Shown here: positions 1-64,000 of the stretch, one piece after another
Position numbering within the stretch: the stretch's first letter is position 1
Layout of the letters: each line of letters begins with the position of its first letter
Source: Erysipelotrichaceae bacterium
Lineage (GTDB): Bacteria; Bacillota_I; Bacilli_A; RFN20; CAG-449
Assembly (NCBI GenBank): GCA_015059095.1
Contig: SVBA01000003.1
Span: 38,549 to 102,548, forward strand
Reading direction: 5' to 3'
DNA length: 64,000 bases
The notes under the pieces: model-generated
The model's database searches: none
What the model saw: only the letters and a program-made list of their open reading frames with translations
Told to the model about the DNA's origin: nothing
Position numbers and translations under genes: made by a program

Positions 1-3
1 TTA

Positions 4-54
4 TTTACAATTGTAAAAAAAGTTGTATAATTATAGATAATTTACACGTGTAAA
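4..54 (+). promoter_or_regulatory. Two 14-bp palindromes (TTTACA-N2-TGTAAA) overlapping a sigma-A-like promoter; probable TetR operators
   Basis: TTTACAATTGTAAA at 4-17 and TTTACACGTGTAAA at 41-54; TTTACA (4-9) and TATAAT (26-31); RBS AAGGAG before the ATG at 71. Confidence 0.65.
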
Positions 55-70
55 AAAGGAGTAAAGAAGT

Positions 71-661
71 ATGGCAGAAGATATTAGAACTACTAGAACT
101 AAAAATAAAATTAAAAATGCTTTTTTAAACATATTAAAAACTCATTCCTATGAACAAATTACAGTAAGTGATATTGCTAAAGAAGCTAATATAAATAGAG
201 TTACATTCTATACTCATTATATAGATAAAGCTTGTCTACTCGCAGACCTTACAGAAGACATGAAAAAGAAGTTTGTAAGCGATGCAATTGGATACGCAAA
301 AACTATCGACAGTAAAGATGAGATTTTTAAATATTCAATTGGTTTATCAAACGCACTATTAACAATGTTTGAAAAAAATAAAGAGATTATTGTCTTACTA
401 AGTGAAAAAGAAAACGGTGTTATTTCTAAAATTTTAGAAGAACAAATTGGTTCATTTGTCACTATAATTTTAAGACAATTAGATCAATATATGCCTTTGA
501 AATATCCAATTAAATATATTGCTTCTTTCGTTACTCCTGCTTACATTTCATTAATTTTAAAATATGTAACTGATCCTAATCCAATGCCTAGAAACGAATT
601 TACTAAATTATTATCAGAACTAACCGAAAACATTGTCAAAAATAAAATATTTACTAAATAG
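71..661 (+). CDS. TetR/AcrR family transcriptional regulator
   Basis: N-terminal HTH ITVSDIAKEANINRVTFYTHY; D-x-R-x-x-RTK start typical of the family. Confidence 0.9.
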   Translation: MAEDIRTTRTKNKIKNAFLNILKTHSYEQITVSDIAKEANINRVTFYTHYIDKACLLADLTEDMKKKFVSDAIGYAKTIDSKDEIFKYSIGLSNALLTMFEKNKEIIVLLSEKENGVISKILEEQIGSFVTIILRQLDQYMPLKYPIKYIASFVTPAYISLILKYVTDPNPMPRNEFTKLLSELTENIVKNKIFTK

Positions 662-708
662 AGATGGATACATCTCTTTTTAATTAAAAAAGAGTGGTTA
701 CCCACTCT
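660..708. terminator. Pair of intrinsic terminators for convergent genes
   Basis: AGAGATG-gata-CATCTCT plus T-run (660-681, +); A-run plus AGAGTGG-ttac-CCACTCT (686-708, -). Confidence 0.7.
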
Positions 709-711
709 ATT

Positions 712-1341
712 TTATTCATCATCTTCTAATTTAACGTAATCAACAATCTTAGAAGGATCTTTTCTTAATACATGCTTCATAGATATTGCTGTCAATAAAA
801 CAAAGATATTAAAGAATATAGTTAATAAGTTTGAAATTAATGAAGTAATAAATAATTCGATATTAATTTCTAAATTAACAAATGAAACAATGTTTCCAAT
901 AATTAAATTTATACCTAATAATAATGACAATCCAACAAATACAATTAATACAGTTTTAACTGTCTTATCATGATGATGATGGAAAGAAACTAATAGATAG
1001 ATATTTACAATTAAAGAAATTGTCGCTGTAACTAATTCAAAAATATTTTCATTAAAAGAATAATTATGAATAATACAAGTATATACTAATGAAATTGATG
1101 AGATAACGCCCATAATAATCGCTTCTAAGAAGTACTCATGAAAGAAATGAGCAATATGATTTTTAATCGCTTGTCTACATAATAAAACAAGCAAAATAAT
1201 ATGAACCAAATTTTCAAAATAATGGAATATATTTTCTCCTAAATCTGAAGTATGCATAAAGATTAAAGAAAAAACTACTTTCAAAAATGATAAAACAATA
1301 AAGATATATGCAAATAAACGATTGATTTTTAGTTTTGTCAT
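712..1341 (-). CDS. Hypothetical multi-pass membrane protein, His-rich loops
   Basis: About 6 hydrophobic segments; HIAHFFHE and FHHHHD. Confidence 0.7.
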   Translation of the reverse strand: MTKLKINRLFAYIFIVLSFLKVVFSLIFMHTSDLGENIFHYFENLVHIILLVLLCRQAIKNHIAHFFHEYFLEAIIMGVISSISLVYTCIIHNYSFNENIFELVTATISLIVNIYLLVSFHHHHDKTVKTVLIVFVGLSLLLGINLIIGNIVSFVNLEINIELFITSLISNLLTIFFNIFVLLTAISMKHVLRKDPSKIVDYVKLEDDE

Positions 1342-1406
1342 AATACACTACTCCTATTCACACCTTAATGATTATACATTCTTATTCTCTTAAAGTAAAG
1401 TCTAAA

Positions 1407-2045
1407 CTATTTATATAGTTTCCTAATTTCTTTAAATTTACATTTATATTCTTCACTAATTCTAAAAGAATCACATATTTTTTGTATTCCTTTTCCTACT
1501 ATATGATAATCTAGTGGTTTATTTTTCAAATATTCTAAAGTATCTTCAGGATAATAAATTCCCAAATATGATATAAGCCACGCTTCTGCCATAATAACAT
1601 AATATTTATCATCATTTTTAAACAATTTAAATAAATCTTTATACCTACTTTTATCTTTAACTAGTTTTGGCATAAATATCACATACCCCCATCTTCTAGT
1701 AAACTCATGATCACTATTTATATATTTTAAAGCTCTAGAAAAAGCAATTTCAAAAGTTAACTTTTTAGAAATAAATTGTTCTAATTGATCAACATGCCAC
1801 CAATCATTTAATTTATCAAAATTATCTTCAATAAAATTCAATTGATTTTCGATATTATCTAACAATCCTAATGATACTTGAAAATAAGTTCTATGATACT
1901 CTTGTTTAATTAAAATAATATCTTTTAAAAAAGAAACATCAATCTTTCTTTTAATAAGTTCTTTATTAAGTTTGTCAACATCCTTTGTTACATACTTATT
2001 CCCCAGTTTTTCTTTAAACTCTTTTTCAAATTCTAATAAATTCAT
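1407..2045 (-). CDS. DNA alkylation repair protein (AlkD-like)
   Basis: DWWHVD, EFTRRWGYV, YYVIMAEAWLIS and KGIQKICDSFRIS motifs resemble the AlkD-like HEAT family. Confidence 0.75.
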   Translation of the reverse strand: MNLLEFEKEFKEKLGNKYVTKDVDKLNKELIKRKIDVSFLKDIILIKQEYHRTYFQVSLGLLDNIENQLNFIEDNFDKLNDWWHVDQLEQFISKKLTFEIAFSRALKYINSDHEFTRRWGYVIFMPKLVKDKSRYKDLFKLFKNDDKYYVIMAEAWLISYLGIYYPEDTLEYLKNKPLDYHIVGKGIQKICDSFRISEEYKCKFKEIRKLYK

Positions 2046-2048
2046 GAC

Positions 2049-2912
2049 TTACCCCCTCTTTTCAGAATCATGCATATAGTATGGTTCATTAAACGCTCCA
2101 TCGTATATCGATAAAACAATTGTTTCTCCAATATCATAGGTATAATAGACCTCTTCCGATACACCTATAGTAAAAGTAACATCATCTTTTTTCACTTCAA
2201 ATTCATAATTTGTTATTTTTTTAGCGCCTGTATCAATTTCTTTATCGATTATTATAAATTGTTCATAACGTGGCAAAGAAAAATCTAAATAAATATTCAT
2301 CGATGATATTGTTAGCCAAGAAAATAGAAATGTAACAAATGCGCCAAATAAAGGAATAGTAATAAGTTTTTCTTTATTATTATGTACACTATAATGAACT
2401 AAGCTATAAATTAAACAGCCTCCAAATGCTAACATAGTTAAAATGATAGTAGTCATTAAAAATGTTTTATTCATCTCTCCGTTAATATAATTAACTCTAA
2501 AAACAAATACTACTGAAGTAAGATAAGAAATGGCTCCAAAAATCCAAATACTTTTAAATTCTTTTTCATATTTTTTATACAAATAAATAGAAACTATTAT
2601 TGCATATATACTATACAAAAAGAAAAATATTGCTTCTACTTTTCCAAGATCAATTATTATAAATAAAAGATATAATAATCCGTAAATTAATAAAGTACAT
2701 TTACCTAAAAAAGGTAAATTTATAGTTTTTGAAAAACATAGAAAAATAATAATTCCAAATATAAATAAAACATTCAATATTATGCCATATATTGAATTTC
2801 TAAATTCGCTTAATTTAGGAGATAATGAATAAAACATTATTCCAAAACCTGCAATAATAATTATTAATATTAAAATTCCTAACTTTAATCCTTCTTTTCT
2901 TTTCATATTCAC
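2049..2912 (-). CDS. Hypothetical membrane protein
   Basis: About 7 TM segments followed by a soluble C-terminal beta-rich tail. Confidence 0.7.
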   Translation of the reverse strand: MNMKRKEGLKLGILILIIIIAGFGIMFYSLSPKLSEFRNSIYGIILNVLFIFGIIIFLCFSKTINLPFLGKCTLLIYGLLYLLFIIIDLGKVEAIFFFLYSIYAIIVSIYLYKKYEKEFKSIWIFGAISYLTSVVFVFRVNYINGEMNKTFLMTTIILTMLAFGGCLIYSLVHYSVHNNKEKLITIPLFGAFVTFLFSWLTISSMNIYLDFSLPRYEQFIIIDKEIDTGAKKITNYEFEVKKDDVTFTIGVSEEVYYTYDIGETIVLSIYDGAFNEPYYMHDSEKRG

Positions 2913-2919
2913 CCTTCAA

Positions 2920-3378
2920 TTAATCACCAATATCAATGTTATAAAAATTAACTTTAATTCCATAGACTGTTAAAATTTGTTCAAGTACTATACATATTTC
3001 TTTTTTTCTTTTAATAAAATAATGAACTTCAATTTTTTGATTATTTACCCACATACTACAATCAAAAGATGAAGAATCTTCACATATTCTAATGCTATTT
3101 ATTTCCTTTAAGTTAAATTCAATAATACTTTTCTTCTTATAAAGTATCATTCTTTCTTCAATTATTTCAAATGCAACATCTGGCAAAGACAAATGATAAA
3201 AGAAAACTATGATAAACACTATAGCAACTATAATATCGATTCCAAAGAAAATCCAATGATGAATTTCATTAGCATTAATTCCAATAATAACTCCTACAAA
3301 AATAACAGGTATTAAGCACAATAAAAATATAAAAGGCATAACTCTAGAATTATATGCAATTAATTTTTGCTTACCCAC
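2920..3378 (-). CDS. Hypothetical membrane protein (2 TM plus soluble domain)
   Basis: ORF with RBS (GGGGG); two N-terminal hydrophobic helices. Confidence 0.65.
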   Translation of the reverse strand: MGKQKLIAYNSRVMPFIFLLCLIPVIFVGVIIGINANEIHHWIFFGIDIIVAIVFIIVFFYHLSLPDVAFEIIEERMILYKKKSIIEFNLKEINSIRICEDSSSFDCSMWVNNQKIEVHYFIKRKKEICIVLEQILTVYGIKVNFYNIDIGD

Positions 3379-3529
3379 AGTTAATCCCCCTTTATTTTAT
3401 AATATCAAATTTTAACTAATATTTATACATAATTAACAAGCTACTGAAAAACAAAAAAAGCTTCGATAACATTGTATCAAAGCATTAGTCTTTAAATGAG
3501 TATGAACTGCTAAACTGATACATTTTTAA

Positions 3530-3548
3530 GCACATGAGGAGACTCGAA
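3530..3548 (-). other. tRNA 3'-end-like fragment (possible att-site relic)
   Basis: Minus strand reads TTCGAGT-CTCCT-CATGTGC = T-loop, T-stem 3' strand, acceptor 3' strand; no 5' half. Confidence 0.5.
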
Positions 3549-3592
3549 ATAAAAAACACCAGTATTAATAAAGATTTACTGGTATTTAATAA

Positions 3593-4294
3593 TCATTTTT
3601 GATTCCATAAATTAGAAAGAGAAAGATTCATTGTCTTCAAACTACTCAAAGAAACTGTTTTAAAAATAAATAACCATTTATATGATTCTTCTGTAAACCC
3701 TGCAGACTCTACAGCTTTCGCAAATCTAAAAAATCCATATTCACTTTCACTAATATATTTAATGTCATTTAACTTTCCATTTTCTAATTTACAAACAAAA
3801 TATTCATTTGCAACCTTTGTTTGTGGATTTCGTATAAAGCCAATAACAAAATATTCTTTTAATTCTTTATCATATTCAATCACAGAAATTACTAAATTAT
3901 CATTATCATTAAGTAATCTTTTATGCAATGTAAAATCTTTCGTATCATATATTGATAAAGCTGTTTTTGTTGATGAAACGTGTCTTTCAATATTAAAGAA
4001 ATATTTATCATCTGGTGAAAAAATAAAATTATCATCTTGAGAACCATCCACTTTAGAAAAACGGAATTTCTTAATGAGTTCTAACTTTTCTAATGAATAT
4101 ATAGCTATTCTTCCTTCAGAACTTTTCACAACTAATAATTCTTGGTTATTTGAAACACATCCCATATATCCATAACTTAAATCTTTAAATTTAATTATTT
4201 CATTACCTTCTTTATCGTATATATAAATTGTTTTACTAGATAAACCAATATTATATTTATCTGTTTCCAAGTATGTCCAAAATTTTATAGCCAT
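3593..4294 (-). CDS. Hypothetical protein, possible beta-propeller (WD40/YVTN-like) fragments
   Basis: FSPDDKYFF, LSIYDT and IAIYSL beta-propeller-like motifs; RBS AAGGAG; own terminator (ACCAGTA...TACTGGT, ~3551-3583). Confidence 0.65.
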   Translation of the reverse strand: MAIKFWTYLETDKYNIGLSSKTIYIYDKEGNEIIKFKDLSYGYMGCVSNNQELLVVKSSEGRIAIYSLEKLELIKKFRFSKVDGSQDDNFIFSPDDKYFFNIERHVSSTKTALSIYDTKDFTLHKRLLNDNDNLVISVIEYDKELKEYFVIGFIRNPQTKVANEYFVCKLENGKLNDIKYISESEYGFFRFAKAVESAGFTEESYKWLFIFKTVSLSSLKTMNLSLSNLWNQK

Positions 4295-4551
4295 TTTGCA
4301 TTACTCCTTAATTAATATAATTCAATGATATGTATAAATTATATCATATTTTTACTTAATTAAAATACGCTATCCTGAAAAGTGTATCAGTTAAGTACTA
4401 TCAAAAATGGCCTTTTTAGCCCTTTTCCAGTCCCGCCTATTAGTACATTTTAGTTGTTAACACCCTAGTTAGACATATTAAACTGATACACTTTGCATTA
4501 AAAATTCTTCTTAAAAAATGATAATTTGAAGTTAAAATACCTCTAAAAACT

Positions 4552-4582
4552 AAAAAAGAACTGATTTTAGTGTATCAGTTCT
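4552..4582 (-). terminator. Intrinsic terminator downstream of tRNA-Thr
   Basis: AGAACTGAT-loop-ATCAGTTCT hairpin with an A-run on + (U-tract on -). Confidence 0.7.
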
Positions 4583-4595
4583 AGTACATCTTTAA

Positions 4596-4669
4596 TGGTG
4601 CCCCAACTCGGAATTGAACCAAGAACTAATCCTTACCATGGACTTGTTATACCTTTTAACTAAAGGGGC
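4596..4669 (-). tRNA. tRNA-Thr (GGT)
   Basis: Cloverleaf GCCCCTT-TA-GTTA/TAAC, anticodon arm AGTCC-ATGGTAA-GGATT, T arm CTTGG-TTCAATT-CCGAG, encoded ACCA end; 74 nt. Confidence 0.93.
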
Positions 4670-4711
4670 TTGACTAATCTATTTTATTAATAAAATAATA
4701 CTATGTCAATA

Positions 4712-5254
4712 TTAGTCAATAAATGTTTTAGAGATAATATTTTTAATTTGATTAATTTTTTCTTCATTTAATGACACTTTACCATATTCTTTATTATTAA
4801 TTCTCCCTATTCTTCTTTTAGATACACTTCTAATCGCATCTAATTTCAAATAAGAATGAGTTTCTTTATCGTTCAATCCTTCAATTACACCTATATCAAA
4901 AGATAATTCATTACCATTAGGCTTTTGACTTGTTAAAGGAATAACAACCACATTACCTAAATCTATAACCCAAACTAACGCATAATGTCCTTTAGTTTTA
5001 TAATCTGAAAGTTCTGCTCCTACATTAATACCAAATTCACACCAAACTATATCTCCTCTAGTTAAATTATCAGGTTGAGCCTTATAACCTTCTTTAAAAT
5101 ATGTCTTTTTTAAATATAAAGTCTTTTTATCAAGCCAAGATAAATACTCAAGTGCTAATTCCTCATCTAAAGAAGATAGATTATTACTAATAGACGCAAA
5201 TATTGTTTTTGTTTTTTCATTTACTTTTCTTTTATTTAAAAAACGCATAATCAA
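4712..5254 (-). CDS. PemK/MazF-family protein with N-terminal extension
   Basis: RGDIVWCEFGINVGAEL, VVVIPLTS and LDAIRSVSKRRI motifs. Confidence 0.8.
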   Translation of the reverse strand: MIMRFLNKRKVNEKTKTIFASISNNLSSLDEELALEYLSWLDKKTLYLKKTYFKEGYKAQPDNLTRGDIVWCEFGINVGAELSDYKTKGHYALVWVIDLGNVVVIPLTSQKPNGNELSFDIGVIEGLNDKETHSYLKLDAIRSVSKRRIGRINNKEYGKVSLNEEKINQIKNIISKTFID

Positions 5255-5282
5255 CCCTCTTAGTTAATATATGCGTTTTTTC

Positions 5283-6581
5283 TTATTTTTCTATTAATTC
5301 ACCATATAAATTATAATGATCATATCCAGTAATTAAAACTTCAACTTCTTGACCTTCTTCTAATGACTTATTACTAGTAAAGATAATTTCTCCATCAATA
5401 TTATCAGGAGAATTCCAGAAACTTCTTAAAGTATAAGTATCTGAAGGATAATCATAATCTAATACAATACCTTTATGAATTTTATTAACTTGCTTGCGAT
5501 TATGAATTAATGAAACATGTTTTTGAATTTTCATTATCTCATTATATCTTTGAATCTTAATTTCTTCAGGAACTTGATTTTCATAATCATAAGATTTAGT
5601 ACCTTCTTCTCTAGAATAAGTAAATGTTCCTAAATGATTAAATTTAACTTCTTTTACAAACTCTTTTAATTCATTAAAATCTTCTTCTGTCTCACCTGGA
5701 AATCCCACTATAAGTGTAGTTCTTAATATTGCATTAGGAACTTTTTTCTTAATTTTATTAAATAAGTTTAATAAAAATACTTTATCTCCTCTTCTATTCA
5801 TTGCATTTAATACTTTACTAGAAGCATGTTGAATAGGAATATCAAAATAAGGAGTTAATCTTTCTTCTTTACCAATTAATTCAATTAGTTCATCACTTAT
5901 TTCATCAGGATAAAGATATAATAAACGGATATATGCAAATTCTTTAATTTTCAATAACTCTTTCAATAAAGATACAATATCTCCATTACTTTTATCTAAA
6001 TCAGATCCATATCTAGTTGTATCTTGAGAAATAACAACTAATTCTTTAACACCTTGATCTTTAATTATATTAGCTTGTTTAATTAATTCTTTCATTTCTA
6101 CAGATTTAAATGGACCTCTAATTAAAGGAATCGCACAATAAGTACAACAATTATTACATCCATCAGAAATCTTTAAATAAGCAGTATATGGTTCAGTTGA
6201 GAGAACTCTTTCACTTAGATCTAAACACCCTTTAAACTCCCTATTTTTAATTACTTTTTGGATTAATTCAGCCATTATAGGATATTCATCAATTGAGATA
6301 AATAAATCAACTTCAGGTAATTCTTTTTCTAATTGTTCTTTATATCTTTTAACTAAACATCCGCACACAATTAATATTTTATTTAATTGTCCTAATTCAA
6401 TAATTTTATTAATCGATTCTTGTTTACTAGAATCGATAAAGCCACAAGTATTAACAATAATTACGTCAGCTTCTTCTACTTCTGTAGTCAAGATAAAATC
6501 ATTCTTCCTCATCAAAGAAAGAATCATTTCCGAATCAACTAAATTTTTAGCACATCCAAGTGATACTAAACTTAACTTCAT
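5283..6581 (-). CDS. rimO: Ribosomal protein S12 methylthiotransferase RimO
   Basis: SLGCAKNLVDSE, NTCGFI, radical SAM CNNCCTYC-AIPLIRG, YLYPD, C-terminal TRAM-like region. Confidence 0.95.
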   Translation of the reverse strand: MKLSLVSLGCAKNLVDSEMILSLMRKNDFILTTEVEEADVIIVNTCGFIDSSKQESINKIIELGQLNKILIVCGCLVKRYKEQLEKELPEVDLFISIDEYPIMAELIQKVIKNREFKGCLDLSERVLSTEPYTAYLKISDGCNNCCTYCAIPLIRGPFKSVEMKELIKQANIIKDQGVKELVVISQDTTRYGSDLDKSNGDIVSLLKELLKIKEFAYIRLLYLYPDEISDELIELIGKEERLTPYFDIPIQHASSKVLNAMNRRGDKVFLLNLFNKIKKKVPNAILRTTLIVGFPGETEEDFNELKEFVKEVKFNHLGTFTYSREEGTKSYDYENQVPEEIKIQRYNEIMKIQKHVSLIHNRKQVNKIHKGIVLDYDYPSDTYTLRSFWNSPDNIDGEIIFTSNKSLEEGQEVEVLITGYDHYNLYGELIEK

Positions 6582-6593
6582 ATTAACCTCTAA

Positions 6594-6863
6594 TTAAAAG
6601 AAGAAAGGTAAAACCATTGAAGCTACAACGATTGCTACAAAAACCCAGTAAGCAATTTTCCATCCTTTTTTAGCACCTGCTACTGCATTCCAAGCACAGA
6701 TTAATACTACTACACCAATGATAATATTAGTAATATTTTCAAACATACCTAACCATGGTAATGATAAATTGAAAATACCAAAGAATGCTCTAGTTGCAAA
6801 TAATGCAAGAGCAATAAAACATACTACATTCCAAAAATAATTTGTTGTTACTTTTTTTGCCAT
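6594..6863 (-). CDS. Small 3-TM membrane protein
   Basis: RBS GGAGG, three hydrophobic helices, operonic position. Confidence 0.75.
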   Translation of the reverse strand: MAKKVTTNYFWNVVCFIALALFATRAFFGIFNLSLPWLGMFENITNIIIGVVVLICAWNAVAGAKKGWKIAYWVFVAIVVASMVLPFFF

Positions 6864-6864
6864 A

Positions 6865-7380
6865 CTATTTTCCTCCTAAAATCTTTTTGACAATATGTAA
6901 AATAGGTAATTCCCTATTTTTAACCAATTTTGCTACACCACTATCACTCATTTGTTCATATAAAGAAATAGCTTCATCAATACTAACCCAAACTATATCA
7001 TCAATAAATGAGTCACCAAATGATTCTAAATGAATCATCGTTTTCTCTACTACCCTACCCAAAAAATAATGATTCATGTTATGACGCATAATTAAGTTAT
7101 AATCATCTTCAACTAAACCAAGTTCTTGAATAACTTTAATTTTATAACCTAATTCTTCATCAATCTCTCTAATTAATGCATCTTTTAAACTTTCAAATTG
7201 TTTCTTTCCTCCACCAGGAGTTTCATAATAATTAGCCTTACCAAATATATCATCTCTTTTTATTTTTAATAAAGCGATCTTATTATCTCCATTAAGAATA
7301 ATTCCTCTTACTATATTTCTAGTATGAGAAATACCAATATTAGGAAATTCGGTATCCTTTAACTTATTTATCACCTTCAT
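6865..7380 (-). CDS. NUDIX hydrolase
   Basis: Nudix box PGGGKKQFESLKDALIREIDEELG. Confidence 0.9.
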   Translation of the reverse strand: MKVINKLKDTEFPNIGISHTRNIVRGIILNGDNKIALLKIKRDDIFGKANYYETPGGGKKQFESLKDALIREIDEELGYKIKVIQELGLVEDDYNLIMRHNMNHYFLGRVVEKTMIHLESFGDSFIDDIVWVSIDEAISLYEQMSDSGVAKLVKNRELPILHIVKKILGGK

Positions 7381-8536
7381 AGTTATACACCATTTTTTCT
7401 TTGCCTTTATAATAGATTTTATCTATTATACCACCACCAACACAAGCTTCATTAATATAGAATACTGCTGCTTGACCTGGAGTAACTGCTTTATATGGAG
7501 CATCATAAATTAATTTAACTGTTTCTTCATCAATAAATTCTAAAGTACAGCCTTGATCTTTTTGACGATATCTAAATTTAACACCAACTTTAATAGGTCC
7601 TTGTGGTTTATCTTTTATAGTCCAGTTAACCATTTTTATAATAGCTACATCAGAATTTAAATATTCATTTTCATCACCTTGAGCAACATATAAAATATTC
7701 TTTTGAACATTCTTAGAAACAACAAACCAAGAAATAGGATCAATTCCATGAATTCCACCAATCCCTAAGCCTCTTCTTTGACCTAATGTATAATATAAGA
7801 CTCCATCATGTTTACCAACAATATTCCCAGTTTTAATATCTACAATATCTCCCCTTTTTGCTGGTAAGTAGTTATTTAAGAATTGTTTAAAATTTCTTTC
7901 ACCAATAAAACAAACTCCTGTTGAATCTTTTTTATTAGCAATATCTAAATCTAATTCTCTTGCTATTCTTCTAACTTCTTCTTTAGAAATTCCTTCTAAT
8001 GGAAATAGACATTTTTGAAGTTGTTCTTGAGACACTTGAGATAAGAAATAAGTTTGATCTTTATTTTGATCAAATGAACGATGCATTTCTACTCTACCAT
8101 CTTCAACTTCTACTCTTTTCGCATAATGACCAGTAGCAATCATATCAAATCCATTTTCTAAAGCAAAGTTTAAAAACTTATCAAATTTGATATATTTATT
8201 ACAAAATATATCAGGATTTGGAGTTCTACCTAATTTATATTCATCTAAAAAATATGAGAAGACATAATCCCAATACTCTTTAACAAAATCAATTCTATAA
8301 AGAGGAATATTTAATTTTTCTGCTACTCTAAGAGCATCTTCATAATCTTTTTCTTGAGGACATTGCGATTCATTTAAAGTTGGATTACCTAAAAAATCAC
8401 CATTTGCAATCGCATCCCAGTTTCTCATAAATCCACCTGCGACCTCATATCCTTGTTGAATTAATAGATGTGCTGCAACTGCAGAATCAACTCCACCAGA
8501 AAGTCCTACCATTACTTTAATCTTCTTATTTTCCAT
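7364..8536 (-). CDS. mnmA: tRNA 2-thiouridine(34) synthase MnmA
   Basis: GLSGGVDS, TPNPDIFCN, ATGHYA, KDQTYFL, TPGQAAVFY; ATG at 8536 follows AAGGAG. Confidence 0.96.
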   Translation of the reverse strand: MENKKIKVMVGLSGGVDSAVAAHLLIQQGYEVAGGFMRNWDAIANGDFLGNPTLNESQCPQEKDYEDALRVAEKLNIPLYRIDFVKEYWDYVFSYFLDEYKLGRTPNPDIFCNKYIKFDKFLNFALENGFDMIATGHYAKRVEVEDGRVEMHRSFDQNKDQTYFLSQVSQEQLQKCLFPLEGISKEEVRRIARELDLDIANKKDSTGVCFIGERNFKQFLNNYLPAKRGDIVDIKTGNIVGKHDGVLYYTLGQRRGLGIGGIHGIDPISWFVVSKNVQKNILYVAQGDENEYLNSDVAIIKMVNWTIKDKPQGPIKVGVKFRYRQKDQGCTLEFIDEETVKLIYDAPYKAVTPGQAAVFYINEACVGGGIIDKIYYKGKEKMVYNYEGDK

Positions 8537-8537
8537 A

Positions 8538-8984
8538 TTAAAGCTCCTTACTATCAATCATTAATGTAAATGGTCCATCATTTACTAAACTAACTTTCAT
8601 ATCTGCACCAAATACTCCGCCTTCTACTTTATTAACTTTACTTCTTAAATACTCTAAACAATAATCATAAAGTTTAGTCGCATTTTCTGGTCTCATCGCA
8701 TTAATAAATGAAGGTCTTCTACCCTTTTTAATATCCGCATATAAAGTAAATTGAGAAACGCATAAAATCTCTTTATCCAAATCTAAGAAAGCTAAATTAG
8801 TCTTACCATTTTCATCCATGAACACTCTTAAAGAAATAATCTTATCAATTACTTTTCTAACTACTTCTTCATTATCTTCATTATTAAAACCAACTAATAA
8901 AAGAAATCCTTCATTAATTCGAGAATAAATCTTTTCATCAATCGTAACTGATGCATTTTTCACTACTTGTAAAACTACGCGCAT
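8538..8984 (-). CDS. dtd: D-aminoacyl-tRNA deacylase
   Basis: MRVVLQ, VSQFTL, KGRRPSF, NDGPFT. Confidence 0.95.
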   Translation of the reverse strand: MRVVLQVVKNASVTIDEKIYSRINEGFLLLVGFNNEDNEEVVRKVIDKIISLRVFMDENGKTNLAFLDLDKEILCVSQFTLYADIKKGRRPSFINAMRPENATKLYDYCLEYLRSKVNKVEGGVFGADMKVSLVNDGPFTLMIDSKEL

Positions 8985-8987
8985 AAT

Positions 8988-9022
8988 AAAAACTCCTCTT
9001 ATTTATTATAAATTAAGAGGAG
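8988..9022 (-). terminator. Terminator of the spoVA operon
   Basis: CTCCTCTTA...TAAGAGGAG hairpin with an A-run on +. Confidence 0.65.
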
Positions 9023-9041
9023 ATTAATTTACACACTTCTT

Positions 9042-10397
9042 TTAAACTTTTTTATTCTTTTTAACATCCTTCCTAAAAAACTTTATTTTAAGTTTTTTTA
9101 TATCTAATGGGATAAAAGGATATAAATAAGGATATCCCATTACTTTAATACTAACCAAATGAATAAAAAGAATAATTATTCCAATTAAAAATCCTACCTT
9201 ACCAAATAACACACTTACTATAAATAAGCAAATGGATATAACTCTATTAGATAAGGATAATTCATAACTTGGAATTGAAAAACTTGATATTGTAAATATC
9301 GATAAGATTATTAAAACATCTTTTACAAATATTCCTAAACTCATACTCACTTCCCCTAAAATAATACCAATAACAATTGATAGGGCGCTCATTAAAGTAT
9401 TTGGCGTATGAATAATTGCAATTCTAAATAATTCAATCACAAATAAACCAATAGAAATTTGAGACCATAATGGTAAAGATGATGTATTTTCAATATTTAA
9501 ATTATACAAATTATTTAGACTAGACGTAGTAGCAAGCAAATATGATATGGGCAAAAAAAATAAAGATAGTAAAATGCCTAAATATCTTAACATTTTAGTT
9601 AAATTTCCAAGTATATAATTTTGTCTATACTCTTCAACATTTTTCATGTGATCAAAGATAGATATAGGTACAATTATTGCATTTGAAGAAGTATCAACTA
9701 ATAAAACAATATGTCCTTCCATTAAGTATAAAGAACTTACATCCGGTCTTTCAGAATACCTTACTAAAGGAAAAATTGTTTTATTTTGATTAAATAGTTT
9801 TTCTTCTAAAGATCGATCGCTCATAATTAACGATTCTACATTAATTTCTTTGAGTTTTCTTTTTAGTAACTTAAGTTTTATAGTATCTACTTTACTAGAA
9901 ATATAACAAATACATATGCTGGTTTTAGAATAACTACCTACCCTTAAAGCTTCTATTATTAAATCATCGGATTTTATTCTTGTTCTTAACAATGAAATAT
10001 TCACTATTAAAGATTCATTAAATCCATCTTTTGATCCTCTTAAACTTTTTTCAACTTCTGGTTCACTGATTCCCCTAGAAGGAACCTTTCTTAAATCTAC
10101 TAAAATGAAATATTCAGCATTATTAACATATAAAACCACTTGACCTTCATGAAGTAACAAAATCACTTCATCAAGATTAGAAGAAGTAGATATTTTAATG
10201 TTATCTAATTTAGAATAAATGTCATTTATAGATTCACTTAATCTTAGTGAACGCTGAAGTCCCATAACCATATATTCATCAACTAATGATGAAAAAAAGA
10301 TAAGTTTATAAGAAAATTTATCTTCTTTCACTTCTCTTATATATAAGTCGACATTATCTTTAACATTAATTTTCTTAATTAATTCAAAATATATCAT
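9042..10397 (-). CDS. spoVAF: GerA-family spore protein, SpoVAF by position
   Basis: RGISEPEVEKSLRGSKDGFNE, RYSERPD, EGHIVLLVDTS, PSYELS, PYLYPFIP; directly follows spoVAE. Confidence 0.8.
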   Translation of the reverse strand: MIYFELIKKINVKDNVDLYIREVKEDKFSYKLIFFSSLVDEYMVMGLQRSLRLSESINDIYSKLDNIKISTSSNLDEVILLLHEGQVVLYVNNAEYFILVDLRKVPSRGISEPEVEKSLRGSKDGFNESLIVNISLLRTRIKSDDLIIEALRVGSYSKTSICICYISSKVDTIKLKLLKRKLKEINVESLIMSDRSLEEKLFNQNKTIFPLVRYSERPDVSSLYLMEGHIVLLVDTSSNAIIVPISIFDHMKNVEEYRQNYILGNLTKMLRYLGILLSLFFLPISYLLATTSSLNNLYNLNIENTSSLPLWSQISIGLFVIELFRIAIIHTPNTLMSALSIVIGIILGEVSMSLGIFVKDVLIILSIFTISSFSIPSYELSLSNRVISICLFIVSVLFGKVGFLIGIIILFIHLVSIKVMGYPYLYPFIPLDIKKLKIKFFRKDVKKNKKV

Positions 10398-10750
10398 TTT
10401 ATTATTCTTACTCTTGGTAATAAACTCATTAAAATTGAAAGAAATATTACATATCCCAAAGTAGTTGATACATACTTAAATAGATATTGGAAAATACCAA
10501 AGAAGCCATTAACCTTTGCTCCTTCTAATCCTCCCTTTACTAATAAATTTCCAAAGTTCAAAATTAAGGAAGTCGCTCCACCTCCACATAAATCAATTAT
10601 AATATCATATACGCCAATTCCTCCCAAAATCGCGCCTATTATTACAAATAATGTCGTAATATGACCAGGTGTTAATTTACTATGTAAATATATTACTTCA
10701 CCAATAAAACAAAGTAATCCTGCGAATAAAAAACTATTTAGATAAATCAT
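10394..10750 (-). CDS. spoVAE: Stage V sporulation protein AE (SpoVAEb)
   Basis: FLFAGLLCFIG, KLTPGHI, GGGATSLILNFGNLLVKG. Confidence 0.85.
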   Translation of the reverse strand: MIYLNSFLFAGLLCFIGEVIYLHSKLTPGHITTLFVIIGAILGGIGVYDIIIDLCGGGATSLILNFGNLLVKGGLEGAKVNGFFGIFQYLFKYVSTTLGYVIFLSILMSLLPRVRIIK

Positions 10751-11729
10751 ATAATACCTCCAATTCTATACAATGAGAAACTAAAGGAATATCCTCTTTT
10801 TGATCAACTGATATTTTTGAATGTAATGATCCAGTACCTACTAATAATACCTTTTTGTAATTACCTTCTTCTATCATTTTCTTTAAATATGAAAATCCTA
10901 CTATTCCAATACATGCACATCCAGAGCCACCACAAAAATATCTTTTATCTTCTCCAAATAAAATCTTGCCACAATCTAAATGATTATATAGCTCAATCCC
11001 CTCATATTTAAATAAATCTATTAATACTTTGCTACCTAGAGAAGACAAATCACCAGTTAAAATTAAATCGTAATCTCTATTTGTTGTCTTTGTATTCTCA
11101 AAATGAGATTTTATTGTCCTATATGCAGCATAAGCCATGGGACTACCCATATCTAAAGCATCAGACCAAGATATATCTTCGATTTTACCTATTGTCGCTT
11201 TAGTAATTCTTATTTCACTTTTTTTATTTGAAATAAGACAAGATACTGCTCCAGTACTAGTAATAGTCGTTGTATCCTTTTTTTGACCACCATAATCTAA
11301 AGGATATCTAAATTGTCTTTCTGCACTTCCATAATTAGATGAAGTAAAACTTATTGAATTATTCACTATTTTATTTGACACAAATATTGAAGAAAGAATC
11401 ATTGATAATATTAAAGTAGCACATGCTGAATACACCCCTACAAATGATGAATCTAATTGCATTCCAACTTGGTGAGACACAAATAATTGAGAAGTCAGAT
11501 CTCCTCCAAAATAAATCTCAGGATGATAGTTTCCTGTTTTTTTATATAAAATTAATAGACTTGTTTTTAAAAATTGTGCTTCTGCTTGCTCATAACTATC
11601 TTCATTTGCAAGTTCATCTTTATAAATATAGTCAATATACTTATCTAAATATTTACTTTCTTTTTTACTTGTTACAATTGATGTTTCATTTAAATATACT
11701 TCATTAAATGTAATTAAAATATTTTTCAT
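10734..11729 (-). CDS. spoVAD: Stage V sporulation protein AD
   Basis: GDL, GVYSACAT, AERQFRYPLDYGGQK, TGDL, GGSGCAC. Confidence 0.92.
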   Translation of the reverse strand: MKNILITFNEVYLNETSIVTSKKESKYLDKYIDYIYKDELANEDSYEQAEAQFLKTSLLILYKKTGNYHPEIYFGGDLTSQLFVSHQVGMQLDSSFVGVYSACATLILSMILSSIFVSNKIVNNSISFTSSNYGSAERQFRYPLDYGGQKKDTTTITSTGAVSCLISNKKSEIRITKATIGKIEDISWSDALDMGSPMAYAAYRTIKSHFENTKTTNRDYDLILTGDLSSLGSKVLIDLFKYEGIELYNHLDCGKILFGEDKRYFCGGSGCACIGIVGFSYLKKMIEEGNYKKVLLVGTGSLHSKISVDQKEDIPLVSHCIELEVLYDLSK

Positions 11730-12175
11730 AATGATACTCCAAAAAATGATAATAAATACCTAATTATTACAACAAACACGCTAAAGAATACACCATAAGA
11801 TATTACAGATCCTGCCAAAGAAAAAATTCTACTTCCTACTCCGGCAATATATCCTTCAGTTTTACCTTCAATTGAAGATGAACACATGGAATTAGAAAAA
11901 CCACTAATAGGAACAAATAAACCCGCTCCAAATAATTGTCCTAAATACTTATATAGAGATAAAACAGTTAATAAAGCAGTAACACTTACTAAAGTTAAAC
12001 TAGTCAAAACTATAGCTATATCTTCATTTATTCCTAAATATACATATAAATCAATTAACCCTTGAGATATTAAACCTATTAATCCTCCACCTAAAAAAGC
12101 CAATAAATACTCTTTAAAATAGTATTTTTTTGGCTTATTATCTTTTACAATTTTTGAAAAAACAATTTTATTCAT
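11726..12175 (-). CDS. spoVAC: Stage V sporulation protein AC
   Basis: AFLGGGLIG, GAGLFVPISGFSNS, IFSLAGSVI; ATG at 12175 follows GAGGTG. Confidence 0.9.
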   Translation of the reverse strand: MNKIVFSKIVKDNKPKKYYFKEYLLAFLGGGLIGLISQGLIDLYVYLGINEDIAIVLTSLTLVSVTALLTVLSLYKYLGQLFGAGLFVPISGFSNSMCSSSIEGKTEGYIAGVGSRIFSLAGSVISYGVFFSVFVVIIRYLLSFFGVSL

Positions 12176-12190
12176 AACACACCTCAAAAT

Positions 12191-12219
12191 TATTTTTCCT
12201 TTATTTTTAAAATATATTC
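12191..12219 (-). promoter_or_regulatory. Forespore sigma-F/sigma-G-type promoter for spoVA
   Basis: Minus strand GAATA-N15-GGAAAAATA just upstream of the spoVAC RBS; resembles the sigF/sigG consensus. Confidence 0.55.
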
Positions 12220-12913
12220 AGATTAATGTCTTTAATTTCTCTAATATTTTTGTTTCTAATCTAGAAATTTGAACTTGTGAATAATTTAATCTCTCACTTA
12301 CCTCTTGTTGACTTAATCCATCAAAGTATCTTAATTCAATAATTAGTCTTTCTTTTTTTTCTAATTTTTCCAATGCTAATTTTATACTAACTTGATCAAA
12401 TATAGATATACCTTTATCACTAACATTATTTATTAGTGTATTGTCATTATCATCACTTATTTCTTCATCTAAGGAAAACACTTTATTATTACTATCTAAA
12501 GCTTCAATAATATCTTCTCTAGTCTCATTAATATGATTTGCGATTTCATCAAGAGTAGGTGATCTTAATAGTAATGATTCTAATTCATCAATTGCCTTAT
12601 TTATTTTTAAATATAACTCTTTTTTGCTTCTTGAAACTCGCAATAAAGAAGAATCTCTAAAATGTCTTTTTATTTCTCCTAATATTAGTGGAACTGCATA
12701 TGTAGAAAAATTCACACCATAAGAAAAATCAAATTTAGAAATTGCCATTAATAAACCATAATTTGCATCACTTAAAACATCTTCATATTCATTTTTATGA
12801 ATATTATATCTTTTTAATAAAGAGTAAACTAATTTTTGATTCTCTTTATAAAATTCTTCAAATGCTTCTTTATCTCCTTCTTTTGCCTTTTTTAATAATT
12901 CTAAATTATCCAT
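12218..12913 (-). CDS. sigF: Sporulation sigma factor SigF
   Basis: FSTYAVPLILGEIKRHFRD, LRVSRS, SQVQISRLE; third gene of spoIIA. Confidence 0.92.
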   Translation of the reverse strand: MDNLELLKKAKEGDKEAFEEFYKENQKLVYSLLKRYNIHKNEYEDVLSDANYGLLMAISKFDFSYGVNFSTYAVPLILGEIKRHFRDSSLLRVSRSKKELYLKINKAIDELESLLLRSPTLDEIANHINETREDIIEALDSNNKVFSLDEEISDDNDNTLINNVSDKGISIFDQVSIKLALEKLEKKERLIIELRYFDGLSQQEVSERLNYSQVQISRLETKILEKLKTLI

Positions 12914-13343
12914 TTATAACTACCGGATGGAACTTCTTTTTGATAATTAGTTTTACTCCAACACCTACAATAGAAGTAATATTAAAAGAATCAGATAAAG
13001 AATCAATAATTGTTAGTCCCATACCTGCTCTTTCTAAATCAGGACGAGATGTATAATGAGGAACTCTTGCCTCTTTTACATTTTCAATACCTACTCCATA
13101 ATCTTTAATAATAATTTCTACTTCATCTTCAAAAATAGTTGCTTTCATATAAACATATTTGTTTGAGTCAAATTTATATCCATGAATTATCGCATTTGAT
13201 ACTGCTTCTGATACAATTGTTTTAAATTCCGATATCTCATCTAGTCCTAAATTATAAGGACTTAAAAATGATGTCAAAGAATTTCTTGCTAATAATTCAT
13301 TAGATAATGTTGCTTTAAATTTTAATTCAAAACTGTTACTCAT
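12906..13343 (-). CDS. spoIIAB: Anti-sigma F factor
   Basis: KTIVSEAVSNAIIHGY, DYGVGI, ERAGMGLTII. Confidence 0.95.
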   Translation of the reverse strand: MSNSFELKFKATLSNELLARNSLTSFLSPYNLGLDEISEFKTIVSEAVSNAIIHGYKFDSNKYVYMKATIFEDEVEIIIKDYGVGIENVKEARVPHYTSRPDLERAGMGLTIIDSLSDSFNITSIVGVGVKLIIKKKFHPVVING

Positions 13344-13693
13344 AGTGTTATTCTTTCCTCCTTCATAAATGCTTTTAAAGAACTATACTCTTTCATAATT
13401 GAAAATAACCCTGATATTTGGATTACTTTTCTAGAGTAAGAATTAAGTCCAATTAGACCCATAATACCTTTTACTCTTTCAATTTCATTAAATCTTCCTA
13501 AGATTAGGCCAATCCCTGCACTATCAATAAACGTAAGATCCTTAAAGTCCCATATAATATATTTAGGACCATACTCTCTCATATACTGATGAATTTTTTC
13601 CTTATATAAGAACGTTTTACTAGAATCTAGATCTCCTGAAATTTTAATTACCAGTCCTTCATCAAAGGAGGTTATTTTTATCTTGCTTTCCAT
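13340..13693 (-). CDS. spoIIAA: Anti-sigma F factor antagonist (STAS)
   Basis: GDLD, FIDSAGIGLILGR; ATG at 13693 follows GGAGG. Confidence 0.92.
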   Translation of the reverse strand: MESKIKITSFDEGLVIKISGDLDSSKTFLYKEKIHQYMREYGPKYIIWDFKDLTFIDSAGIGLILGRFNEIERVKGIMGLIGLNSYSRKVIQISGLFSIMKEYSSLKAFMKEERITL

Positions 13694-13750
13694 ATACTTT
13701 CCTCCACGCATATAGTCTACTAAAGACAAAATAAAAAAAATCGCATACTA

Positions 13751-13757
13751 TGTCGAA
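13751..13757 (-). promoter_or_regulatory. Spo0A box upstream of spoIIA
   Basis: Perfect TGTCGAA on + (TTCGACA on the spoIIA strand), 58 bp upstream of the spoIIAA start. Confidence 0.65.
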
Positions 13758-13780
13758 TACATTAATTTATTTTATAAAAG

Positions 13781-13805
13781 AAAAAAACTTCACTATGTGA
13801 AGTTT
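13781..13805 (-). terminator. Terminator after dacF
   Basis: AAACTTCAC-tat-GTGAAGTTT hairpin with a U-tract on -. Confidence 0.7.
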
Positions 13806-14958
13806 ATACAATACTTTTTATAATATTGTTAATCCATAATTTGAATAAATTCATTTTTTCAACTTTTTCTTTAATAATTAAATCATAATGTAAATAACAA
13901 TTTTCACTTATTTCTACAACAAGTTTTCCAACAATATCATTTTCCTTTAAAGGTAACTTATTATCTAATAATTCAATTCGATAATTAAAGTCCTTAATAT
14001 CTTCATTTTCTAGATGAACTATATCAACATTTTCATTCAAATACAAATCAACTTCTTTCCCCATTGAATTTTCAAAAATATACTTTGATAAAATATCATC
14101 TTTAGAAAATAATCGATCTACTTTTAATTTTGAAAAGGCATAATTTACTAATTTAATAGTATCTTGACTTCTTTCTTGTATCGACTTCTCATTCATAACT
14201 ACACTAATAACTCTAATACCGTTTCTTTTAACAGTTGAAGCTAGATTATATCCAGCTTTAGAAGTATATCCAGTTTTTAAACCATCCATCCCATCACAAT
14301 GCTTTAATAATTTGTTCGTATTAACTAACCAAAACTCTTCATTTCTATTACCTTTAATATAATCTTCAGTTAATGAAGAATACTCTAATACCTCTTGATA
14401 ATCTAACACTAATCTCCTAGCAATTATTCCCATATCATACGGTGTTGTATAATGATTTTCATCATCAAATCCTGTCGCATTAACAAAATTTGTATTCTCC
14501 ATTTTTAATTCTTTTGCTTTTTTATTCATCTTATCCACAAATGCCTCATTGCTGCCAAAAAGATGTTCTCCTAAGCAAACTATCGCATCATTAGCAGAAT
14601 TGATTGCTACAGCCTTAAAAAGGTCATTTACTGACATTTGTTCACCTTCTTCTAGAAAGATTTGAGTTCCACCCATACTAGAAGCAAAACTAGAACAAGT
14701 TACCATATCTTCAAAAGATAATTTGTTATTATTGATTGCCTCTAAAACTAAATACATCCCCATCATTTTTGTCATAGATGCAGGATAAGCTTTACTATGT
14801 TCATTACTTGCATAAAGAATTCTTCCAGTAGTCACTTCCATTACTAAACTCTTATCTCCATTTAAAGATAATGTTTCTTCTGCTGATACTTTACTATATT
14901 TAAATAAACTTATGATATTACAAAATAAAATCATTAATAAAATCAGTATTTTTTTCAT
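13804..14958 (-). CDS. dacF: D-alanyl-D-alanine carboxypeptidase (DacF by synteny)
   Basis: PASMTK (SxxK), SAND (SxN), LKTGYT; signal peptide; upstream of spoIIA. Confidence 0.85.
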   Translation of the reverse strand: MKKILILLMILFCNIISLFKYSKVSAEETLSLNGDKSLVMEVTTGRILYASNEHSKAYPASMTKMMGMYLVLEAINNNKLSFEDMVTCSSFASSMGGTQIFLEEGEQMSVNDLFKAVAINSANDAIVCLGEHLFGSNEAFVDKMNKKAKELKMENTNFVNATGFDDENHYTTPYDMGIIARRLVLDYQEVLEYSSLTEDYIKGNRNEEFWLVNTNKLLKHCDGMDGLKTGYTSKAGYNLASTVKRNGIRVISVVMNEKSIQERSQDTIKLVNYAFSKLKVDRLFSKDDILSKYIFENSMGKEVDLYLNENVDIVHLENEDIKDFNYRIELLDNKLPLKENDIVGKLVVEISENCYLHYDLIIKEKVEKMNLFKLWINNIIKSIV

Positions 14959-15048
14959 TATTTAATCTCCTTATTTTAAAATATGAGATTTCTAATAATC
15001 ATAGAACAAAATAAAAGACCCATTTACTAAGTAAACAGGTCTAAATTA

Positions 15049-16002
15049 CTATTTTTTATTACCATTAATAGAATTTAATACTTGGAATGGATCTACTCTT
15101 GATTTTAAAATAACCATACTTTGAGAGGCATAATCATGAGGACCTATATTATTCTTAGTAATACATATCATCGCGACAGAAATAATAATTGTTAATGGTA
15201 CAAAATAATCATATTGTAAATAAAGCATTAAAGGCATACAGTAATTAAATAAGAATAAAATTAAATATCTTACAATAATTTGCCATCTTTTAATAGTTGA
15301 AATATCTCTAACATCTACAATACAAATACGATGAATTATTTGAGAAGGTGTTTCACCTTCTTTTCTAATAAGTGGAATTACTAAATAAATAATTGAAGTT
15401 CCAACAAACAAAGAAAGAACAAAAGAAATAACTACAAGCGATTCAACTTTATTTACTTTAGAATAGTAATCAGGATTAGAAGAAAAGAAATTCAATGCAT
15501 CTTGATATTCATCCTCATAAAATGCTTTTAAATCTTCTTCTTTTGCATCTAACTTCTCAACATATTGATTATTATCTAGAACAAAACACTTATTATTTTG
15601 TTTTTCATTATTGTACTTATCGATCATATTCTTACTTGAAGCATATTGATCATTAGTATAATAATCAATAATTACTTTATCCATTTGTTTATAATCATCA
15701 TATTCAACATAATTATTATTTTCATCTAAATAATATAATCCAGATTCTTCATACATAGTATGAATGTTATCTATTAAAGTATTATATCCAGCTTTTTCAG
15801 AAAACAAATTAACTAAAGCAATTTCAACTCCTACAGAAATAATTAAAACAAAGAAAATATCTAATAAACCTGCCCAAATACGCTTTAATAGTGATGGTTT
15901 TGCTAGTTTATTAACCTTTTCTCTATGTTTGTCTTTTTCCATTTTTTGCATCTCTATTTCCATTTGTTCAACTAGAGACATTTCTTTCATTTTTTTACTC
16001 AT
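15049..16002 (-). CDS. RDD family membrane protein
   Basis: KRIWAGLLD, GETP, IIVRY, GPHDYASQS. Confidence 0.75.
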   Translation of the reverse strand: MSKKMKEMSLVEQMEIEMQKMEKDKHREKVNKLAKPSLLKRIWAGLLDIFFVLIISVGVEIALVNLFSEKAGYNTLIDNIHTMYEESGLYYLDENNNYVEYDDYKQMDKVIIDYYTNDQYASSKNMIDKYNNEKQNNKCFVLDNNQYVEKLDAKEEDLKAFYEDEYQDALNFFSSNPDYYSKVNKVESLVVISFVLSLFVGTSIIYLVIPLIRKEGETPSQIIHRICIVDVRDISTIKRWQIIVRYLILFLFNYCMPLMLYLQYDYFVPLTIIISVAMICITKNNIGPHDYASQSMVILKSRVDPFQVLNSINGNKK

Positions 16003-16052
16003 AATTTGTTCTCCTAATAAAGAAATAGGCTGATGACCAGCCTATCTTTAAA

Positions 16053-17168
16053 TTATTTAATGACTTGTACTGAACCTAATGTAACTTGATTTTTTGTAGT
16101 AGCATCAAATAAAACAATACCATTACCTACAATATCAAATGTAATTTTTTCATCTACATCATAATCGATAGATCCAAATACTACTGAAGATAAAATTTCT
16201 TCTCCTATTTTAATCTTAACAGTAGTTTCCATACCTGCTGGTAAAGTCGAATATGCTAAACCATGAATTGCTCCACCTTCTTTAATTGGTAAGAATTCAG
16301 GTCTAATACCAATAACAACTTTTTCATCAGTTAAAGAAATATCTTTTTCTCCAGTATATTTAACTCTAATTCCTAAGAATTCTAATTCGCATTCTTTACC
16401 ATTGACTTTAGAAGCTGTAGCTTCAATAAAGTTCATAGTAGGATTTCCTACGAAATCAGCGACGAATAAGTTATTAGGACGGTTATAAACATATAATGGT
16501 GGATCATATTGTTGTAAGATACCTTTGTCAATTAAGCAAACTCTAGTTGCTAAAGTCATAGCTTCTAATTGGTCATGAGTAACATAAACAAATGTAGAGT
16601 TAGTGTCAGAATGAAGACGTTTTAATTCAGTTCTCATTTCACCACGTAACTTAGCATCTAAGTTCGATAATGGTTCATCCATGAATAAAACCTTTGGTTC
16701 TGGTGCTAAAGTTCTTGCAATCGCAACACGTTGTTGTTGACCACCAGATAATTCTGCTGGATAACGATCTTTAAATTCTTCGATTTTTAACATTTTCATG
16801 ACTTCGACAACTCTAGCTTGAATTTTATCTCTCGGCCATTTTAAGTTTTCAAGACCAAATGAAATATTTTTCCAAACTGTCATATGTGGCCATAAAGCAT
16901 AGTTTTGGAATAAGAAACCAACATCACGTTTAGCAGGTGAAACATTAATTCCTGATTCTGAATCAAACACTACTTGGTCACCAATAATAATTTTTCCTTC
17001 AGTTGGAGTTTCTAAGCCAGCGATCATTCTTAAAGTTGTTGTTTTACCACATCCTGATGGACCTAATAAAGTAACAAATTCACGATCTTCAATAACCATA
17101 TTTAAATGGTCAACTGCCACGAAATTACCCCAACGTTTAGAAACGTTAATTAATTCAATTCTTGGCAT
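16053..17168 (-). CDS. ABC transporter ATP-binding subunit (FbpC/AfuC/MalK-like)
   Basis: GPSGCGKTT, FQNYALWPH, LSGGQQQR, DEPLSNLD. Confidence 0.93.
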   Translation of the reverse strand: MPRIELINVSKRWGNFVAVDHLNMVIEDREFVTLLGPSGCGKTTTLRMIAGLETPTEGKIIIGDQVVFDSESGINVSPAKRDVGFLFQNYALWPHMTVWKNISFGLENLKWPRDKIQARVVEVMKMLKIEEFKDRYPAELSGGQQQRVAIARTLAPEPKVLFMDEPLSNLDAKLRGEMRTELKRLHSDTNSTFVYVTHDQLEAMTLATRVCLIDKGILQQYDPPLYVYNRPNNLFVADFVGNPTMNFIEATASKVNGKECELEFLGIRVKYTGEKDISLTDEKVVIGIRPEFLPIKEGGAIHGLAYSTLPAGMETTVKIKIGEEILSSVVFGSIDYDVDEKITFDIVGNGIVLFDATTKNQVTLGSVQVIK

Positions 17169-17172
17169 ATAA

Positions 17173-19050
17173 TTATCCTCCGATTCCTTTGTCAATAGAT
17201 GCGCCTGTTAAAGCGTTGACTAATAAGTTAGCTCCAATTACAAATACAACGATTAATAAGTTAATTGCATTACTAATTTGTCCTAAACCATAAGTGTCAT
17301 AGAATTGCAATGTATTAGTAATTAAAGAGAAATTGTCTGTTAATAATGTAAATAGTGTTAATTCACGCATACATGATATGAATGGTAGTAAATAACCACT
17401 AATAAAGCTTGATTTTTGAATTGGGAATAAGATCTTAGTCATACGTTTTCCCCATGGACATCCAGTAATAATTGCAGCTTCTTCAATTTCACCAGATAAT
17501 TGTAGCATTGCGTTTGTTCCACTTCTTGAAGCGAAAGGTAAGAATTTAATACTACCTGCAATGATACAAATTGCAATTGCAGACCATTGATTATTTGTAT
17601 TAGCAACATTTAACCAGTTAAATTGTGGCATTGTAATTAATGCAAAGAATACCGCACCAAAGCTTAATGCTGGGATTAAATATGGTAAGAATGCTAAACT
17701 TGAAACAAAGTTAGCTAATTTACCACGTCTATTTTTACTTACTGCGTAACCAATTAAAATACCGAATGTACCTGCGAATAGTGCAACTACTGTCGAAACA
17801 AGAATACTTCTACCAAAAGCATTCCAAATTGTAAAGTTATGTAATACACCTTGAGAAGATTGTAATTGTGATGTAATACGAACATCTAAGTCTTCTGTAG
17901 TAGTCCAATATTTTAATGTTAAGGTTGATAAGTCACCAGATTTTGCACACAAACTTTCTAGTACGAAAGTAACTAATGGGAATACTGCAAAGAATCCAAC
18001 AAATGCGATTAATAAAGCAGTAATAGGCCACTTAAATTTTCCTAAATTTGCTTTAGAAATTTGTCCTGATTTACCAGAAACAGTAGTAAAGTTTCTTCTA
18101 CTCTTAGTAAACCAGTTATTAATTGTTAAGATTAACATACTGAACACAAGTAAGATAACAGCAATTACATAACCTTTACCCTTTTGACCAGTAGTTAACA
18201 TTGATCTCATTGTGATTGAAATTGAGTTAAATGAACCATTTGCATTTAAGAAATGTGGAACAGTATAACTTGAAATCGAACTTGCAAATACTAATAAGAC
18301 TGTAGAAATTAAAGCTGGAGCAACAATAGGAAGAGTAATTCTTCTTAAAATTTTAAATCTTGAAGCTTTTAAAATTGTTGCAGCTTCTTCTAAGTTAGCA
18401 TCCATATTTCTTAGAATACCACCGATTAAAATATAAGCAAATGGCATATAGTGGATACCAAGAACAAAAGCAGTAGGCCAGAATCCATATAATAAAGATT
18501 CTGGAACACAAATCCCAGTCATACTCTCTAATAAACCAACTTCATTGTAACAAGAGGTTATTTGTGAGTTTTTAAAGAAGTTTTCCCAGAACATCGCAAT
18601 AGACCAAGAAGGCATAATGTATGGGAATACGAATACTGTAGAAATAAACTTTTTACAAGGCATGTTACTTCTTGTAATAAACCAAGCAATAACTCCACCA
18701 CCCAGTACTGCAACTAAGCAAGCAATTAATGACATTAAGACTGATTTCCAAAGAGGATCCCAGAAGTTAGTTTGCGAAAAACCTTCTACTTCAGAATTGA
18801 ACATTAATAATAACCAGTGCCCAAAAGTCAAATCACCTTTTTTTAAAGTTGTTTCTAATACTTCATTAATTTCTTTTGCTTCTCTTAATGAATGAATAGT
18901 AAATGCATCAAAAGCTAATATAATCAAAGGATAGATAACTGCAATTGATAATATTACCGCAAATACTACTAAAATAATATTTGCAGGATTAGAGAAAAAA
19001 GTCTTAAGATTTCTAAGTATTCTTTTAAAAGAAATATTTTTTAAAGTCAT
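17173..19050 (-). CDS. ABC permease, fused two-domain FbpB/AfuB type
   Basis: Two EAA motifs (LEEAATILKAS; IEEAAIITGCP), about 12 TM segments. Confidence 0.9.
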   Translation of the reverse strand: MTLKNISFKRILRNLKTFFSNPANIILVVFAVILSIAVIYPLIILAFDAFTIHSLREAKEINEVLETTLKKGDLTFGHWLLLMFNSEVEGFSQTNFWDPLWKSVLMSLIACLVAVLGGGVIAWFITRSNMPCKKFISTVFVFPYIMPSWSIAMFWENFFKNSQITSCYNEVGLLESMTGICVPESLLYGFWPTAFVLGIHYMPFAYILIGGILRNMDANLEEAATILKASRFKILRRITLPIVAPALISTVLLVFASSISSYTVPHFLNANGSFNSISITMRSMLTTGQKGKGYVIAVILLVFSMLILTINNWFTKSRRNFTTVSGKSGQISKANLGKFKWPITALLIAFVGFFAVFPLVTFVLESLCAKSGDLSTLTLKYWTTTEDLDVRITSQLQSSQGVLHNFTIWNAFGRSILVSTVVALFAGTFGILIGYAVSKNRRGKLANFVSSLAFLPYLIPALSFGAVFFALITMPQFNWLNVANTNNQWSAIAICIIAGSIKFLPFASRSGTNAMLQLSGEIEEAAIITGCPWGKRMTKILFPIQKSSFISGYLLPFISCMRELTLFTLLTDNFSLITNTLQFYDTYGLGQISNAINLLIVVFVIGANLLVNALTGASIDKGIGG

Positions 19051-19070
19051 AATTTTCTCCTAGATTTTGA

Positions 19071-19094
19071 AAGAAGGAGATTTCTCTCCTTCTT
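19071..19094 (-). terminator. Stem-loop between SBP and permease (terminator or mRNA stabiliser)
   Basis: AAGAAGGAGA-tttc-TCTCCTTCTT. Confidence 0.6.
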
Positions 19095-19120
19095 AATTAA
19101 ATATAGCTATTAGTAATTAA

Positions 19121-20476
19121 TTATTTCATTACTTCAGCTTTACTACTGTTAACCCAAGTTAAGATTGTGTTAACTTGACCAGTTTTAACTTTTGCTAAGT
19201 AAGCATAATCTTCAATAATAGATTTTTCCATCCATTGATCTTTAGTTAAATCATTGTCATTAACGCCTACTGTTGTAGAAGCACATGGATAGTAATAACC
19301 ATACATATTAGATTTTTCGCCAGCTTTGTTTGGAGTTGATTTGTTATAACACATAGCTTCATAACATTCTGGAAGTAATAAGTGACGAGCATATAAACAT
19401 GCTGTATATGGATGTTTAGCGTTGTTAACGATTTGGCTATACATTGTGTACATGAATCCGTTGAAACCTTCGATTTCTAAGTTCCAATCAACAAGTGACA
19501 TTACAGTTGTATCATCTACATTATCACCATCTGAGTCATAAGGATAACCAGCAGCGTCTTTCATTTTTGCAAATGCACCATAGAATACTGTATCTTTAGC
19601 ATTAACGATAGTTTTCTTCATAGAGTCACCATCTGATTTATGCCATGTAGTAACATTATCAACCATTTCTTTAACTAATTGTTCACCAACAGTTGCATAA
19701 TCATCACTTGCTTGCCAATCTTTACCATAATATTTTTTGTAAGCTTCAAGAATTCTTGGAGCATTTTCTTCAGCTTGTAAGCATAATAAGAATGACATAT
19801 TGATTTGTTCAGTAACTGGAGATTGGAATGAGAATTTTGAAATATGTCCTTCATCTTCTGCACTACCAGCTAATTGCCAGATATTCTTTAATTCTGGTCC
19901 TGTATAATCTTTATGATGATAGAAAATTTTGTTGAAGTGGATACCTTTTAATGGATATGTATCTTCTTCAGCTAAACCTAATGAAGCATAGTCAGATGGT
20001 ACATAGTTATGAGTAATACCTGATTCTAAGTAGTCTGCTAAACCTCTAGCGTCTTGTACTAATGCAAAGTCAGCAAAGTAAGATTCGTCTGCTGATTCTA
20101 ATGCTGTTAATAAAGCATAGTCTTTATAACCATTGTTAACGAAAGTATTAACTTTTAATTCTGGATTTGCTTCTGCTTCTGCTTCAGAAACTACCCAATC
20201 ATAAGCTTCACAGAATTGAGTTAAAGCTTTTGCTAAAGTTGAAGTTAAACCAACAACTTTGAAAGTATCATTTGATGCTTCCATTTCAGCTTTAGAAGCA
20301 GCTTTTAATTCTTCTAAAGTCATGTCAGATGCTTTTGCAACTGCTAATGCAGTACCTTCTAGTCCAGCATATTTATCATCTGGTCCTGGTTCAGATGAAG
20401 ATCCTGGATTGCCACAGCCAATAGCGCCAACCAACGTAGCAGCCATTAATAATGTGACTAATAAATTCTTTTTCAT
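19121..20476 (-). CDS. ABC substrate-binding lipoprotein (Fbp/Afu-like class)
   Basis: Lipobox GAIG-C, first gene of the ABC operon, AKHPYTACLYARHLL typical of this SBP class. Confidence 0.8.
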   Translation of the reverse strand: MKKNLLVTLLMAATLVGAIGCGNPGSSSEPGPDDKYAGLEGTALAVAKASDMTLEELKAASKAEMEASNDTFKVVGLTSTLAKALTQFCEAYDWVVSEAEAEANPELKVNTFVNNGYKDYALLTALESADESYFADFALVQDARGLADYLESGITHNYVPSDYASLGLAEEDTYPLKGIHFNKIFYHHKDYTGPELKNIWQLAGSAEDEGHISKFSFQSPVTEQINMSFLLCLQAEENAPRILEAYKKYYGKDWQASDDYATVGEQLVKEMVDNVTTWHKSDGDSMKKTIVNAKDTVFYGAFAKMKDAAGYPYDSDGDNVDDTTVMSLVDWNLEIEGFNGFMYTMYSQIVNNAKHPYTACLYARHLLLPECYEAMCYNKSTPNKAGEKSNMYGYYYPCASTTVGVNDNDLTKDQWMEKSIIEDYAYLAKVKTGQVNTILTWVNSSKAEVMK

Positions 20477-20588
20477 AAATTATTTATCCTCCTTTTATGA
20501 AATTTTGAAAATAAATTAAGTGGGCATTTTTATTATCTTTGCCCGATTGAATTTAAACATTAATCCCTTTTCATACTAATATTTTAAA

Positions 20589-20602
20589 TGTAAGCACTTA
20601 CA
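20589..20602. promoter_or_regulatory. cre-like / LacI-family operator
   Basis: TGTAAGCACTTACA, one mismatch from the palindrome TGTAAGCGCTTACA. Confidence 0.6.
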
Positions 20603-20605
20603 AAA

Positions 20606-20729
20606 TCAATATTTTTTTCATTTTTCTTCAAAAGATATTCAAAATTTGCAATTTTTTTTCATTTTCTACTTAATATATAAACATAGTTTATATAAAGCTA
20701 TTATGGTTTTGCAATTTTTTTTCATTTTC
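20606..20729. promoter_or_regulatory. Repeated operator-like boxes (probable RpiR sites)
   Basis: Exact 22-bp direct repeat TTTGCAATTTTTTTTCATTTTC at 20645-20666 and 20708-20729; variant at 20606-20624; related box at 24493-24507 upstream of rpiR. Confidence 0.65.
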
Positions 20730-20833
20730 CAAAATTGAGTTGAAAAAGTTTTGATTTTTTTATTTCCATATTGTAGAATAAAGTCGAATTTAAACATATA
20801 ATCTCTATTTTCAAATAATGAAAGGAGATGGAA

Positions 20834-21736
20834 ATGCCATTAGTTAATACTAAAGAAATGTTCCTAGATGCTTATAATAATCACTATGCAGTAGGTGCTT
20901 TTAATGTTGATTCAATCGCAATGATTCAAGCCGTACTTCAAGCTGCAGAAAACTGCTCTTCCCCTGTCATCATATCTTTATCTAAGGGTTCAAGAGAGTT
21001 TATGCATCCAGGTAACATAAAAGAACAAATATTAACTGTTTCTAAAGATATTACTATTCCTTTTGCGATACATTTGGATCATGGTAAATCAATTGAATTA
21101 TGTAAAGATTGTATTGATGAAGGTTTTACTTCTGTTATGATTGATGCTTCTAAGTATGATTTTGAAGAAAATATTCGAATAACCAAAGAAGTTGTTGATT
21201 ATGCTCATGAAAGAAATGTAAGTGTTGAAGGAGAATTATCAATCTTAACTGGTGAAGAAGATTACCCTAGACTAATTGAAGAATTTGTCAAAAGAACAAA
21301 TGTTGATAGCTTAGCAATTTCAATAGGAACAGGTCATGGAACAACTAAATTCAAAAAAGGAGAAATTCCAAAACTTAAGTTTCATATTTTAGAAGAACTT
21401 GAAAGAAGACTTCCATCATACCCTTTCGTTTTACATGGTTCTAGTAGTATCTTAAAGAAAGATATAGATATATTTAATGAATACGGAGGAGATATTAAAG
21501 ATCCAATTGGAATCCCTGAAGATCTTTTAAGAAAAGCTAGTCATGGTCCAATTTGCAAAATTAATATCGGTACAGATTTTAGAGTCGCTTATGTTGGAGC
21601 CTTAAGAAAGTCTCTTTCATTAATAAAAGATAAATATGAACCAAGAAATTTCTTGGTACCTGCTAAACAAGCAGCACAAGAATTAGTTGAATACAAATTA
21701 AAAAATGTATTTAACAGTGCATATAAGATTAAATAG
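20834..21736 (+). CDS. Class II ketose-bisphosphate aldolase, paralog 1 (shortened active-site loop)
   Basis: GAFNV, HLDHG, SVMIDAS, GTGHG, VLHGSS, KINIGTD. Confidence 0.9.
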   Translation: MPLVNTKEMFLDAYNNHYAVGAFNVDSIAMIQAVLQAAENCSSPVIISLSKGSREFMHPGNIKEQILTVSKDITIPFAIHLDHGKSIELCKDCIDEGFTSVMIDASKYDFEENIRITKEVVDYAHERNVSVEGELSILTGEEDYPRLIEEFVKRTNVDSLAISIGTGHGTTKFKKGEIPKLKFHILEELERRLPSYPFVLHGSSSILKKDIDIFNEYGGDIKDPIGIPEDLLRKASHGPICKINIGTDFRVAYVGALRKSLSLIKDKYEPRNFLVPAKQAAQELVEYKLKNVFNSAYKIK

Positions 21737-21748
21737 GAGGAAATAAAT

Positions 21749-22684
21749 ATGCCAATTGTTACAACAAAAGAAATGTTTAAAAAAGCATATGAAAAAGGTT
21801 ACGCTATCGGCGCATTTAATGTTGATAATGTCGACATTATGAAAGCAGTACTAAGAGCTGCTGAAAATAAAAAAGCTCCTGTAATTATCGCTATTTCAAG
21901 CGGAGCTCTAAAATTTATTGGAATTAACTATGTTCGTCAAGTTTTAGAATGTGCTATGAAAGAAATTACAGTTCCAGTAGCTTTACATTTGGATCACGGT
22001 AAAGAAGTTGAATTATGTAAACAATGTATCGACATCGGTTTTACTTCAGTAATGATTGATGCTTCAAGTTATGATTTTGAAGAAAATATTAGAATGACTA
22101 AAGAAGTAGTTGAATATGCTCACGCTAGAGGTGTAGTAGTTGAAAGTGAATTAGGCGCTATTGCTGGTATTGAAGATGATGTAGTAGTTGATGATAAATA
22201 TGGCAACTTCACTCACCCTTCTGATGTAGTTGAATTCGTATCTAGAACTGGTATTGACTCACTTGCAATTGCAATTGGAACTGCTCATGGAGCATATAAA
22301 TTTAAACCAGGTCAAAAACCGCAATTAAGATTTGATATTTTAGATGAAATTCAAGAAAAACTTCCAGGATTCCCTCTTGTTCTACATGGAGCAAGCTCTG
22401 TTCCTCAAGAATCATTAAAAATCCTTAATACATATGGAGGCAAAATGCCTGAAGCAATCGGTATTCCAGAAGCTATGTTAAGAGAAGCAGCATCAAAAGC
22501 AGTTTGTAAAATTAATGTAGGTACTGATTTAAGAGTTGCTTATGTTGGTGCATTTAGAAAAGCATTACATGAAAACCCAGAAAAATTTGATGCTAGAGTA
22601 TTCATTACTCCTGCAATGGATGCTATTACAAAACTTGTAGAAGATAAAATTGAAAATGTATTTGGTTCAGCAAACCAAGCTTAA
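21749..22684 (+). CDS. Class II ketose-bisphosphate aldolase, paralog 2
   Basis: HLDHG, ESELGAIAGIEDD, GTAHGAYKF, VLHGASS, KINVGTD. Confidence 0.92.
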   Translation: MPIVTTKEMFKKAYEKGYAIGAFNVDNVDIMKAVLRAAENKKAPVIIAISSGALKFIGINYVRQVLECAMKEITVPVALHLDHGKEVELCKQCIDIGFTSVMIDASSYDFEENIRMTKEVVEYAHARGVVVESELGAIAGIEDDVVVDDKYGNFTHPSDVVEFVSRTGIDSLAIAIGTAHGAYKFKPGQKPQLRFDILDEIQEKLPGFPLVLHGASSVPQESLKILNTYGGKMPEAIGIPEAMLREAASKAVCKINVGTDLRVAYVGAFRKALHENPEKFDARVFITPAMDAITKLVEDKIENVFGSANQA

Positions 22685-22696
22685 TAAGGAGATATT

Positions 22697-23644
22697 ATGG
22701 CATTAGTTACAACAAAAGAAATGTTTGAAAGAGCTTATAAAGGTAATTACTCTATCGGCGCTTTCAACGTAGATAATTTAGAAACATTCCAAGCTGTTAT
22801 TGCAGCAGCTAATGAAACTAAATCTCCAGTAATCATCGCAATTACAGAAAACGTAATTAAATATTTTGGAATTAGTTATTTAAGACACATTATTGAAGCA
22901 GCAGTAGAAGAAACTGGTGTAGAAGTAGCATTACATCTTGACCATGGTAAATCTATTGAAATATGTAAATATTGTATCGATAATGGTTTCACTTCTGTAA
23001 TGATTGATGCAAGTGCAAAGGATTTTGAAGAAAACATCAAAATTACTAAAGAAGTTGTTGAATATGCTCACGCTAAAGGTGTTGTAGTTGAAAGTGAACT
23101 TGGTGCAATCGCAGGAATTGAAGATGATCTTGACGTCAATGACAAATATGGTCAATTCACTCACCCAGATGATGTAGTCGAATTTGTTACTAGAACTAAT
23201 ATTGACTCACTTGCAATTGCTATTGGTACAGCTCATGGTGCATATAAATTTAAACCAGGACAAATCCCACATTTAAGATTTGATATTTTAGATGAAATTG
23301 AAGAAAAATTACCTGGATTCCCTCTTGTTTTACACGGTTCTTCATCAGTCCCTCAAGATAGATTAGCTTTAATTAATCAATATGGAGGCAAAATGAAAGA
23401 AGCAATTGGTATTCCTGAAGATTTATTAAATAAAGCATCTAAAAAGTCAGTTTGTAAAATTAATGTTGGATCAGATTTAAGAGTCGCTTTCACAGGTGAA
23501 ATTAGAAAATTCTTCTTCACTCAACCTGAAGAATTTGAAATTAGAAAATACACTACTCCTGCTAGAAACGCTGTTAAAGAAATGGTAAAAGACAAAATGA
23601 TTAATGTATTCTGCTGTGCAGGACATGGAGTTTATTCTAAATAA
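22697..23644 (+). CDS. Class II ketose-bisphosphate aldolase, paralog 3
   Basis: HLDHG, ESELGAIAGIEDD, GTAHGAYKF, VLHGSSS, KINVGSD. Confidence 0.92.
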   Translation: MALVTTKEMFERAYKGNYSIGAFNVDNLETFQAVIAAANETKSPVIIAITENVIKYFGISYLRHIIEAAVEETGVEVALHLDHGKSIEICKYCIDNGFTSVMIDASAKDFEENIKITKEVVEYAHAKGVVVESELGAIAGIEDDLDVNDKYGQFTHPDDVVEFVTRTNIDSLAIAIGTAHGAYKFKPGQIPHLRFDILDEIEEKLPGFPLVLHGSSSVPQDRLALINQYGGKMKEAIGIPEDLLNKASKKSVCKINVGSDLRVAFTGEIRKFFFTQPEEFEIRKYTTPARNAVKEMVKDKMINVFCCAGHGVYSK

Positions 23645-23655
23645 TTTTATGTAAT

Positions 23656-23686
23656 AAAATAATCCTCATTTGAGGATTATTTTTTT
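23656..23686. terminator. Bidirectional terminator (aldolases / rpiR)
   Basis: AAAATAATCCTCA-tt-TGAGGATTATTTT. Confidence 0.75.
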
Positions 23687-24444
23687 AATGATTTTAAAAT
23701 ATTTTGAACAATTACATCTAAGATAAATGTTTGAGAAACTATAGAAGAAGCTTCTCCTCCACTAAATTCATTTTCTTTAGAAGACGAAATAAATAAATAA
23801 TTAGCATAGCTTGCAAGTTCGGAAGTATTTTGATTAGTAATAACTGCTAATGAGATACCATATTTTTTACATAATTTTGCAATATTTATCATTTCTAAAG
23901 TTTTACCTGAAGAAGATAATAAAATAACAAAATCATCTTTAGTCAAATTAAGTGCAAGCATATTTCTAATATGAGAATCTGTAGAAATCCAGATATTAAT
24001 TCCTTCTTTAACTAATGCATTATAAAAATACATAGTAGGAACATATGAATTCCCAATTCCAAATATACAAATTTTCTTTGCTCTCAAAATATGTTCTCCT
24101 ACTTCTTTTACTTGACTCATATTTAAATTTGAGATAGTAAAATCCAATGCAGAAGTAAAACGATTATACGATTTTTCAACCGTAGAATTTTTCATATCTT
24201 TTCTTCTATAAGCAACTTCTTGGCTCAACGAAATTTTAAAGTCTTGAAATCCTTTGTAGCCTATTTTTTTACAAAATCTTAAAATAGTTGCTTCAGTTAT
24301 ATCAATTCTAGAAGCAAGTTCCGTGATAGACATATGAATTAATTCACTTGAATCAACATCTTTAATTCTATCGATTAATATTTTTTCTTTTTTAGTCGCT
24401 GAAGAACGAAAACCAGCGATTTTTTCAATAACTTTACCTTCCAT
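23677..24444 (-). CDS. MurR/RpiR family transcriptional regulator
   Basis: HTH SITELA..TEATILRFCKKIGYKGFQDFK; SIS domain IFGIGNS, LSSSGKT. Confidence 0.92.
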   Translation of the reverse strand: MEGKVIEKIAGFRSSATKKEKILIDRIKDVDSSELIHMSITELASRIDITEATILRFCKKIGYKGFQDFKISLSQEVAYRRKDMKNSTVEKSYNRFTSALDFTISNLNMSQVKEVGEHILRAKKICIFGIGNSYVPTMYFYNALVKEGINIWISTDSHIRNMLALNLTKDDFVILLSSSGKTLEMINIAKLCKKYGISLAVITNQNTSELASYANYLFISSSKENEFSGGEASSIVSQTFILDVIVQNILKSLKK

Positions 24445-24509
24445 AAAATCACACTCTTCTTTGAATTAATTTTACTATATGAAAAATAAAATTGCAAAAT
24501 ATTTTCATT

Positions 24510-25184
24510 TTACAGAATTGTTAATAATTCATCAAAATTATTAATAATATAGTCTGGTTTAACATCATTAATTACAATGTTTTCTTTTCTATCAATTAAA
24601 ATAGTAGTCATGCCTAATGTCTTAGGACCTTTGATATCATCTAAAAGAGTATCACCAATGAAAATAGAATTCTCAGGAGCACATTTTTCTTTTTCTAAAA
24701 TATATCTATAAAAATCTAAATCAGGTTTATACTTTTTCATCATTTCTGAAGTATATACTTCATCTACTATTAAATTATTATCTTCTAGATTCTTAATTAG
24801 AGGATAAGTATCAGCAGTTGAACCAATAACTACTCGATATTTCTTTTTTAATTCATCTATCACTTCTTTAACATCATCAAATAATCTTCTATTAAATTGA
24901 GATTCTAACATTAATTTAACATCTTCTTTATAAGGTCTATTAATATTGTATCTTTCATACATAATTTTTAAATCAAGACTAAAAATTTCCCACTCAGTTA
25001 AAAAGATAGAAGTTTTTATACAATTAAGTATTTGTTCTTTATGTAATTTTTTCCATTCAGCATAAAAACTTACTGGATCAATATCTTTATCTTGAAGTGC
25101 TAAAATTTTTTTAGTTGAATCTAAAGAACCTGTTCCAGTAGAAATTAAAGTACCATATGCATCAAAAATAATTAATTTTTTCAT
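24510..25184 (-). CDS. HAD-superfamily hydrolase
   Basis: FDAYGTL, YKPD, FIGDTLLDDIKG. Confidence 0.88.
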   Translation of the reverse strand: MKKLIIFDAYGTLISTGTGSLDSTKKILALQDKDIDPVSFYAEWKKLHKEQILNCIKTSIFLTEWEIFSLDLKIMYERYNINRPYKEDVKLMLESQFNRRLFDDVKEVIDELKKKYRVVIGSTADTYPLIKNLEDNNLIVDEVYTSEMMKKYKPDLDFYRYILEKEKCAPENSIFIGDTLLDDIKGPKTLGMTTILIDRKENIVINDVKPDYIINNFDELLTIL

Positions 25185-26095
25185 TTTGATTTCGTAATTA
25201 CTATCTTTCCCTTTCCTTTAATTTCTATTTCATTACAATAAGAAGTTAAAATAAAACTCTCACCAAAATTAATAGTTCTATCATTTACTCTTATAGTTCC
25301 TTCAATAACAGTTACAATTAAATAATTACTATCTTTCTTAAGAACATAAGAATCATTAATATCCTCATAAATCACATTAAAATATTTATTGTCCCAAACT
25401 AAATTACTAGAAGACTCAAATACATTTAAAATATTATTATCGTACTCATCATAATTAGTAACATCTAACGCTTTATTTAAATGTAATTCTCTTATATTAC
25501 CATTTTTATCTTTTCGATTATAATCATAAAATCTATATGTAACATCCGATGATTGTTGAACTTCTAGTAAAACAATATTTTTTCCAATCGCATGAATCGT
25601 GCCAGGTAAAATAGGATAAAACTCACCACGTTTTACAATTCTTCTATTAAGTAAATGTTCATAATCATTATTTTTAATATAGTTAGCTAGTTCATCTTTA
25701 TTTTTAGCATTGTGTCCAACTACAATACTAGATTCATTACTATCTAAAATTAACCACCCTTCAGTTTTACCTAGTTTATTTTCTACTGATCTAGCATATT
25801 TATCATCTGGGTGCACTTGAACTGATAAATCATCCTTAGTTGCAATTAATTTAATTAATATTGGAAATTGAGTATCTTTAGTATTAAATAAATCTTTATG
25901 CTCATTAAAAAGATCGTATAAAGTCATTCCTTTATACTTTCCATTTAAAATAATAGATGAACACTCTTTTAAGCCAGAGACACTCCACATTTCACCAATT
26001 GAATCATTATCTGTCAAATGTAAATTATCTTTAAAATAAGATCCACCCCATATTCTTTCTACTAAAGGTGCTGATAAAAATAAAACTTTTTCCAT
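25181..26095 (-). CDS. manA: Class I mannose-6-phosphate isomerase
   Basis: RIWGG, FPILIK, LSVQVHPDD, KTEGW, GTIHAIG, EVQQSSDVTYR. Confidence 0.9.
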   Translation of the reverse strand: MEKVLFLSAPLVERIWGGSYFKDNLHLTDNDSIGEMWSVSGLKECSSIILNGKYKGMTLYDLFNEHKDLFNTKDTQFPILIKLIATKDDLSVQVHPDDKYARSVENKLGKTEGWLILDSNESSIVVGHNAKNKDELANYIKNNDYEHLLNRRIVKRGEFYPILPGTIHAIGKNIVLLEVQQSSDVTYRFYDYNRKDKNGNIRELHLNKALDVTNYDEYDNNILNVFESSSNLVWDNKYFNVIYEDINDSYVLKKDSNYLIVTVIEGTIRVNDRTINFGESFILTSYCNEIEIKGKGKIVITKSK

Positions 26096-26250
26096 AATAG
26101 ATTTCCTTATATTTCCATTTTAATATATTATTGAAAATATTTAAAGTAATTTCATTAAAACAGTGGAGTTTTTAGCGTAAATCTAGCATTTATTTCCTTT
26201 TTATACATCAAAAAAAAGGAACTAGTTTCCTAATTCCTTAATTAATCTAT

Positions 26251-27552
26251 TTATTCAACAATTTCATAAATAATAGGAAGAGTTTTTAATTCTTCATTTG
26301 TAATTTTAAATGATTCAACAACTTCTAATAGAATAGATTCAACATGTTCTTTATTTGAATATACTTTACAAAGAGTATCTCCTTTATTAACCTTTGATCC
26401 AACCTTTTTTTCTAAAACTATACCTGTTGCAAAATCTATGATATCTTCTTTTGTCGCTCTACCTGCTCCTAGTTTCATCGCAGCCTCACCAATTTCTAAG
26501 GCATTAATTTCTTTTATGTATCCATCTTTATTTGATTTTACATCAATAATATATTTTGCTTTTTCAAATTTAGAAGGGTCTTTAATATAAGAAGCATCTC
26601 CACCTTGAGCTTCAACCATTTCACATAATTTATTAAGTGCAGATTTATTATTAATATTTTCTTCAAGTAATTCTTTTCCTTCTTCAATAGTTTTAACTCT
26701 ACCTGCTTGAACTAGCATAATAGCACCTGCACTCACACATAATTCAACTAAATCACTTGGTCCATGTCCATTAAGAGTGTTGATTGCTTCTATTACTTCT
26801 AACGAGTTACCAATTGCAAGCCCTAAAGGTTGATTCATATCAGTTAATATTGCTCTAGTATCTCTATTTAATTCATCACCAATATCTACCATAGTTCTCG
26901 CTAGTTCTCTAGCAGAATCTAAATCTTTCATAAATGCTCCAGAACCAAATTTAACATCTAATAAGATAGTATCAGATCCAGATGCTAACTTTTTAGACAT
27001 TATTGAAGAAGCAATTAATGGAATAGAATTAACCGTTCCAGTAACATCTCTTAAAGCATATAATTTTTTATCACATGGTACTAAACTTCCAGTTTGACCA
27101 ACAATAGCGATACCAATATCATTAACTTGTTTAAAGAATCTATCTTTTTCAATATCAATAGTAACTCCTGGAATTGATTCTAATTTATCTAATGTTCCTC
27201 CAGTATGTCCTAAACCTCTACCAGACATCTTAGCAAGTTTAACTCCACAAGAAGCGACTAATGGACCTAATACTAAACTTGTCTTATCACCTACTCCACC
27301 TGTAGAATGTTTATCAACCTTTTTTCCTTCAATAGAAGATAAATCAATTGTATCTCCACTATGAAGCATTTCATCAGTCAAAATACCTATCTCTTTTTTG
27401 TTCATTCCATTAAAACAAATAGCCATAGCTAATGCAGAAGCTTGATAATCAGGAATACTACCATTAGTAAAACCTTTAACAAAGAAAGATATTTCTTCTC
27501 TTGTTAATTCTTTATTTTCTTTCTTCTTTATAATTATATCTACCATTCTCAT
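26251..27552 (-). CDS. pdp: Pyrimidine-nucleoside phosphorylase
   Basis: DKHSTGGVGDK, KMSGRGLGHTGGTLDKLE, YALRDVTGTV, SIMSKK. Confidence 0.96.
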   Translation of the reverse strand: MRMVDIIIKKKENKELTREEISFFVKGFTNGSIPDYQASALAMAICFNGMNKKEIGILTDEMLHSGDTIDLSSIEGKKVDKHSTGGVGDKTSLVLGPLVASCGVKLAKMSGRGLGHTGGTLDKLESIPGVTIDIEKDRFFKQVNDIGIAIVGQTGSLVPCDKKLYALRDVTGTVNSIPLIASSIMSKKLASGSDTILLDVKFGSGAFMKDLDSARELARTMVDIGDELNRDTRAILTDMNQPLGLAIGNSLEVIEAINTLNGHGPSDLVELCVSAGAIMLVQAGRVKTIEEGKELLEENINNKSALNKLCEMVEAQGGDASYIKDPSKFEKAKYIIDVKSNKDGYIKEINALEIGEAAMKLGAGRATKEDIIDFATGIVLEKKVGSKVNKGDTLCKVYSNKEHVESILLEVVESFKITNEELKTLPIIYEIVE

Positions 27553-27589
27553 AGAGAAACCTCCTATATATTGGTTATTATATAATAAC

Positions 27590-28750
27590 CTATTTTTCTA
27601 AAAAGTCAATAAGTGCTTTTTTGTGATCACCATATATTATCACATGATGATTTCCTTTTGGATTAGTTAAAAATGATTCTAAATTATCCATTTTAATTTT
27701 TATTTGAGTTCTACATAAATTATCTTCTTGTAAATTTTCTACTATTTCTCCAGTTTCAACAAAATATGATTTTAAATCTGAACCCAATTTAAATATAGTA
27801 ACTTTTGTTAAATCAAGATCTCCTCTTAAAGCAACTCCAATTCCAGATTCAAAATGAGTCATAAATCTAGGAGAAGAAATCATATTTAACGGAATTGTAC
27901 AATGTGCAAACACAATTTCATTTTTTTCTAAATCTATTCTTGATGGATTAGCTTGGAATCCCGGATTACCCATTACCATATTACAAATATGCATTGATAA
28001 CATAGTTGGAATATCTCCTTCACATGTTGCAGTTATACCTTCTTTATTTAATAATGCCAAACCTAAACATCCAGTAGTCTTAATCTTATTTAATAAAGAG
28101 AAACATCTTAATGTTAATCCATTTAATGAATAATCCTCTTTAATTTTAACTAATGCTTTATGTAAATCTAAAGCTTTATCAACCTCTACTTTTGAAAAAG
28201 ATGAATCAAATTCAATTTTATCTCCTTCAACATTTTTATAATTATCAATTAACTCATTTAATGAAATATTAACTAATTCAATACCTAGTTTCTCTTTTAC
28301 ATAATTATAATCTACATTACTTGAAATTAACCAATCACTTGGTCTACCTATAACTCCTAATCGATGATATACTTTCTTTTTAGAATCTAAATGATGTTTA
28401 ATTCTTTTAACAATATAAGAAGTAGATCCATGTAAAATTTCCCCTTCAAGACGATTATTATGTAAAAAAGAAAGAATTTCCATAGAAGCCGCTAAAGAAT
28501 TATTAGATCCATATGTTAATAATAAATATGGTTTTGGTAATTCCTTATAAATCTTTTTAAATTGATTTTCACTACCACCTGATTGAATTAATACTAGTAC
28601 TAAATCAAAATCTTTTATTTGTTCTTTATTAATAAAACTAAAAGATTTCCCCAACTCTTCTTCAATAGAAGAAATAAAAACTTTTGTATTAACATCAATA
28701 ATATTTTGATCATGTAATGAAGAAACAATTTTATATATTCCTATTTTCAT
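27590..28750 (-). CDS. L-fucose/L-arabinose isomerase-like protein
   Basis: NSLAASMEI, LTLRCF, TCEGD, FAHCT, CRTQ, GNHH motifs. Confidence 0.7.
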   Translation of the reverse strand: MKIGIYKIVSSLHDQNIIDVNTKVFISSIEEELGKSFSFINKEQIKDFDLVLVLIQSGGSENQFKKIYKELPKPYLLLTYGSNNSLAASMEILSFLHNNRLEGEILHGSTSYIVKRIKHHLDSKKKVYHRLGVIGRPSDWLISSNVDYNYVKEKLGIELVNISLNELIDNYKNVEGDKIEFDSSFSKVEVDKALDLHKALVKIKEDYSLNGLTLRCFSLLNKIKTTGCLGLALLNKEGITATCEGDIPTMLSMHICNMVMGNPGFQANPSRIDLEKNEIVFAHCTIPLNMISSPRFMTHFESGIGVALRGDLDLTKVTIFKLGSDLKSYFVETGEIVENLQEDNLCRTQIKIKMDNLESFLTNPKGNHHVIIYGDHKKALIDFLEK

Positions 28751-28846
28751 AATAAATCCCTATTAATCAACAAAACTAAATTTAAGTTAATTACTTTCTA
28801 TAGTTTAATTATAACAGTTTTGTTATAATTTAAAAAGGTGGTAATC

Positions 28847-30130
28847 ATGGATTTTAGAACTCATTTAAAAAAATATTTACTAGACGATCAAATTGAAGCA
28901 TTAATAAAATCATTAGAAAATAAAGAAGTAAAACATGCTTTAGTTTTAAATGATGAAAAAATATCAGTTGATTCTTTTAAAAAAGAATTTCCTAATATCA
29001 TCCCTCATCCAATAGTCCCTAATGTCTTTATTTATGATTCTAATGATTATTCATTTGGTAAACACATTTATCATGAAATGGGGTATTACTATATTTTTGA
29101 GCCATGTTCAAGTATTGTTTCTCATCTATTAAATCCTAATGAAAATGATATTGTTTTAGATATTGCTGCTGCTCCTGGAGGTAAATCAATCCACACTTCT
29201 TTATTAATGAAAAACCAAGGGATTTTAGTATCAAACGAAATACAACAAGCTCGTGCATTTGTTCTTTCTAGTAATGTAGAAAGAATGGGTAGGAAGAATA
29301 TTATTGTTACAAATAATAATATTGATGATTTAGTTAGTAAGTATCAAAACTACTTCAGTAAAATAATTTTAGATGCCCCATGTTCAGGAAGCGGAATGTT
29401 TAGAAAAATGGATGCAATGAAAGAAGATTGGACTTATCAAAAAGTTCTATCCTTATCATCATTACAAAAAGAATTAATCACTAAAGCTTACTCTATGCTT
29501 CAAGAAGGAGGAAAACTTGTTTATTCAACTTGTTCCTTTTCATATGAAGAAGACGAAGAAGTAATTATTCATTTACTAAATAATACCGATGCTCAACTTC
29601 TCCCTATTGAAAACCAAAATGGATTCTATTATTCAAAAGAAAAAATTGGAATTCACCTACTCCCTCATCTTTTTGGAGGTGAAGGACATTATATTTGTTT
29701 AATTGAAAAACCAATTAAAAACCTAGCAATACCTAGTTATAAATCACTTAAAGATAAATTTAATGACATTAGAAAAATCACTCATTTAGATGAAGGATAT
29801 ATCTATAAATTTGATGATACATATTACTATTTAAACAAATATATCGATACAAAAGGACTTCATATTATTCGTGGTGGTTTAAAACTAGGTGTTCAAGAAA
29901 AATATGGTTTTGTCTTTGATCACGCTTTATCACACTACTCTAAAAATATTAACTCATTAGAATTAACTCTAGAAGAAGCTAAATCTTATATAGAAGGAAA
30001 TCAAATTACTAAAAATTGTAAAGACGGATATGTATTATTAACATATCAAAGTAATGGGATTGGATTTGGTAAAGCAAGCAAAAATAAAATTAACAATAAA
30101 TATCCAAAAGGACTAAGAATTAAACTATAA
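28847..30130 (+). CDS. rsmF: RsmF-type rRNA m5C methyltransferase
   Basis: DIAAAPGGKS, LDAPCSGSGMFRK, YSTCSF, GEGHY, C-terminal NKYPKGLR. Confidence 0.88.
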   Translation: MDFRTHLKKYLLDDQIEALIKSLENKEVKHALVLNDEKISVDSFKKEFPNIIPHPIVPNVFIYDSNDYSFGKHIYHEMGYYYIFEPCSSIVSHLLNPNENDIVLDIAAAPGGKSIHTSLLMKNQGILVSNEIQQARAFVLSSNVERMGRKNIIVTNNNIDDLVSKYQNYFSKIILDAPCSGSGMFRKMDAMKEDWTYQKVLSLSSLQKELITKAYSMLQEGGKLVYSTCSFSYEEDEEVIIHLLNNTDAQLLPIENQNGFYYSKEKIGIHLLPHLFGGEGHYICLIEKPIKNLAIPSYKSLKDKFNDIRKITHLDEGYIYKFDDTYYYLNKYIDTKGLHIIRGGLKLGVQEKYGFVFDHALSHYSKNINSLELTLEEAKSYIEGNQITKNCKDGYVLLTYQSNGIGFGKASKNKINNKYPKGLRIKL

Positions 30131-30204
30131 TACTTTTAAAAGTAAATTATTTTTGTTAAAATAATAAAGCAAGTCGTTTTTTTATCAAAACTATCAAAAA
30201 TTGT

Positions 30205-30233
30205 TTGCAATATAGTTAATAGTTTGATAATAT
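30205..30233 (+). promoter_or_regulatory. sigma-A promoter of rpmB
   Basis: TTGCAA-N17-TAATAT with extended TGn. Confidence 0.6.
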
Positions 30234-30280
30234 ACTAGAGGTAAGCGAATCGCTTCTCTTGATTAAGGAGGTTGAAAACT

Positions 30281-30478
30281 ATGTCAGCAAGAGTATGTCC
30301 AGTCACAGGTAAAGCACCACTAAGTGGTAACAAACGTTCCCACTCCTTAAGAGCTACACGTAGAACATGGAATGTAAATTTACAAAAAGTTAAAGTTAAT
30401 CTTGATGGTAAAGTAGTTACTTTAAGATTATCTGCACGTGCTATTAAGACTTTACGTAAGACAGCAAAATCAGCTTAA
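30281..30478 (+). CDS. rpmB: 50S ribosomal protein L28
   Basis: RVCPVTGK..GNKRSHSLRATRRTWNVNLQK; RBS AAGGAGG. Confidence 0.96.
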   Translation: MSARVCPVTGKAPLSGNKRSHSLRATRRTWNVNLQKVKVNLDGKVVTLRLSARAIKTLRKTAKSA

Positions 30479-30500
30479 TTTAAGCTAAACTAAAAAAAAT

Positions 30501-30526
30501 AAAACTCGGTAAACCCGAGTTTTTTT
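30501..30526. terminator. Bidirectional terminator
   Basis: AAAACTCGG-taaac-CCGAGTTTT. Confidence 0.75.
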
Positions 30527-30528
30527 GT

Positions 30529-31164
30529 TTATAAATATATAGTTGTATATAATATTAATAAGATAATAACTAAAACAATATTAATCCATTCATTAAAAAC
30601 TAATAAGTTAAACTTTTTTCTAGAAGTAATGTAATTCTCTTCACTACTTTCTACTTCTAATTTAAATCCTTCTTTTAAAAGAGGTAAAAATATTACTATT
30701 AATAATAAACTTCCTACTACAAAACTAATAATGGTAACATACAAAGGTTTTTCATTCACTATCGATATATATCCTAACATCAAATAGCCAATACTAGTTA
30801 AAACAAAAATAGAAGAGCTAACAAAGATATGACCTTTATATAATCTACCATTTATTATAAATAAACCAAAAAGCAATAATGCATCTAATAATAATACTCC
30901 ACCTAAAAATCTAGTATTTAATGCTGAATCAAAATGAAAAATAAATAGATAAAGAATATCTATACAGGTTAATACAATAAATAATCCAAGTAGTATTCTA
31001 AATAATAAAGTAAAACCATTATTCTTTTTACTTTCCATTTCAAAAGGAAAAGTATTTAGATAATTAAATACTTTTTTATTTTCAATTTTATACATATAGT
31101 TTCCTATAATCATTGAAATAAGAAAACTTGTAATAACTAATATTAAAATAACTAATTCTGTCAT
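30529..31164 (-). CDS. Hypothetical membrane protein
   Basis: About 6 TM segments; NTFPFE motif. Confidence 0.7.
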   Translation of the reverse strand: MTELVILILVITSFLISMIIGNYMYKIENKKVFNYLNTFPFEMESKKNNGFTLLFRILLGLFIVLTCIDILYLFIFHFDSALNTRFLGGVLLLDALLLFGLFIINGRLYKGHIFVSSSIFVLTSIGYLMLGYISIVNEKPLYVTIISFVVGSLLLIVIFLPLLKEGFKLEVESSEENYITSRKKFNLLVFNEWINIVLVIILLILYTTIYL

Positions 31165-31165
31165 A

Positions 31166-31822
31166 CTATTTTAGTTTATTAATTTGAGTTTTATAATCAC
31201 TAGACTTAATAATAAAAGAACCTGCGACCAAAATATCAACATTTCTATTTTTAACTAATTTAGAAGTTTCTTCATTAATTCCTCCATCAACTTCAATTAA
31301 ATAAGATAAATTATTATCTTTTCTATAATTATCTAAATAAGAAATTTTATCTAATGAAATATCCATAAAAGATTGTCCACCTTTACCAGGAACTACAGAC
31401 ATAACTAAAACTAAATCTAGATCTTTTAAATATGGATTTAAAACTTTTACATCAGTATTTGGACAAATTGAAATACCTGCTTTTACATTTAAAAAATGAA
31501 TTAAAGAAATTAAATCTTCAATCTTATGTTCTTCAATAGCCTCATAATGAAAAGTAATGTAACTTGCACCATTAGAATATTTTTTGATATTATCAACTAA
31601 ATCATAAGTCATCAAATGAACATCAAAAATAACATTTGAATCAACATTCTTTTTATGATATTCAAATTCTTCAATAGGAAAAGAAGTATTACTAACAAAT
31701 CTTCCATCCATTACATCATAATGAATAAGATCTGCACCATCTAAAAGTAATTTTTTTATAACACCAGGTGTTTCTAAACAAGGAACTCCTAAAATTGAAG
31801 GAGCAATCTTTACATCTTTCAT
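31166..31822 (-). CDS. rpe: Ribulose-phosphate 3-epimerase
   Basis: APSIL, HYDVMDG, DVHLM, MSVVPGKGGQ, EVDGGI. Confidence 0.95.
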   Translation of the reverse strand: MKDVKIAPSILGVPCLETPGVIKKLLLDGADLIHYDVMDGRFVSNTSFPIEEFEYHKKNVDSNVIFDVHLMTYDLVDNIKKYSNGASYITFHYEAIEEHKIEDLISLIHFLNVKAGISICPNTDVKVLNPYLKDLDLVLVMSVVPGKGGQSFMDISLDKISYLDNYRKDNNLSYLIEVDGGINEETSKLVKNRNVDILVAGSFIIKSSDYKTQINKLK

Positions 31823-32685
31823 TAATAACGATCCTTTCTAAACTTTAATTCTTTAATAATATCTAAATAATTTTGATAACTTTCTTTTGAAAGTTTTCCA
31901 TTTTCTATCGCTTCTTTCACTTTACATTCTTTTTCAGAAATATGGAGACAATTTGTATATTTACATTCTTCTTTTAGTTCCATAAATCCTGGGAAGAACA
32001 ATGATAAATCTTCTTTAAAAATTGGTAATTCTAAACTAGAAAATCCTGGAGTATCTGCAATAAACCCATTTTCATAAGGTAATAATATAACTTCTTTAGT
32101 TTGATGTTTTCCTCTTCCTAATGCGATTGAATACTCACCAATATCTCTTTCAAAATTTGGATCAAGGACATTAATCAAACTAGATTTACCAACACCAGTT
32201 TGACCCATAAATGCTATTACTTTCCCTTTAACTTCTTCTTTAATTTCTTCTAAACCTAATTTAGTTCTCTTTGAAAAAGGAATTGCCTTAATCCCGATTA
32301 AAGCATAATTAGAAACTATTTCTTGTATTCTATTTTTATCCTCCATTAAGTCTTCTTTTGTTAATACAATTAAAGGTTTAATATTACTCATATTTAATAA
32401 TGTTAAGAATTTATCTAATAGATAACTTGAAAAACTCGGAGTCATTAAACTAACAACTACTACTCCTAAATCAATATTTGCAATTCTAGGTCTAAATAAA
32501 GAATTGTTTCTTTCCAATACATCTTCAATCATTAATTCTTCTTCATTAATAAGAACTTTATCACCAATTAATAACTTAATCTTTTTATGTCTAAAAATTC
32601 CTCGAGGTTTTACTTCAAGAATTTTATTCTCACAATATACTTTATATACACCACCAATAGTAGATAAAATTAATGCTTCTTTCAT
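31822..32685 (-). CDS. rsgA: Ribosome small subunit-dependent GTPase A
   Basis: TKED, GQTGVGKSSL, GRGKHQT, DTPGF, C-terminal CKYTNCLH...C. Confidence 0.95.
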   Translation of the reverse strand: MKEALILSTIGGVYKVYCENKILEVKPRGIFRHKKIKLLIGDKVLINEEELMIEDVLERNNSLFRPRIANIDLGVVVVSLMTPSFSSYLLDKFLTLLNMSNIKPLIVLTKEDLMEDKNRIQEIVSNYALIGIKAIPFSKRTKLGLEEIKEEVKGKVIAFMGQTGVGKSSLINVLDPNFERDIGEYSIALGRGKHQTKEVILLPYENGFIADTPGFSSLELPIFKEDLSLFFPGFMELKEECKYTNCLHISEKECKVKEAIENGKLSKESYQNYLDIIKELKFRKDRY

Positions 32686-32688
32686 CAA

Positions 32689-33570
32689 TTAATTTTTCTC
32701 CTTTTTAGAAAATAATTTTGCAAAGAAAGATTTCTTCTTAATTAATTCTGGATCTCTTAAAATTCGATCAATATCTTTTCTCATATCAAAACAAGAATGA
32801 TATCTATTATAAGGATTTTTTTCTGTCGCTTTAGAAATAATTTTTTCTACAATAGCAGGAACTTTTGGATTTAATTTTCTAACTGAAGGCATCTTATCTT
32901 TTATATGCATTAATGCAACTGTAACAGGAGATTCATCATCATATGGTACTTTACCAGTCAATAATTCATAAAAAGTAATTCCTAAAGCATAAATATCTGA
33001 TTCAATATTAGCTTGATTACCTTGAGAAATTTCAGGAGCTAAATAATGAACTGAACCAATAACAACTTCACTTCTAGTAACTCTACTAGCATTAGTAAAA
33101 GTAGCAATACCAAAATCACCTAATTTAACACTACCATCAGAACTCATATAAACGTTTTGTGGTTTAATATCACGATGAATAACATTATGTTGATGAGCAT
33201 TTAATACTGCAGAACACAATTGATACATAATGTCACATGCTTCTAATACAGAAAATTTTCCTCTAACATTTAATACATCTCTTACTGTTTGACCTTTAAC
33301 TAGTTCAGTAACCATATATGGTCTACCTTCTGCAGTACCTAAATTGATAACTCTAACAATATTTTGATGATTTAATGATGCTGCTGCTCTTGCTTCTCTT
33401 TCAAATCTAGTAAGATTGATTGGATTTTTCATTGTTTCTTCTTTAATTATTTTAAGAGCAACATCTTTTCTTGCTATCAAATCAGAAGCAAGATAAACAG
33501 TAGCCATTCCTCCTTCACCTAGAACTGACTTTAATTTATATCTTTCATCAATAATGTCACCTAATCTCAT
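32689..33570 (-). CDS. prkC: Hanks-type Ser/Thr kinase, PrkC orthologue lacking TM and PASTA domains
   Basis: LGEGGMATVY, VALK, HRDIKPQN, DFGIA, GSVHYLAPE; lies between prpC and rsgA. Confidence 0.88.
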   Translation of the reverse strand: MRLGDIIDERYKLKSVLGEGGMATVYLASDLIARKDVALKIIKEETMKNPINLTRFEREARAAASLNHQNIVRVINLGTAEGRPYMVTELVKGQTVRDVLNVRGKFSVLEACDIMYQLCSAVLNAHQHNVIHRDIKPQNVYMSSDGSVKLGDFGIATFTNASRVTRSEVVIGSVHYLAPEISQGNQANIESDIYALGITFYELLTGKVPYDDESPVTVALMHIKDKMPSVRKLNPKVPAIVEKIISKATEKNPYNRYHSCFDMRKDIDRILRDPELIKKKSFFAKLFSKKEKN

Positions 33571-34301
33571 AATAATTCCTCCAACAATCCAACTGCTATA
33601 TTATCTAATCCACCATTTTGATTTGCTTTTTCAATTAGTAAATCTATTTTAATTTTACTTTCGACTCGTAATTTTAAAATTTCTAACAATTCATCTTCTT
33701 CAACCATATTATAAAGACCATCTGAACAAATCATAATGTTTTTAGGAACTTCATTAAATACTTTCGAAGCGATACTTAAACTAGGATAAGTACCTAAAGC
33801 ATTCATTAATACATTCTTTTTTGGATGAATTTTCATGTCTTCTTTTTTTATTTTTCCAGTCTTATATAAAAATTGTACATAGGTTTGATCTTCACTCAAT
33901 TGTTCAATTGAGGTATCAGAATATGAATACATTCTAGAATCACCAACATTACACATTAACATTTTATTTTTTCTAATATATCCAAGGATAAGAGTTGTAC
34001 CCATTCCATAATATTGCATATTATTTGAACCCAATATATTAACTTCTTTATTTGCTTTTTTAATTGTTTTAACGATGTAACTTTTACATTCAATCATACT
34101 ATTAAAACTATTTTTCTTTTCTAAATTTTCTAAAATGATACTCATTGCAATTTTAGAAGCTTTTTCACCTTTAGAATGACCACCCATTCCATCAAGAACC
34201 ATAAAAACAATATCACCAGAATTTAATCTAGTAATATTTACATTATCTTCATTTATTGGACGGACAAGTCCAGTATCACTTCCAAAAGAAAAATCTATCA
34301 T
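33567..34301 (-). CDS. prpC: PP2C-type Ser/Thr phosphatase (PrpC/Stp1)
   Basis: NED, DGMGGH, GMGTT, NVGDSR, CSDGL, GGLDN. Confidence 0.92.
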   Translation of the reverse strand: MIDFSFGSDTGLVRPINEDNVNITRLNSGDIVFMVLDGMGGHSKGEKASKIAMSIILENLEKKNSFNSMIECKSYIVKTIKKANKEVNILGSNNMQYYGMGTTLILGYIRKNKMLMCNVGDSRMYSYSDTSIEQLSEDQTYVQFLYKTGKIKKEDMKIHPKKNVLMNALGTYPSLSIASKVFNEVPKNIMICSDGLYNMVEEDELLEILKLRVESKIKIDLLIEKANQNGGLDNIAVGLLEELL

Positions 34302-35338
34302 TTCAATAATCCTTCTTGTTTAGCACGTAATTGACCACAAGCCGCATCAATATCTGTGCCAAATTCCTTTCTAATAGTAGTATTTACACCATGCTTAATA
34401 CAATAATCCATAAAAGCCTTTACCTTTGTAGATTCTGCTCTTTGGTAACCATGTTCATCAACTGGATTATATGGAATCAAATTGACATAGGCATAAGTTG
34501 GTCTAATTAATTCTAATAACTCTTTAGCATGTTCTAAAGAATCATTAACATCTTTTAACATAATGTATTCATAAGTAACTCTTCTATTTGCAGACTCAAT
34601 ATATTCTGCAATAGCAGGAATCAATACTTCTAAAGGATAAGCCCTATTAATTGGCATAATTTTACTTCTTAATTCATTATTAGGAGCATGTAAAGAAATT
34701 GCCAAATTAACTTGTAATCCTTCTTTACCATATTGAATAATTTTATCTGGAATTCCACATGTAGAAACAGTGATATGTCTAGCGCCAATTGCTAAGGCTT
34801 TTTGATCATTAATAATTCTTACAAAATCAATGACATTATCATAATTATCAAACGGTTCACCAGTACCCATAACTACAACATGAGTTACTCTTTGATTTTC
34901 TTCTTTTAATAAATCATTCATCACTAAAATTTGACCTACCATTTCATATACTTCTAAATTTCTTTGTTTTTTTAATAATCCAGAAGCACAAAATGAGCAG
35001 CCCATATTACAACCAACTTGAGATGTGACACAAACTACATTTCCATAATTATATCTCATTAGAACCGTTTCAACTTTACTACCATCTTCCATCTCTAAAA
35101 GAAGTTTAATAGTTCCATCACTAGCGACTTGTTTTAAATATATCGATGGTTTAATTAAACAATATTTCTCTTTTAAAACTTCACGAAAAGATTTTGATAT
35201 ATCACTCATATTATCAAAATCAGTTTCTTCTTTTTCATATATCCAAGTGAATAGTTGTTTTGCTCTAAACTTAGATTGATTCTCATCAAGCATTAACTTT
35301 TCAAGTTTATTTAATGGTATTCCATAAAGATTTATCAT
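34298..35338 (-). CDS. rlmN: 23S rRNA m2A2503 / tRNA methyltransferase RlmN
   Basis: SQVGCNMGCSFCASG, MGTGEP, SLHAP, DIDAACGQL. Confidence 0.96.
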   Translation of the reverse strand: MINLYGIPLNKLEKLMLDENQSKFRAKQLFTWIYEKEETDFDNMSDISKSFREVLKEKYCLIKPSIYLKQVASDGTIKLLLEMEDGSKVETVLMRYNYGNVVCVTSQVGCNMGCSFCASGLLKKQRNLEVYEMVGQILVMNDLLKEENQRVTHVVVMGTGEPFDNYDNVIDFVRIINDQKALAIGARHITVSTCGIPDKIIQYGKEGLQVNLAISLHAPNNELRSKIMPINRAYPLEVLIPAIAEYIESANRRVTYEYIMLKDVNDSLEHAKELLELIRPTYAYVNLIPYNPVDEHGYQRAESTKVKAFMDYCIKHGVNTTIRKEFGTDIDAACGQLRAKQEGLLK

Positions 35339-36618
35339 TCTTTAATTTCCTCCAAATCGTAAGTTTTCTTTCTAATAAGTGCATAATACATTCCTGTTGT
35401 TTGATGCATGTATGGGAAAATTAATTCTTCTTTTTCCACCTCAAAATCAGGATTTTCTTCAATAAATAATCTAACAATGTTAAATGATTCTTTAATGTTT
35501 AAAGTAGGAACAGCATACATCAATACTCCATCATCTTTAATAAATTTTGAAGCCTCTTGAAGATATTTCCTTTGATTTTCAATTAGTGAATCTAGACTAT
35601 CTTGTTTAAAGTTAATCGCAATTTCAGGTTTTCTTCTAATTAATCCAAATTCACTATTAGGTGGAATAACTAACACTTTATCTAAACTCTTTTCTTCAGC
35701 ATGAGTACATGCTAAAGTAACATCCCCTTCAAAAGGAATAACAGTTTTAATTTTATATAAATCAATTGCTTTTCTCATACTAAAATATGAATCTTGATTA
35801 GCGCATGCATAATATACTTTACCAAAATCAAACATCTTTAATGCAATTGTAGACACAAGCATAGATTTATTATCACCAATAACTAAAACTTGATCACCTT
35901 GGAAAGGATTTAGTTTTTCAACCAATAATAATTCCATTGCATCCATTACATATATTTTCTTTTCTCTAAACAATGCATTTTCGATTAGAGGTGTTTTTCC
36001 AACATATTCATAACCTGAATCAGTAATTTCAATCTTTTTAAAATTCTCACCAGTCAAACTAAGTAATTCACAATTAGGATTAATAGTAACATTGATAGGA
36101 GAATTTCTTCTACTTGAAGCAATAGATTTAAAAGTATTCTTTCCTCCAAAATGTTTTTTCATCATCTTTACTAACCATTCAGGATATGAATAAAGAATAC
36201 TAACTTTCTTTGCAAAATTATTTTCGTATTTTTCAGGAATTGGTGTGACATTATCTTTTAAAGAAGTATAAACATCTTTTACTTTTTCTAAATCTAATTC
36301 TTTTAACTTTTCATTTTCAGACTCAATAATGAAATTAATTACATCTTCAACTGTTACTTTAGAAACATATCTAACAAAAGATAAACCTAAAACTAAATAA
36401 TCTAGAATATCTTCTTCAATATTTCCATAAGAATGAGTCAATTCAAATCTTAAATAAAAATAGCGATTAATGACTCCTTTTAAACACGCTTTTACTGTAT
36501 TTAGTTCTAAAGAAGAAAGACTTAATTCTTGGATTTTTTTGTTAACTCCATAACTAAATGTATATTCATTATCTTTAATGCCTTTAAATAATGTATGAGA
36601 ATAGTCTAATAATGTCAT
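35335..36618 (-). CDS. RsmB/Sun-like protein with degenerate catalytic motifs
   Basis: YSYPEWLV, GLIRRKPEI, GMYYALIRK and the rsmB position; SAM-binding and Cys motifs are replaced. Confidence 0.75.
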   Translation of the reverse strand: MTLLDYSHTLFKGIKDNEYTFSYGVNKKIQELSLSSLELNTVKACLKGVINRYFYLRFELTHSYGNIEEDILDYLVLGLSFVRYVSKVTVEDVINFIIESENEKLKELDLEKVKDVYTSLKDNVTPIPEKYENNFAKKVSILYSYPEWLVKMMKKHFGGKNTFKSIASSRRNSPINVTINPNCELLSLTGENFKKIEITDSGYEYVGKTPLIENALFREKKIYVMDAMELLLVEKLNPFQGDQVLVIGDNKSMLVSTIALKMFDFGKVYYACANQDSYFSMRKAIDLYKIKTVIPFEGDVTLACTHAEEKSLDKVLVIPPNSEFGLIRRKPEIAINFKQDSLDSLIENQRKYLQEASKFIKDDGVLMYAVPTLNIKESFNIVRLFIEENPDFEVEKEELIFPYMHQTTGMYYALIRKKTYDLEEIKE

Positions 36619-36732
36619 ATGTGTCACCTCACTTATAATTTTATCAAAAATATATTTTTAGTAAATATATTTATTAACATAATTTTCTAATTTAAAATAA
36701 AAAATCACTCTTCTAGAGAGAAAAGTGATTTA

Positions 36733-39414
36733 TTAGATTTCTTTTTCTTTAATAATGTTAATTGGTTTTATTTTTCTTAACCTTAATAAACTAATTATTG
36801 AGGTAATTAAAGCAAGTAAAATGATTAATCCATTGACAATTGCCATTAAAGATAACTCAAATTTAACAATAATGACATCTTTAATCAAATCAATTTTTAG
36901 ATAGTTCACTAAATTAGTAACCAAAATGTTATTTATTGGTGTATCAAGTAAAATCATTCCACCTATTGAGAAGAAGAAAATAAGAATTGTAATCAAAAGT
37001 ATTTGATAGAAAAATATCCAGAACAAGTGTATATTTTTACCGCCAATTGCCCTTAAAATACCAATTTCATATTTCTTATGATCAATATTTTTCTTCATAT
37101 AACTAACCATCAAAATAACACATACAACAACTAAGACTAAGAAAATAATAATAAATATATCATTAAATATTGCGACGATATCTTGAATTTTATATATTGC
37201 CCTATAATATTCGTTTGTGGAAAAGAATCCATTTCCTTCCTGATTTGACGCATTATGTATAGAAGTAATACTTTCAACATCATCAAAATATAAGGCATAA
37301 GGGACAATCAGATTTTTAGATAAATCTTTTAAGTCATTATTAGAGACACACATAACTACTTTAGTTTTTTTAGACAAAACTTTTGTAATTTTAAATGTTT
37401 TTGTGACAATTGGATTTTCTTTATCAATATCATCGATATCATAAGTCTTAATGGTAATAGTTCTTTCTTTAAAATCAGGAGAATCTTCGGATTCTAAATT
37501 TGTACCAAATAATGAATTATAAATATTTATACCCATATGCATTTCTCCATCTGGAGCTGTAGAATAATGACCTTCTGCAACTGCAGAATATCTAGTAGTT
37601 AATGCTAATTCATTATTATTTTCATCAAAGTATGAAGTATTATTTAAATAAGTCTGACAATGAGTATTAGTAGCGTCTTCTAACATTGCATCTAATACTG
37701 GTTTATCACCAATATAATAACCAATTGAGAAATAATCAGTAAGTTCATTAGCAAATAAATAAAACTCTTTTGACTTTTTCAATTCTTCATATTTTGAAGC
37801 AAAATCTACTGCACCATCAATATTATTTTTAGACATCATAATATCGACTAAATTTTTATATCTAGATAAATAAGCTGTAGAAATAATTGCCTTAACTGTA
37901 AATCTATTGTTGATATGAGCTTGTTCTACTATTGATTCATAAGCTTTATCTTTACCCAACAATAAATACTGAGGATTATGATAAATTATTGCATCCGCGA
38001 AATAATCCGTAATTACAATCCCGTTATCTTTAAAGCCTTCTTCTAGTGATCCTGCTAAAACATTAAGTTTTCCATTTTCAGCGTACTTTTTCGCTAAAAA
38101 TTCGATATCACAGTCTAGAACCCCTCTACCATATTTAATATATAAATCATCTGTTGTTGCATAGTTTACATTTACTAGAGAATCTGCATTAGATGTATAT
38201 ACTTTATTAGAAAATGGTAAAGTCTTATTGTATAATTTATAAATTTTTCCCTTGTAGCCTTTATCATAGAATTCTTGAATTTCTTCTTCATCAATTCTTA
38301 CATGATAATTTTGAACTAAACTAGGATAAATTACTCCATCATAATATCCTTTTCTTAATACATATGCTGTTTCTTCATTATAAGCAATCGCCTCTTCTTT
38401 TAATCCTCCACCTGTAAAAGTAGCAAAGGTTTGACATATACATAATAAAATTACAATACAACCAATAATAAGTGAAGTGATAAAAGAATTCACATAGGTT
38501 CCTTTAGCAAATTTCTTTGCTAGTTTTACTACCTTATTGTATTTCATTCTACCAGGTCGTAATTTAATAAATTTCCCTTTTTCAAAGAATCTTCTAGAGT
38601 CTTTAAATAATTCATTCTTTTGTGAGATTTTATATCCACCTAGTTTAACTGCCTCATTTATTTTATTTAATTCATTTTGAGTTAATCTAACATTATGAGG
38701 AAAATTAATCACATCATTTTCTATTAATTGAAAATCAACATTACTCTTTCTTTCAACATTTCTAATGATTTCTCCATCGCTTAATTCAATTATTCTATCC
38801 GCATAATTATTCGCATCATCTTTATTATGAGAAACTATCACTACCAAAGTATTCTTAGCTAATTTCTTTAAAACATCTAAAATCTGTTTAGATGTTTTAC
38901 TATCTAAATTACCTGTAGGTTCATCAGCTAAAACTAGTCTTGGCTTTTTAATAATTGCTCTAGCAATCGCGACTCTTTGTTGTTGACCTCCACTTAATTC
39001 ACTAGGATATCTTTTTTCAAAACCTACTAGATCTACTTGTTCTAACACTTCTTTTAAAGCTTTTTTATTTTTCTTTCCTTGAAGTTCTAATGCCAAATTA
39101 ATATTTTCTTTTACATTAAGATTTTCAATTAAATGGAAATTTTGAAATACGAAACCTAAATATGTATTTCGGTAGTTATCAAAATCTTTATCTTCAAACT
39201 TAGAAAAATAATTTCCATCAACAATAATTTCTCCATCTGTTTGATAATCTAACCCACCTAATATATTTAATAAAGTTGATTTTCCACTACCTGATTTACC
39301 AATAATGAAAACCATTCCTCTACTAGGCAAATCAAAAGATACATCTTTTAAAGCTATTTGAGATGTTTTATTTTCTGAAAAATACTCTTTTGTCAAATTC
39401 CTTACTTGTATCAT
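36733..39414 (-). CDS. MacB/FtsX-type fused ABC ATPase-permease
   Basis: GKSGSGKST, LSGGQQQR, DEPTGNLD; EIGILRAIG; 1+3 TM around a large external domain. Confidence 0.9.
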   Translation of the reverse strand: MIQVRNLTKEYFSENKTSQIALKDVSFDLPSRGMVFIIGKSGSGKSTLLNILGGLDYQTDGEIIVDGNYFSKFEDKDFDNYRNTYLGFVFQNFHLIENLNVKENINLALELQGKKNKKALKEVLEQVDLVGFEKRYPSELSGGQQQRVAIARAIIKKPRLVLADEPTGNLDSKTSKQILDVLKKLAKNTLVVIVSHNKDDANNYADRIIELSDGEIIRNVERKSNVDFQLIENDVINFPHNVRLTQNELNKINEAVKLGGYKISQKNELFKDSRRFFEKGKFIKLRPGRMKYNKVVKLAKKFAKGTYVNSFITSLIIGCIVILLCICQTFATFTGGGLKEEAIAYNEETAYVLRKGYYDGVIYPSLVQNYHVRIDEEEIQEFYDKGYKGKIYKLYNKTLPFSNKVYTSNADSLVNVNYATTDDLYIKYGRGVLDCDIEFLAKKYAENGKLNVLAGSLEEGFKDNGIVITDYFADAIIYHNPQYLLLGKDKAYESIVEQAHINNRFTVKAIISTAYLSRYKNLVDIMMSKNNIDGAVDFASKYEELKKSKEFYLFANELTDYFSIGYYIGDKPVLDAMLEDATNTHCQTYLNNTSYFDENNNELALTTRYSAVAEGHYSTAPDGEMHMGINIYNSLFGTNLESEDSPDFKERTITIKTYDIDDIDKENPIVTKTFKITKVLSKKTKVVMCVSNNDLKDLSKNLIVPYALYFDDVESITSIHNASNQEGNGFFSTNEYYRAIYKIQDIVAIFNDIFIIIFLVLVVVCVILMVSYMKKNIDHKKYEIGILRAIGGKNIHLFWIFFYQILLITILIFFFSIGGMILLDTPINNILVTNLVNYLKIDLIKDVIIVKFELSLMAIVNGLIILLALITSIISLLRLRKIKPINIIKEKEI

Positions 39415-39415
39415 A

Positions 39416-42121
39416 TTACTTGTCTAATAGTCCTTTATCTTTATTTCTAATAATATTAATTGGTTTTAATCTTTTAAGAATGGAAATAATTGAAGTAGAA
39501 GTAATTAATGTAATAACTGCAATTATTCCATTAATAATAATCATCGGTTGTAATTTAAATTCAATAATAACCATATTTTGAATTAAATTTGTATTTAAAT
39601 ATCTCATTAAACTCTCTATTAAAAGCATATTAATCAAATCATCGAATAGGATCATTCCAATCGAAGATACAATTCCTATTATAATAACCATTGTTAAAGT
39701 CTGAACAAAGAATATTTGATATACATGCTTATTCTTTCCACCAATTGCCCTAAAAATGCCAATATCTAATTGTTTACGTTTTACATTTTTTCTACTGTAA
39801 CTAGTCATTAAAAACCCTGCGATTAATGCTAATCCTACAACGATAATAATAAATAGTTCATTAAAAATAACTACCATATCTAATATTTTATAGATAGTAT
39901 CATAGTATTTATTATTAGAATAAAATACATTAAATTTATCATCATTTGGATTATAAATAGATGTAATACTGTCAATATTATCAAAATATAAAGCACTAGG
40001 ATACAAAAATAAATCATATAATTTTTTATGTTCTTCTTCATCGATATAAATATAATCTTCACTATAATCTGTAAATGACAAACCGACTATTTTATATGTT
40101 TTTTGAATCATTACTTTTTCTTTATATTCATCTAAATGATCATAAATATTAATAACTATATTTTGCTCCTTAAATTCCGATTGATCAGCTTTAGAAATAT
40201 TTGTTCCAAAAATCCTATTATAAGTTTTAAATGGTAATATAGTTTCTCCTTTATTTACTTGATAATCATTTCTTTCACTAGCCAATCTAAATTGTTCATC
40301 TTCTAGAACAATTTCTTTTCCATTTTTTATTAGACGATAGTTAGTTAACAATATTGCATGATGATTATTTTCTTGATCCTTATTAATCGCATCATAATAA
40401 CTATCTTCTCCAATATAATAACCTATTGATAAATATTGATTAATTTCATTATCGAATCTAACATAATCATCAGTTAATTTCATTTTTCTAATTTCTTCGT
40501 TTTTTTGAGATTTATTAGTTATTTTTCGAATTTCATTATATTTACTAATTAAATCCGCATATCTTTCTTCATAATTAGTATTGATAATAGCCTTAACTTG
40601 ATATCGATTATTAAATGTTGGTTTATCAATAATATTTTGATAAGTTTCTTCTCTATTTTCTCCTTTTATTTTTAAAAAGTTTTTTTCTAAGCAATGAGCA
40701 GCGTAATCAGTAATAATAATAGATCCATTATCTTTAAAAGAAGGATCTAACGAACCTGCTAAAACATCTATTTTTCCATCAATACCATATTTATTTAACA
40801 AAAATTCCTCATCACAATCTAAAACACCTCGTCCTTGATAAGTATAAAAATATGTCGAAAGTATATTTGTATAAATTTTATTTTTACAGCTATTTCCATG
40901 ATAATAGGATGAATGAAATGGTAAGAATTTATTGTACAATTTATAAACTTTACCTTTATATCCCTTTTCATAAAAGTCATCAATTTCTTCATCAGTAATT
41001 TCTATACTATCTGTTTTTGTTAACACAGGATAAATATCGTTACTATAATATCCCTTATTTAAAACATAATAACTATCTTTGTTAAATTCTTTAGCATCAT
41101 CTAACATAAAATCACCGTTAAAAGAAGAAAATATTTGACAAATAGATAGTAAAATTACAATAAAAGACATCATTAAAGAAGTTATTAAGGTGTGAGATTT
41201 ATTCCCTTTTTTAAACTTACTTGATAATTTTAAAATGTTAAAAAATCCCATCCTTTTAGATTTGATTTTAACTTTTTCATTTCTATCAATTATTCTTTTT
41301 GTCTTAGTAAAAGAATCAGATTGTTGATTGAGTTTATATTTTCCAGTTTTTAATGCATTATTAACAATAATTTGTTCTTCATGATTTAATTTTCGATTAT
41401 ATGGAATATTAATAATATTTCCACTAATTAATTGAGTTTCTTCTTCACTCTTTCTTTCAACATCTCGAATTACTCTTCCATCACTAAGTTCAATAATTCG
41501 ATCAGCATAAAATTGAGCATCTTCATCATTATGTGAGACAATAACTACTAATGTTTCTTTAGAAATTCTTTTTAATACTTTTAAAATATTACGAGAGATT
41601 TTACTATCCAAATTACCCGTAGGTTCATCTGCTAAAATTAATTTAGGTTTTTTAACAATCGCTCTAGCAATCGCTACTCGTTGTTGTTGACCTCCACTTA
41701 ATTCTCTAGGATATCTATTCTCATAACCATCTAATTCAACAATTTCTAAAACTTCCTTTATTCTTTTTTTAGTATTTCTAATTCCTTGAAGATCAAGAGC
41801 TAACTTAATATTTTCCTTAATTGTTAAGCTTTCAATAAGATGATAATCTTGGAAAATAAATCCAAGATAATTGTTCCTATAATTATCTAAATCATTTTCA
41901 CTAAAAGAAGAAAAATCATTACCATCAATAATAATATTTCCTCCACTAGATGTATCAAGCCCACCTAAAATATTTAACAAAGTAGATTTACCACTACCAG
42001 ATTTACCAACTACAAATACCATTCCTTTTGAAGGCAAAGTAAAAGTGACGTGATATAACCCTACAGAACTAGAACTCTTATCTGGATTATAAATTTTTCT
42101 TAAGTTTTCTACTTTTATCAT
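39416..42121 (-). CDS. MacB/FtsX-type fused ABC ATPase-permease (paralog of the neighbour)
   Basis: Same motifs; DIGIFRAIG; shared GRGVLDCD, ITDY and ALYFD blocks. Confidence 0.9.
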   Translation of the reverse strand: MIKVENLRKIYNPDKSSSSVGLYHVTFTLPSKGMVFVVGKSGSGKSTLLNILGGLDTSSGGNIIIDGNDFSSFSENDLDNYRNNYLGFIFQDYHLIESLTIKENIKLALDLQGIRNTKKRIKEVLEIVELDGYENRYPRELSGGQQQRVAIARAIVKKPKLILADEPTGNLDSKISRNILKVLKRISKETLVVIVSHNDEDAQFYADRIIELSDGRVIRDVERKSEEETQLISGNIINIPYNRKLNHEEQIIVNNALKTGKYKLNQQSDSFTKTKRIIDRNEKVKIKSKRMGFFNILKLSSKFKKGNKSHTLITSLMMSFIVILLSICQIFSSFNGDFMLDDAKEFNKDSYYVLNKGYYSNDIYPVLTKTDSIEITDEEIDDFYEKGYKGKVYKLYNKFLPFHSSYYHGNSCKNKIYTNILSTYFYTYQGRGVLDCDEEFLLNKYGIDGKIDVLAGSLDPSFKDNGSIIITDYAAHCLEKNFLKIKGENREETYQNIIDKPTFNNRYQVKAIINTNYEERYADLISKYNEIRKITNKSQKNEEIRKMKLTDDYVRFDNEINQYLSIGYYIGEDSYYDAINKDQENNHHAILLTNYRLIKNGKEIVLEDEQFRLASERNDYQVNKGETILPFKTYNRIFGTNISKADQSEFKEQNIVINIYDHLDEYKEKVMIQKTYKIVGLSFTDYSEDYIYIDEEEHKKLYDLFLYPSALYFDNIDSITSIYNPNDDKFNVFYSNNKYYDTIYKILDMVVIFNELFIIIVVGLALIAGFLMTSYSRKNVKRKQLDIGIFRAIGGKNKHVYQIFFVQTLTMVIIIGIVSSIGMILFDDLINMLLIESLMRYLNTNLIQNMVIIEFKLQPMIIINGIIAVITLITSTSIISILKRLKPINIIRNKDKGLLDK

Positions 42122-42171
42122 CTATTTGTCACCTTAATATAATTATATTTTATCTATTATATAGGTGCAAG

Positions 42172-42200
42172 AAAAAATCCTCTTTTAAAAGAGGATTTTT
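42172..42200 (-). terminator. Terminator after gmk-priA-hypothetical
   Basis: AAAAATCCTCTTTT/AAAAGAGGATTTTT palindrome. Confidence 0.7.
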
Positions 42201-42212
42201 AGAACTAATTAT

Positions 42213-42704
42213 TTATTTTCTTTTGAAAAAATCATTTAATGTAACTGGTTTTTCATCTTCATCTTCTAAATCTTCAAAGACATTACCAGTATATAATTCT
42301 TCTTCACTATAATCATTATCTTCATCATATTCTGAATCATCAACTTCTACTTCTTGATTATCAATAATATATTCAGGATAATCTTTATTAATTCTTTCAT
42401 AGTAGTGACCAGCTTCATAATAAGAGAAAAGAATTCTTACATGAACCGAATAATTTTTACTTGCTTCCATTAAAATCGAAGCAACTGTTTCTTCACTATC
42501 AATATAATCTTCAGGAGCATCTACTTTAATTAATAAATTGAATGAAGTTTGTTCACTTCCTTTATAGAAAAGAAAAGAATCTGAAGCTTGAAAAATTACA
42601 TCTTCATCATCAATACCATATGCACTAGCAATACGAGAATGGATTTCTTTATTTAGTTCACCTACTAAAAATATATCTAAACCACTAAAATTTACAATTA
42701 CCAT
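42213..42704 (-). CDS. Hypothetical protein, tautomerase/DUF1904-like N-terminus with acidic tail
   Basis: RBS GGAGG; fold similarity tentative; C-terminal D/E-rich tract. Confidence 0.6.
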   Translation of the reverse strand: MVIVNFSGLDIFLVGELNKEIHSRIASAYGIDDEDVIFQASDSFLFYKGSEQTSFNLLIKVDAPEDYIDSEETVASILMEASKNYSVHVRILFSYYEAGHYYERINKDYPEYIIDNQEVEVDDSEYDEDNDYSEEELYTGNVFEDLEDEDEKPVTLNDFFKRK

Positions 42705-42713
42705 AATTTCCTC

Positions 42714-44912
42714 CTAATAATCATCCATTGGATCGACATTAATTATAACATCAATTGAACTACTTTTATTAACATTTTCTTTAATTTCTTTTAAAACTGG
42801 ACTAATATCATTATAGTTTTTGTATTTCAAAAGAATTTTTCTTCTATACTTATCATTAACTCTCACTAAAAATGGTTCACTAGGACCAATTACCTCTACT
42901 TTTTTAGAAGCAAATTTTGCAATCAATAAATCTTTGAAGTAATAAGATTTATCTATTACTTCTTTTTCATTATTAGAAGCAAAAGTAATCATTGTTAAAT
43001 AAGTATATGGTGGATTTTGTGCTTCTTTTCTATAAACCATTTCTTCATTAAAGAAGCGATTATAATCTTGAATTGAACTATCATAAATAACATAATGTTT
43101 CGGCATATATGTTTGAATAATCGCTTTACCTCTCTTTTCATGACGACCTGCTCTTCCAATCGCTTGAGTAATTAAATTAAATGTTCTTTCACTCGCCTTA
43201 TATGAAGGAATATTTAATCCTAAATCTGCTAAAACAATACCAACTAATGTAACATTTTTAAAATCATGACCTTTAGCAATCATTTGTGTGCCAATTAATA
43301 TATCAGCCTCTTCATTTTCAAAAGTGGTAATAACTTTTCCTACTGCACTTCTAATAGAGGCTACATCACTATCCAATCTTAAAACTCGACTATTTGGGAA
43401 TAATCTCTTTATTTCTTCTTCTACTTTTTCTGTTCCAAATCCAGTTTTTGTAAACATAGTAGATTGACATTTTGAACAACTAAAAGGCATTTTATCTACT
43501 AATCCACAATGATGGCACTTCAACAAGTTATCTTTCTTATGGTAAGAAAGAGGTAATCCACAAGTAGGACATTTTAATACCTTTCCACATTTTCTACAAG
43601 AAATAAAAGGAGAAAAACCTCTTCTATTTACAAGTAATAATACTTGTTCTTTTTTATCTAATCTTTCTTTAATTTCATGTCTAAGAGATAAAGAAAACAT
43701 ACTTGATTCATTATCAAGATTTTTCCAATCTAACATATCAACAATTTCAGTTTCTGGTAAAGAAGAATCATTAAATCTTTTAGTAAGATAAAGTTGCTTA
43801 TATACTCCTTTAAGTGCTCTAGTTTTAGTTTCCAAACTTGGAGTAGCACTTCCTAAAACAATTTTACAATTTTCATTATATTTTTGACGCATTTTAGCAA
43901 CTTCTAATGCGTGATAAAATGGACTTACATCTTGCTTATATGTTTCAGAATGTTCTTCATCAATAATAATTAAACCAATATTAGTTAAAGGAGCAAATAT
44001 TGCAGATCTAGCACCTATTACTAAATCTACTTCACCTCTAGAAATTCTTCTATATTCATCATATCTTTCTGCTGGAGTTAATTCTCCATGTAATATTGCA
44101 ACATTAGAAAAACAGGCTCTAAATCTTTTAACCATTTGGACTGTTAGTGATATTTCAGGAACTAACATTAATACAGTTTTTCCTTCTTCAATCATCTTCT
44201 TTGAAGATTGGATATAAACTTCAGTTTTTCCACTTCCAGTTACACCTTCTAATAAATAAACTTTATCATTTTGTGTAGTTATTTCTTCCACAGCTTTTCT
44301 TTGCTCAAGAGTCAAATCTTTGTCTTGAATTTGTTCAACATCTTCTAAAACTAGTCGCATCTTTTCTTTTAAAACCAATCTAATTTTTTTCTTTTTAAGA
44401 AGCGTTGGTACTAATGATGATTTAATATCACTTTTCAAAACTAATCCTTCATCTTTAATTTTCAAATATAATTCTAATTGTTTAGGAGTTAAATCATTTG
44501 TATTTTCATCACATACTTCTACATAAGTATCGTATGCAATTTTAGGTTTATTTAAAGATGATAATTTAGGTTTTAAAGAAGGAGGTAACATCGTTTGATA
44601 AACACTAATTAATGGTGAAAAATAATAAGATGCAATATCATTAGACAACATCATTAATTCTTCATTTAATATTGGTTCTTTATCAATGATAGATATAATT
44701 TCTTTAATTTTAAATCCCGTGTTTTCTTCTAATTCTTCTAAAGTGTCATCAGTCTTTTCAATACTGGTTACATATCCAACTACTTTTCTATTATTAAATG
44801 GTACTACCACTCTAACGCCAATTTTAACATCTAAATCACCATTATAAGCATAAGAAAAAGGACGGTCCAAACTATTAGCTGCATACTCAATAATAACTCC
44901 TAATAGTAGCAT
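42714..44912 (-). CDS. priA: Primosomal protein N' (PriA)
   Basis: GVTGSGKTEVY, DEEH, SATPS, four CxxC, GTQMIAKGHDF, GRAGR. Confidence 0.96.
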   Translation of the reverse strand: MLLLGVIIEYAANSLDRPFSYAYNGDLDVKIGVRVVVPFNNRKVVGYVTSIEKTDDTLEELEENTGFKIKEIISIIDKEPILNEELMMLSNDIASYYFSPLISVYQTMLPPSLKPKLSSLNKPKIAYDTYVEVCDENTNDLTPKQLELYLKIKDEGLVLKSDIKSSLVPTLLKKKKIRLVLKEKMRLVLEDVEQIQDKDLTLEQRKAVEEITTQNDKVYLLEGVTGSGKTEVYIQSSKKMIEEGKTVLMLVPEISLTVQMVKRFRACFSNVAILHGELTPAERYDEYRRISRGEVDLVIGARSAIFAPLTNIGLIIIDEEHSETYKQDVSPFYHALEVAKMRQKYNENCKIVLGSATPSLETKTRALKGVYKQLYLTKRFNDSSLPETEIVDMLDWKNLDNESSMFSLSLRHEIKERLDKKEQVLLLVNRRGFSPFISCRKCGKVLKCPTCGLPLSYHKKDNLLKCHHCGLVDKMPFSCSKCQSTMFTKTGFGTEKVEEEIKRLFPNSRVLRLDSDVASIRSAVGKVITTFENEEADILIGTQMIAKGHDFKNVTLVGIVLADLGLNIPSYKASERTFNLITQAIGRAGRHEKRGKAIIQTYMPKHYVIYDSSIQDYNRFFNEEMVYRKEAQNPPYTYLTMITFASNNEKEVIDKSYYFKDLLIAKFASKKVEVIGPSEPFLVRVNDKYRRKILLKYKNYNDISPVLKEIKENVNKSSSIDVIINVDPMDDY

Positions 44913-44929
44913 AAACCCTCCTTTAATAA

Positions 44930-45520
44930 TTAATCTTCAACTTTATTTGCTTTGATTTTTAAATCGATAATTCTAGCGATTTCTTGACTTGATCTATTGA
45001 TATTATCATTAAGGACATTGAATTGATAATTTTTCTTTAGACCCATTTCTCTTTTTGCTTTTCCTAAGCGTTCTTGGATTATTTCTTCAGGTTCTGATCT
45101 TCTACCTCTAATTCTTTTTTCTAATTCTCTTAAAGATGGTGGAAGTAAGAAAATAGAGAGTACACCTTTATCTTCTTTATATTCTTCTAAAACCTTTTTA
45201 GCACCTTCAACTTCAATTTCTAAGAATACATTTTTTCCTTCTTCTCTTAGTTTTTCAACATAAGCTTTAGGAGTACCATAGTAATTTCCTACAAATCTAG
45301 CATATTCTAATAATTCTTCATTTTTGATTGCCTCTTCAAATCTTTCTTCACTTACAAAGAAATAATCTTGTCCATCTACCTCACCTTCTCTAGGTTTACG
45401 AGTAGTCATTGAAATTGAATAAGCTAAATTTAAATCAGTATTTTTAAAAATTTGTTTTCTAACAGTACCTTTACCTACGCCACTTGGACCAGATAAAAGT
45501 ATTAATAATCCTTTTTTCAT
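44930..45520 (-). CDS. gmk: Guanylate kinase
   Basis: SGPSGVGKGTV, TTRKPREGEVDGQDYFF, NYYGTP. Confidence 0.97.
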   Translation of the reverse strand: MKKGLLILLSGPSGVGKGTVRKQIFKNTDLNLAYSISMTTRKPREGEVDGQDYFFVSEERFEEAIKNEELLEYARFVGNYYGTPKAYVEKLREEGKNVFLEIEVEGAKKVLEEYKEDKGVLSIFLLPPSLRELEKRIRGRRSEPEEIIQERLGKAKREMGLKKNYQFNVLNDNINRSSQEIARIIDLKIKANKVED

Positions 45521-45647
45521 AATATCATGTCCTTTAATTTAAATACATTTTACTGATTAACGTCTAAAAAAGCAACATAGAATTAAAAATAATTAATATT
45601 ATTTACTCTTTATGTTATTTTAGTATAAAATAAATGTGGTGATTTTT

Positions 45648-47231
45648 ATGGGAATGTCAAATTTTACTTTAGGAAGAATTATTAATGATTTAACCCCTAG
45701 AATGCTAGGAGCTCGAATCTCTAAAATAGTAAAAATCTCAAATAACGATTTTTCTTTCTTTTTATATGCAAAAAAACAAGAAAGTTTAATTATTTCTTTA
45801 GATAATAATCATCCATATATGTTACTTTCTTCTTCATATTTTAAAATGATTTCAGAAAGTAATGGCTTTGTCGCATCTTTAAAAAAATATTTTGAAGGTG
45901 GAACTATTATAAACTTTGAAAAAATACCAAATGATAAAGTAGTCATTTTTAAAATTAAAAAAATAACTCAAACCTATCAAACTATAATTAACAATTTAAT
46001 TATCGAATTAATCCCATATCGACCAAACGCTATTATTACCGATGAAAATAATATCATCATTGATGCATTAAAAAAAGCTAGTTCATTAGATGAAACTAGA
46101 CCAGTATTTAAAGGAATGAGATATACTCCATATCAAAATGAAATCAAAGAGTTAAATGAAAATGATACCCTAGAATCCATTAAAGAAAAAGTAACTAAAA
46201 CTATTTATAATGAATTTGTTTATCGAATTAATAATAATGAAAATATTAAAGATATTATTTTAGAAAAAAAGAATTCTAACAAATATTATTCATATAAATA
46301 TGATATTCTTTCTTTACCATTAAAATCTGTGGAAGGATGTCAAGAAATTACTTTAGATAAACTATCTTCTCTTTATCAAGAAAAAGAAGAAGAAAAATAT
46401 AAAAAATCTCATTATGAACTTGCTTTACACACAGTATCTCATAAATTAAAAGGCTTAAAAAATAAATTAATTAACCTAGAAAATGACTTAAAAAAGGCAA
46501 AAAATAAAATTAATTATGTAGAAATAGGTAATTTATTATTTATGAATCAAGAATTATATCATAGAGGCATGAAAGAAATCGTTATTGATGGTATTAATAT
46601 CCCACTAGATGATAAATTAGATTTGGTTGGTAATGCTAATAAATATTTTAAACAATATCAAAAATCAAAAACTGCCTTAGAACAAATAAAAATCCAACAA
46701 GATATAACTAAAGAAAAAATTTCTTATTTCGAAAAAATAGATTCACAAATAAAATTTGCTTCAGTAACAGATATGGAAGATATTCTTCTAGAACTAAAAA
46801 AAGATGGATACCTTCCAAAAGAAAAAAATCAAAATAACAAAAAGAATAAACCAAAAGTCTACACTCCTCATTACATTACTTCAAGTGATGGATATAAAAT
46901 CGGATTTGGTATTTCATCTTATCAAAATGAAACTTTAACTTTTGAACTTGCTAGAAAAGATGATTACTTCTTACATATTAAAGATAGTCATGGTCCACAT
47001 GTAATTATCTTCTCTTCTGATCCAAGTAAAGAAGCAATAACTCTTGCCTGTGAAATTGCAGTTTATTTTGCAAATAAATCATCTGGAGAAGTTATTTTAT
47101 TAGATAAAAAAGATGTAAAGAAAGTTCCTGGAAAAATAGGAATGGTAACTTTTTCTTCTCATCAAACAATCAATCTTTCTTCAATTAGAGAAAGTTCAAT
47201 TGAACTTTTTAAAGAAACAATGAAAAAGTAG
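45648..47231 (+). CDS. NFACT family protein (RqcH/FbpA-like)
   Basis: LGARISKI, coiled-coil middle, NANKYFKQYQK, QNETLT, LHIKDSHGPHV. Confidence 0.85.
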   Translation: MGMSNFTLGRIINDLTPRMLGARISKIVKISNNDFSFFLYAKKQESLIISLDNNHPYMLLSSSYFKMISESNGFVASLKKYFEGGTIINFEKIPNDKVVIFKIKKITQTYQTIINNLIIELIPYRPNAIITDENNIIIDALKKASSLDETRPVFKGMRYTPYQNEIKELNENDTLESIKEKVTKTIYNEFVYRINNNENIKDIILEKKNSNKYYSYKYDILSLPLKSVEGCQEITLDKLSSLYQEKEEEKYKKSHYELALHTVSHKLKGLKNKLINLENDLKKAKNKINYVEIGNLLFMNQELYHRGMKEIVIDGINIPLDDKLDLVGNANKYFKQYQKSKTALEQIKIQQDITKEKISYFEKIDSQIKFASVTDMEDILLELKKDGYLPKEKNQNNKKNKPKVYTPHYITSSDGYKIGFGISSYQNETLTFELARKDDYFLHIKDSHGPHVIIFSSDPSKEAITLACEIAVYFANKSSGEVILLDKKDVKKVPGKIGMVTFSSHQTINLSSIRESSIELFKETMKK

Positions 47232-47246
47232 GTCGCCTACTTTTTT
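47224..47246. terminator. Bidirectional terminator
   Basis: AAAAGTAGG-tcg-CCTACTTTT. Confidence 0.7.
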
Positions 47247-47740
47247 TCTTTAATAATATATGCTTCTATTAAATTTTCACAATTAATACTGTATCCTACT
47301 TCATAATCAATTACTATTCCATCATTAATTATTTGTATAACTGGTCTAGATATAAAAACAGTTGAGTTTTTCGCTGAAAAATAGTTGTTTGCTATAGGCT
47401 GATACTTTTGTATTTGATCAATTTTTTTATAATTATTTTCTTTATACACATTTAAACCATATATTATATTTTCACTTTTTTGGATATATGGATTTATTAT
47501 ATTATTTATTAACTTATGACAATAAGAACAATCTAAAGAATAAAAAAAGCAGATAAAACTTTCTTTATTCTCAAACTTAAAAATATATTCTTCAATTTCA
47601 ATTTCTTTAAATTCTTTTAAAGTTGTTTTTTCTACTTCTATAAATGGAGTTAATTTGTCATACTTATTAACTTCTACTACATTACTACAATTAACTAAAC
47701 AAAATAATAATACTACAAGTACAATTATTCTTTTAGTCAT
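47237..47740 (-). CDS. Thioredoxin-fold lipoprotein
   Basis: Lipobox-like LVN-C; YSLDCSYC (CxxC); RP cis-Pro-like motif. Confidence 0.65.
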   Translation of the reverse strand: MTKRIIVLVVLLFCLVNCSNVVEVNKYDKLTPFIEVEKTTLKEFKEIEIEEYIFKFENKESFICFFYSLDCSYCHKLINNIINPYIQKSENIIYGLNVYKENNYKKIDQIQKYQPIANNYFSAKNSTVFISRPVIQIINDGIVIDYEVGYSINCENLIEAYIIKEKK

Positions 47741-48257
47741 CTTTTATCTCACTTTCTAGGAAATCTTCTCCTTTAATTGCTTCAAATGTTGATAAATCAA
47801 AATACTCTTGTTGTCTACATGCTTCATAAGCTACAATTGCAACACTATTTGATAAATTCAAGCTTCTTGCATTCATACTCATTGGGATACGCATTAATTT
47901 ATCTTTGTTCCCTCTTAATAATTCATGAGGTATACCACTAGATTCTTTTCCAAACATAAAATAATAATCCTTTGTAACTTTTGATAAATCAAAACTAGAA
48001 TGAGGTCTTGAAGCATATCTAGTTACATAATATATGTCCGCATCTTCATTCTTTTGATAAAATTCTTCTACACTTTCATATACTTCTAATTCAACATCAT
48101 TAATATAGTCCATCCCTGCTCTTTTTAAAGACTTTTCATCTAAAGAGAAACCAAGAGGCTTAATTAAATGTAATGTTGCATTAATCGCCATACAAGTTCT
48201 AATAATGTTACCTGTATTTTGAGGTATTTCTGGTTGGTAAAGCACAATATGAATCAT
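47733..48257 (-). CDS. trmL: tRNA (cytidine/uridine-34) 2'-O-methyltransferase TrmL
   Basis: PEIPQNTGNI, KRAGMDY, FGKESSG, RSLNLSN. Confidence 0.95.
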   Translation of the reverse strand: MIHIVLYQPEIPQNTGNIIRTCMAINATLHLIKPLGFSLDEKSLKRAGMDYINDVELEVYESVEEFYQKNEDADIYYVTRYASRPHSSFDLSKVTKDYYFMFGKESSGIPHELLRGNKDKLMRIPMSMNARSLNLSNSVAIVAYEACRQQEYFDLSTFEAIKGEDFLESEIKDD

Positions 48258-48333
48258 AATATTTTTTCTCCTTTAAAAAATTATACCATTTTTAATAAAA
48301 AAATATATAATATTTTTATAGGAGTATTATACT

Positions 48334-49158
48334 ATGAAAAATATTATAGAAATATGTAGTAAGAAATTAAATGTTACAGTAAATAAAATTGAATATTATG
48401 AAGGTGGAGTTTCAAATGAGAATTTTTTAATCAATAATAAATATATTTATCGTAGAAAAAAATCATTTCCTCAACCTTTTTATTCTTCCTTTTGTGAAAA
48501 AGAAATTGAAGAATTTATAAAAGACAAAAACATAACTGTTCCATTAGTCTCTATTTTTTCTGATGGAACAAAAATAACTGAATATGTTAATGATGCTACA
48601 GACTTATCACATACACCAATTACTGATGAACTATTAATAAAAATTGCAAAAAAATTAAAACAATTACATTCATATAATTTCAAAGCATCAAATGATTTTG
48701 ATCCTTTTACTAGATTATCATACTATATGGAAAGTAACAAAAATCCATATCGTGAAATAACTGATTTAATTGTTAGTAAAATGAAAAAGTACTATGAAAA
48801 CAATGAGTTAGTTTTGTGCCATAATGATTTAGTACCTGGAAACATATTAGTTGTTAATGATGAAGTCAAAATCATTGATTTCGAATATGCTAGTAATAAC
48901 CATCCATTCTTCGATGTTATTTCATTCTTAAGTGAAAACAATATTACTGATCCTAAGCAAATTGAATTATTTATTAATACATATTATGACAACCAACTTC
49001 CTCCGAATATTAGAGAAATGACAGAAGACTTTTATAACTTCCTAGATCTATTATGGTACAATTGGTCTGTTATGATGTACTATAATTTGCATGAGCCAAT
49101 TTACTATCAAATTTGTAAAACGAAAGCTTTAAGATTATTAAAATTAGTGAAAGAATAG
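48334..49158 (+). CDS. Choline/ethanolamine kinase family phosphotransferase
   Basis: GGVSNEN, CHNDLVPGN, IIDFEYA. Confidence 0.85.
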   Translation: MKNIIEICSKKLNVTVNKIEYYEGGVSNENFLINNKYIYRRKKSFPQPFYSSFCEKEIEEFIKDKNITVPLVSIFSDGTKITEYVNDATDLSHTPITDELLIKIAKKLKQLHSYNFKASNDFDPFTRLSYYMESNKNPYREITDLIVSKMKKYYENNELVLCHNDLVPGNILVVNDEVKIIDFEYASNNHPFFDVISFLSENNITDPKQIELFINTYYDNQLPPNIREMTEDFYNFLDLLWYNWSVMMYYNLHEPIYYQICKTKALRLLKLVKE

Positions 49159-49179
49159 AGGACTAAATGTTCTCTTTTT

Positions 49180-49602
49180 TTATAGTCCGCATTTTTTAAT
49201 ATTCGGTGGATTATAAAAACAATGTCCCTTGTATCGTCCTACAAAATTTCCATAAAAAGAAGATTTACAGCTATTACCTTTTCCAGGAGCATAATAATAT
49301 AAAGCATGAGTTGCTGGATCTGCTCTCCAATAATTAATTGTTCTTAAAGCATATGTTCTTTCTTTTGCATTACTACCACTTTGAAATAAATGAGTATTAA
49401 TACCATCAAACGCGTTTTTAGCGAAAATCACCTCTGTAATTGTTTTTTGTTTTCTAAATTCTTCACATTTTGCAACAACTCTATTTACTACAACGTTACC
49501 AACTAACTGCATTCCAAATACACCTTCACCTACCGCTTCTGAACGCATTAATCTTGCTAATAAAGAAACTTCTGAAGTAGAATATCTGCATCTTAACCCC
49601 AT
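49180..49602 (-). CDS. cwlJ: Spore cortex-lytic enzyme, CwlJ-like (Hydrolase_2)
   Basis: LLARLMRSEAVGEG..GMQLVGNVVVNRV, PATHALYY, GRYKGHCFY; no signal peptide. Confidence 0.85.
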   Translation of the reverse strand: MGLRCRYSTSEVSLLARLMRSEAVGEGVFGMQLVGNVVVNRVVAKCEEFRKQKTITEVIFAKNAFDGINTHLFQSGSNAKERTYALRTINYWRADPATHALYYYAPGKGNSCKSSFYGNFVGRYKGHCFYNPPNIKKCGL

Positions 49603-49665
49603 AATATCACCTATATAAATATATGTAATAAAAATATATTTTTTCACAAAAAAAAGTAGGTTTCC

Positions 49666-50544
49666 CTACTTTAAATATTCATAAATTGATTTACCATTAA
49701 TATTTGGGACAACTAATAATCCAACTGTACCTGGACCACAATGAGCACAAACATTAATTGCTATTGGTTGAACTTTAATTTTATATCCAGGATACTTTTC
49801 TTCGATTTGCTTAATCATAATGTCTAATACTTGCTTATTTGAATCAAAAGCTACAACACTATAATCATATTTTTCAATTGAATGTTCTTCAAAGAATAAA
49901 TCTAGCTTTTCAACAAATGCTTTTTTCATATTTCTAGTCATTGTATCTTTTACAAGTTGACCATCTGTTAATGAAATAACCGGCTTTAAACCAATCATAT
50001 TTCCAATTACTGCAATCGCTGGAGAAATTCTACCTCCATTTTTTAAAGCTTTTAGATTCTCAGGTATAAATGAAACTTTAACATTATCATTATTTCTTTC
50101 ATCTACTAATTCTTGTAATTTAAAAATGTCAGTACCCTTCTTAATTTCTTCATAAGCAAATAATACATGAGACAACATTTGAGTACATACACTATAAGCA
50201 TCAATTACAATAATCTTACCTTCAAATTCAGAATTAGAAATATTATTAAACAATTGATTCATTGATGATAATTTACTAGAAATAGTAAAATGAACAACAT
50301 AATCATAACCTTGAGAAAAAATATTATTAAAGTACTCAATTACACTTGAAGGAGGCGGAGTTGAGGTTTTAATAGTTTTTCCTTCTCTCATAGCCTTACA
50401 TAATTCATCTTGATTAATTGTAATGCCATCTAAAAATTCTTCCCCATTAATTATAACGTTTAATGGAAATACAAATATATTTAAGCTAGAAGCTAATTCT
50501 TTACTAATTGTGCATGAAGTGTCAGTTGACAAAGCAATTTTCAT
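49666..50544 (-). CDS. DegV family fatty-acid-binding protein
   Basis: STDTS, KTSTP, ISSKLS, LKNGGRI, AHCGPG. Confidence 0.92.
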   Translation of the reverse strand: MKIALSTDTSCTISKELASSLNIFVFPLNVIINGEEFLDGITINQDELCKAMREGKTIKTSTPPPSSVIEYFNNIFSQGYDYVVHFTISSKLSSMNQLFNNISNSEFEGKIIVIDAYSVCTQMLSHVLFAYEEIKKGTDIFKLQELVDERNNDNVKVSFIPENLKALKNGGRISPAIAVIGNMIGLKPVISLTDGQLVKDTMTRNMKKAFVEKLDLFFEEHSIEKYDYSVVAFDSNKQVLDIMIKQIEEKYPGYKIKVQPIAINVCAHCGPGTVGLLVVPNINGKSIYEYLK

Positions 50545-50651
50545 ATAAAACCACCATCCCACTTTCTATAAAAAAGTATATCACAAGATTTTTTATTTTA
50601 CAATTTTCTAATCTTTGATTAATAAATAATATTTACTAAGTAAATAAAATA

Positions 50652-51302
50652 TTATCTTTCTAAAATAATATCTAATATTTCCGATGGTTTTTCTATTAGA
50701 TAAGTTGGTTTGTTTTCTAAAAACTCTTCTCTAGTAGAATATCCACCATAAAGTACTGCAATTGATTTTAAATTATGGGCTTTGGCTCCAATAACATCAT
50801 ATTTTCTATCACCAACCATAATTACTTCATCCAAATTGGTTATATTGTTATATTCTAAAGCATGTTTAATTACCTCTTCTTTAGTAATTCTAACATCTTT
50901 TACTGCACCACTAATATAAGTAAAATACTTAGATAAATCAAAATGATCTAGTACAATTTTTGCTAAATGATCAGGTTTGGAAGTGGCAACAATTAACTTT
51001 ATTCCACTTTTAGTTAATTCTTCTAATACTTCTCTTATTCCATCATAAACAGAGTTTTCATAAATCCCTTTTACATTATAATCTTCACGATAATACTTAA
51101 TTGCTAAAGGAACTTGATCTTCAGGAATTCCAAATAAATCTCTAAAAGACTCAGTTAATGGTGGCCCAATAAAAGGAAATAATTGTTTTCTATCAGTAAT
51201 AGTAATGCCAAATTTTCCTAATGCATATATAGCAGAGTTAATAATACCAGGACCAGAATCAGTTAAGGTACCATCTAAATCAAATAAAACATATTTATAC
51301 AT
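50652..51302 (-). CDS. HAD-family hydrolase (phosphoglycolate phosphatase/5'-nucleotidase-like)
   Basis: FDLDGTLTDS, IGPPL, ATSKP, MVGDRKYD. Confidence 0.9.
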   Translation of the reverse strand: MYKYVLFDLDGTLTDSGPGIINSAIYALGKFGITITDRKQLFPFIGPPLTESFRDLFGIPEDQVPLAIKYYREDYNVKGIYENSVYDGIREVLEELTKSGIKLIVATSKPDHLAKIVLDHFDLSKYFTYISGAVKDVRITKEEVIKHALEYNNITNLDEVIMVGDRKYDVIGAKAHNLKSIAVLYGGYSTREEFLENKPTYLIEKPSEILDIILER

Positions 51303-51326
51303 AATATCACTCCTTAACAATAGACA

Positions 51327-51917
51327 TCATAATAAAGATAAAAGATCACAATAATCATTAAAAATATTATCTCCACAATAATCTTTAGAATATTCAAAAA
51401 TTTCTAAATATTCATCATTAAAATCTGTGCTTGAAATTATTAAAACATCTTTAAACGATAAGTTTCTTTCATTTACCAAATGCTCAATTAGTTTCATTCC
51501 ATTATGGGGTTCATTATATTTATCTATTCCACTAATTAAATTTGGAGAATAATGATTAACCAAATTATTAACTACATCAATAACTTTATTAGCAATAATT
51601 CTTACTTCAATATTAAATTCTTTACACTTAAAAAGAAACTCTTGAATGCCATTACTTAAAATACTTTTGTTCATTAATTCTTGTTTATAGACGCTTTCAA
51701 ATTTATAAATCTCATCTTCTTCTATCCCTCTAGAAGCACAATCTTCATACAAAGATGAAAGCATTAAAGAAATTGGTTTTCCTAATTCTAAAGCAATATC
51801 ATCCTCAGTTACTTCAATATTGAAGGGTTCACTAATTAATATCGACTTAATAATAGAAGTAACATTTATATATTGATCATCAAAATTAATAATCACTAAT
51901 TTTTTCATTATCATCAC
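51327..51917 (-). CDS. Degenerate HAD-like protein
   Basis: HAD-like layout (IINFDDQ, IIANK, VLII) without intact DxD or GD motifs. Confidence 0.55.
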   Translation of the reverse strand: MMIMKKLVIINFDDQYINVTSIIKSILISEPFNIEVTEDDIALELGKPISLMLSSLYEDCASRGIEEDEIYKFESVYKQELMNKSILSNGIQEFLFKCKEFNIEVRIIANKVIDVVNNLVNHYSPNLISGIDKYNEPHNGMKLIEHLVNERNLSFKDVLIISSTDFNDEYLEIFEYSKDYCGDNIFNDYCDLLSLL

Positions 51918-52003
51918 CTATATTAATATTATATTTATTAAATTAAATTTTAAAGTAAAATCTAAAATATATCTTATTTTAACCTAAAAACTCGCTTGTT
52001 TTT

Positions 52004-52034
52004 AAAAAAAGACAACTCAAAGATGAGTTGTCTT
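52004..52034 (-). terminator. Terminator ending the hydrolase/CoA-transferase unit
   Basis: AAGACAACTCA-aaga-TGAGTTGTCTT with an A-run on +. Confidence 0.75.
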
Positions 52035-52045
52035 AATAAGTAAAA

Positions 52046-52951
52046 TTATCTTTGAACGTATTCTAAGAAATCTTTTGCTAATTGATCAGGTAAATCTACT
52101 AAGATACTATGAGCACAATCGTCATAATATACTTGTTCAATTTGTTTAATCCAAGTTCTATTTTCACTAGTCATAATTTCTGGAGTAGTAATATCTTGTC
52201 TACCATTAAATGCGATTACAGGGCATTTAATATTCTTAGCAATGTCTTCACCTGGAGCATAGAAAGAAGTTTCTCCTGAAATATTAAATCTCATTAATGC
52301 CCAGTCAGCATCAACTAAATTTACTTGTTTGCATGTTTCTTCTAAATATACTTCGTTTTCTTCTTCAGAAGGTCTTTTTTTAGATAATGAAGTATAGATA
52401 GTCATGTTCCAAATTGATTCCATGAACTTGTAATTCTTTGTTTGTTGACAAGTGACCATTGGAACAACTGTAACAGGGTCAAGCGCTAATTCTTCTTTTG
52501 TTTCATAAATTTGACCAACTAAATTTTGGAAAGAAGCATCTTTTTTAAATACTGGATAACCTTTAACAGAACCAGAAGAAATTAGTACCATTTTTTCAAC
52601 TAACGAAGGATATCTAGCTGCAATACTTTGAGATACACAACCACCTAATGACCAACCAGTTAAGATACATTTTTCAACACCTAATTCTTTTAATAAAGCT
52701 ACTACATCATCAGCAAGTTCATGTAAAGAATCAATTCTTGTATTGTATGAAGAATCACCATATCCTCTTAAATCTGGAGCAATTACTCTATATTCATCAG
52801 GAATTCTTTTATATAATGGTTCATAATGATAAGAAGAAGAGAAGTTACCATGAACTAAAACAATAACTTTATCTCCCTTACCTTTTTCAACATATGCAAT
52901 TTTTTCACCATTTGGTAATGTTACATATTTTTTTTCAATTTTTAAAAACAT
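52046..52951 (-). CDS. Alpha/beta hydrolase resembling Bacillus intracellular PHB depolymerase PhaZ
   Basis: LPNGEKIAY, VHGN.SS, DLRGYGDSSYN, GWSLGG, KGYPVFKKD, TKEELALDPV, FNIS, CAHS; these blocks match the B. thuringiensis PhaZ family as I recall it. Confidence 0.75.
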   Translation of the reverse strand: MFLKIEKKYVTLPNGEKIAYVEKGKGDKVIVLVHGNFSSSYHYEPLYKRIPDEYRVIAPDLRGYGDSSYNTRIDSLHELADDVVALLKELGVEKCILTGWSLGGCVSQSIAARYPSLVEKMVLISSGSVKGYPVFKKDASFQNLVGQIYETKEELALDPVTVVPMVTCQQTKNYKFMESIWNMTIYTSLSKKRPSEEENEVYLEETCKQVNLVDADWALMRFNISGETSFYAPGEDIAKNIKCPVIAFNGRQDITTPEIMTSENRTWIKQIEQVYYDDCAHSILVDLPDQLAKDFLEYVQR

Positions 52952-52962
52952 AATTTTTCTCC

Positions 52963-53784
52963 TTAAATAACAAATTTTGTATCTTTTGCATTAGCAAATC
53001 CTAATACTAATGAAATAAATAATAATGGATCTTCATACATTGATGCATGACCACAATGAGGTAAAATAACATGATGGGCATTTTTAAGTTCTTTTACGAT
53101 TAATTCTTGTTCACAAAGCGGAGTTAAACAATCATATAAAGAAGAAATAACTAATGTTTCATGTTTAATTTTATGAATTTCAGTTCTAATATCATGAGAT
53201 TCAGAACTATTAACTAATCTATTCATTCTTTCTTGGAATGCTTTTGTGCTAAATAAAGGAACTAATACTTTTCTTCTATTTTCCATCCATTCTTCTTTTT
53301 CTTGATAGAATTTAGAAGAATAAATAACTGGAATTGCTAAATCATAATAAGCATCTCCATCTAAAGTTTTTCCTACTGCATTCCATGCTCTACCAATATC
53401 TCTTAACCAATTACTAGTCCATGCAGCAGCATTAGCTAAAACCAATCTTTCAACATCTTTTGGATAGTATAAAGCATGTCTTAATGCTACTTCTCCTCCA
53501 TAAGAAACACCAACAATTGTTAAATGTTTTAATTCTAAATGTTCAATTAATGCGTGTAAAAGTTCAGCTTGTAAATTATGATCATAAGTTATTCCATCCA
53601 TTCTTGATGAATAACCTTGATCCAAAAAATCGACTCTTACTAAAGTGTTTGAACTAATAACAGAATTTTTAAATGTATTCCAAGACGCTGTAGACATCAT
53701 AATTCCGTTTAAAAATAGAATTGGTCTACCTTCTCCTTCTATTTCATAATAGACTTCATAGTCTTTAAAATTAAATTTTGGCAT
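52963..53784 (-). CDS. Alpha/beta hydrolase (enol-lactonase-like)
   Basis: LNGIMM, DFLDQG, GVSYGG nucleophile elbow, CGHASMYE. Confidence 0.85.
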   Translation of the reverse strand: MPKFNFKDYEVYYEIEGEGRPILFLNGIMMSTASWNTFKNSVISSNTLVRVDFLDQGYSSRMDGITYDHNLQAELLHALIEHLELKHLTIVGVSYGGEVALRHALYYPKDVERLVLANAAAWTSNWLRDIGRAWNAVGKTLDGDAYYDLAIPVIYSSKFYQEKEEWMENRRKVLVPLFSTKAFQERMNRLVNSSESHDIRTEIHKIKHETLVISSLYDCLTPLCEQELIVKELKNAHHVILPHCGHASMYEDPLLFISLVLGFANAKDTKFVI

Positions 53785-53788
53785 AGTT

Positions 53789-55111
53789 TTAGCCTCTTGG
53801 ATAAATAATACCGATTTTAATTGCTTCTTCCATCAATTGTTCACGGAATTTTGGATGAGCAATAGAAATAATTTTTTCAACTCTTTCTCTAATTGTTGTA
53901 CCTTTTAAGTTAACACAACCATATTCAGTAACTAAATAATCAATATCATTTCTTGATAATGAAACAGTTGCACCTGGTTTTAATTGACATACAATTTTAG
54001 AAACTTCTTCTTTTTCACCAGTAGCTGGATTTCTAACCATTGCAGTTGAATATAAAGCAATAAATGATTTACCATTTTTAGACATTTGAGCACCAATAGC
54101 AGTATCAGATTGTCCACCAGTACCACTAAATTGCATTGAACCAATTGATTCAGAACAGCATTGACCAGTAACATCAACTTCTAAAGAAGTATTAATTGAA
54201 ACTTGATTATCATTTTGAGCAATAACATAAGGATCATTTACATATGAACCTGCTAAAATAGCACAAGAAGGATTATTATCTAAATAATCATACATTTCTC
54301 TAGTACCCATAGCAAATGCTGCAACCATCTTTCCTTTATGAGTTTGTTTACATTTACCATTGATTACGCCAGCTTTAGCAAGTTTTACCATTTCAGAAGT
54401 TAACATTTCAGTATGAATACCTAAATTCTTCTTTCCGTATAATGATTTAGCAACAGCATTTGGAATACCACCAATACCTAATTGTAAACAATCTCCGTCT
54501 TTGATATGATCAGCAATATATTTACCAATTGCCAAATCTTTTTCATTTGGTTCAGCATCTGGAATTTCAGGAATATCATAATCAACTTCAATAATATGAT
54601 CAATATCATTTACATGAATTTCAACATCACCAAATGTTCTAGGACATTTTTTATTACATTCTATAATAACGATATCTGCTGCTTCAATTGATTCTTTTTC
54701 ATAAACATTACTTAAAGATAATGAAATATATCCATGTTCATCTGGATAAGTACCATTACCAACATAAATATGTGGTTTAATATGCGCTAAACGTTTACTT
54801 GCAGCAAAGTGTAAGTTATTTGGAATAAATGAAATATTACCTTGCTTATGAGCTTTTCTTAAACCCGGAGCATAGAACCATCCATCAACACCAAAACTTT
54901 TACGATATTCTGGATTTTGGAAGAATTCATAAGTGTCCATTGGTAAGCAGTTATTAACTGTAACATTTTCTACTCTATCTGCGATAGTATGTAATTGTTT
55001 TAAGAAAGCTTTACCTTCTGCAGAACCTAAACCAGTAATAATGTGATCATTACTTCTAACTAGTTTTAATGCTTCCTCTACAGTAATGATTTTGTTTTTG
55101 TAATCTACCAT
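53789..55111 (-). CDS. Acetyl-CoA hydrolase/transferase family (4-hydroxybutyrate CoA-transferase-like)
   Basis: LQLGIGGIPNAV, GIHTEM, SGTGGQSD, VTEYG, IAHPKFRE. Confidence 0.9.
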   Translation of the reverse strand: MVDYKNKIITVEEALKLVRSNDHIITGLGSAEGKAFLKQLHTIADRVENVTVNNCLPMDTYEFFQNPEYRKSFGVDGWFYAPGLRKAHKQGNISFIPNNLHFAASKRLAHIKPHIYVGNGTYPDEHGYISLSLSNVYEKESIEAADIVIIECNKKCPRTFGDVEIHVNDIDHIIEVDYDIPEIPDAEPNEKDLAIGKYIADHIKDGDCLQLGIGGIPNAVAKSLYGKKNLGIHTEMLTSEMVKLAKAGVINGKCKQTHKGKMVAAFAMGTREMYDYLDNNPSCAILAGSYVNDPYVIAQNDNQVSINTSLEVDVTGQCCSESIGSMQFSGTGGQSDTAIGAQMSKNGKSFIALYSTAMVRNPATGEKEEVSKIVCQLKPGATVSLSRNDIDYLVTEYGCVNLKGTTIRERVEKIISIAHPKFREQLMEEAIKIGIIYPRG

Positions 55112-55253
55112 AATTTTCACCTAATTTAATATAATATTAAACCCTTTCTTATTATATATACTAAACACCTATTTCTAGATGCATTAATATCAACCTTAAA
55201 CTTTCTCTTATAGAGAATTAACTACTATTTATTTGTTTTTTAAAATGAGATAA

Positions 55254-55283
55254 ATCCAATGGGAGAAAAATCCCCCATTGGAT
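55254..55283 (-). terminator. Stem-loop after the SBP gene
   Basis: ATCCAATGGG...CCCATTGGAT. Confidence 0.65.
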
Positions 55284-55325
55284 AATAGTTTTATTTACTA
55301 ATAATGATATTAATAAATTAATTAA

Positions 55326-56810
55326 TTATTTTGCAGCTTCAACAGCTTTTAATGTAGTGATGCCTGAATAAACTTCTAATGCACCAGCACCTAATGCGTT
55401 TTTAGTTAATTTGTTTAATGCTAAGTCTTGGATACCATATCTAGCACCATTTGCTAAATCAATAGCACCACCCATTGGGAAGTCATATGGAGCAGATTCC
55501 ATAGCATCAATGTAGTTTTTCCAGTTTAGAACTTTACCAGCTTCTTCAACTCTATCTAAACCTTCAATGAACATATGACCAGCAATATATCCTGCTAATG
55601 CATATGAGTTGAATGATAATGCCCAAGCAGCAGTTGGATCATTTTCTAATCCCCAAGCAAAGATTGCTTCTGCAACTGTCCAATATTCTTCAGAGAATCC
55701 TGGAACACCAGCATCATAGAATGTAGGAAGACCTAAAGTATCATCATAGATTTTATATCCAGCCCATAAACCAGTACCTACTGTATTACTTGCATCTGGA
55801 GCATAAACATATGTGTCAGCGATATCTAACCATGCAGTAGCATAAGCTTCTCTAGTTTCAGTAATTGCACCAGAGTCAACTAAAGATTTTGCTAAATCTG
55901 TGTTAGCAGAAACATAAGATGTAATAACTTTAACATTGTCATAACCACCTGTTTTGAAGTATGACATAATTTCAGCAAATGGAGCTTGGTTAGCAGCGAT
56001 AATTACAACGTCACAACCAGCATTCTTTAATGCTTGAACTGGAGTACCATGGTTAGTACCAGGAGTAGAAGCTGTAGTTACATAAGTAATATCAGAAATA
56101 CCTAATTTAGTTGCTTCTAATTTAATACCATTTAACATACCTTTACCAGCATCATCAGTAGTTGAGATGACACCAATTTTTTTACCACCTAGACCCATGT
56201 TGCCTTCAGTTTTAGCAACTGCTCTAGCTAATAATACTTGACCTTCAGCGTCATAAATTGGTTGAACAGACATAACTGCTTTATCATTACCTTCTGCTTT
56301 TTGGTTAAATAAACCAGAAACACCAGTAGCAGCATATACCATTGGAATACCTTTTTCTTTAATTGTATCTAATGTAGCTTCTACAGTTGGAGTACCGAAG
56401 TGACCAACAAGAGCGAATACTTCATCTTCTTCAATTAATTTTTCAGTATAAGTAGCACCTTTTGCACCATCGAAACCATCATCATAATGTTTTAATTCGA
56501 TTTTTAAACCTTCTTCGCCGAAACCGCCAGCATCATTATATGCTTTGAATGCAGCTTCTAAACCAGCGTTGAATGGACCACCAACAGTAGCAAATGCACC
56601 TGAAGTAGCAGCAGCGTTTCCAACTAAAATTTTTCCTTCACCAACACCTTGAGAAACTTCTTCTTTTACTTCTTCAGATTTTTCACTTGATGGTGCGTCA
56701 GAAGATCCTGGACCTGGAGCAGGTTCACTAGAAGATGGATTACCAATTCCACATCCTACTAAGCTACCAACTAATGCTAGACTAGCTAATAATAATTTAT
56801 TTTTTTTCAT
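55326..56810 (-). CDS. Liv/HAAT-family ABC substrate-binding lipoprotein
   Basis: Lipobox LVG-C; SGAFATVG, NDAGG, YDDGFD, LIEEDEVFALVG. Confidence 0.85.
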   Translation of the reverse strand: MKKNKLLLASLALVGSLVGCGIGNPSSSEPAPGPGSSDAPSSEKSEEVKEEVSQGVGEGKILVGNAAATSGAFATVGGPFNAGLEAAFKAYNDAGGFGEEGLKIELKHYDDGFDGAKGATYTEKLIEEDEVFALVGHFGTPTVEATLDTIKEKGIPMVYAATGVSGLFNQKAEGNDKAVMSVQPIYDAEGQVLLARAVAKTEGNMGLGGKKIGVISTTDDAGKGMLNGIKLEATKLGISDITYVTTASTPGTNHGTPVQALKNAGCDVVIIAANQAPFAEIMSYFKTGGYDNVKVITSYVSANTDLAKSLVDSGAITETREAYATAWLDIADTYVYAPDASNTVGTGLWAGYKIYDDTLGLPTFYDAGVPGFSEEYWTVAEAIFAWGLENDPTAAWALSFNSYALAGYIAGHMFIEGLDRVEEAGKVLNWKNYIDAMESAPYDFPMGGAIDLANGARYGIQDLALNKLTKNALGAGALEVYSGITTLKAVEAAK

Positions 56811-56878
56811 CTTTTTTCTCCTTTCATTATCATTGTATTATAGATGATTATATTAAATTGCTTGATAGCAATATTAAC

Positions 56879-57733
56879 CTATTTTTTTCCGCCCAAATAA
56901 GCTTCTACTAAACGCTTATCATTAATCAATTCACTAGCAGGGCCTTCTAGTGAAATAGAACCAAGTTCTAATACATATGCATAATCTGCGATTTTTAATG
57001 TTTGCAATGCATTTTGTTCTACAATTAGGATTGTAGTACCTTCTTTTTGAATTTCTTTTAATGTATTAAAGATATCTTTAATAATTAATGGAGCTAAACC
57101 AAGAGATGGTTCATCAAGAAGTAATAATTTTGGGGATGCCATTAATGCTCTACCAATTGCAAGCATTTGTTGTTCACCACCTGAAAGAGTATTTGCTTGT
57201 TGTTTTCTTCTTTCCTTTAAAATTGGGAATAGACGATATACTCTATCAAAATTTTCTTTTTGTTGTTGACTAGCAGTTATTTTAACTTTTTGACCATCTT
57301 TTTCGATAATTTTGGTTTTTAATCCATAAGCACCAGCTTTTAAATTATCTTCTACATTTAATCCATTAAATACCAATCTACCTTCTGGAGATTGAGTTAA
57401 ACCTCTTTTTGCAATATCGAATGCTTTTCTATTAGTAATATTTTCACCATTGAAAATAACTTGACCACCATTTGATTTAATAACACCACTAATAGTTCTT
57501 AATGTAGTTGTTTTTCCAGCACCATTGGCACCTAATAATGCAACAATTTGGCCTTCAGATATTTTTAAATTAATACCTTTTACAGCTTGAATAGGACCAT
57601 AATTAACTTTTAATCCATTGACAAGTAATACTTTATCTTGATCTTCGTCTGCAATTTCTACTTTAGATCCAATAAATTTAGATTTAATCTTATTTAGAAC
57701 ATTAGCGAAGAAATTTACTTTTTTATTTTCCAT
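56879..57733 (-). CDS. LivF-like ABC ATP-binding protein
   Basis: GANGAGKTT, PEGR, LSGGEQQMLAIGRALM, DEPSLGLAP, VEQNA. Confidence 0.92.
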   Translation of the reverse strand: MENKKVNFFANVLNKIKSKFIGSKVEIADEDQDKVLLVNGLKVNYGPIQAVKGINLKISEGQIVALLGANGAGKTTTLRTISGVIKSNGGQVIFNGENITNRKAFDIAKRGLTQSPEGRLVFNGLNVEDNLKAGAYGLKTKIIEKDGQKVKITASQQQKENFDRVYRLFPILKERRKQQANTLSGGEQQMLAIGRALMASPKLLLLDEPSLGLAPLIIKDIFNTLKEIQKEGTTILIVEQNALQTLKIADYAYVLELGSISLEGPASELINDKRLVEAYLGGKK

Positions 57734-57735
57734 TT

Positions 57736-59163
57736 TTATTCCTCCTCTTGTGTTCCTAAATATGCTGCTTGAACTTCTTTATTCTTTTGAATTTCTTCAG
57801 TAGTTCCAATAGCAAGTAATTTACCAAATGAGATAGCACATACTGTATCACAGATATCCATTACAAGTCCCATATCATGTTCAACTAATAAGATAGTACA
57901 ACCATATTTATCTTGAATTTTTCTAATTAACTTAGTTAATTCAGCAGTTTCAGTATCATTTAAACCTGCTGCAGGTTCATCTAAGATAATTAATTGAGGA
58001 TTGTTCATTAATGTACGAGCAATTTCAATTTTCTTTAATATACCATAAGGTAATCCCCAAGCTAACCAATCTTTATATAAAGATAATCCCATAAATTCAA
58101 GAACTTCTTCTGCTTTTTTTCTCATCGCTAATTCTTCTTTCTTAAGTGAAGGAAGATGTAAGAATTGAGTGAATAATGAAGAACGATATTGAGAATGAGC
58201 TGCAACTAATAAGTTATCAATTACAGAAATTTCTTTAACTACTTCTACGTTTTGGAAAGTTCTAACAATTCCTTTTTTAACAATATCATGAACTACATAA
58301 TCAGTTAATGTAATTGTATTACCAGATTTTTCTTGAAATAATAATTTACCTTTTGTTGGTTTGTAGAATTGAGTAATACAGTTAAATACAGTTGTTTTAC
58401 CTGCACCATTTGGTCCAATTAAACCAAAGATTTCACCTTTTTTAACTTCAAATGATAAATTATCAACTGCTTTTAATCCACCAAATTGCATCGTTAGATT
58501 TTCTACTTTTAAAACGATATTTTCATCTAATAATTCTTCATCATTTTTAAGTGTTTTTAATACCTCTTTATATTTTTCTATATTCATTTGAGGTTTAATA
58601 ATACGTTTAGATAATTTTTCTTCAATTGCAGAAATTTTTTCTTCTTCAATTTTTCTAATATCTTTTGTATATTTTTCAATTTCTACTTTGCTACTTTCTT
58701 TTAAAGAAACTAAGCTTTTTCTAATTTCTTCTTTTTGGGCTTCATCAGTAACAATGTATTTAGATAGTTGTTTAGTTAAGCAATTTCTAATTTTACTTTC
58801 AAACCACCATTTATGTTTATTTAGTTTTTCTAATCTAGTTTCATATTTAGAAACTGAAGATTCAGAATATTTTCTTAAGCGCATTCTTTGAATAATAAAT
58901 CTTCTAGCCCAATAATCAAATTTATTGTAGATACGCATTTTAGATACCAATCTAGAACCTACTTCCTCATTTAAATCTAAGATAGCAAATTCTAAGCGAT
59001 TAATTTCTAATTCCTTACTTTTAATAAAGTTATTAATCTTTTTATCACATCTTTTAGAAACAACACTTTTATCATAAATTGCCATTTCTTTTAGGTGATG
59101 TATTTTTTCTGAATTTTTTTCTACTAAAGAAGAGTAGATACCATATTTATTAATAAGACCCAT
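57736..59163 (-). CDS. LivG-like ABC ATP-binding protein with ~210-aa N-terminal extension
   Basis: [36 protein letters not shown]. Confidence 0.9.
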
Positions 59164-60292
59164 ACATTCTCTCCTTTATTTTTTTGAATAATCTCTTAAC
59201 TTTTAATTTTAATTCTAAGAATAATTGAGATAATCCTCCTGGGAAGAACATAACAATTACAACGATTAAGATACCACTAACAAGTCCCATGAAACTTGGG
59301 TTCTTTTCAAAGAATTCAATTTCGTTTAAGAATAATGGTTGAATACCAAATAGAATCATTACTCCAAGTATTACTCCCCACAAAGATTTTGATCCACCAA
59401 TAATTACTGCTCCAAGAATATTAAGTGAAGTATTTAAACTTAATAGAGGGTCATCAGTTGTACTTAATGAACTTGTTACACAAGTAATGTATAACAAACC
59501 ACCAATAGCAGCATATACAGTTGAGATAACGAATGCTAATAAACGATATTTAATTAATGAAATACCCATTGCTTGAGCAGCACTTGTTGAGTTTTTCATA
59601 GTTACCATTGCTCTACCTGTAGGCGAATTAATTAAGTTTTGAGTCAAAACTAATAAGATAACAAAGATTACTGTTACTAATGCACACTTACTCGCATTAT
59701 CTAATTTAGTTAACCATAATATTGCATTTGAACTACTTACTTTAATAGTTGCAGTACCATTTAAGATTGATGCGATATTTTCTAATAATTGGAAGATGAT
59801 TTCTGCTAATCCTAATGTTAAGATAGCTAAATACATACCTTCAATTCTTAACGAGATAAACCCGACAAACATACCTAGAATTATCGATACTATTATTGCC
59901 CCTAATAAAGCAATAAAGATTGATACATTAATTGCTTGTCCTCCTAGATACAAATAGAAAGGATATTTTTCTATGATGATATGAGCAACCATTGCTCCTA
60001 CCCCAACAAATCCTGCTGTACCTAAAGATGCCAATCCTGAATAACCAAGTAATAAACAGAATCCAATTGATATAATTCCATAAACGACTAATGTAGCTAA
60101 TGTTTTAGACATTGAATATGGAATTATTTTTTTATTTGCCAAATTACCTAATACGATTAACACTATTCCCATTAATACGAAATAGATAATTGGACTTTTT
60201 AAGAAATTAATTATTTTTCTTAAAACTTGTTTAATGATGTTGTCCTTTTTAAACATCATAGAAGGTGCTTTATTATATTGTTTCATTTCCAT
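59150..60292 (-). CDS. LivM-like ABC permease
   Basis: LLGYSGLASLG, LRIEGMYLAILTLG, NSPTGRA, AAQAMGI. Confidence 0.9.
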   Translation of the reverse strand: MEMKQYNKAPSMMFKKDNIIKQVLRKIINFLKSPIIYFVLMGIVLIVLGNLANKKIIPYSMSKTLATLVVYGIISIGFCLLLGYSGLASLGTAGFVGVGAMVAHIIIEKYPFYLYLGGQAINVSIFIALLGAIIVSIILGMFVGFISLRIEGMYLAILTLGLAEIIFQLLENIASILNGTATIKVSSSNAILWLTKLDNASKCALVTVIFVILLVLTQNLINSPTGRAMVTMKNSTSAAQAMGISLIKYRLLAFVISTVYAAIGGLLYITCVTSSLSTTDDPLLSLNTSLNILGAVIIGGSKSLWGVILGVMILFGIQPLFLNEIEFFEKNPSFMGLVSGILIVVIVMFFPGGLSQLFLELKLKVKRLFKKIKERMYGSY

Positions 60293-60294
60293 AA

Positions 60295-61227
60295 CTATAC
60301 CTTCTTGACTACTTTCTTACCAAATAAACCATTTGGTCTAATATAAATAACAATCATTACTACAACATAGGAAATTACTTTAATCCATGAAGTAATACCT
60401 CTTAAAGATTCCACATTTGCAAAGAAGCCAACACAAGTTTCAAATACTGGAATAATAACTGCAGCAACTACTGGACCAACAAATGATCCAAATCCTCCAA
60501 GAATACCTGCTAAGAATGCATTAACTTGGAATTCTGTCATAATAAATGGATTAGTTAACGTACCATTTTCTCCAACAAACATTACACACGCAAGAGCACC
60601 AAGCCCGCCTGCAATACCCCATGAAATAGCTGTAATTGCATATGTATTAACTCCCATCATTTGAGCAACATATTCATTTGATGCTGTTGTTCTTACTCCA
60701 AGTCCCCATTTTGAGAATTTTAATAAAACAAACAATACTCCAATAATAGCAATGGTTAATCCTAAACAAATTAATGAATGAACCGTAATTGTTAATGATT
60801 TACCAGCAATATCTAAGACAATAGGTGGTGTATTTAATTGGTTAGTTAATCCTGGGAAAGTTGGAGGAGCTAAATACTTCCAAATCATTGGGATACCATT
60901 ACCTAATATTGATACGATACCCATAGTAATAATCTGTTTACCTACCAAATTTACATTTCGTCCATTTCTAAAGATAACTAAATCAATAAATAAACCAATC
61001 AAGATACCAAAGACAATGCCCATTAATAAACTTAACCAAATATTCCATTGCTTAGAAATTAAGAATGTTGAAGCAACATAACATCCAAGAGCAGCTACTG
61101 TTCCTTGAGCAAAGTTTGTTGTTGCAGATGTCTTAAATATCAAAGTAATTGCAAATGTTGCTAAGACTAAAACACAAATGTAAGTAAGAGAAGAAGCGAA
61201 TGGCTGTAAGAAATCAGCTATTCCCAT
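60295..61227 (-). CDS. LivH-like ABC permease
   Basis: LIFKTS..TNFAQG, SKWGLGVR, AQMMGVN, ILGGFGS. Confidence 0.9.
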   Translation of the reverse strand: MGIADFLQPFASSLTYICVLVLATFAITLIFKTSATTNFAQGTVAALGCYVASTFLISKQWNIWLSLLMGIVFGILIGLFIDLVIFRNGRNVNLVGKQIITMGIVSILGNGIPMIWKYLAPPTFPGLTNQLNTPPIVLDIAGKSLTITVHSLICLGLTIAIIGVLFVLLKFSKWGLGVRTTASNEYVAQMMGVNTYAITAISWGIAGGLGALACVMFVGENGTLTNPFIMTEFQVNAFLAGILGGFGSFVGPVVAAVIIPVFETCVGFFANVESLRGITSWIKVISYVVVMIVIYIRPNGLFGKKVVKKV

Positions 61228-61229
61228 AA

Positions 61230-62252
61230 CTATTCACCCCACTTAATAATGTTTGCTGCCCAAGCATAACCAATACCAGCAGCGATCATACAAACTACTG
61301 ATCCGTCTTTAACTTTACCTTCTTTTAATGCTAATTCTAAAGATAAGATTTGATCAATTTGTCCAACATGACCATAATTTTCTAGATAGATTGATTGATG
61401 CTCTTCTAAACCTAATTCTTTTAACATTGCATAATGTCCAGAACGTTTCATATGTAATACATCTAAATAATCGATGTCAGCTCTAGTCATACCTGCTCTT
61501 CTACAAGCTTCATCAATACAATGATACCAGTTAGGCATTGAAACTTCGTTTAAACGATCTTTCATTTTCTTAGGTTCCATTAATCTTAATGATTTTCTAG
61601 ATTCTTCTAAATTTTCATGAGTAATTGGATTATTAATACCACCAATTTCAACACCTGCAGTTCTAGAAATTGAACCATCAGACATAATCTTTGTACCTAA
61701 TAACAAGTTTTTATTGTAATTTTTCTTTAATATGATTGCGCCACCACCAGCAGCTAGATTAAACATCATTGACATATTTGTATCTGAATAATCAACAAAG
61801 TCACCATTTCTATAACCACCAACAACCATGATTGTATCAATTTCATCATCAGCGATTAACATAGATTTAGCAATCTCCATAGCTGCTACACAAGTACAAC
61901 ATCTATTTTGAACATCAATACCCCAAGCATTAACTGCTCCAATTTGATCTTGGATATAAATAGCAGATGTAGTTAATGGATATTCTTTCCATTCTTCACC
62001 AATACATAAGATAACATCGATGTCTTTTGGATCAACACCTGTGTTTTCTAAACAAGCTTTAGCAGCTCTAACACCCATTTCTTGAGTACCATCATCATCT
62101 CCTGGAACTGGTTTTTGATTGATACCTAATTTGTTTCTAACTGCATCTTCACTCCAAATACCATTAGTAGCATCAGAAATTTCTTTAGCAGTCATAATCT
62201 TTTTTGGTAAGTAAGTACCTACACCAACAATACCAACATTAACTTTTGACAT
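61230..62252 (-). CDS. FabH-like (KAS III / thiolase-fold) condensing enzyme
   Basis: GVGTYLP, DVQNRCCT (catalytic Cys), VLHMK, YGHVGQID, AAGIGYAW. Confidence 0.85.
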   Translation of the reverse strand: MSKVNVGIVGVGTYLPKKIMTAKEISDATNGIWSEDAVRNKLGINQKPVPGDDDGTQEMGVRAAKACLENTGVDPKDIDVILCIGEEWKEYPLTTSAIYIQDQIGAVNAWGIDVQNRCCTCVAAMEIAKSMLIADDEIDTIMVVGGYRNGDFVDYSDTNMSMMFNLAAGGGAIILKKNYNKNLLLGTKIMSDGSISRTAGVEIGGINNPITHENLEESRKSLRLMEPKKMKDRLNEVSMPNWYHCIDEACRRAGMTRADIDYLDVLHMKRSGHYAMLKELGLEEHQSIYLENYGHVGQIDQILSLELALKEGKVKDGSVVCMIAAGIGYAWAANIIKWGE

Positions 62253-62274
62253 ATAAGATTCCTCCTTTACTATA

Positions 62275-62994
62275 TTATAATCTCATACCACCATTAACTT
62301 CTAATACTTGACCTGTAACATATGAAGATTCATCACACGCTAAGAATAAAGCAGCATTAGCAATTTCATGAGGTTGTCCTAATCTCTTTAACATTGTTAA
62401 TTTAGCAAAATCATCTAATAAATTTTGAGGTACTGTTTTTAACATATCTGTCATGATGTAACCAGGAGCGATTGCATTACAGCGAACGTTAGCACCTTTT
62501 CTTGCAAATTCTTTTGCCCATGTTTTTGTCATACCAATTACACCAGCTTTAGATGCTGCATAATTAGCTTGACCAATATTACCAAATACGCCTACAACAC
62601 TAGAAATATTGATAATAGAACCATAACCATTATTTTCCATTTGAGGACCAAATAATCTAGTCATGTTGAATACGCCTTTTAAGTTAACTGCGATAACTGC
62701 ATCAAACATATCATCAGTCATTTTTCTTGTCATAGCGTCTTTTGTAATACCTGCATTGTTAACTAAAATATCAACTTTGCCATATTTTTCTACTGCATAA
62801 TTATAGAATTCTTGACAAGCAGCAGAATCTGTAATGTTTAATTTGTATAATTCAATATTTGGATTTTCAAATGTAGCGTCACCTAAATCAACTGCGATAC
62901 ATTTTGCTCCTTCACGTGCGAATAATTCACACATTGCTGCGCCTAATCCTCTAGCGCCACCAGTAACAACTGCAACTTTTCCTTCTAATCTCAT
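62275..62994 (-). CDS. 3-oxoacyl reductase (FabG/PhaB-like SDR)
   Basis: TGGARGLG, NNAGIT.D, SSVVG, NYAASK, IAPGYI. Confidence 0.9.
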   Translation of the reverse strand: MRLEGKVAVVTGGARGLGAAMCELFAREGAKCIAVDLGDATFENPNIELYKLNITDSAACQEFYNYAVEKYGKVDILVNNAGITKDAMTRKMTDDMFDAVIAVNLKGVFNMTRLFGPQMENNGYGSIINISSVVGVFGNIGQANYAASKAGVIGMTKTWAKEFARKGANVRCNAIAPGYIMTDMLKTVPQNLLDDFAKLTMLKRLGQPHEIANAALFLACDESSYVTGQVLEVNGGMRL

Positions 62995-63027
62995 AAATTT
63001 TCCTCCTTATTATATATATTTATTTAA

Positions 63028-64000
63028 TTATTGAACTTTTTTTAATACTACTGCTGTACCCATGCCTCCACCGATACATAACGAAGCAAGACCTGTATTG
63101 AAGTTATCATTATGTTTCATTAAATGAATTAATGTAACAACAATTCTTGCTCCTGAAGCACCAACTGGATGACCTAAAGCAATAGCGCCACCATTTAAGT
63201 TAGTCTTATTAAGAATAGATTCTGGAGTTACATTATGTTGAGATGATAACTCTTTTACTACTCCTAATGATTGAGCAGCAAACGCTTCATTTAATTCTAA
63301 AACATCTAAATCATTAATTGATAAACCTGTTCTAGAAAGAACATCATTAACTGCTGCAACTGGACCTAAACCCATTAATTGAGGATCAACTCCTCCTTGA
63401 CCAACTCCAATGATTTCACAAAGGATTGGGAGATTATGTTCTTTAACTGCTTCTTCACTAGCGACGATAACATAAGCTGCGCCATCATTAATTCCTGAAG
63501 CATTACCTGCAGTTACACTACCTTGAGGATCAAATGCAGGTCTTAAAGTAGATAATTTTTCTAAAGAAGTTGTTCTATTTGGATATTCATCTGTATCAAA
63601 AACAATTTCTTTTTTACGTTCTTTAATAATTATTGGAACAATTTCTTCTTTAAATGCACCTGAATCAACTGCTCTAATAGCTTTCTCTTGAGAATTAATT
63701 GCAAATGCATCTTGTTCTTCTCTAGTAATACCATATTTTTTATTAATGTTTTCAGCTGTAATACCCATGTGAACTCCACTATAAGCATCAGTTAAAGCAT
63801 CATATACCATATGGTCGATTGCTTTAAATCCTCCCATCTTAACTCCTTGTCTAGTAGATTCTGGAATTAAGTATGGAGCAGATGACATATTTTCAGCACC
63901 ACCTGCTATAACGATTTTACTAAATCCTGCTTGGATAGAAACATAAGCATTGATAATAGCTTTCATACCACTACCACATACCATATTAATTGCATAAGCT
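63028..64000 (-). CDS. Acetyl-CoA C-acetyltransferase (thiolase), 5' end outside the window
   Basis: INMVCGSG, GNASGINDGAA, ELNEAFAAQ, GHPVGASG, LCIGGGMG; frame is open to the window edge. Confidence 0.95.
   Translation of the reverse strand, partial: AYAINMVCGSGMKAIINAYVSIQAGFSKIVIAGGAENMSSAPYLIPESTRQGVKMGGFKAIDHMVYDALTDAYSGVHMGITAENINKKYGITREEQDAFAINSQEKAIRAVDSGAFKEEIVPIIIKERKKEIVFDTDEYPNRTTSLEKLSTLRPAFDPQGSVTAGNASGINDGAAYVIVASEEAVKEHNLPILCEIIGVGQGGVDPQLMGLGPVAAVNDVLSRTGLSINDLDVLELNEAFAAQSLGVVKELSSQHNVTPESILNKTNLNGGAIALGHPVGASGARIVVTLIHLMKHNDNFNTGLASLCIGGGMGTAVVLKKVQ

Follow-up and report, generated by a model that had tools for sequence, protein, structure and literature searches.

We consider it somewhat better than an even bet (roughly 55%) that the genes at the end of the window, by which we mean the whole 64,000-nucleotide stretch of DNA analysed, belong to a TetR-controlled 15-gene operon for the catabolism of (R)-3-hydroxybutyrate esters or oligomers from other organisms, through an R-specific dismutation to acetate and butyrate. 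The minus-strand gene run is unbroken from 52046 to the window's end (64000), and every gene named in the first-pass annotation was found in it: thiolase, SDR, FabH-like enzyme, five-gene importer, CoA-transferase and two alpha/beta hydrolases. That annotation had also called the operon complete, which proved incorrect: the run is cut at the window's end and extends for another 3.6 kb past 64000. The whole operon comprises the window genes together with a MaoC hydratase, an acyl-CoA dehydrogenase (Acd) and EtfBA upstream, and is bounded by a divergent TetR gene. Literature searches found no description of this cluster. Its features are listed below, those past the window being given on locus L001, where position x equals window position 60000+x.

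52009..52034, minus strand: terminator-like hairpin, 11-bp stem then a T run, directly after the last gene's stop (consensus match only)
52046..52951, minus strand: PhaZ-like cytoplasmic alpha/beta hydrolase, 301 aa (Ser101, Asp253, His281; NF050089, PDB 8ynv)
52963..53784, minus strand: second cytoplasmic alpha/beta hydrolase, ABH1, 273 aa (Pfam Abhydrolase_1; GVSYGG, Ser94)
53789..55120, minus strand: short-chain (hydroxy)acyl CoA-transferase, 443 aa (AcetylCoA_hydro N and C domains)
55326..56810, minus strand: HAAT/Liv-family substrate-binding lipoprotein, 494 aa (Peripla_BP_6; lipobox LVGC, Cys20; low-complexity linker)
56879..57733, minus strand: LivF-type ABC ATPase, 284 aa (Pfam/NCBIfam matches)
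57736..59163, minus strand: LivG-type ABC ATPase, 475 aa (ABC_tran at residues 234-398)
59150..60292, minus strand: LivM-type permease, 380 aa (BPD_transp_2)
60295..61227, minus strand: LivH-type permease, 310 aa (BPD_transp_2)
61230..62252, minus strand: FabH-like (KAS III fold) enzyme, family PRK06840, 340 aa (NF005308)
62275..62994, minus strand: FabG/PhaB-like classical SDR, 239 aa (Pfam/NCBIfam; Asp36 after beta-2)
63028..64000 (cut; whole gene L001 3028-4236), minus strand: acetoacetyl-CoA-type thiolase, 402 aa (TIGR01930)
L001 4263-5255, minus strand: EtfA
L001 5256-6047, minus strand: EtfB
L001 6062-7201, minus strand: short-chain acyl-CoA dehydrogenase (Acd)
L001 7207-7617, minus strand: MaoC-type R-hydratase, the operon's first gene
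L001 7665-7680 and 7754-7769: two ATGAAT-N4-ATTCAG sites in the leader, operator-like palindromes
L001 7846-7874: promoter-like site TTGACA-17-TAAAAT (consensus match only)
L001 7974-8570, plus strand: divergent TetR-family gene (TetR_N)

Judged by gene content, the lipoprotein and the LivHMGF-type ABC system would import the ester, and its cytoplasmic cleavage would fall to the PhaZ-like enzyme and ABH1. The CoA-transferase would then place 3-hydroxybutyrate on CoA, spending acetyl- or butyryl-CoA. For one part, oxidation by the NAD-type SDR and thiolysis would yield acetyl-CoA, with ATP gained via PduL and AckA, both of which are present in the genome; the other part would undergo R-specific dehydration by MaoC and reduction by Acd and EtfAB to butyryl-CoA, consuming NADH. 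The predicted net outcome is the conversion of 2 hydroxybutyrate to 2 acetate and 1 butyrate. A route by oxidation only, as proposed at first, gave way once MaoC, Acd and EtfBA had been found upstream as a reductive branch, and dismutation to acetate and butyrate is therefore likely, rather than oxidation alone. According to PMC10096456, which cites Janssen and Schink 1993, Ilyobacter polytropus and I. delafieldii ferment 3-hydroxybutyrate, crotonate and PHB with acetate and butyrate as products. What these bacteria would share with the scheme proposed here is the formation of 2 acetate and butyrate from 2 hydroxybutyrate via CoA esters, with ATP from acetyl-CoA; the comparison is one of physiology, not of genes, and the present operon also encodes an importer of the ABC type, a FabH-like enzyme and cytoplasmic hydrolases.

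The last hydrolase (52046-52951), which had been likened to intracellular PhaZ of Bacillus, scored 314.6 bits against NF050089 (intracellular short-chain PHA depolymerase; curated cut-off 300), a narrow margin of 14.6 bits, and its residues 8-297 aligned end to end with 19-306 of PDB 8ynv (E 4.9e-67), the B. thuringiensis enzyme according to Table 1 of PMC12278694. The sequence blocks on which the likeness had been based are present, namely GWSLGG at residue 99, KGYPVFKKD at 130, TKEELALDPV at 151 and FNIS at 222, with the counterparts GWSMGG, KGYPIFKKD, TKEEIAQDPV and FNIS in 8ynv, and the triad S101/D253/H281 was invariant among 30 sequences. By inspection of the sequence, both hydrolases are without a hydrophobic N-terminus, in agreement with the earlier statement that neither carries a signal peptide. 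The PhaZ-like protein thus shares with PhaZ of Bacillus thuringiensis and B. megaterium (NF050089; 8YNV, 8YNW) the full-length family, the lipase box, the Ser-Asp-His triad and the lack of a signal peptide; however, the Bacillus enzymes act on granules that PhaC of the same cell has formed, whereas here the gene occurs without PhaC and in an operon with an importer. NF050089 was the best NCBIfam model for all 38 PhaZ-like neighbours of FabH-like loci, 25 of which exceeded the cut-off, while 13 fell below it, including six in minimal modules (166-186 bits). These 13 and the narrow margin of the window's own protein count against the preferred reading. No NCBIfam model passed its cut-off for ABH1, whose nearest solved relative was the metagenomic esterase 'MGS-M2' (PDB 4q3l, E 2.3e-76).

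The importer has the five-part architecture and binding-protein fold of HAAT (Liv) systems, including 4n03 and the Rhodopseudomonas palustris binders of lignin-derived aromatic acids (4ey3, 4f8j, 4evq). It differs from solved HAAT binding proteins and their partners in its lipoprotein anchor, in an insertion of ~45 residues (334-372), modelled at low confidence within a structure of overall pLDDT 86.4, and in the Lys/Glu-rich N-terminal extension of ~215 aa on the LivG-type ATPase, a long form present in 37 of 64 orthologues. The binding protein reached 27.4 bits against the LivJ/LivK model NF011933 (cut-off 477) and E 9.2e-8 with its best PDB sequence match. Its best fold match was 4n03, a fatty-acid ABC binding protein, and the fold matches, all at 14-20% identity, mixed binders of fatty acids, aromatic acids, urea and amino acids, which counts against the preferred reading. 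No HAAT-family importer is known to carry oligo-esters, a further point against it. The CoA-transferase matched 4-hydroxybutyrate CoA-transferases in the PDB at E 3.4e-93; its best specifically named model matches were butyryl-CoA:acetate and 4-hydroxybutyrate enzymes, a class held in common, with 312.7 bits against the butyryl-CoA:acetate model TIGR03948, under the cut-off of 674.8.

Among the C4 enzymes, the thiolase scored 467 bits against TIGR01930 (cut-off 240.55) and 360 against 740 for the PhaA equivalog, its top matches among specifically named equivalog or subfamily models being acetoacetyl-CoA types, and the best such match of Acd was the acryloyl-CoA reductase AcrC. The SDR passed no NCBIfam equivalog cut-off, with 239.7 bits against 302.1 for the PhaB model TIGR01829 and 199.8 against 436 for NF042966. 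FabG/PhaB-type SDRs and MaoC hydratases are specific for the R isomer, the one that PHB contains. PhaA, PhaB and PhaJ (a MaoC-type R-hydratase) of PHB producers represent the same three enzyme families with the same R stereochemistry, but the enzymes of the operon fall under the PhaA and PhaB equivalog cut-offs and are accompanied by no synthase. The Asp reported after beta-2 is present as D36 (IAVDLG at residue 33), and at least 95% of 52 orthologues share it; PhaB uses NADPH, and the SDR here has this NAD-type Asp instead. Its earlier use as a sign of the oxidative direction does not hold, since a reductase using NADH would serve the formation of butyrate just as well.

The most conserved member of the cluster, and an invariant one, is the FabH-like gene, whose product is 65-96% identical across orders. 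The protein scored 487.3 bits against NF005308 (PRK06840; cut-off 315), a model that carries only the name '3-oxoacyl-ACP synthase' and whose accession was not found in any paper in our literature searches. It was the sole match in the genome to the FabH model TIGR00747, at 126.7 bits, below the cut-off of 292.1. Its predicted structure (pLDDT 92.4) has the KAS III, thiolase-type fold, with Foldseek TM of 0.83-0.86 to FabH structures, and Cys118 and His267 align with the catalytic Cys and His of FabH. The Asn of FabH (GNTSAAS) is replaced by His295 (YGHVGQID), leaving no Cys-His-Asn triad; at least 95% of the 81 sequences compared have this His, and an invariant GEEWKEYP block at residue 85 has no FabH counterpart. 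CerJ (3s3l), ChlB3 (7eqi), DpsC and PqsD were among the sequence matches; with these acyl-transferring KAS III-like enzymes and FabH the protein shares the fold, the catalytic Cys and the first His, but it is only ~20% identical to any solved member, and its genome is without malonyl-CoA supply or FAS II. The hydrolytic scheme of the first-pass annotation leaves this enzyme without a role, despite its conservation, and this counts against the preferred reading as well. In that reading it would belong to the proposed hydroxybutyrate process, with no step assigned to it. A malonyl-dependent condensing enzyme was considered and rejected for this genome, as no carboxyltransferase, FabD or FabF was found in it at 95% completeness.

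A same-phylum sample of 399 scored genomes included 56 with the PhaZ-like gene and 54 with the FabH-like gene; the genomes listed show that all 54 of the latter also carried the PhaZ-like gene, and a carboxyltransferase was absent in 11 of them. Cultured bacteria with the cluster include Proteiniclasticum sediminis, Clostridium rhizosphaerae and Sedimentibacter hydroxybenzoicus. Neighbourhoods were counted at 36 FabH-like loci elsewhere with full 10-kb flanks, where the binding protein was present in 34, the CoA-transferase in 29, ABH1 in 27, the SDR in 26 and the PhaZ-like gene in 25. In this survey of synteny, as suggested earlier, a hydrolase and the importer accompanied the FabH-like gene at 33 of the 36 loci. 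At least one hydrolase was present at 34; the two loci without any (L062 and L070) count against the preferred reading. All 15 families occurred together at 7/36 loci and Acd at only 11/36. Most relatives hold thiolase, SDR, FabH-like enzyme, importer, CoA-transferase and hydrolases with no MaoC, Acd or Etf, and minimal modules consist of nothing but a hydrolase, the FabH-like gene and the importer.

In 32 TetR-operon spacers a looser form of the operator-like palindrome reached a density of 3.81 per kb; the value for all loci was 0.098 per kb. Ten of these spacers lacked the palindrome, nine of them with MaoC as the first gene as in the present operon, which counts against the preferred reading. 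The TetR-family protein itself weakly matched the Bacillus FadR model (43 bits vs 200).

The foremost of several alternatives, all of them unlikely in our view, is that the C4 genes constitute the organism's own acetyl-CoA-to-butyrate fermentation via R intermediates, replacing Hbd and crotonase, while the importer, hydrolases and FabH-like enzyme serve another substrate. Every step from acetyl-CoA to butyrate is encoded, and eight genes alone make up such a route, so the direction is not fixed, a point against the preferred reading. It would also be the sole such route: neither Hbd nor crotonase was found in the 95%-complete genome, where Acyl-CoA_dh_N matched nothing but the operon's Acd, and an NADH-type SDR would suit reduction as well. 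Nevertheless, the core found in most relatives, lacking MaoC, Acd and Etf, cannot make butyrate, and here the importer and hydrolase genes are interspersed with the C4 genes in one transcription unit beside a divergent TetR gene, a layout usual in substrate-induced catabolism. We judge it improbable that the imported substrate is a free monomer, 3-hydroxybutyrate or acetoacetate, such as ketone bodies of the host, with the hydrolases marginal. CoA-transferase, SDR and thiolase would suffice for a monomer, HAAT importers usually carry small molecules, and the DNA was found in animal faeces and in sheep and cattle gut metagenomes; yet a cytoplasmic PhaZ-family or ABH1 hydrolase stands beside the FabH-like gene at nearly all fully flanked loci, the minimal modules have a hydrolase among their few members, and a monomer would require no hydrolase. 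Improbable, too, is another ester or lactone (longer 3-hydroxyacyl esters, 3-(3-hydroxyalkanoyloxy)alkanoates or plant acyl esters), for which the R-specific cycle would act as a short beta-oxidation. Acd, MaoC, SDR and thiolase do provide a full R-type turn, and both the fatty-acid binder matched by the binding-protein fold and the esterase nearest to ABH1 are compatible with it, but the best family matches of thiolase, Acd and CoA-transferase indicate short chains, and the hydrolase falls in the family of short-chain PHA depolymerases.

Far less probable is that the PhaZ-like enzyme has the role known from Bacillus and breaks down PHB granules of the cell itself, even though its family membership and the adjoining PhaA-, PhaB- and PhaJ-like genes would fit. 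PhaC and phasins, the mark of own-granule depolymerases of the Bacillus type, were not matched in the 95%-complete genome (PF07167 or TIGR01836 for PhaC; PF09602 or PF09361 for phasins), which extends to the genome the absence reported for the window, and PhaC was found in 0/399 same-phylum genomes against 56/399 for the PhaZ-like gene. We give least credence to the reading that database names suggest, branched-chain amino-acid import beside fatty-acid synthesis by 3-oxoacyl-ACP synthase III and FabG. It draws on the public name '3-oxoacyl-ACP synthase' and on family-level Pfam/NCBIfam matches to Liv, FabH and FabG, and is opposed by the low FabH score (126.7 bits vs 292), the replacement of Asn by His295, the LivJ score (27 bits vs 477) and the failure to find FabF, FabD or a carboxyltransferase in the genome. 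The window, as stated earlier, holds no ACP gene; the sole ACP-like gene is an orphan on another contig, beside unrelated genes, at 46 bits against a cut-off of 70. The distance from LivJ and the lack of fatty-acid synthesis genes speak for the earlier dismissal of amino-acid uptake and fatty-acid synthesis.

As for the scavenging of (R)-3-hydroxybutyrate esters that we prefer, the interpretation offered by the first-pass annotation was supported in part: it kept the PhaZ family and the lack of PhaC and phasins, and lost oxidation as the only route, the Asp as a mark of direction and the completeness of the operon. I. delafieldii secretes a depolymerase; the secreted depolymerase families PF10503 and PF01674 were not found in the present 95%-complete genome, so the organism would depend on others, which counts against this reading. 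If the reading is true, a small animal-gut bacterium unable to make PHB most likely takes up and ferments PHB fragments freed by other microbes.

Between 52046 and the end of the window, an ORF listing and searches against two family libraries returned a gap-free run of minus-strand genes, which bears out the gene content proposed by the first-pass annotation.

Genes of the operon within the window, in transcription order
Gene 1, minus strand: thiolase, truncated by the window's end
Gene 2, minus strand: FabG/PhaB-like SDR
Gene 3, 61230-62252, minus strand: FabH-like protein (family PRK06840)
Genes 4-5, minus strand: two HAAT-type permeases (LivH and LivM)
Genes 6-7, minus strand: two ABC ATPases (LivG, at 57736-59163, and LivF)
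Gene 8, 55326-56810, minus strand: Peripla_BP_6 lipoprotein, the binding protein of the importer (lipobox LVGC, Cys20)
Gene 9, minus strand: CoA-transferase
Genes 10-11, 52963-53784 and 52046-52951, minus strand: two alpha/beta hydrolases (ABH1 and the PhaZ-like hydrolase)

The operon had been called putatively complete, which it is not: genes for EtfA, EtfB, an acyl-CoA dehydrogenase and a MaoC-type hydratase lie upstream of the thiolase on the same strand, outside the window (38549-102548 of contig C23). Beyond MaoC, a 356-base spacer leads to a TetR-family gene in divergent orientation. A promoter-like site (TTGACA-17-TAAAAT) stands 230 bases ahead of the MaoC start, and a terminator-like hairpin (52034-52009) follows the last hydrolase, both being consensus matches only. 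The unit thus spans 15.6 kb and comprises 15 genes. Between the genes for the binding protein and the CoA-transferase, a gap of 205 bases contains just a weak hairpin that lacks a proper T run, so an internal terminator is not claimed there.

The operon leader contains two copies of ATGAAT-N4-ATTCAG. In 32 TetR-operon spacers from related loci, a looser palindrome, TGAAT-N4-ATTCA with at most one mismatch, was counted 37 times, a density of 3.81 per kb compared with 0.098 per kb across all loci; 22 of these spacers contain it, and nine of the other ten have the MaoC-first order of the window's operon. We regard the leader palindrome as a candidate operator. No Rfam family matched the leader at E up to 1, or positions 51900-64000 at gathering scores. 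Short, near-identical contigs from a bovine-gut metatranscriptome (two runs of one study) cover the binding protein, LivG, LivM and the LivH/FabH-like junction (for example 58164-58350, 187 nt with 0 differences, and 61121-61341, 221 nt with 1 difference); as these matches have small shares (0.15 and 0.09), are contigs only and may reflect DNA carry-over, they do not establish transcription.

The gene content is best explained by uptake and fermentation of (R)-3-hydroxybutyrate esters or oligomers (PHB fragments), which would yield acetate and butyrate. The closest matches of the CoA-transferase are 4-hydroxybutyrate and butyryl-CoA:acetate transferases, the top specifically named family matches of the thiolase are acetoacetyl-CoA thiolases, and the acyl-CoA dehydrogenase best matches the acryloyl-CoA reductase AcrC; these matches point to C4 chemistry. 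FabG/PhaB-type SDRs and MaoC hydratases act on the R isomer, which is the isomer found in PHB. Two cytoplasmic ester hydrolases, one of them from a PHB-depolymerase family, make sense only if esters enter the cytoplasm, and bringing them in would fall to the importer. Once the upstream genes are included, the scheme, each step of it inferred from gene content, becomes a dismutation: one part of the substrate would be oxidised and split to acetyl-CoA, with ATP gained via PduL and AckA, and the other would undergo dehydration and reduction to butyryl-CoA. In the SDR, the Asp after beta-2, previously said to fit the oxidative direction, is real, conserved and a mark of NAD(H) use, but it suits either direction. 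Ilyobacter species have the same fermentation balance, as described in PMC10096456.

The remainder of the genome (1.76 Mb in 38 contigs, 27.8% G+C, rated 95% complete) was searched with family models. No match was found to PHA synthase (PF07167, TIGR01836), phasins (PF09602, PF09361), the secreted depolymerase families PF10503 and PF01674, crotonase-family proteins, FabF, FabD or a PTA_PTB-type phosphotransacetylase, nor to Hbd beyond weak Rossmann matches; there was no carboxyltransferase, and hence no acetyl-CoA carboxylase. The sole match to the FabH model was the operon's own gene, far below the cut-off (126 vs 292 bits), and no acyl-CoA dehydrogenase other than the operon's was found in the genome, which does encode acetate kinase and a PduL-type phosphotransacylase. 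One ACP-like gene (contig C20, 6364-6588), below its cut-off, lies between CobB-type deacylase and deacetylase genes. Taken together, the absences, which come from a 95%-complete draft and are not proof, indicate a cell that cannot make PHB and that lacks both fatty-acid synthesis and the malonyl thioesters a FabH would need. The searches as a whole leave the operon as the only C4 acyl-CoA pathway of the cell, R-specific throughout (SDR and MaoC).

Two side observations concern lipid and acyl-CoA metabolism. A DegV/FakB-like gene (49666-50562) adjoins the operon, and the orphan ACP-like gene is kept in a genome lacking FabH, FabF, FabD and acetyl-CoA carboxylase; the cell probably depends on external fatty acids. 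For the MaoC hydratase (7207-7617 of L001, the next 12 kb of the contig, where position x is window position 60000+x), the match to NCBIfam PRK08190, 'bifunctional enoyl-CoA hydratase/phosphate acetyltransferase', covers the N-terminal third of that model, which means that other organisms have this hydratase joined to a Pta-like domain; the window's genome has the PduL-type phosphotransacylase only.

The motifs of intracellular PhaZ named in the first-pass annotation are indeed found in the last hydrolase, and each lines up with its counterpart in 8ynv, a poly(3-hydroxybutyrate) depolymerase of solved structure (E 4.9e-67, residues 8-297 against 19-306), an entry assigned to Bacillus thuringiensis in a table of PMC12278694. 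The protein narrowly exceeds the NCBI equivalog cut-off for intracellular short-chain PHA depolymerase (314.6 vs 300 bits), and all 30 sequences compared share its Ser101, Asp253 and His281. NF050089 was the best NCBIfam model for all 38 PhaZ-like neighbours of the FabH-like gene, 25 of which scored over the cut-off. A paper search for MGS-M2 / 4Q3L, a solved esterase, found no publications. For the binding protein, a fold search was topped by a fatty-acid binding protein, with amino-acid, urea and aromatic-acid binders interleaved; since all matches have 14-20% identity and the ligand classes are mixed, the search names no ligand. Relative to solved HAAT binding proteins, residues 334-372 form an insertion of ~40 residues with low model confidence (pLDDT 42-51), and a Ser/Pro/Glu-rich linker stands behind the lipid anchor. 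The LivG-type ATPase carries a Lys/Glu-rich N-terminal extension of ~215 residues ahead of its ABC domain, with no Pfam match; among 64 orthologues in related loci, LivG-type lengths are bimodal (37 of at least 400 aa, 26 below 320 aa).

The FabH-like protein is strongly conserved: its best 120 database relatives are 76-96% identical to it, those with names being labelled as Bacilli, Clostridia, Christensenellales, Erysipelotrichaceae and Mollicutes. Among 8000 candidates scored, 5615 were relatives at E up to 0.001, and a scan of one genome per species confirmed 377 places. We took 80 of these loci with their flanks, called ORFs and assigned these by comparison with the 16 proteins of the operon. 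Neighbourhood counts refer to the 36 loci with full 10-kb flanks, the other 44, cut by contig ends, being left out.

Operon families found beside the FabH-like gene in 36 loci
Binding protein: 34/36
LivG: 34/36
CoA-transferase: 29/36
ABH1: 27/36
SDR: 26/36
PhaZ-like hydrolase: 25/36
TetR: 25/36
Thiolase: 20/36
MaoC: 14/36
Acyl-CoA dehydrogenase (Acd): 11/36
At least one hydrolase: 34/36
Hydrolase plus importer: 33/36
All 15 families: 7/36

The cluster occurs in Firmicutes of gut, sludge and sediment and in their wall-less relatives. Cultured species that carry it include Proteiniclasticum sediminis, Clostridium rhizosphaerae, Sedimentibacter hydroxybenzoicus and Brassicibacter mesophilus. Three loci (L016, L029 and L033) contain a minimal module of PhaZ-like hydrolase, FabH-like gene and five importer genes, with unrelated genes on either side and no CoA-transferase; their PhaZ-like proteins score 166-186 bits on NF050089. 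Other arrangements were also observed. In Wukongibacter baidiensis (L070, 5521-12345), a sodium:solute symporter precedes the FabH-like gene and CoA-transferase, with no ABC system; immediately upstream of this cluster is a 443-aa protein with a Lipase_2 domain, a family to which PhaZ7, the extracellular depolymerase of amorphous PHB, belongs. Two loci (L047, 5343-17830; L057, 159-1640) have a sigma-54 activator with a PAS domain in place of TetR, and methyl-accepting chemotaxis genes within and next to the L047 cluster hint at chemotaxis towards the substrate.

PhaC was found in none of 399 sampled genomes of the window's phylum, of which 56 carry the PhaZ-like gene and 54 the FabH-like gene. 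All 54 FabH-like genomes had the PhaZ-like gene (lists compared by eye), and the two genomes with the PhaZ-like gene only were G164 and G361, the gene in G361 lying at the very start of a contig. The scored genomes are all small. As related genomes are not independent, we give no statistic for this co-occurrence. Neither gene was found in any of six other genomes of the window's family, including the one of the same genus (G189). In G189, conserved sequence reaches up to window position 49158 and sets in again at 69619, but on a second contig; each of the two contigs continues into unrelated genes, and a clean insertion therefore cannot be shown. The intervening ~20 kb (window 49159-64000 and on to L001 9618), with no counterpart at matching places in G189, comprises a SleB-like hydrolase, DegV, a HAD phosphatase, a 196-aa ORF (51327-51917), the operon, TetR and a 284-aa ORF (L001 8652-9506), the two ORFs having no Pfam or NCBIfam match at the thresholds used. 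The FabH-like protein of the window falls in a clade of eight sequences (SH-aLRT 99), five of them labelled Clostridia, and G+C content is 31.5% in the operon compared with 27.8% in the genome. Both fit the patchy spread, which suggests that the operon was acquired by horizontal transfer.

The role of the FabH-like enzyme has to be weighed among several possibilities. A structure model and fold search give it a KAS III fold; it keeps the acyl-accepting Cys118 and His267, has His295 in place of the Asn of FabH and possesses invariant blocks of its own. The fold search, headed by FabH-type structures only, did not separate condensing from acyl-transfer enzymes, and a complex prediction with the PhaZ-like hydrolase (score 0.00 vs a mark of 0.32) is neutral as to binding. 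Carboxyltransferase is lacking in 11 of the 54 FabH-like genomes, and as the window's genome and ten others of the sample have no malonyl-CoA source, decarboxylating condensation of the FabH type is excluded in these genomes, which leaves acyl transfer or a malonyl-independent Claisen reaction. A partial NCBIfam/PDB match to archaeal HMGS was found, and the Glu of GEEWKEYP may be the counterpart of the catalytic Glu in HMG-CoA synthase.

The proposal that we prefer, though it is tentative and rather unlikely with a probability of about 0.2, is that the enzyme performs the key step of the pathway as a Cys-dependent acyl-transfer enzyme, cleaving 3-hydroxybutyrate ester bonds by CoA thiolysis instead of hydrolysis. 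Imported oligomers would then give 3-hydroxybutyryl-CoA directly, saving the energy of each ester bond and sparing one CoA transfer per bond. Such thiolysis would explain why the FabH-like gene is the most conserved and invariant of the cluster, why hydrolase, FabH-like gene and importer can stand without a CoA-transferase in the minimal modules, why every FabH-like genome also has the PhaZ-like gene, and why the FabH-like gene persists in genomes without malonyl-CoA. A bolder variant, in which the enzyme builds oligo-esters as a PhaC-independent synthase, seems to us highly improbable. A second, distant FabH-like paralogue (24-29% identical) was observed a few genes downstream in four loci (L015 18535-19506, L056 12953-13888, L058 5344-6324, L067 12393-13373); it has Cys118 and a few other invariant residues, lacks His295 and is absent from the window's genome.

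Near-identical DNA is present in animal faeces and gut metagenomes, with pieces of 614-880 bases without a difference in one run (X3) and pieces with few differences in a sheep-gut run (X10). Besides its use as a commercial bioplastic, PHB ranks among the most abundant storage polymers of bacteria. PMC10883064 describes conversion of PHB to soluble methyl-esterified 3-hydroxybutyrate oligomers by plant-associated Methylorubrum, which is a lead, no more, to the source of hydroxybutyrate esters in the gut. Subscription journals and supplements aside, full-text literature searches (PRK06840; wall-less genera and PHB; anaerobic PHB, oligomers and ABC transporter) returned no description of the cluster.

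The use of PHB breakdown products by strict anaerobes is known as physiology, but we found no gene set described for it. If the proposed fermentation is correct, this widespread cluster would be a marker for anaerobic PHB turnover, and mass annotation as '3-oxoacyl-ACP synthase' and 'branched-chain amino acid transporter' would be corrected. The FabH-like protein would be an unstudied enzyme that may save ester-bond energy, and the PhaZ family would be at work outside PHB producers.
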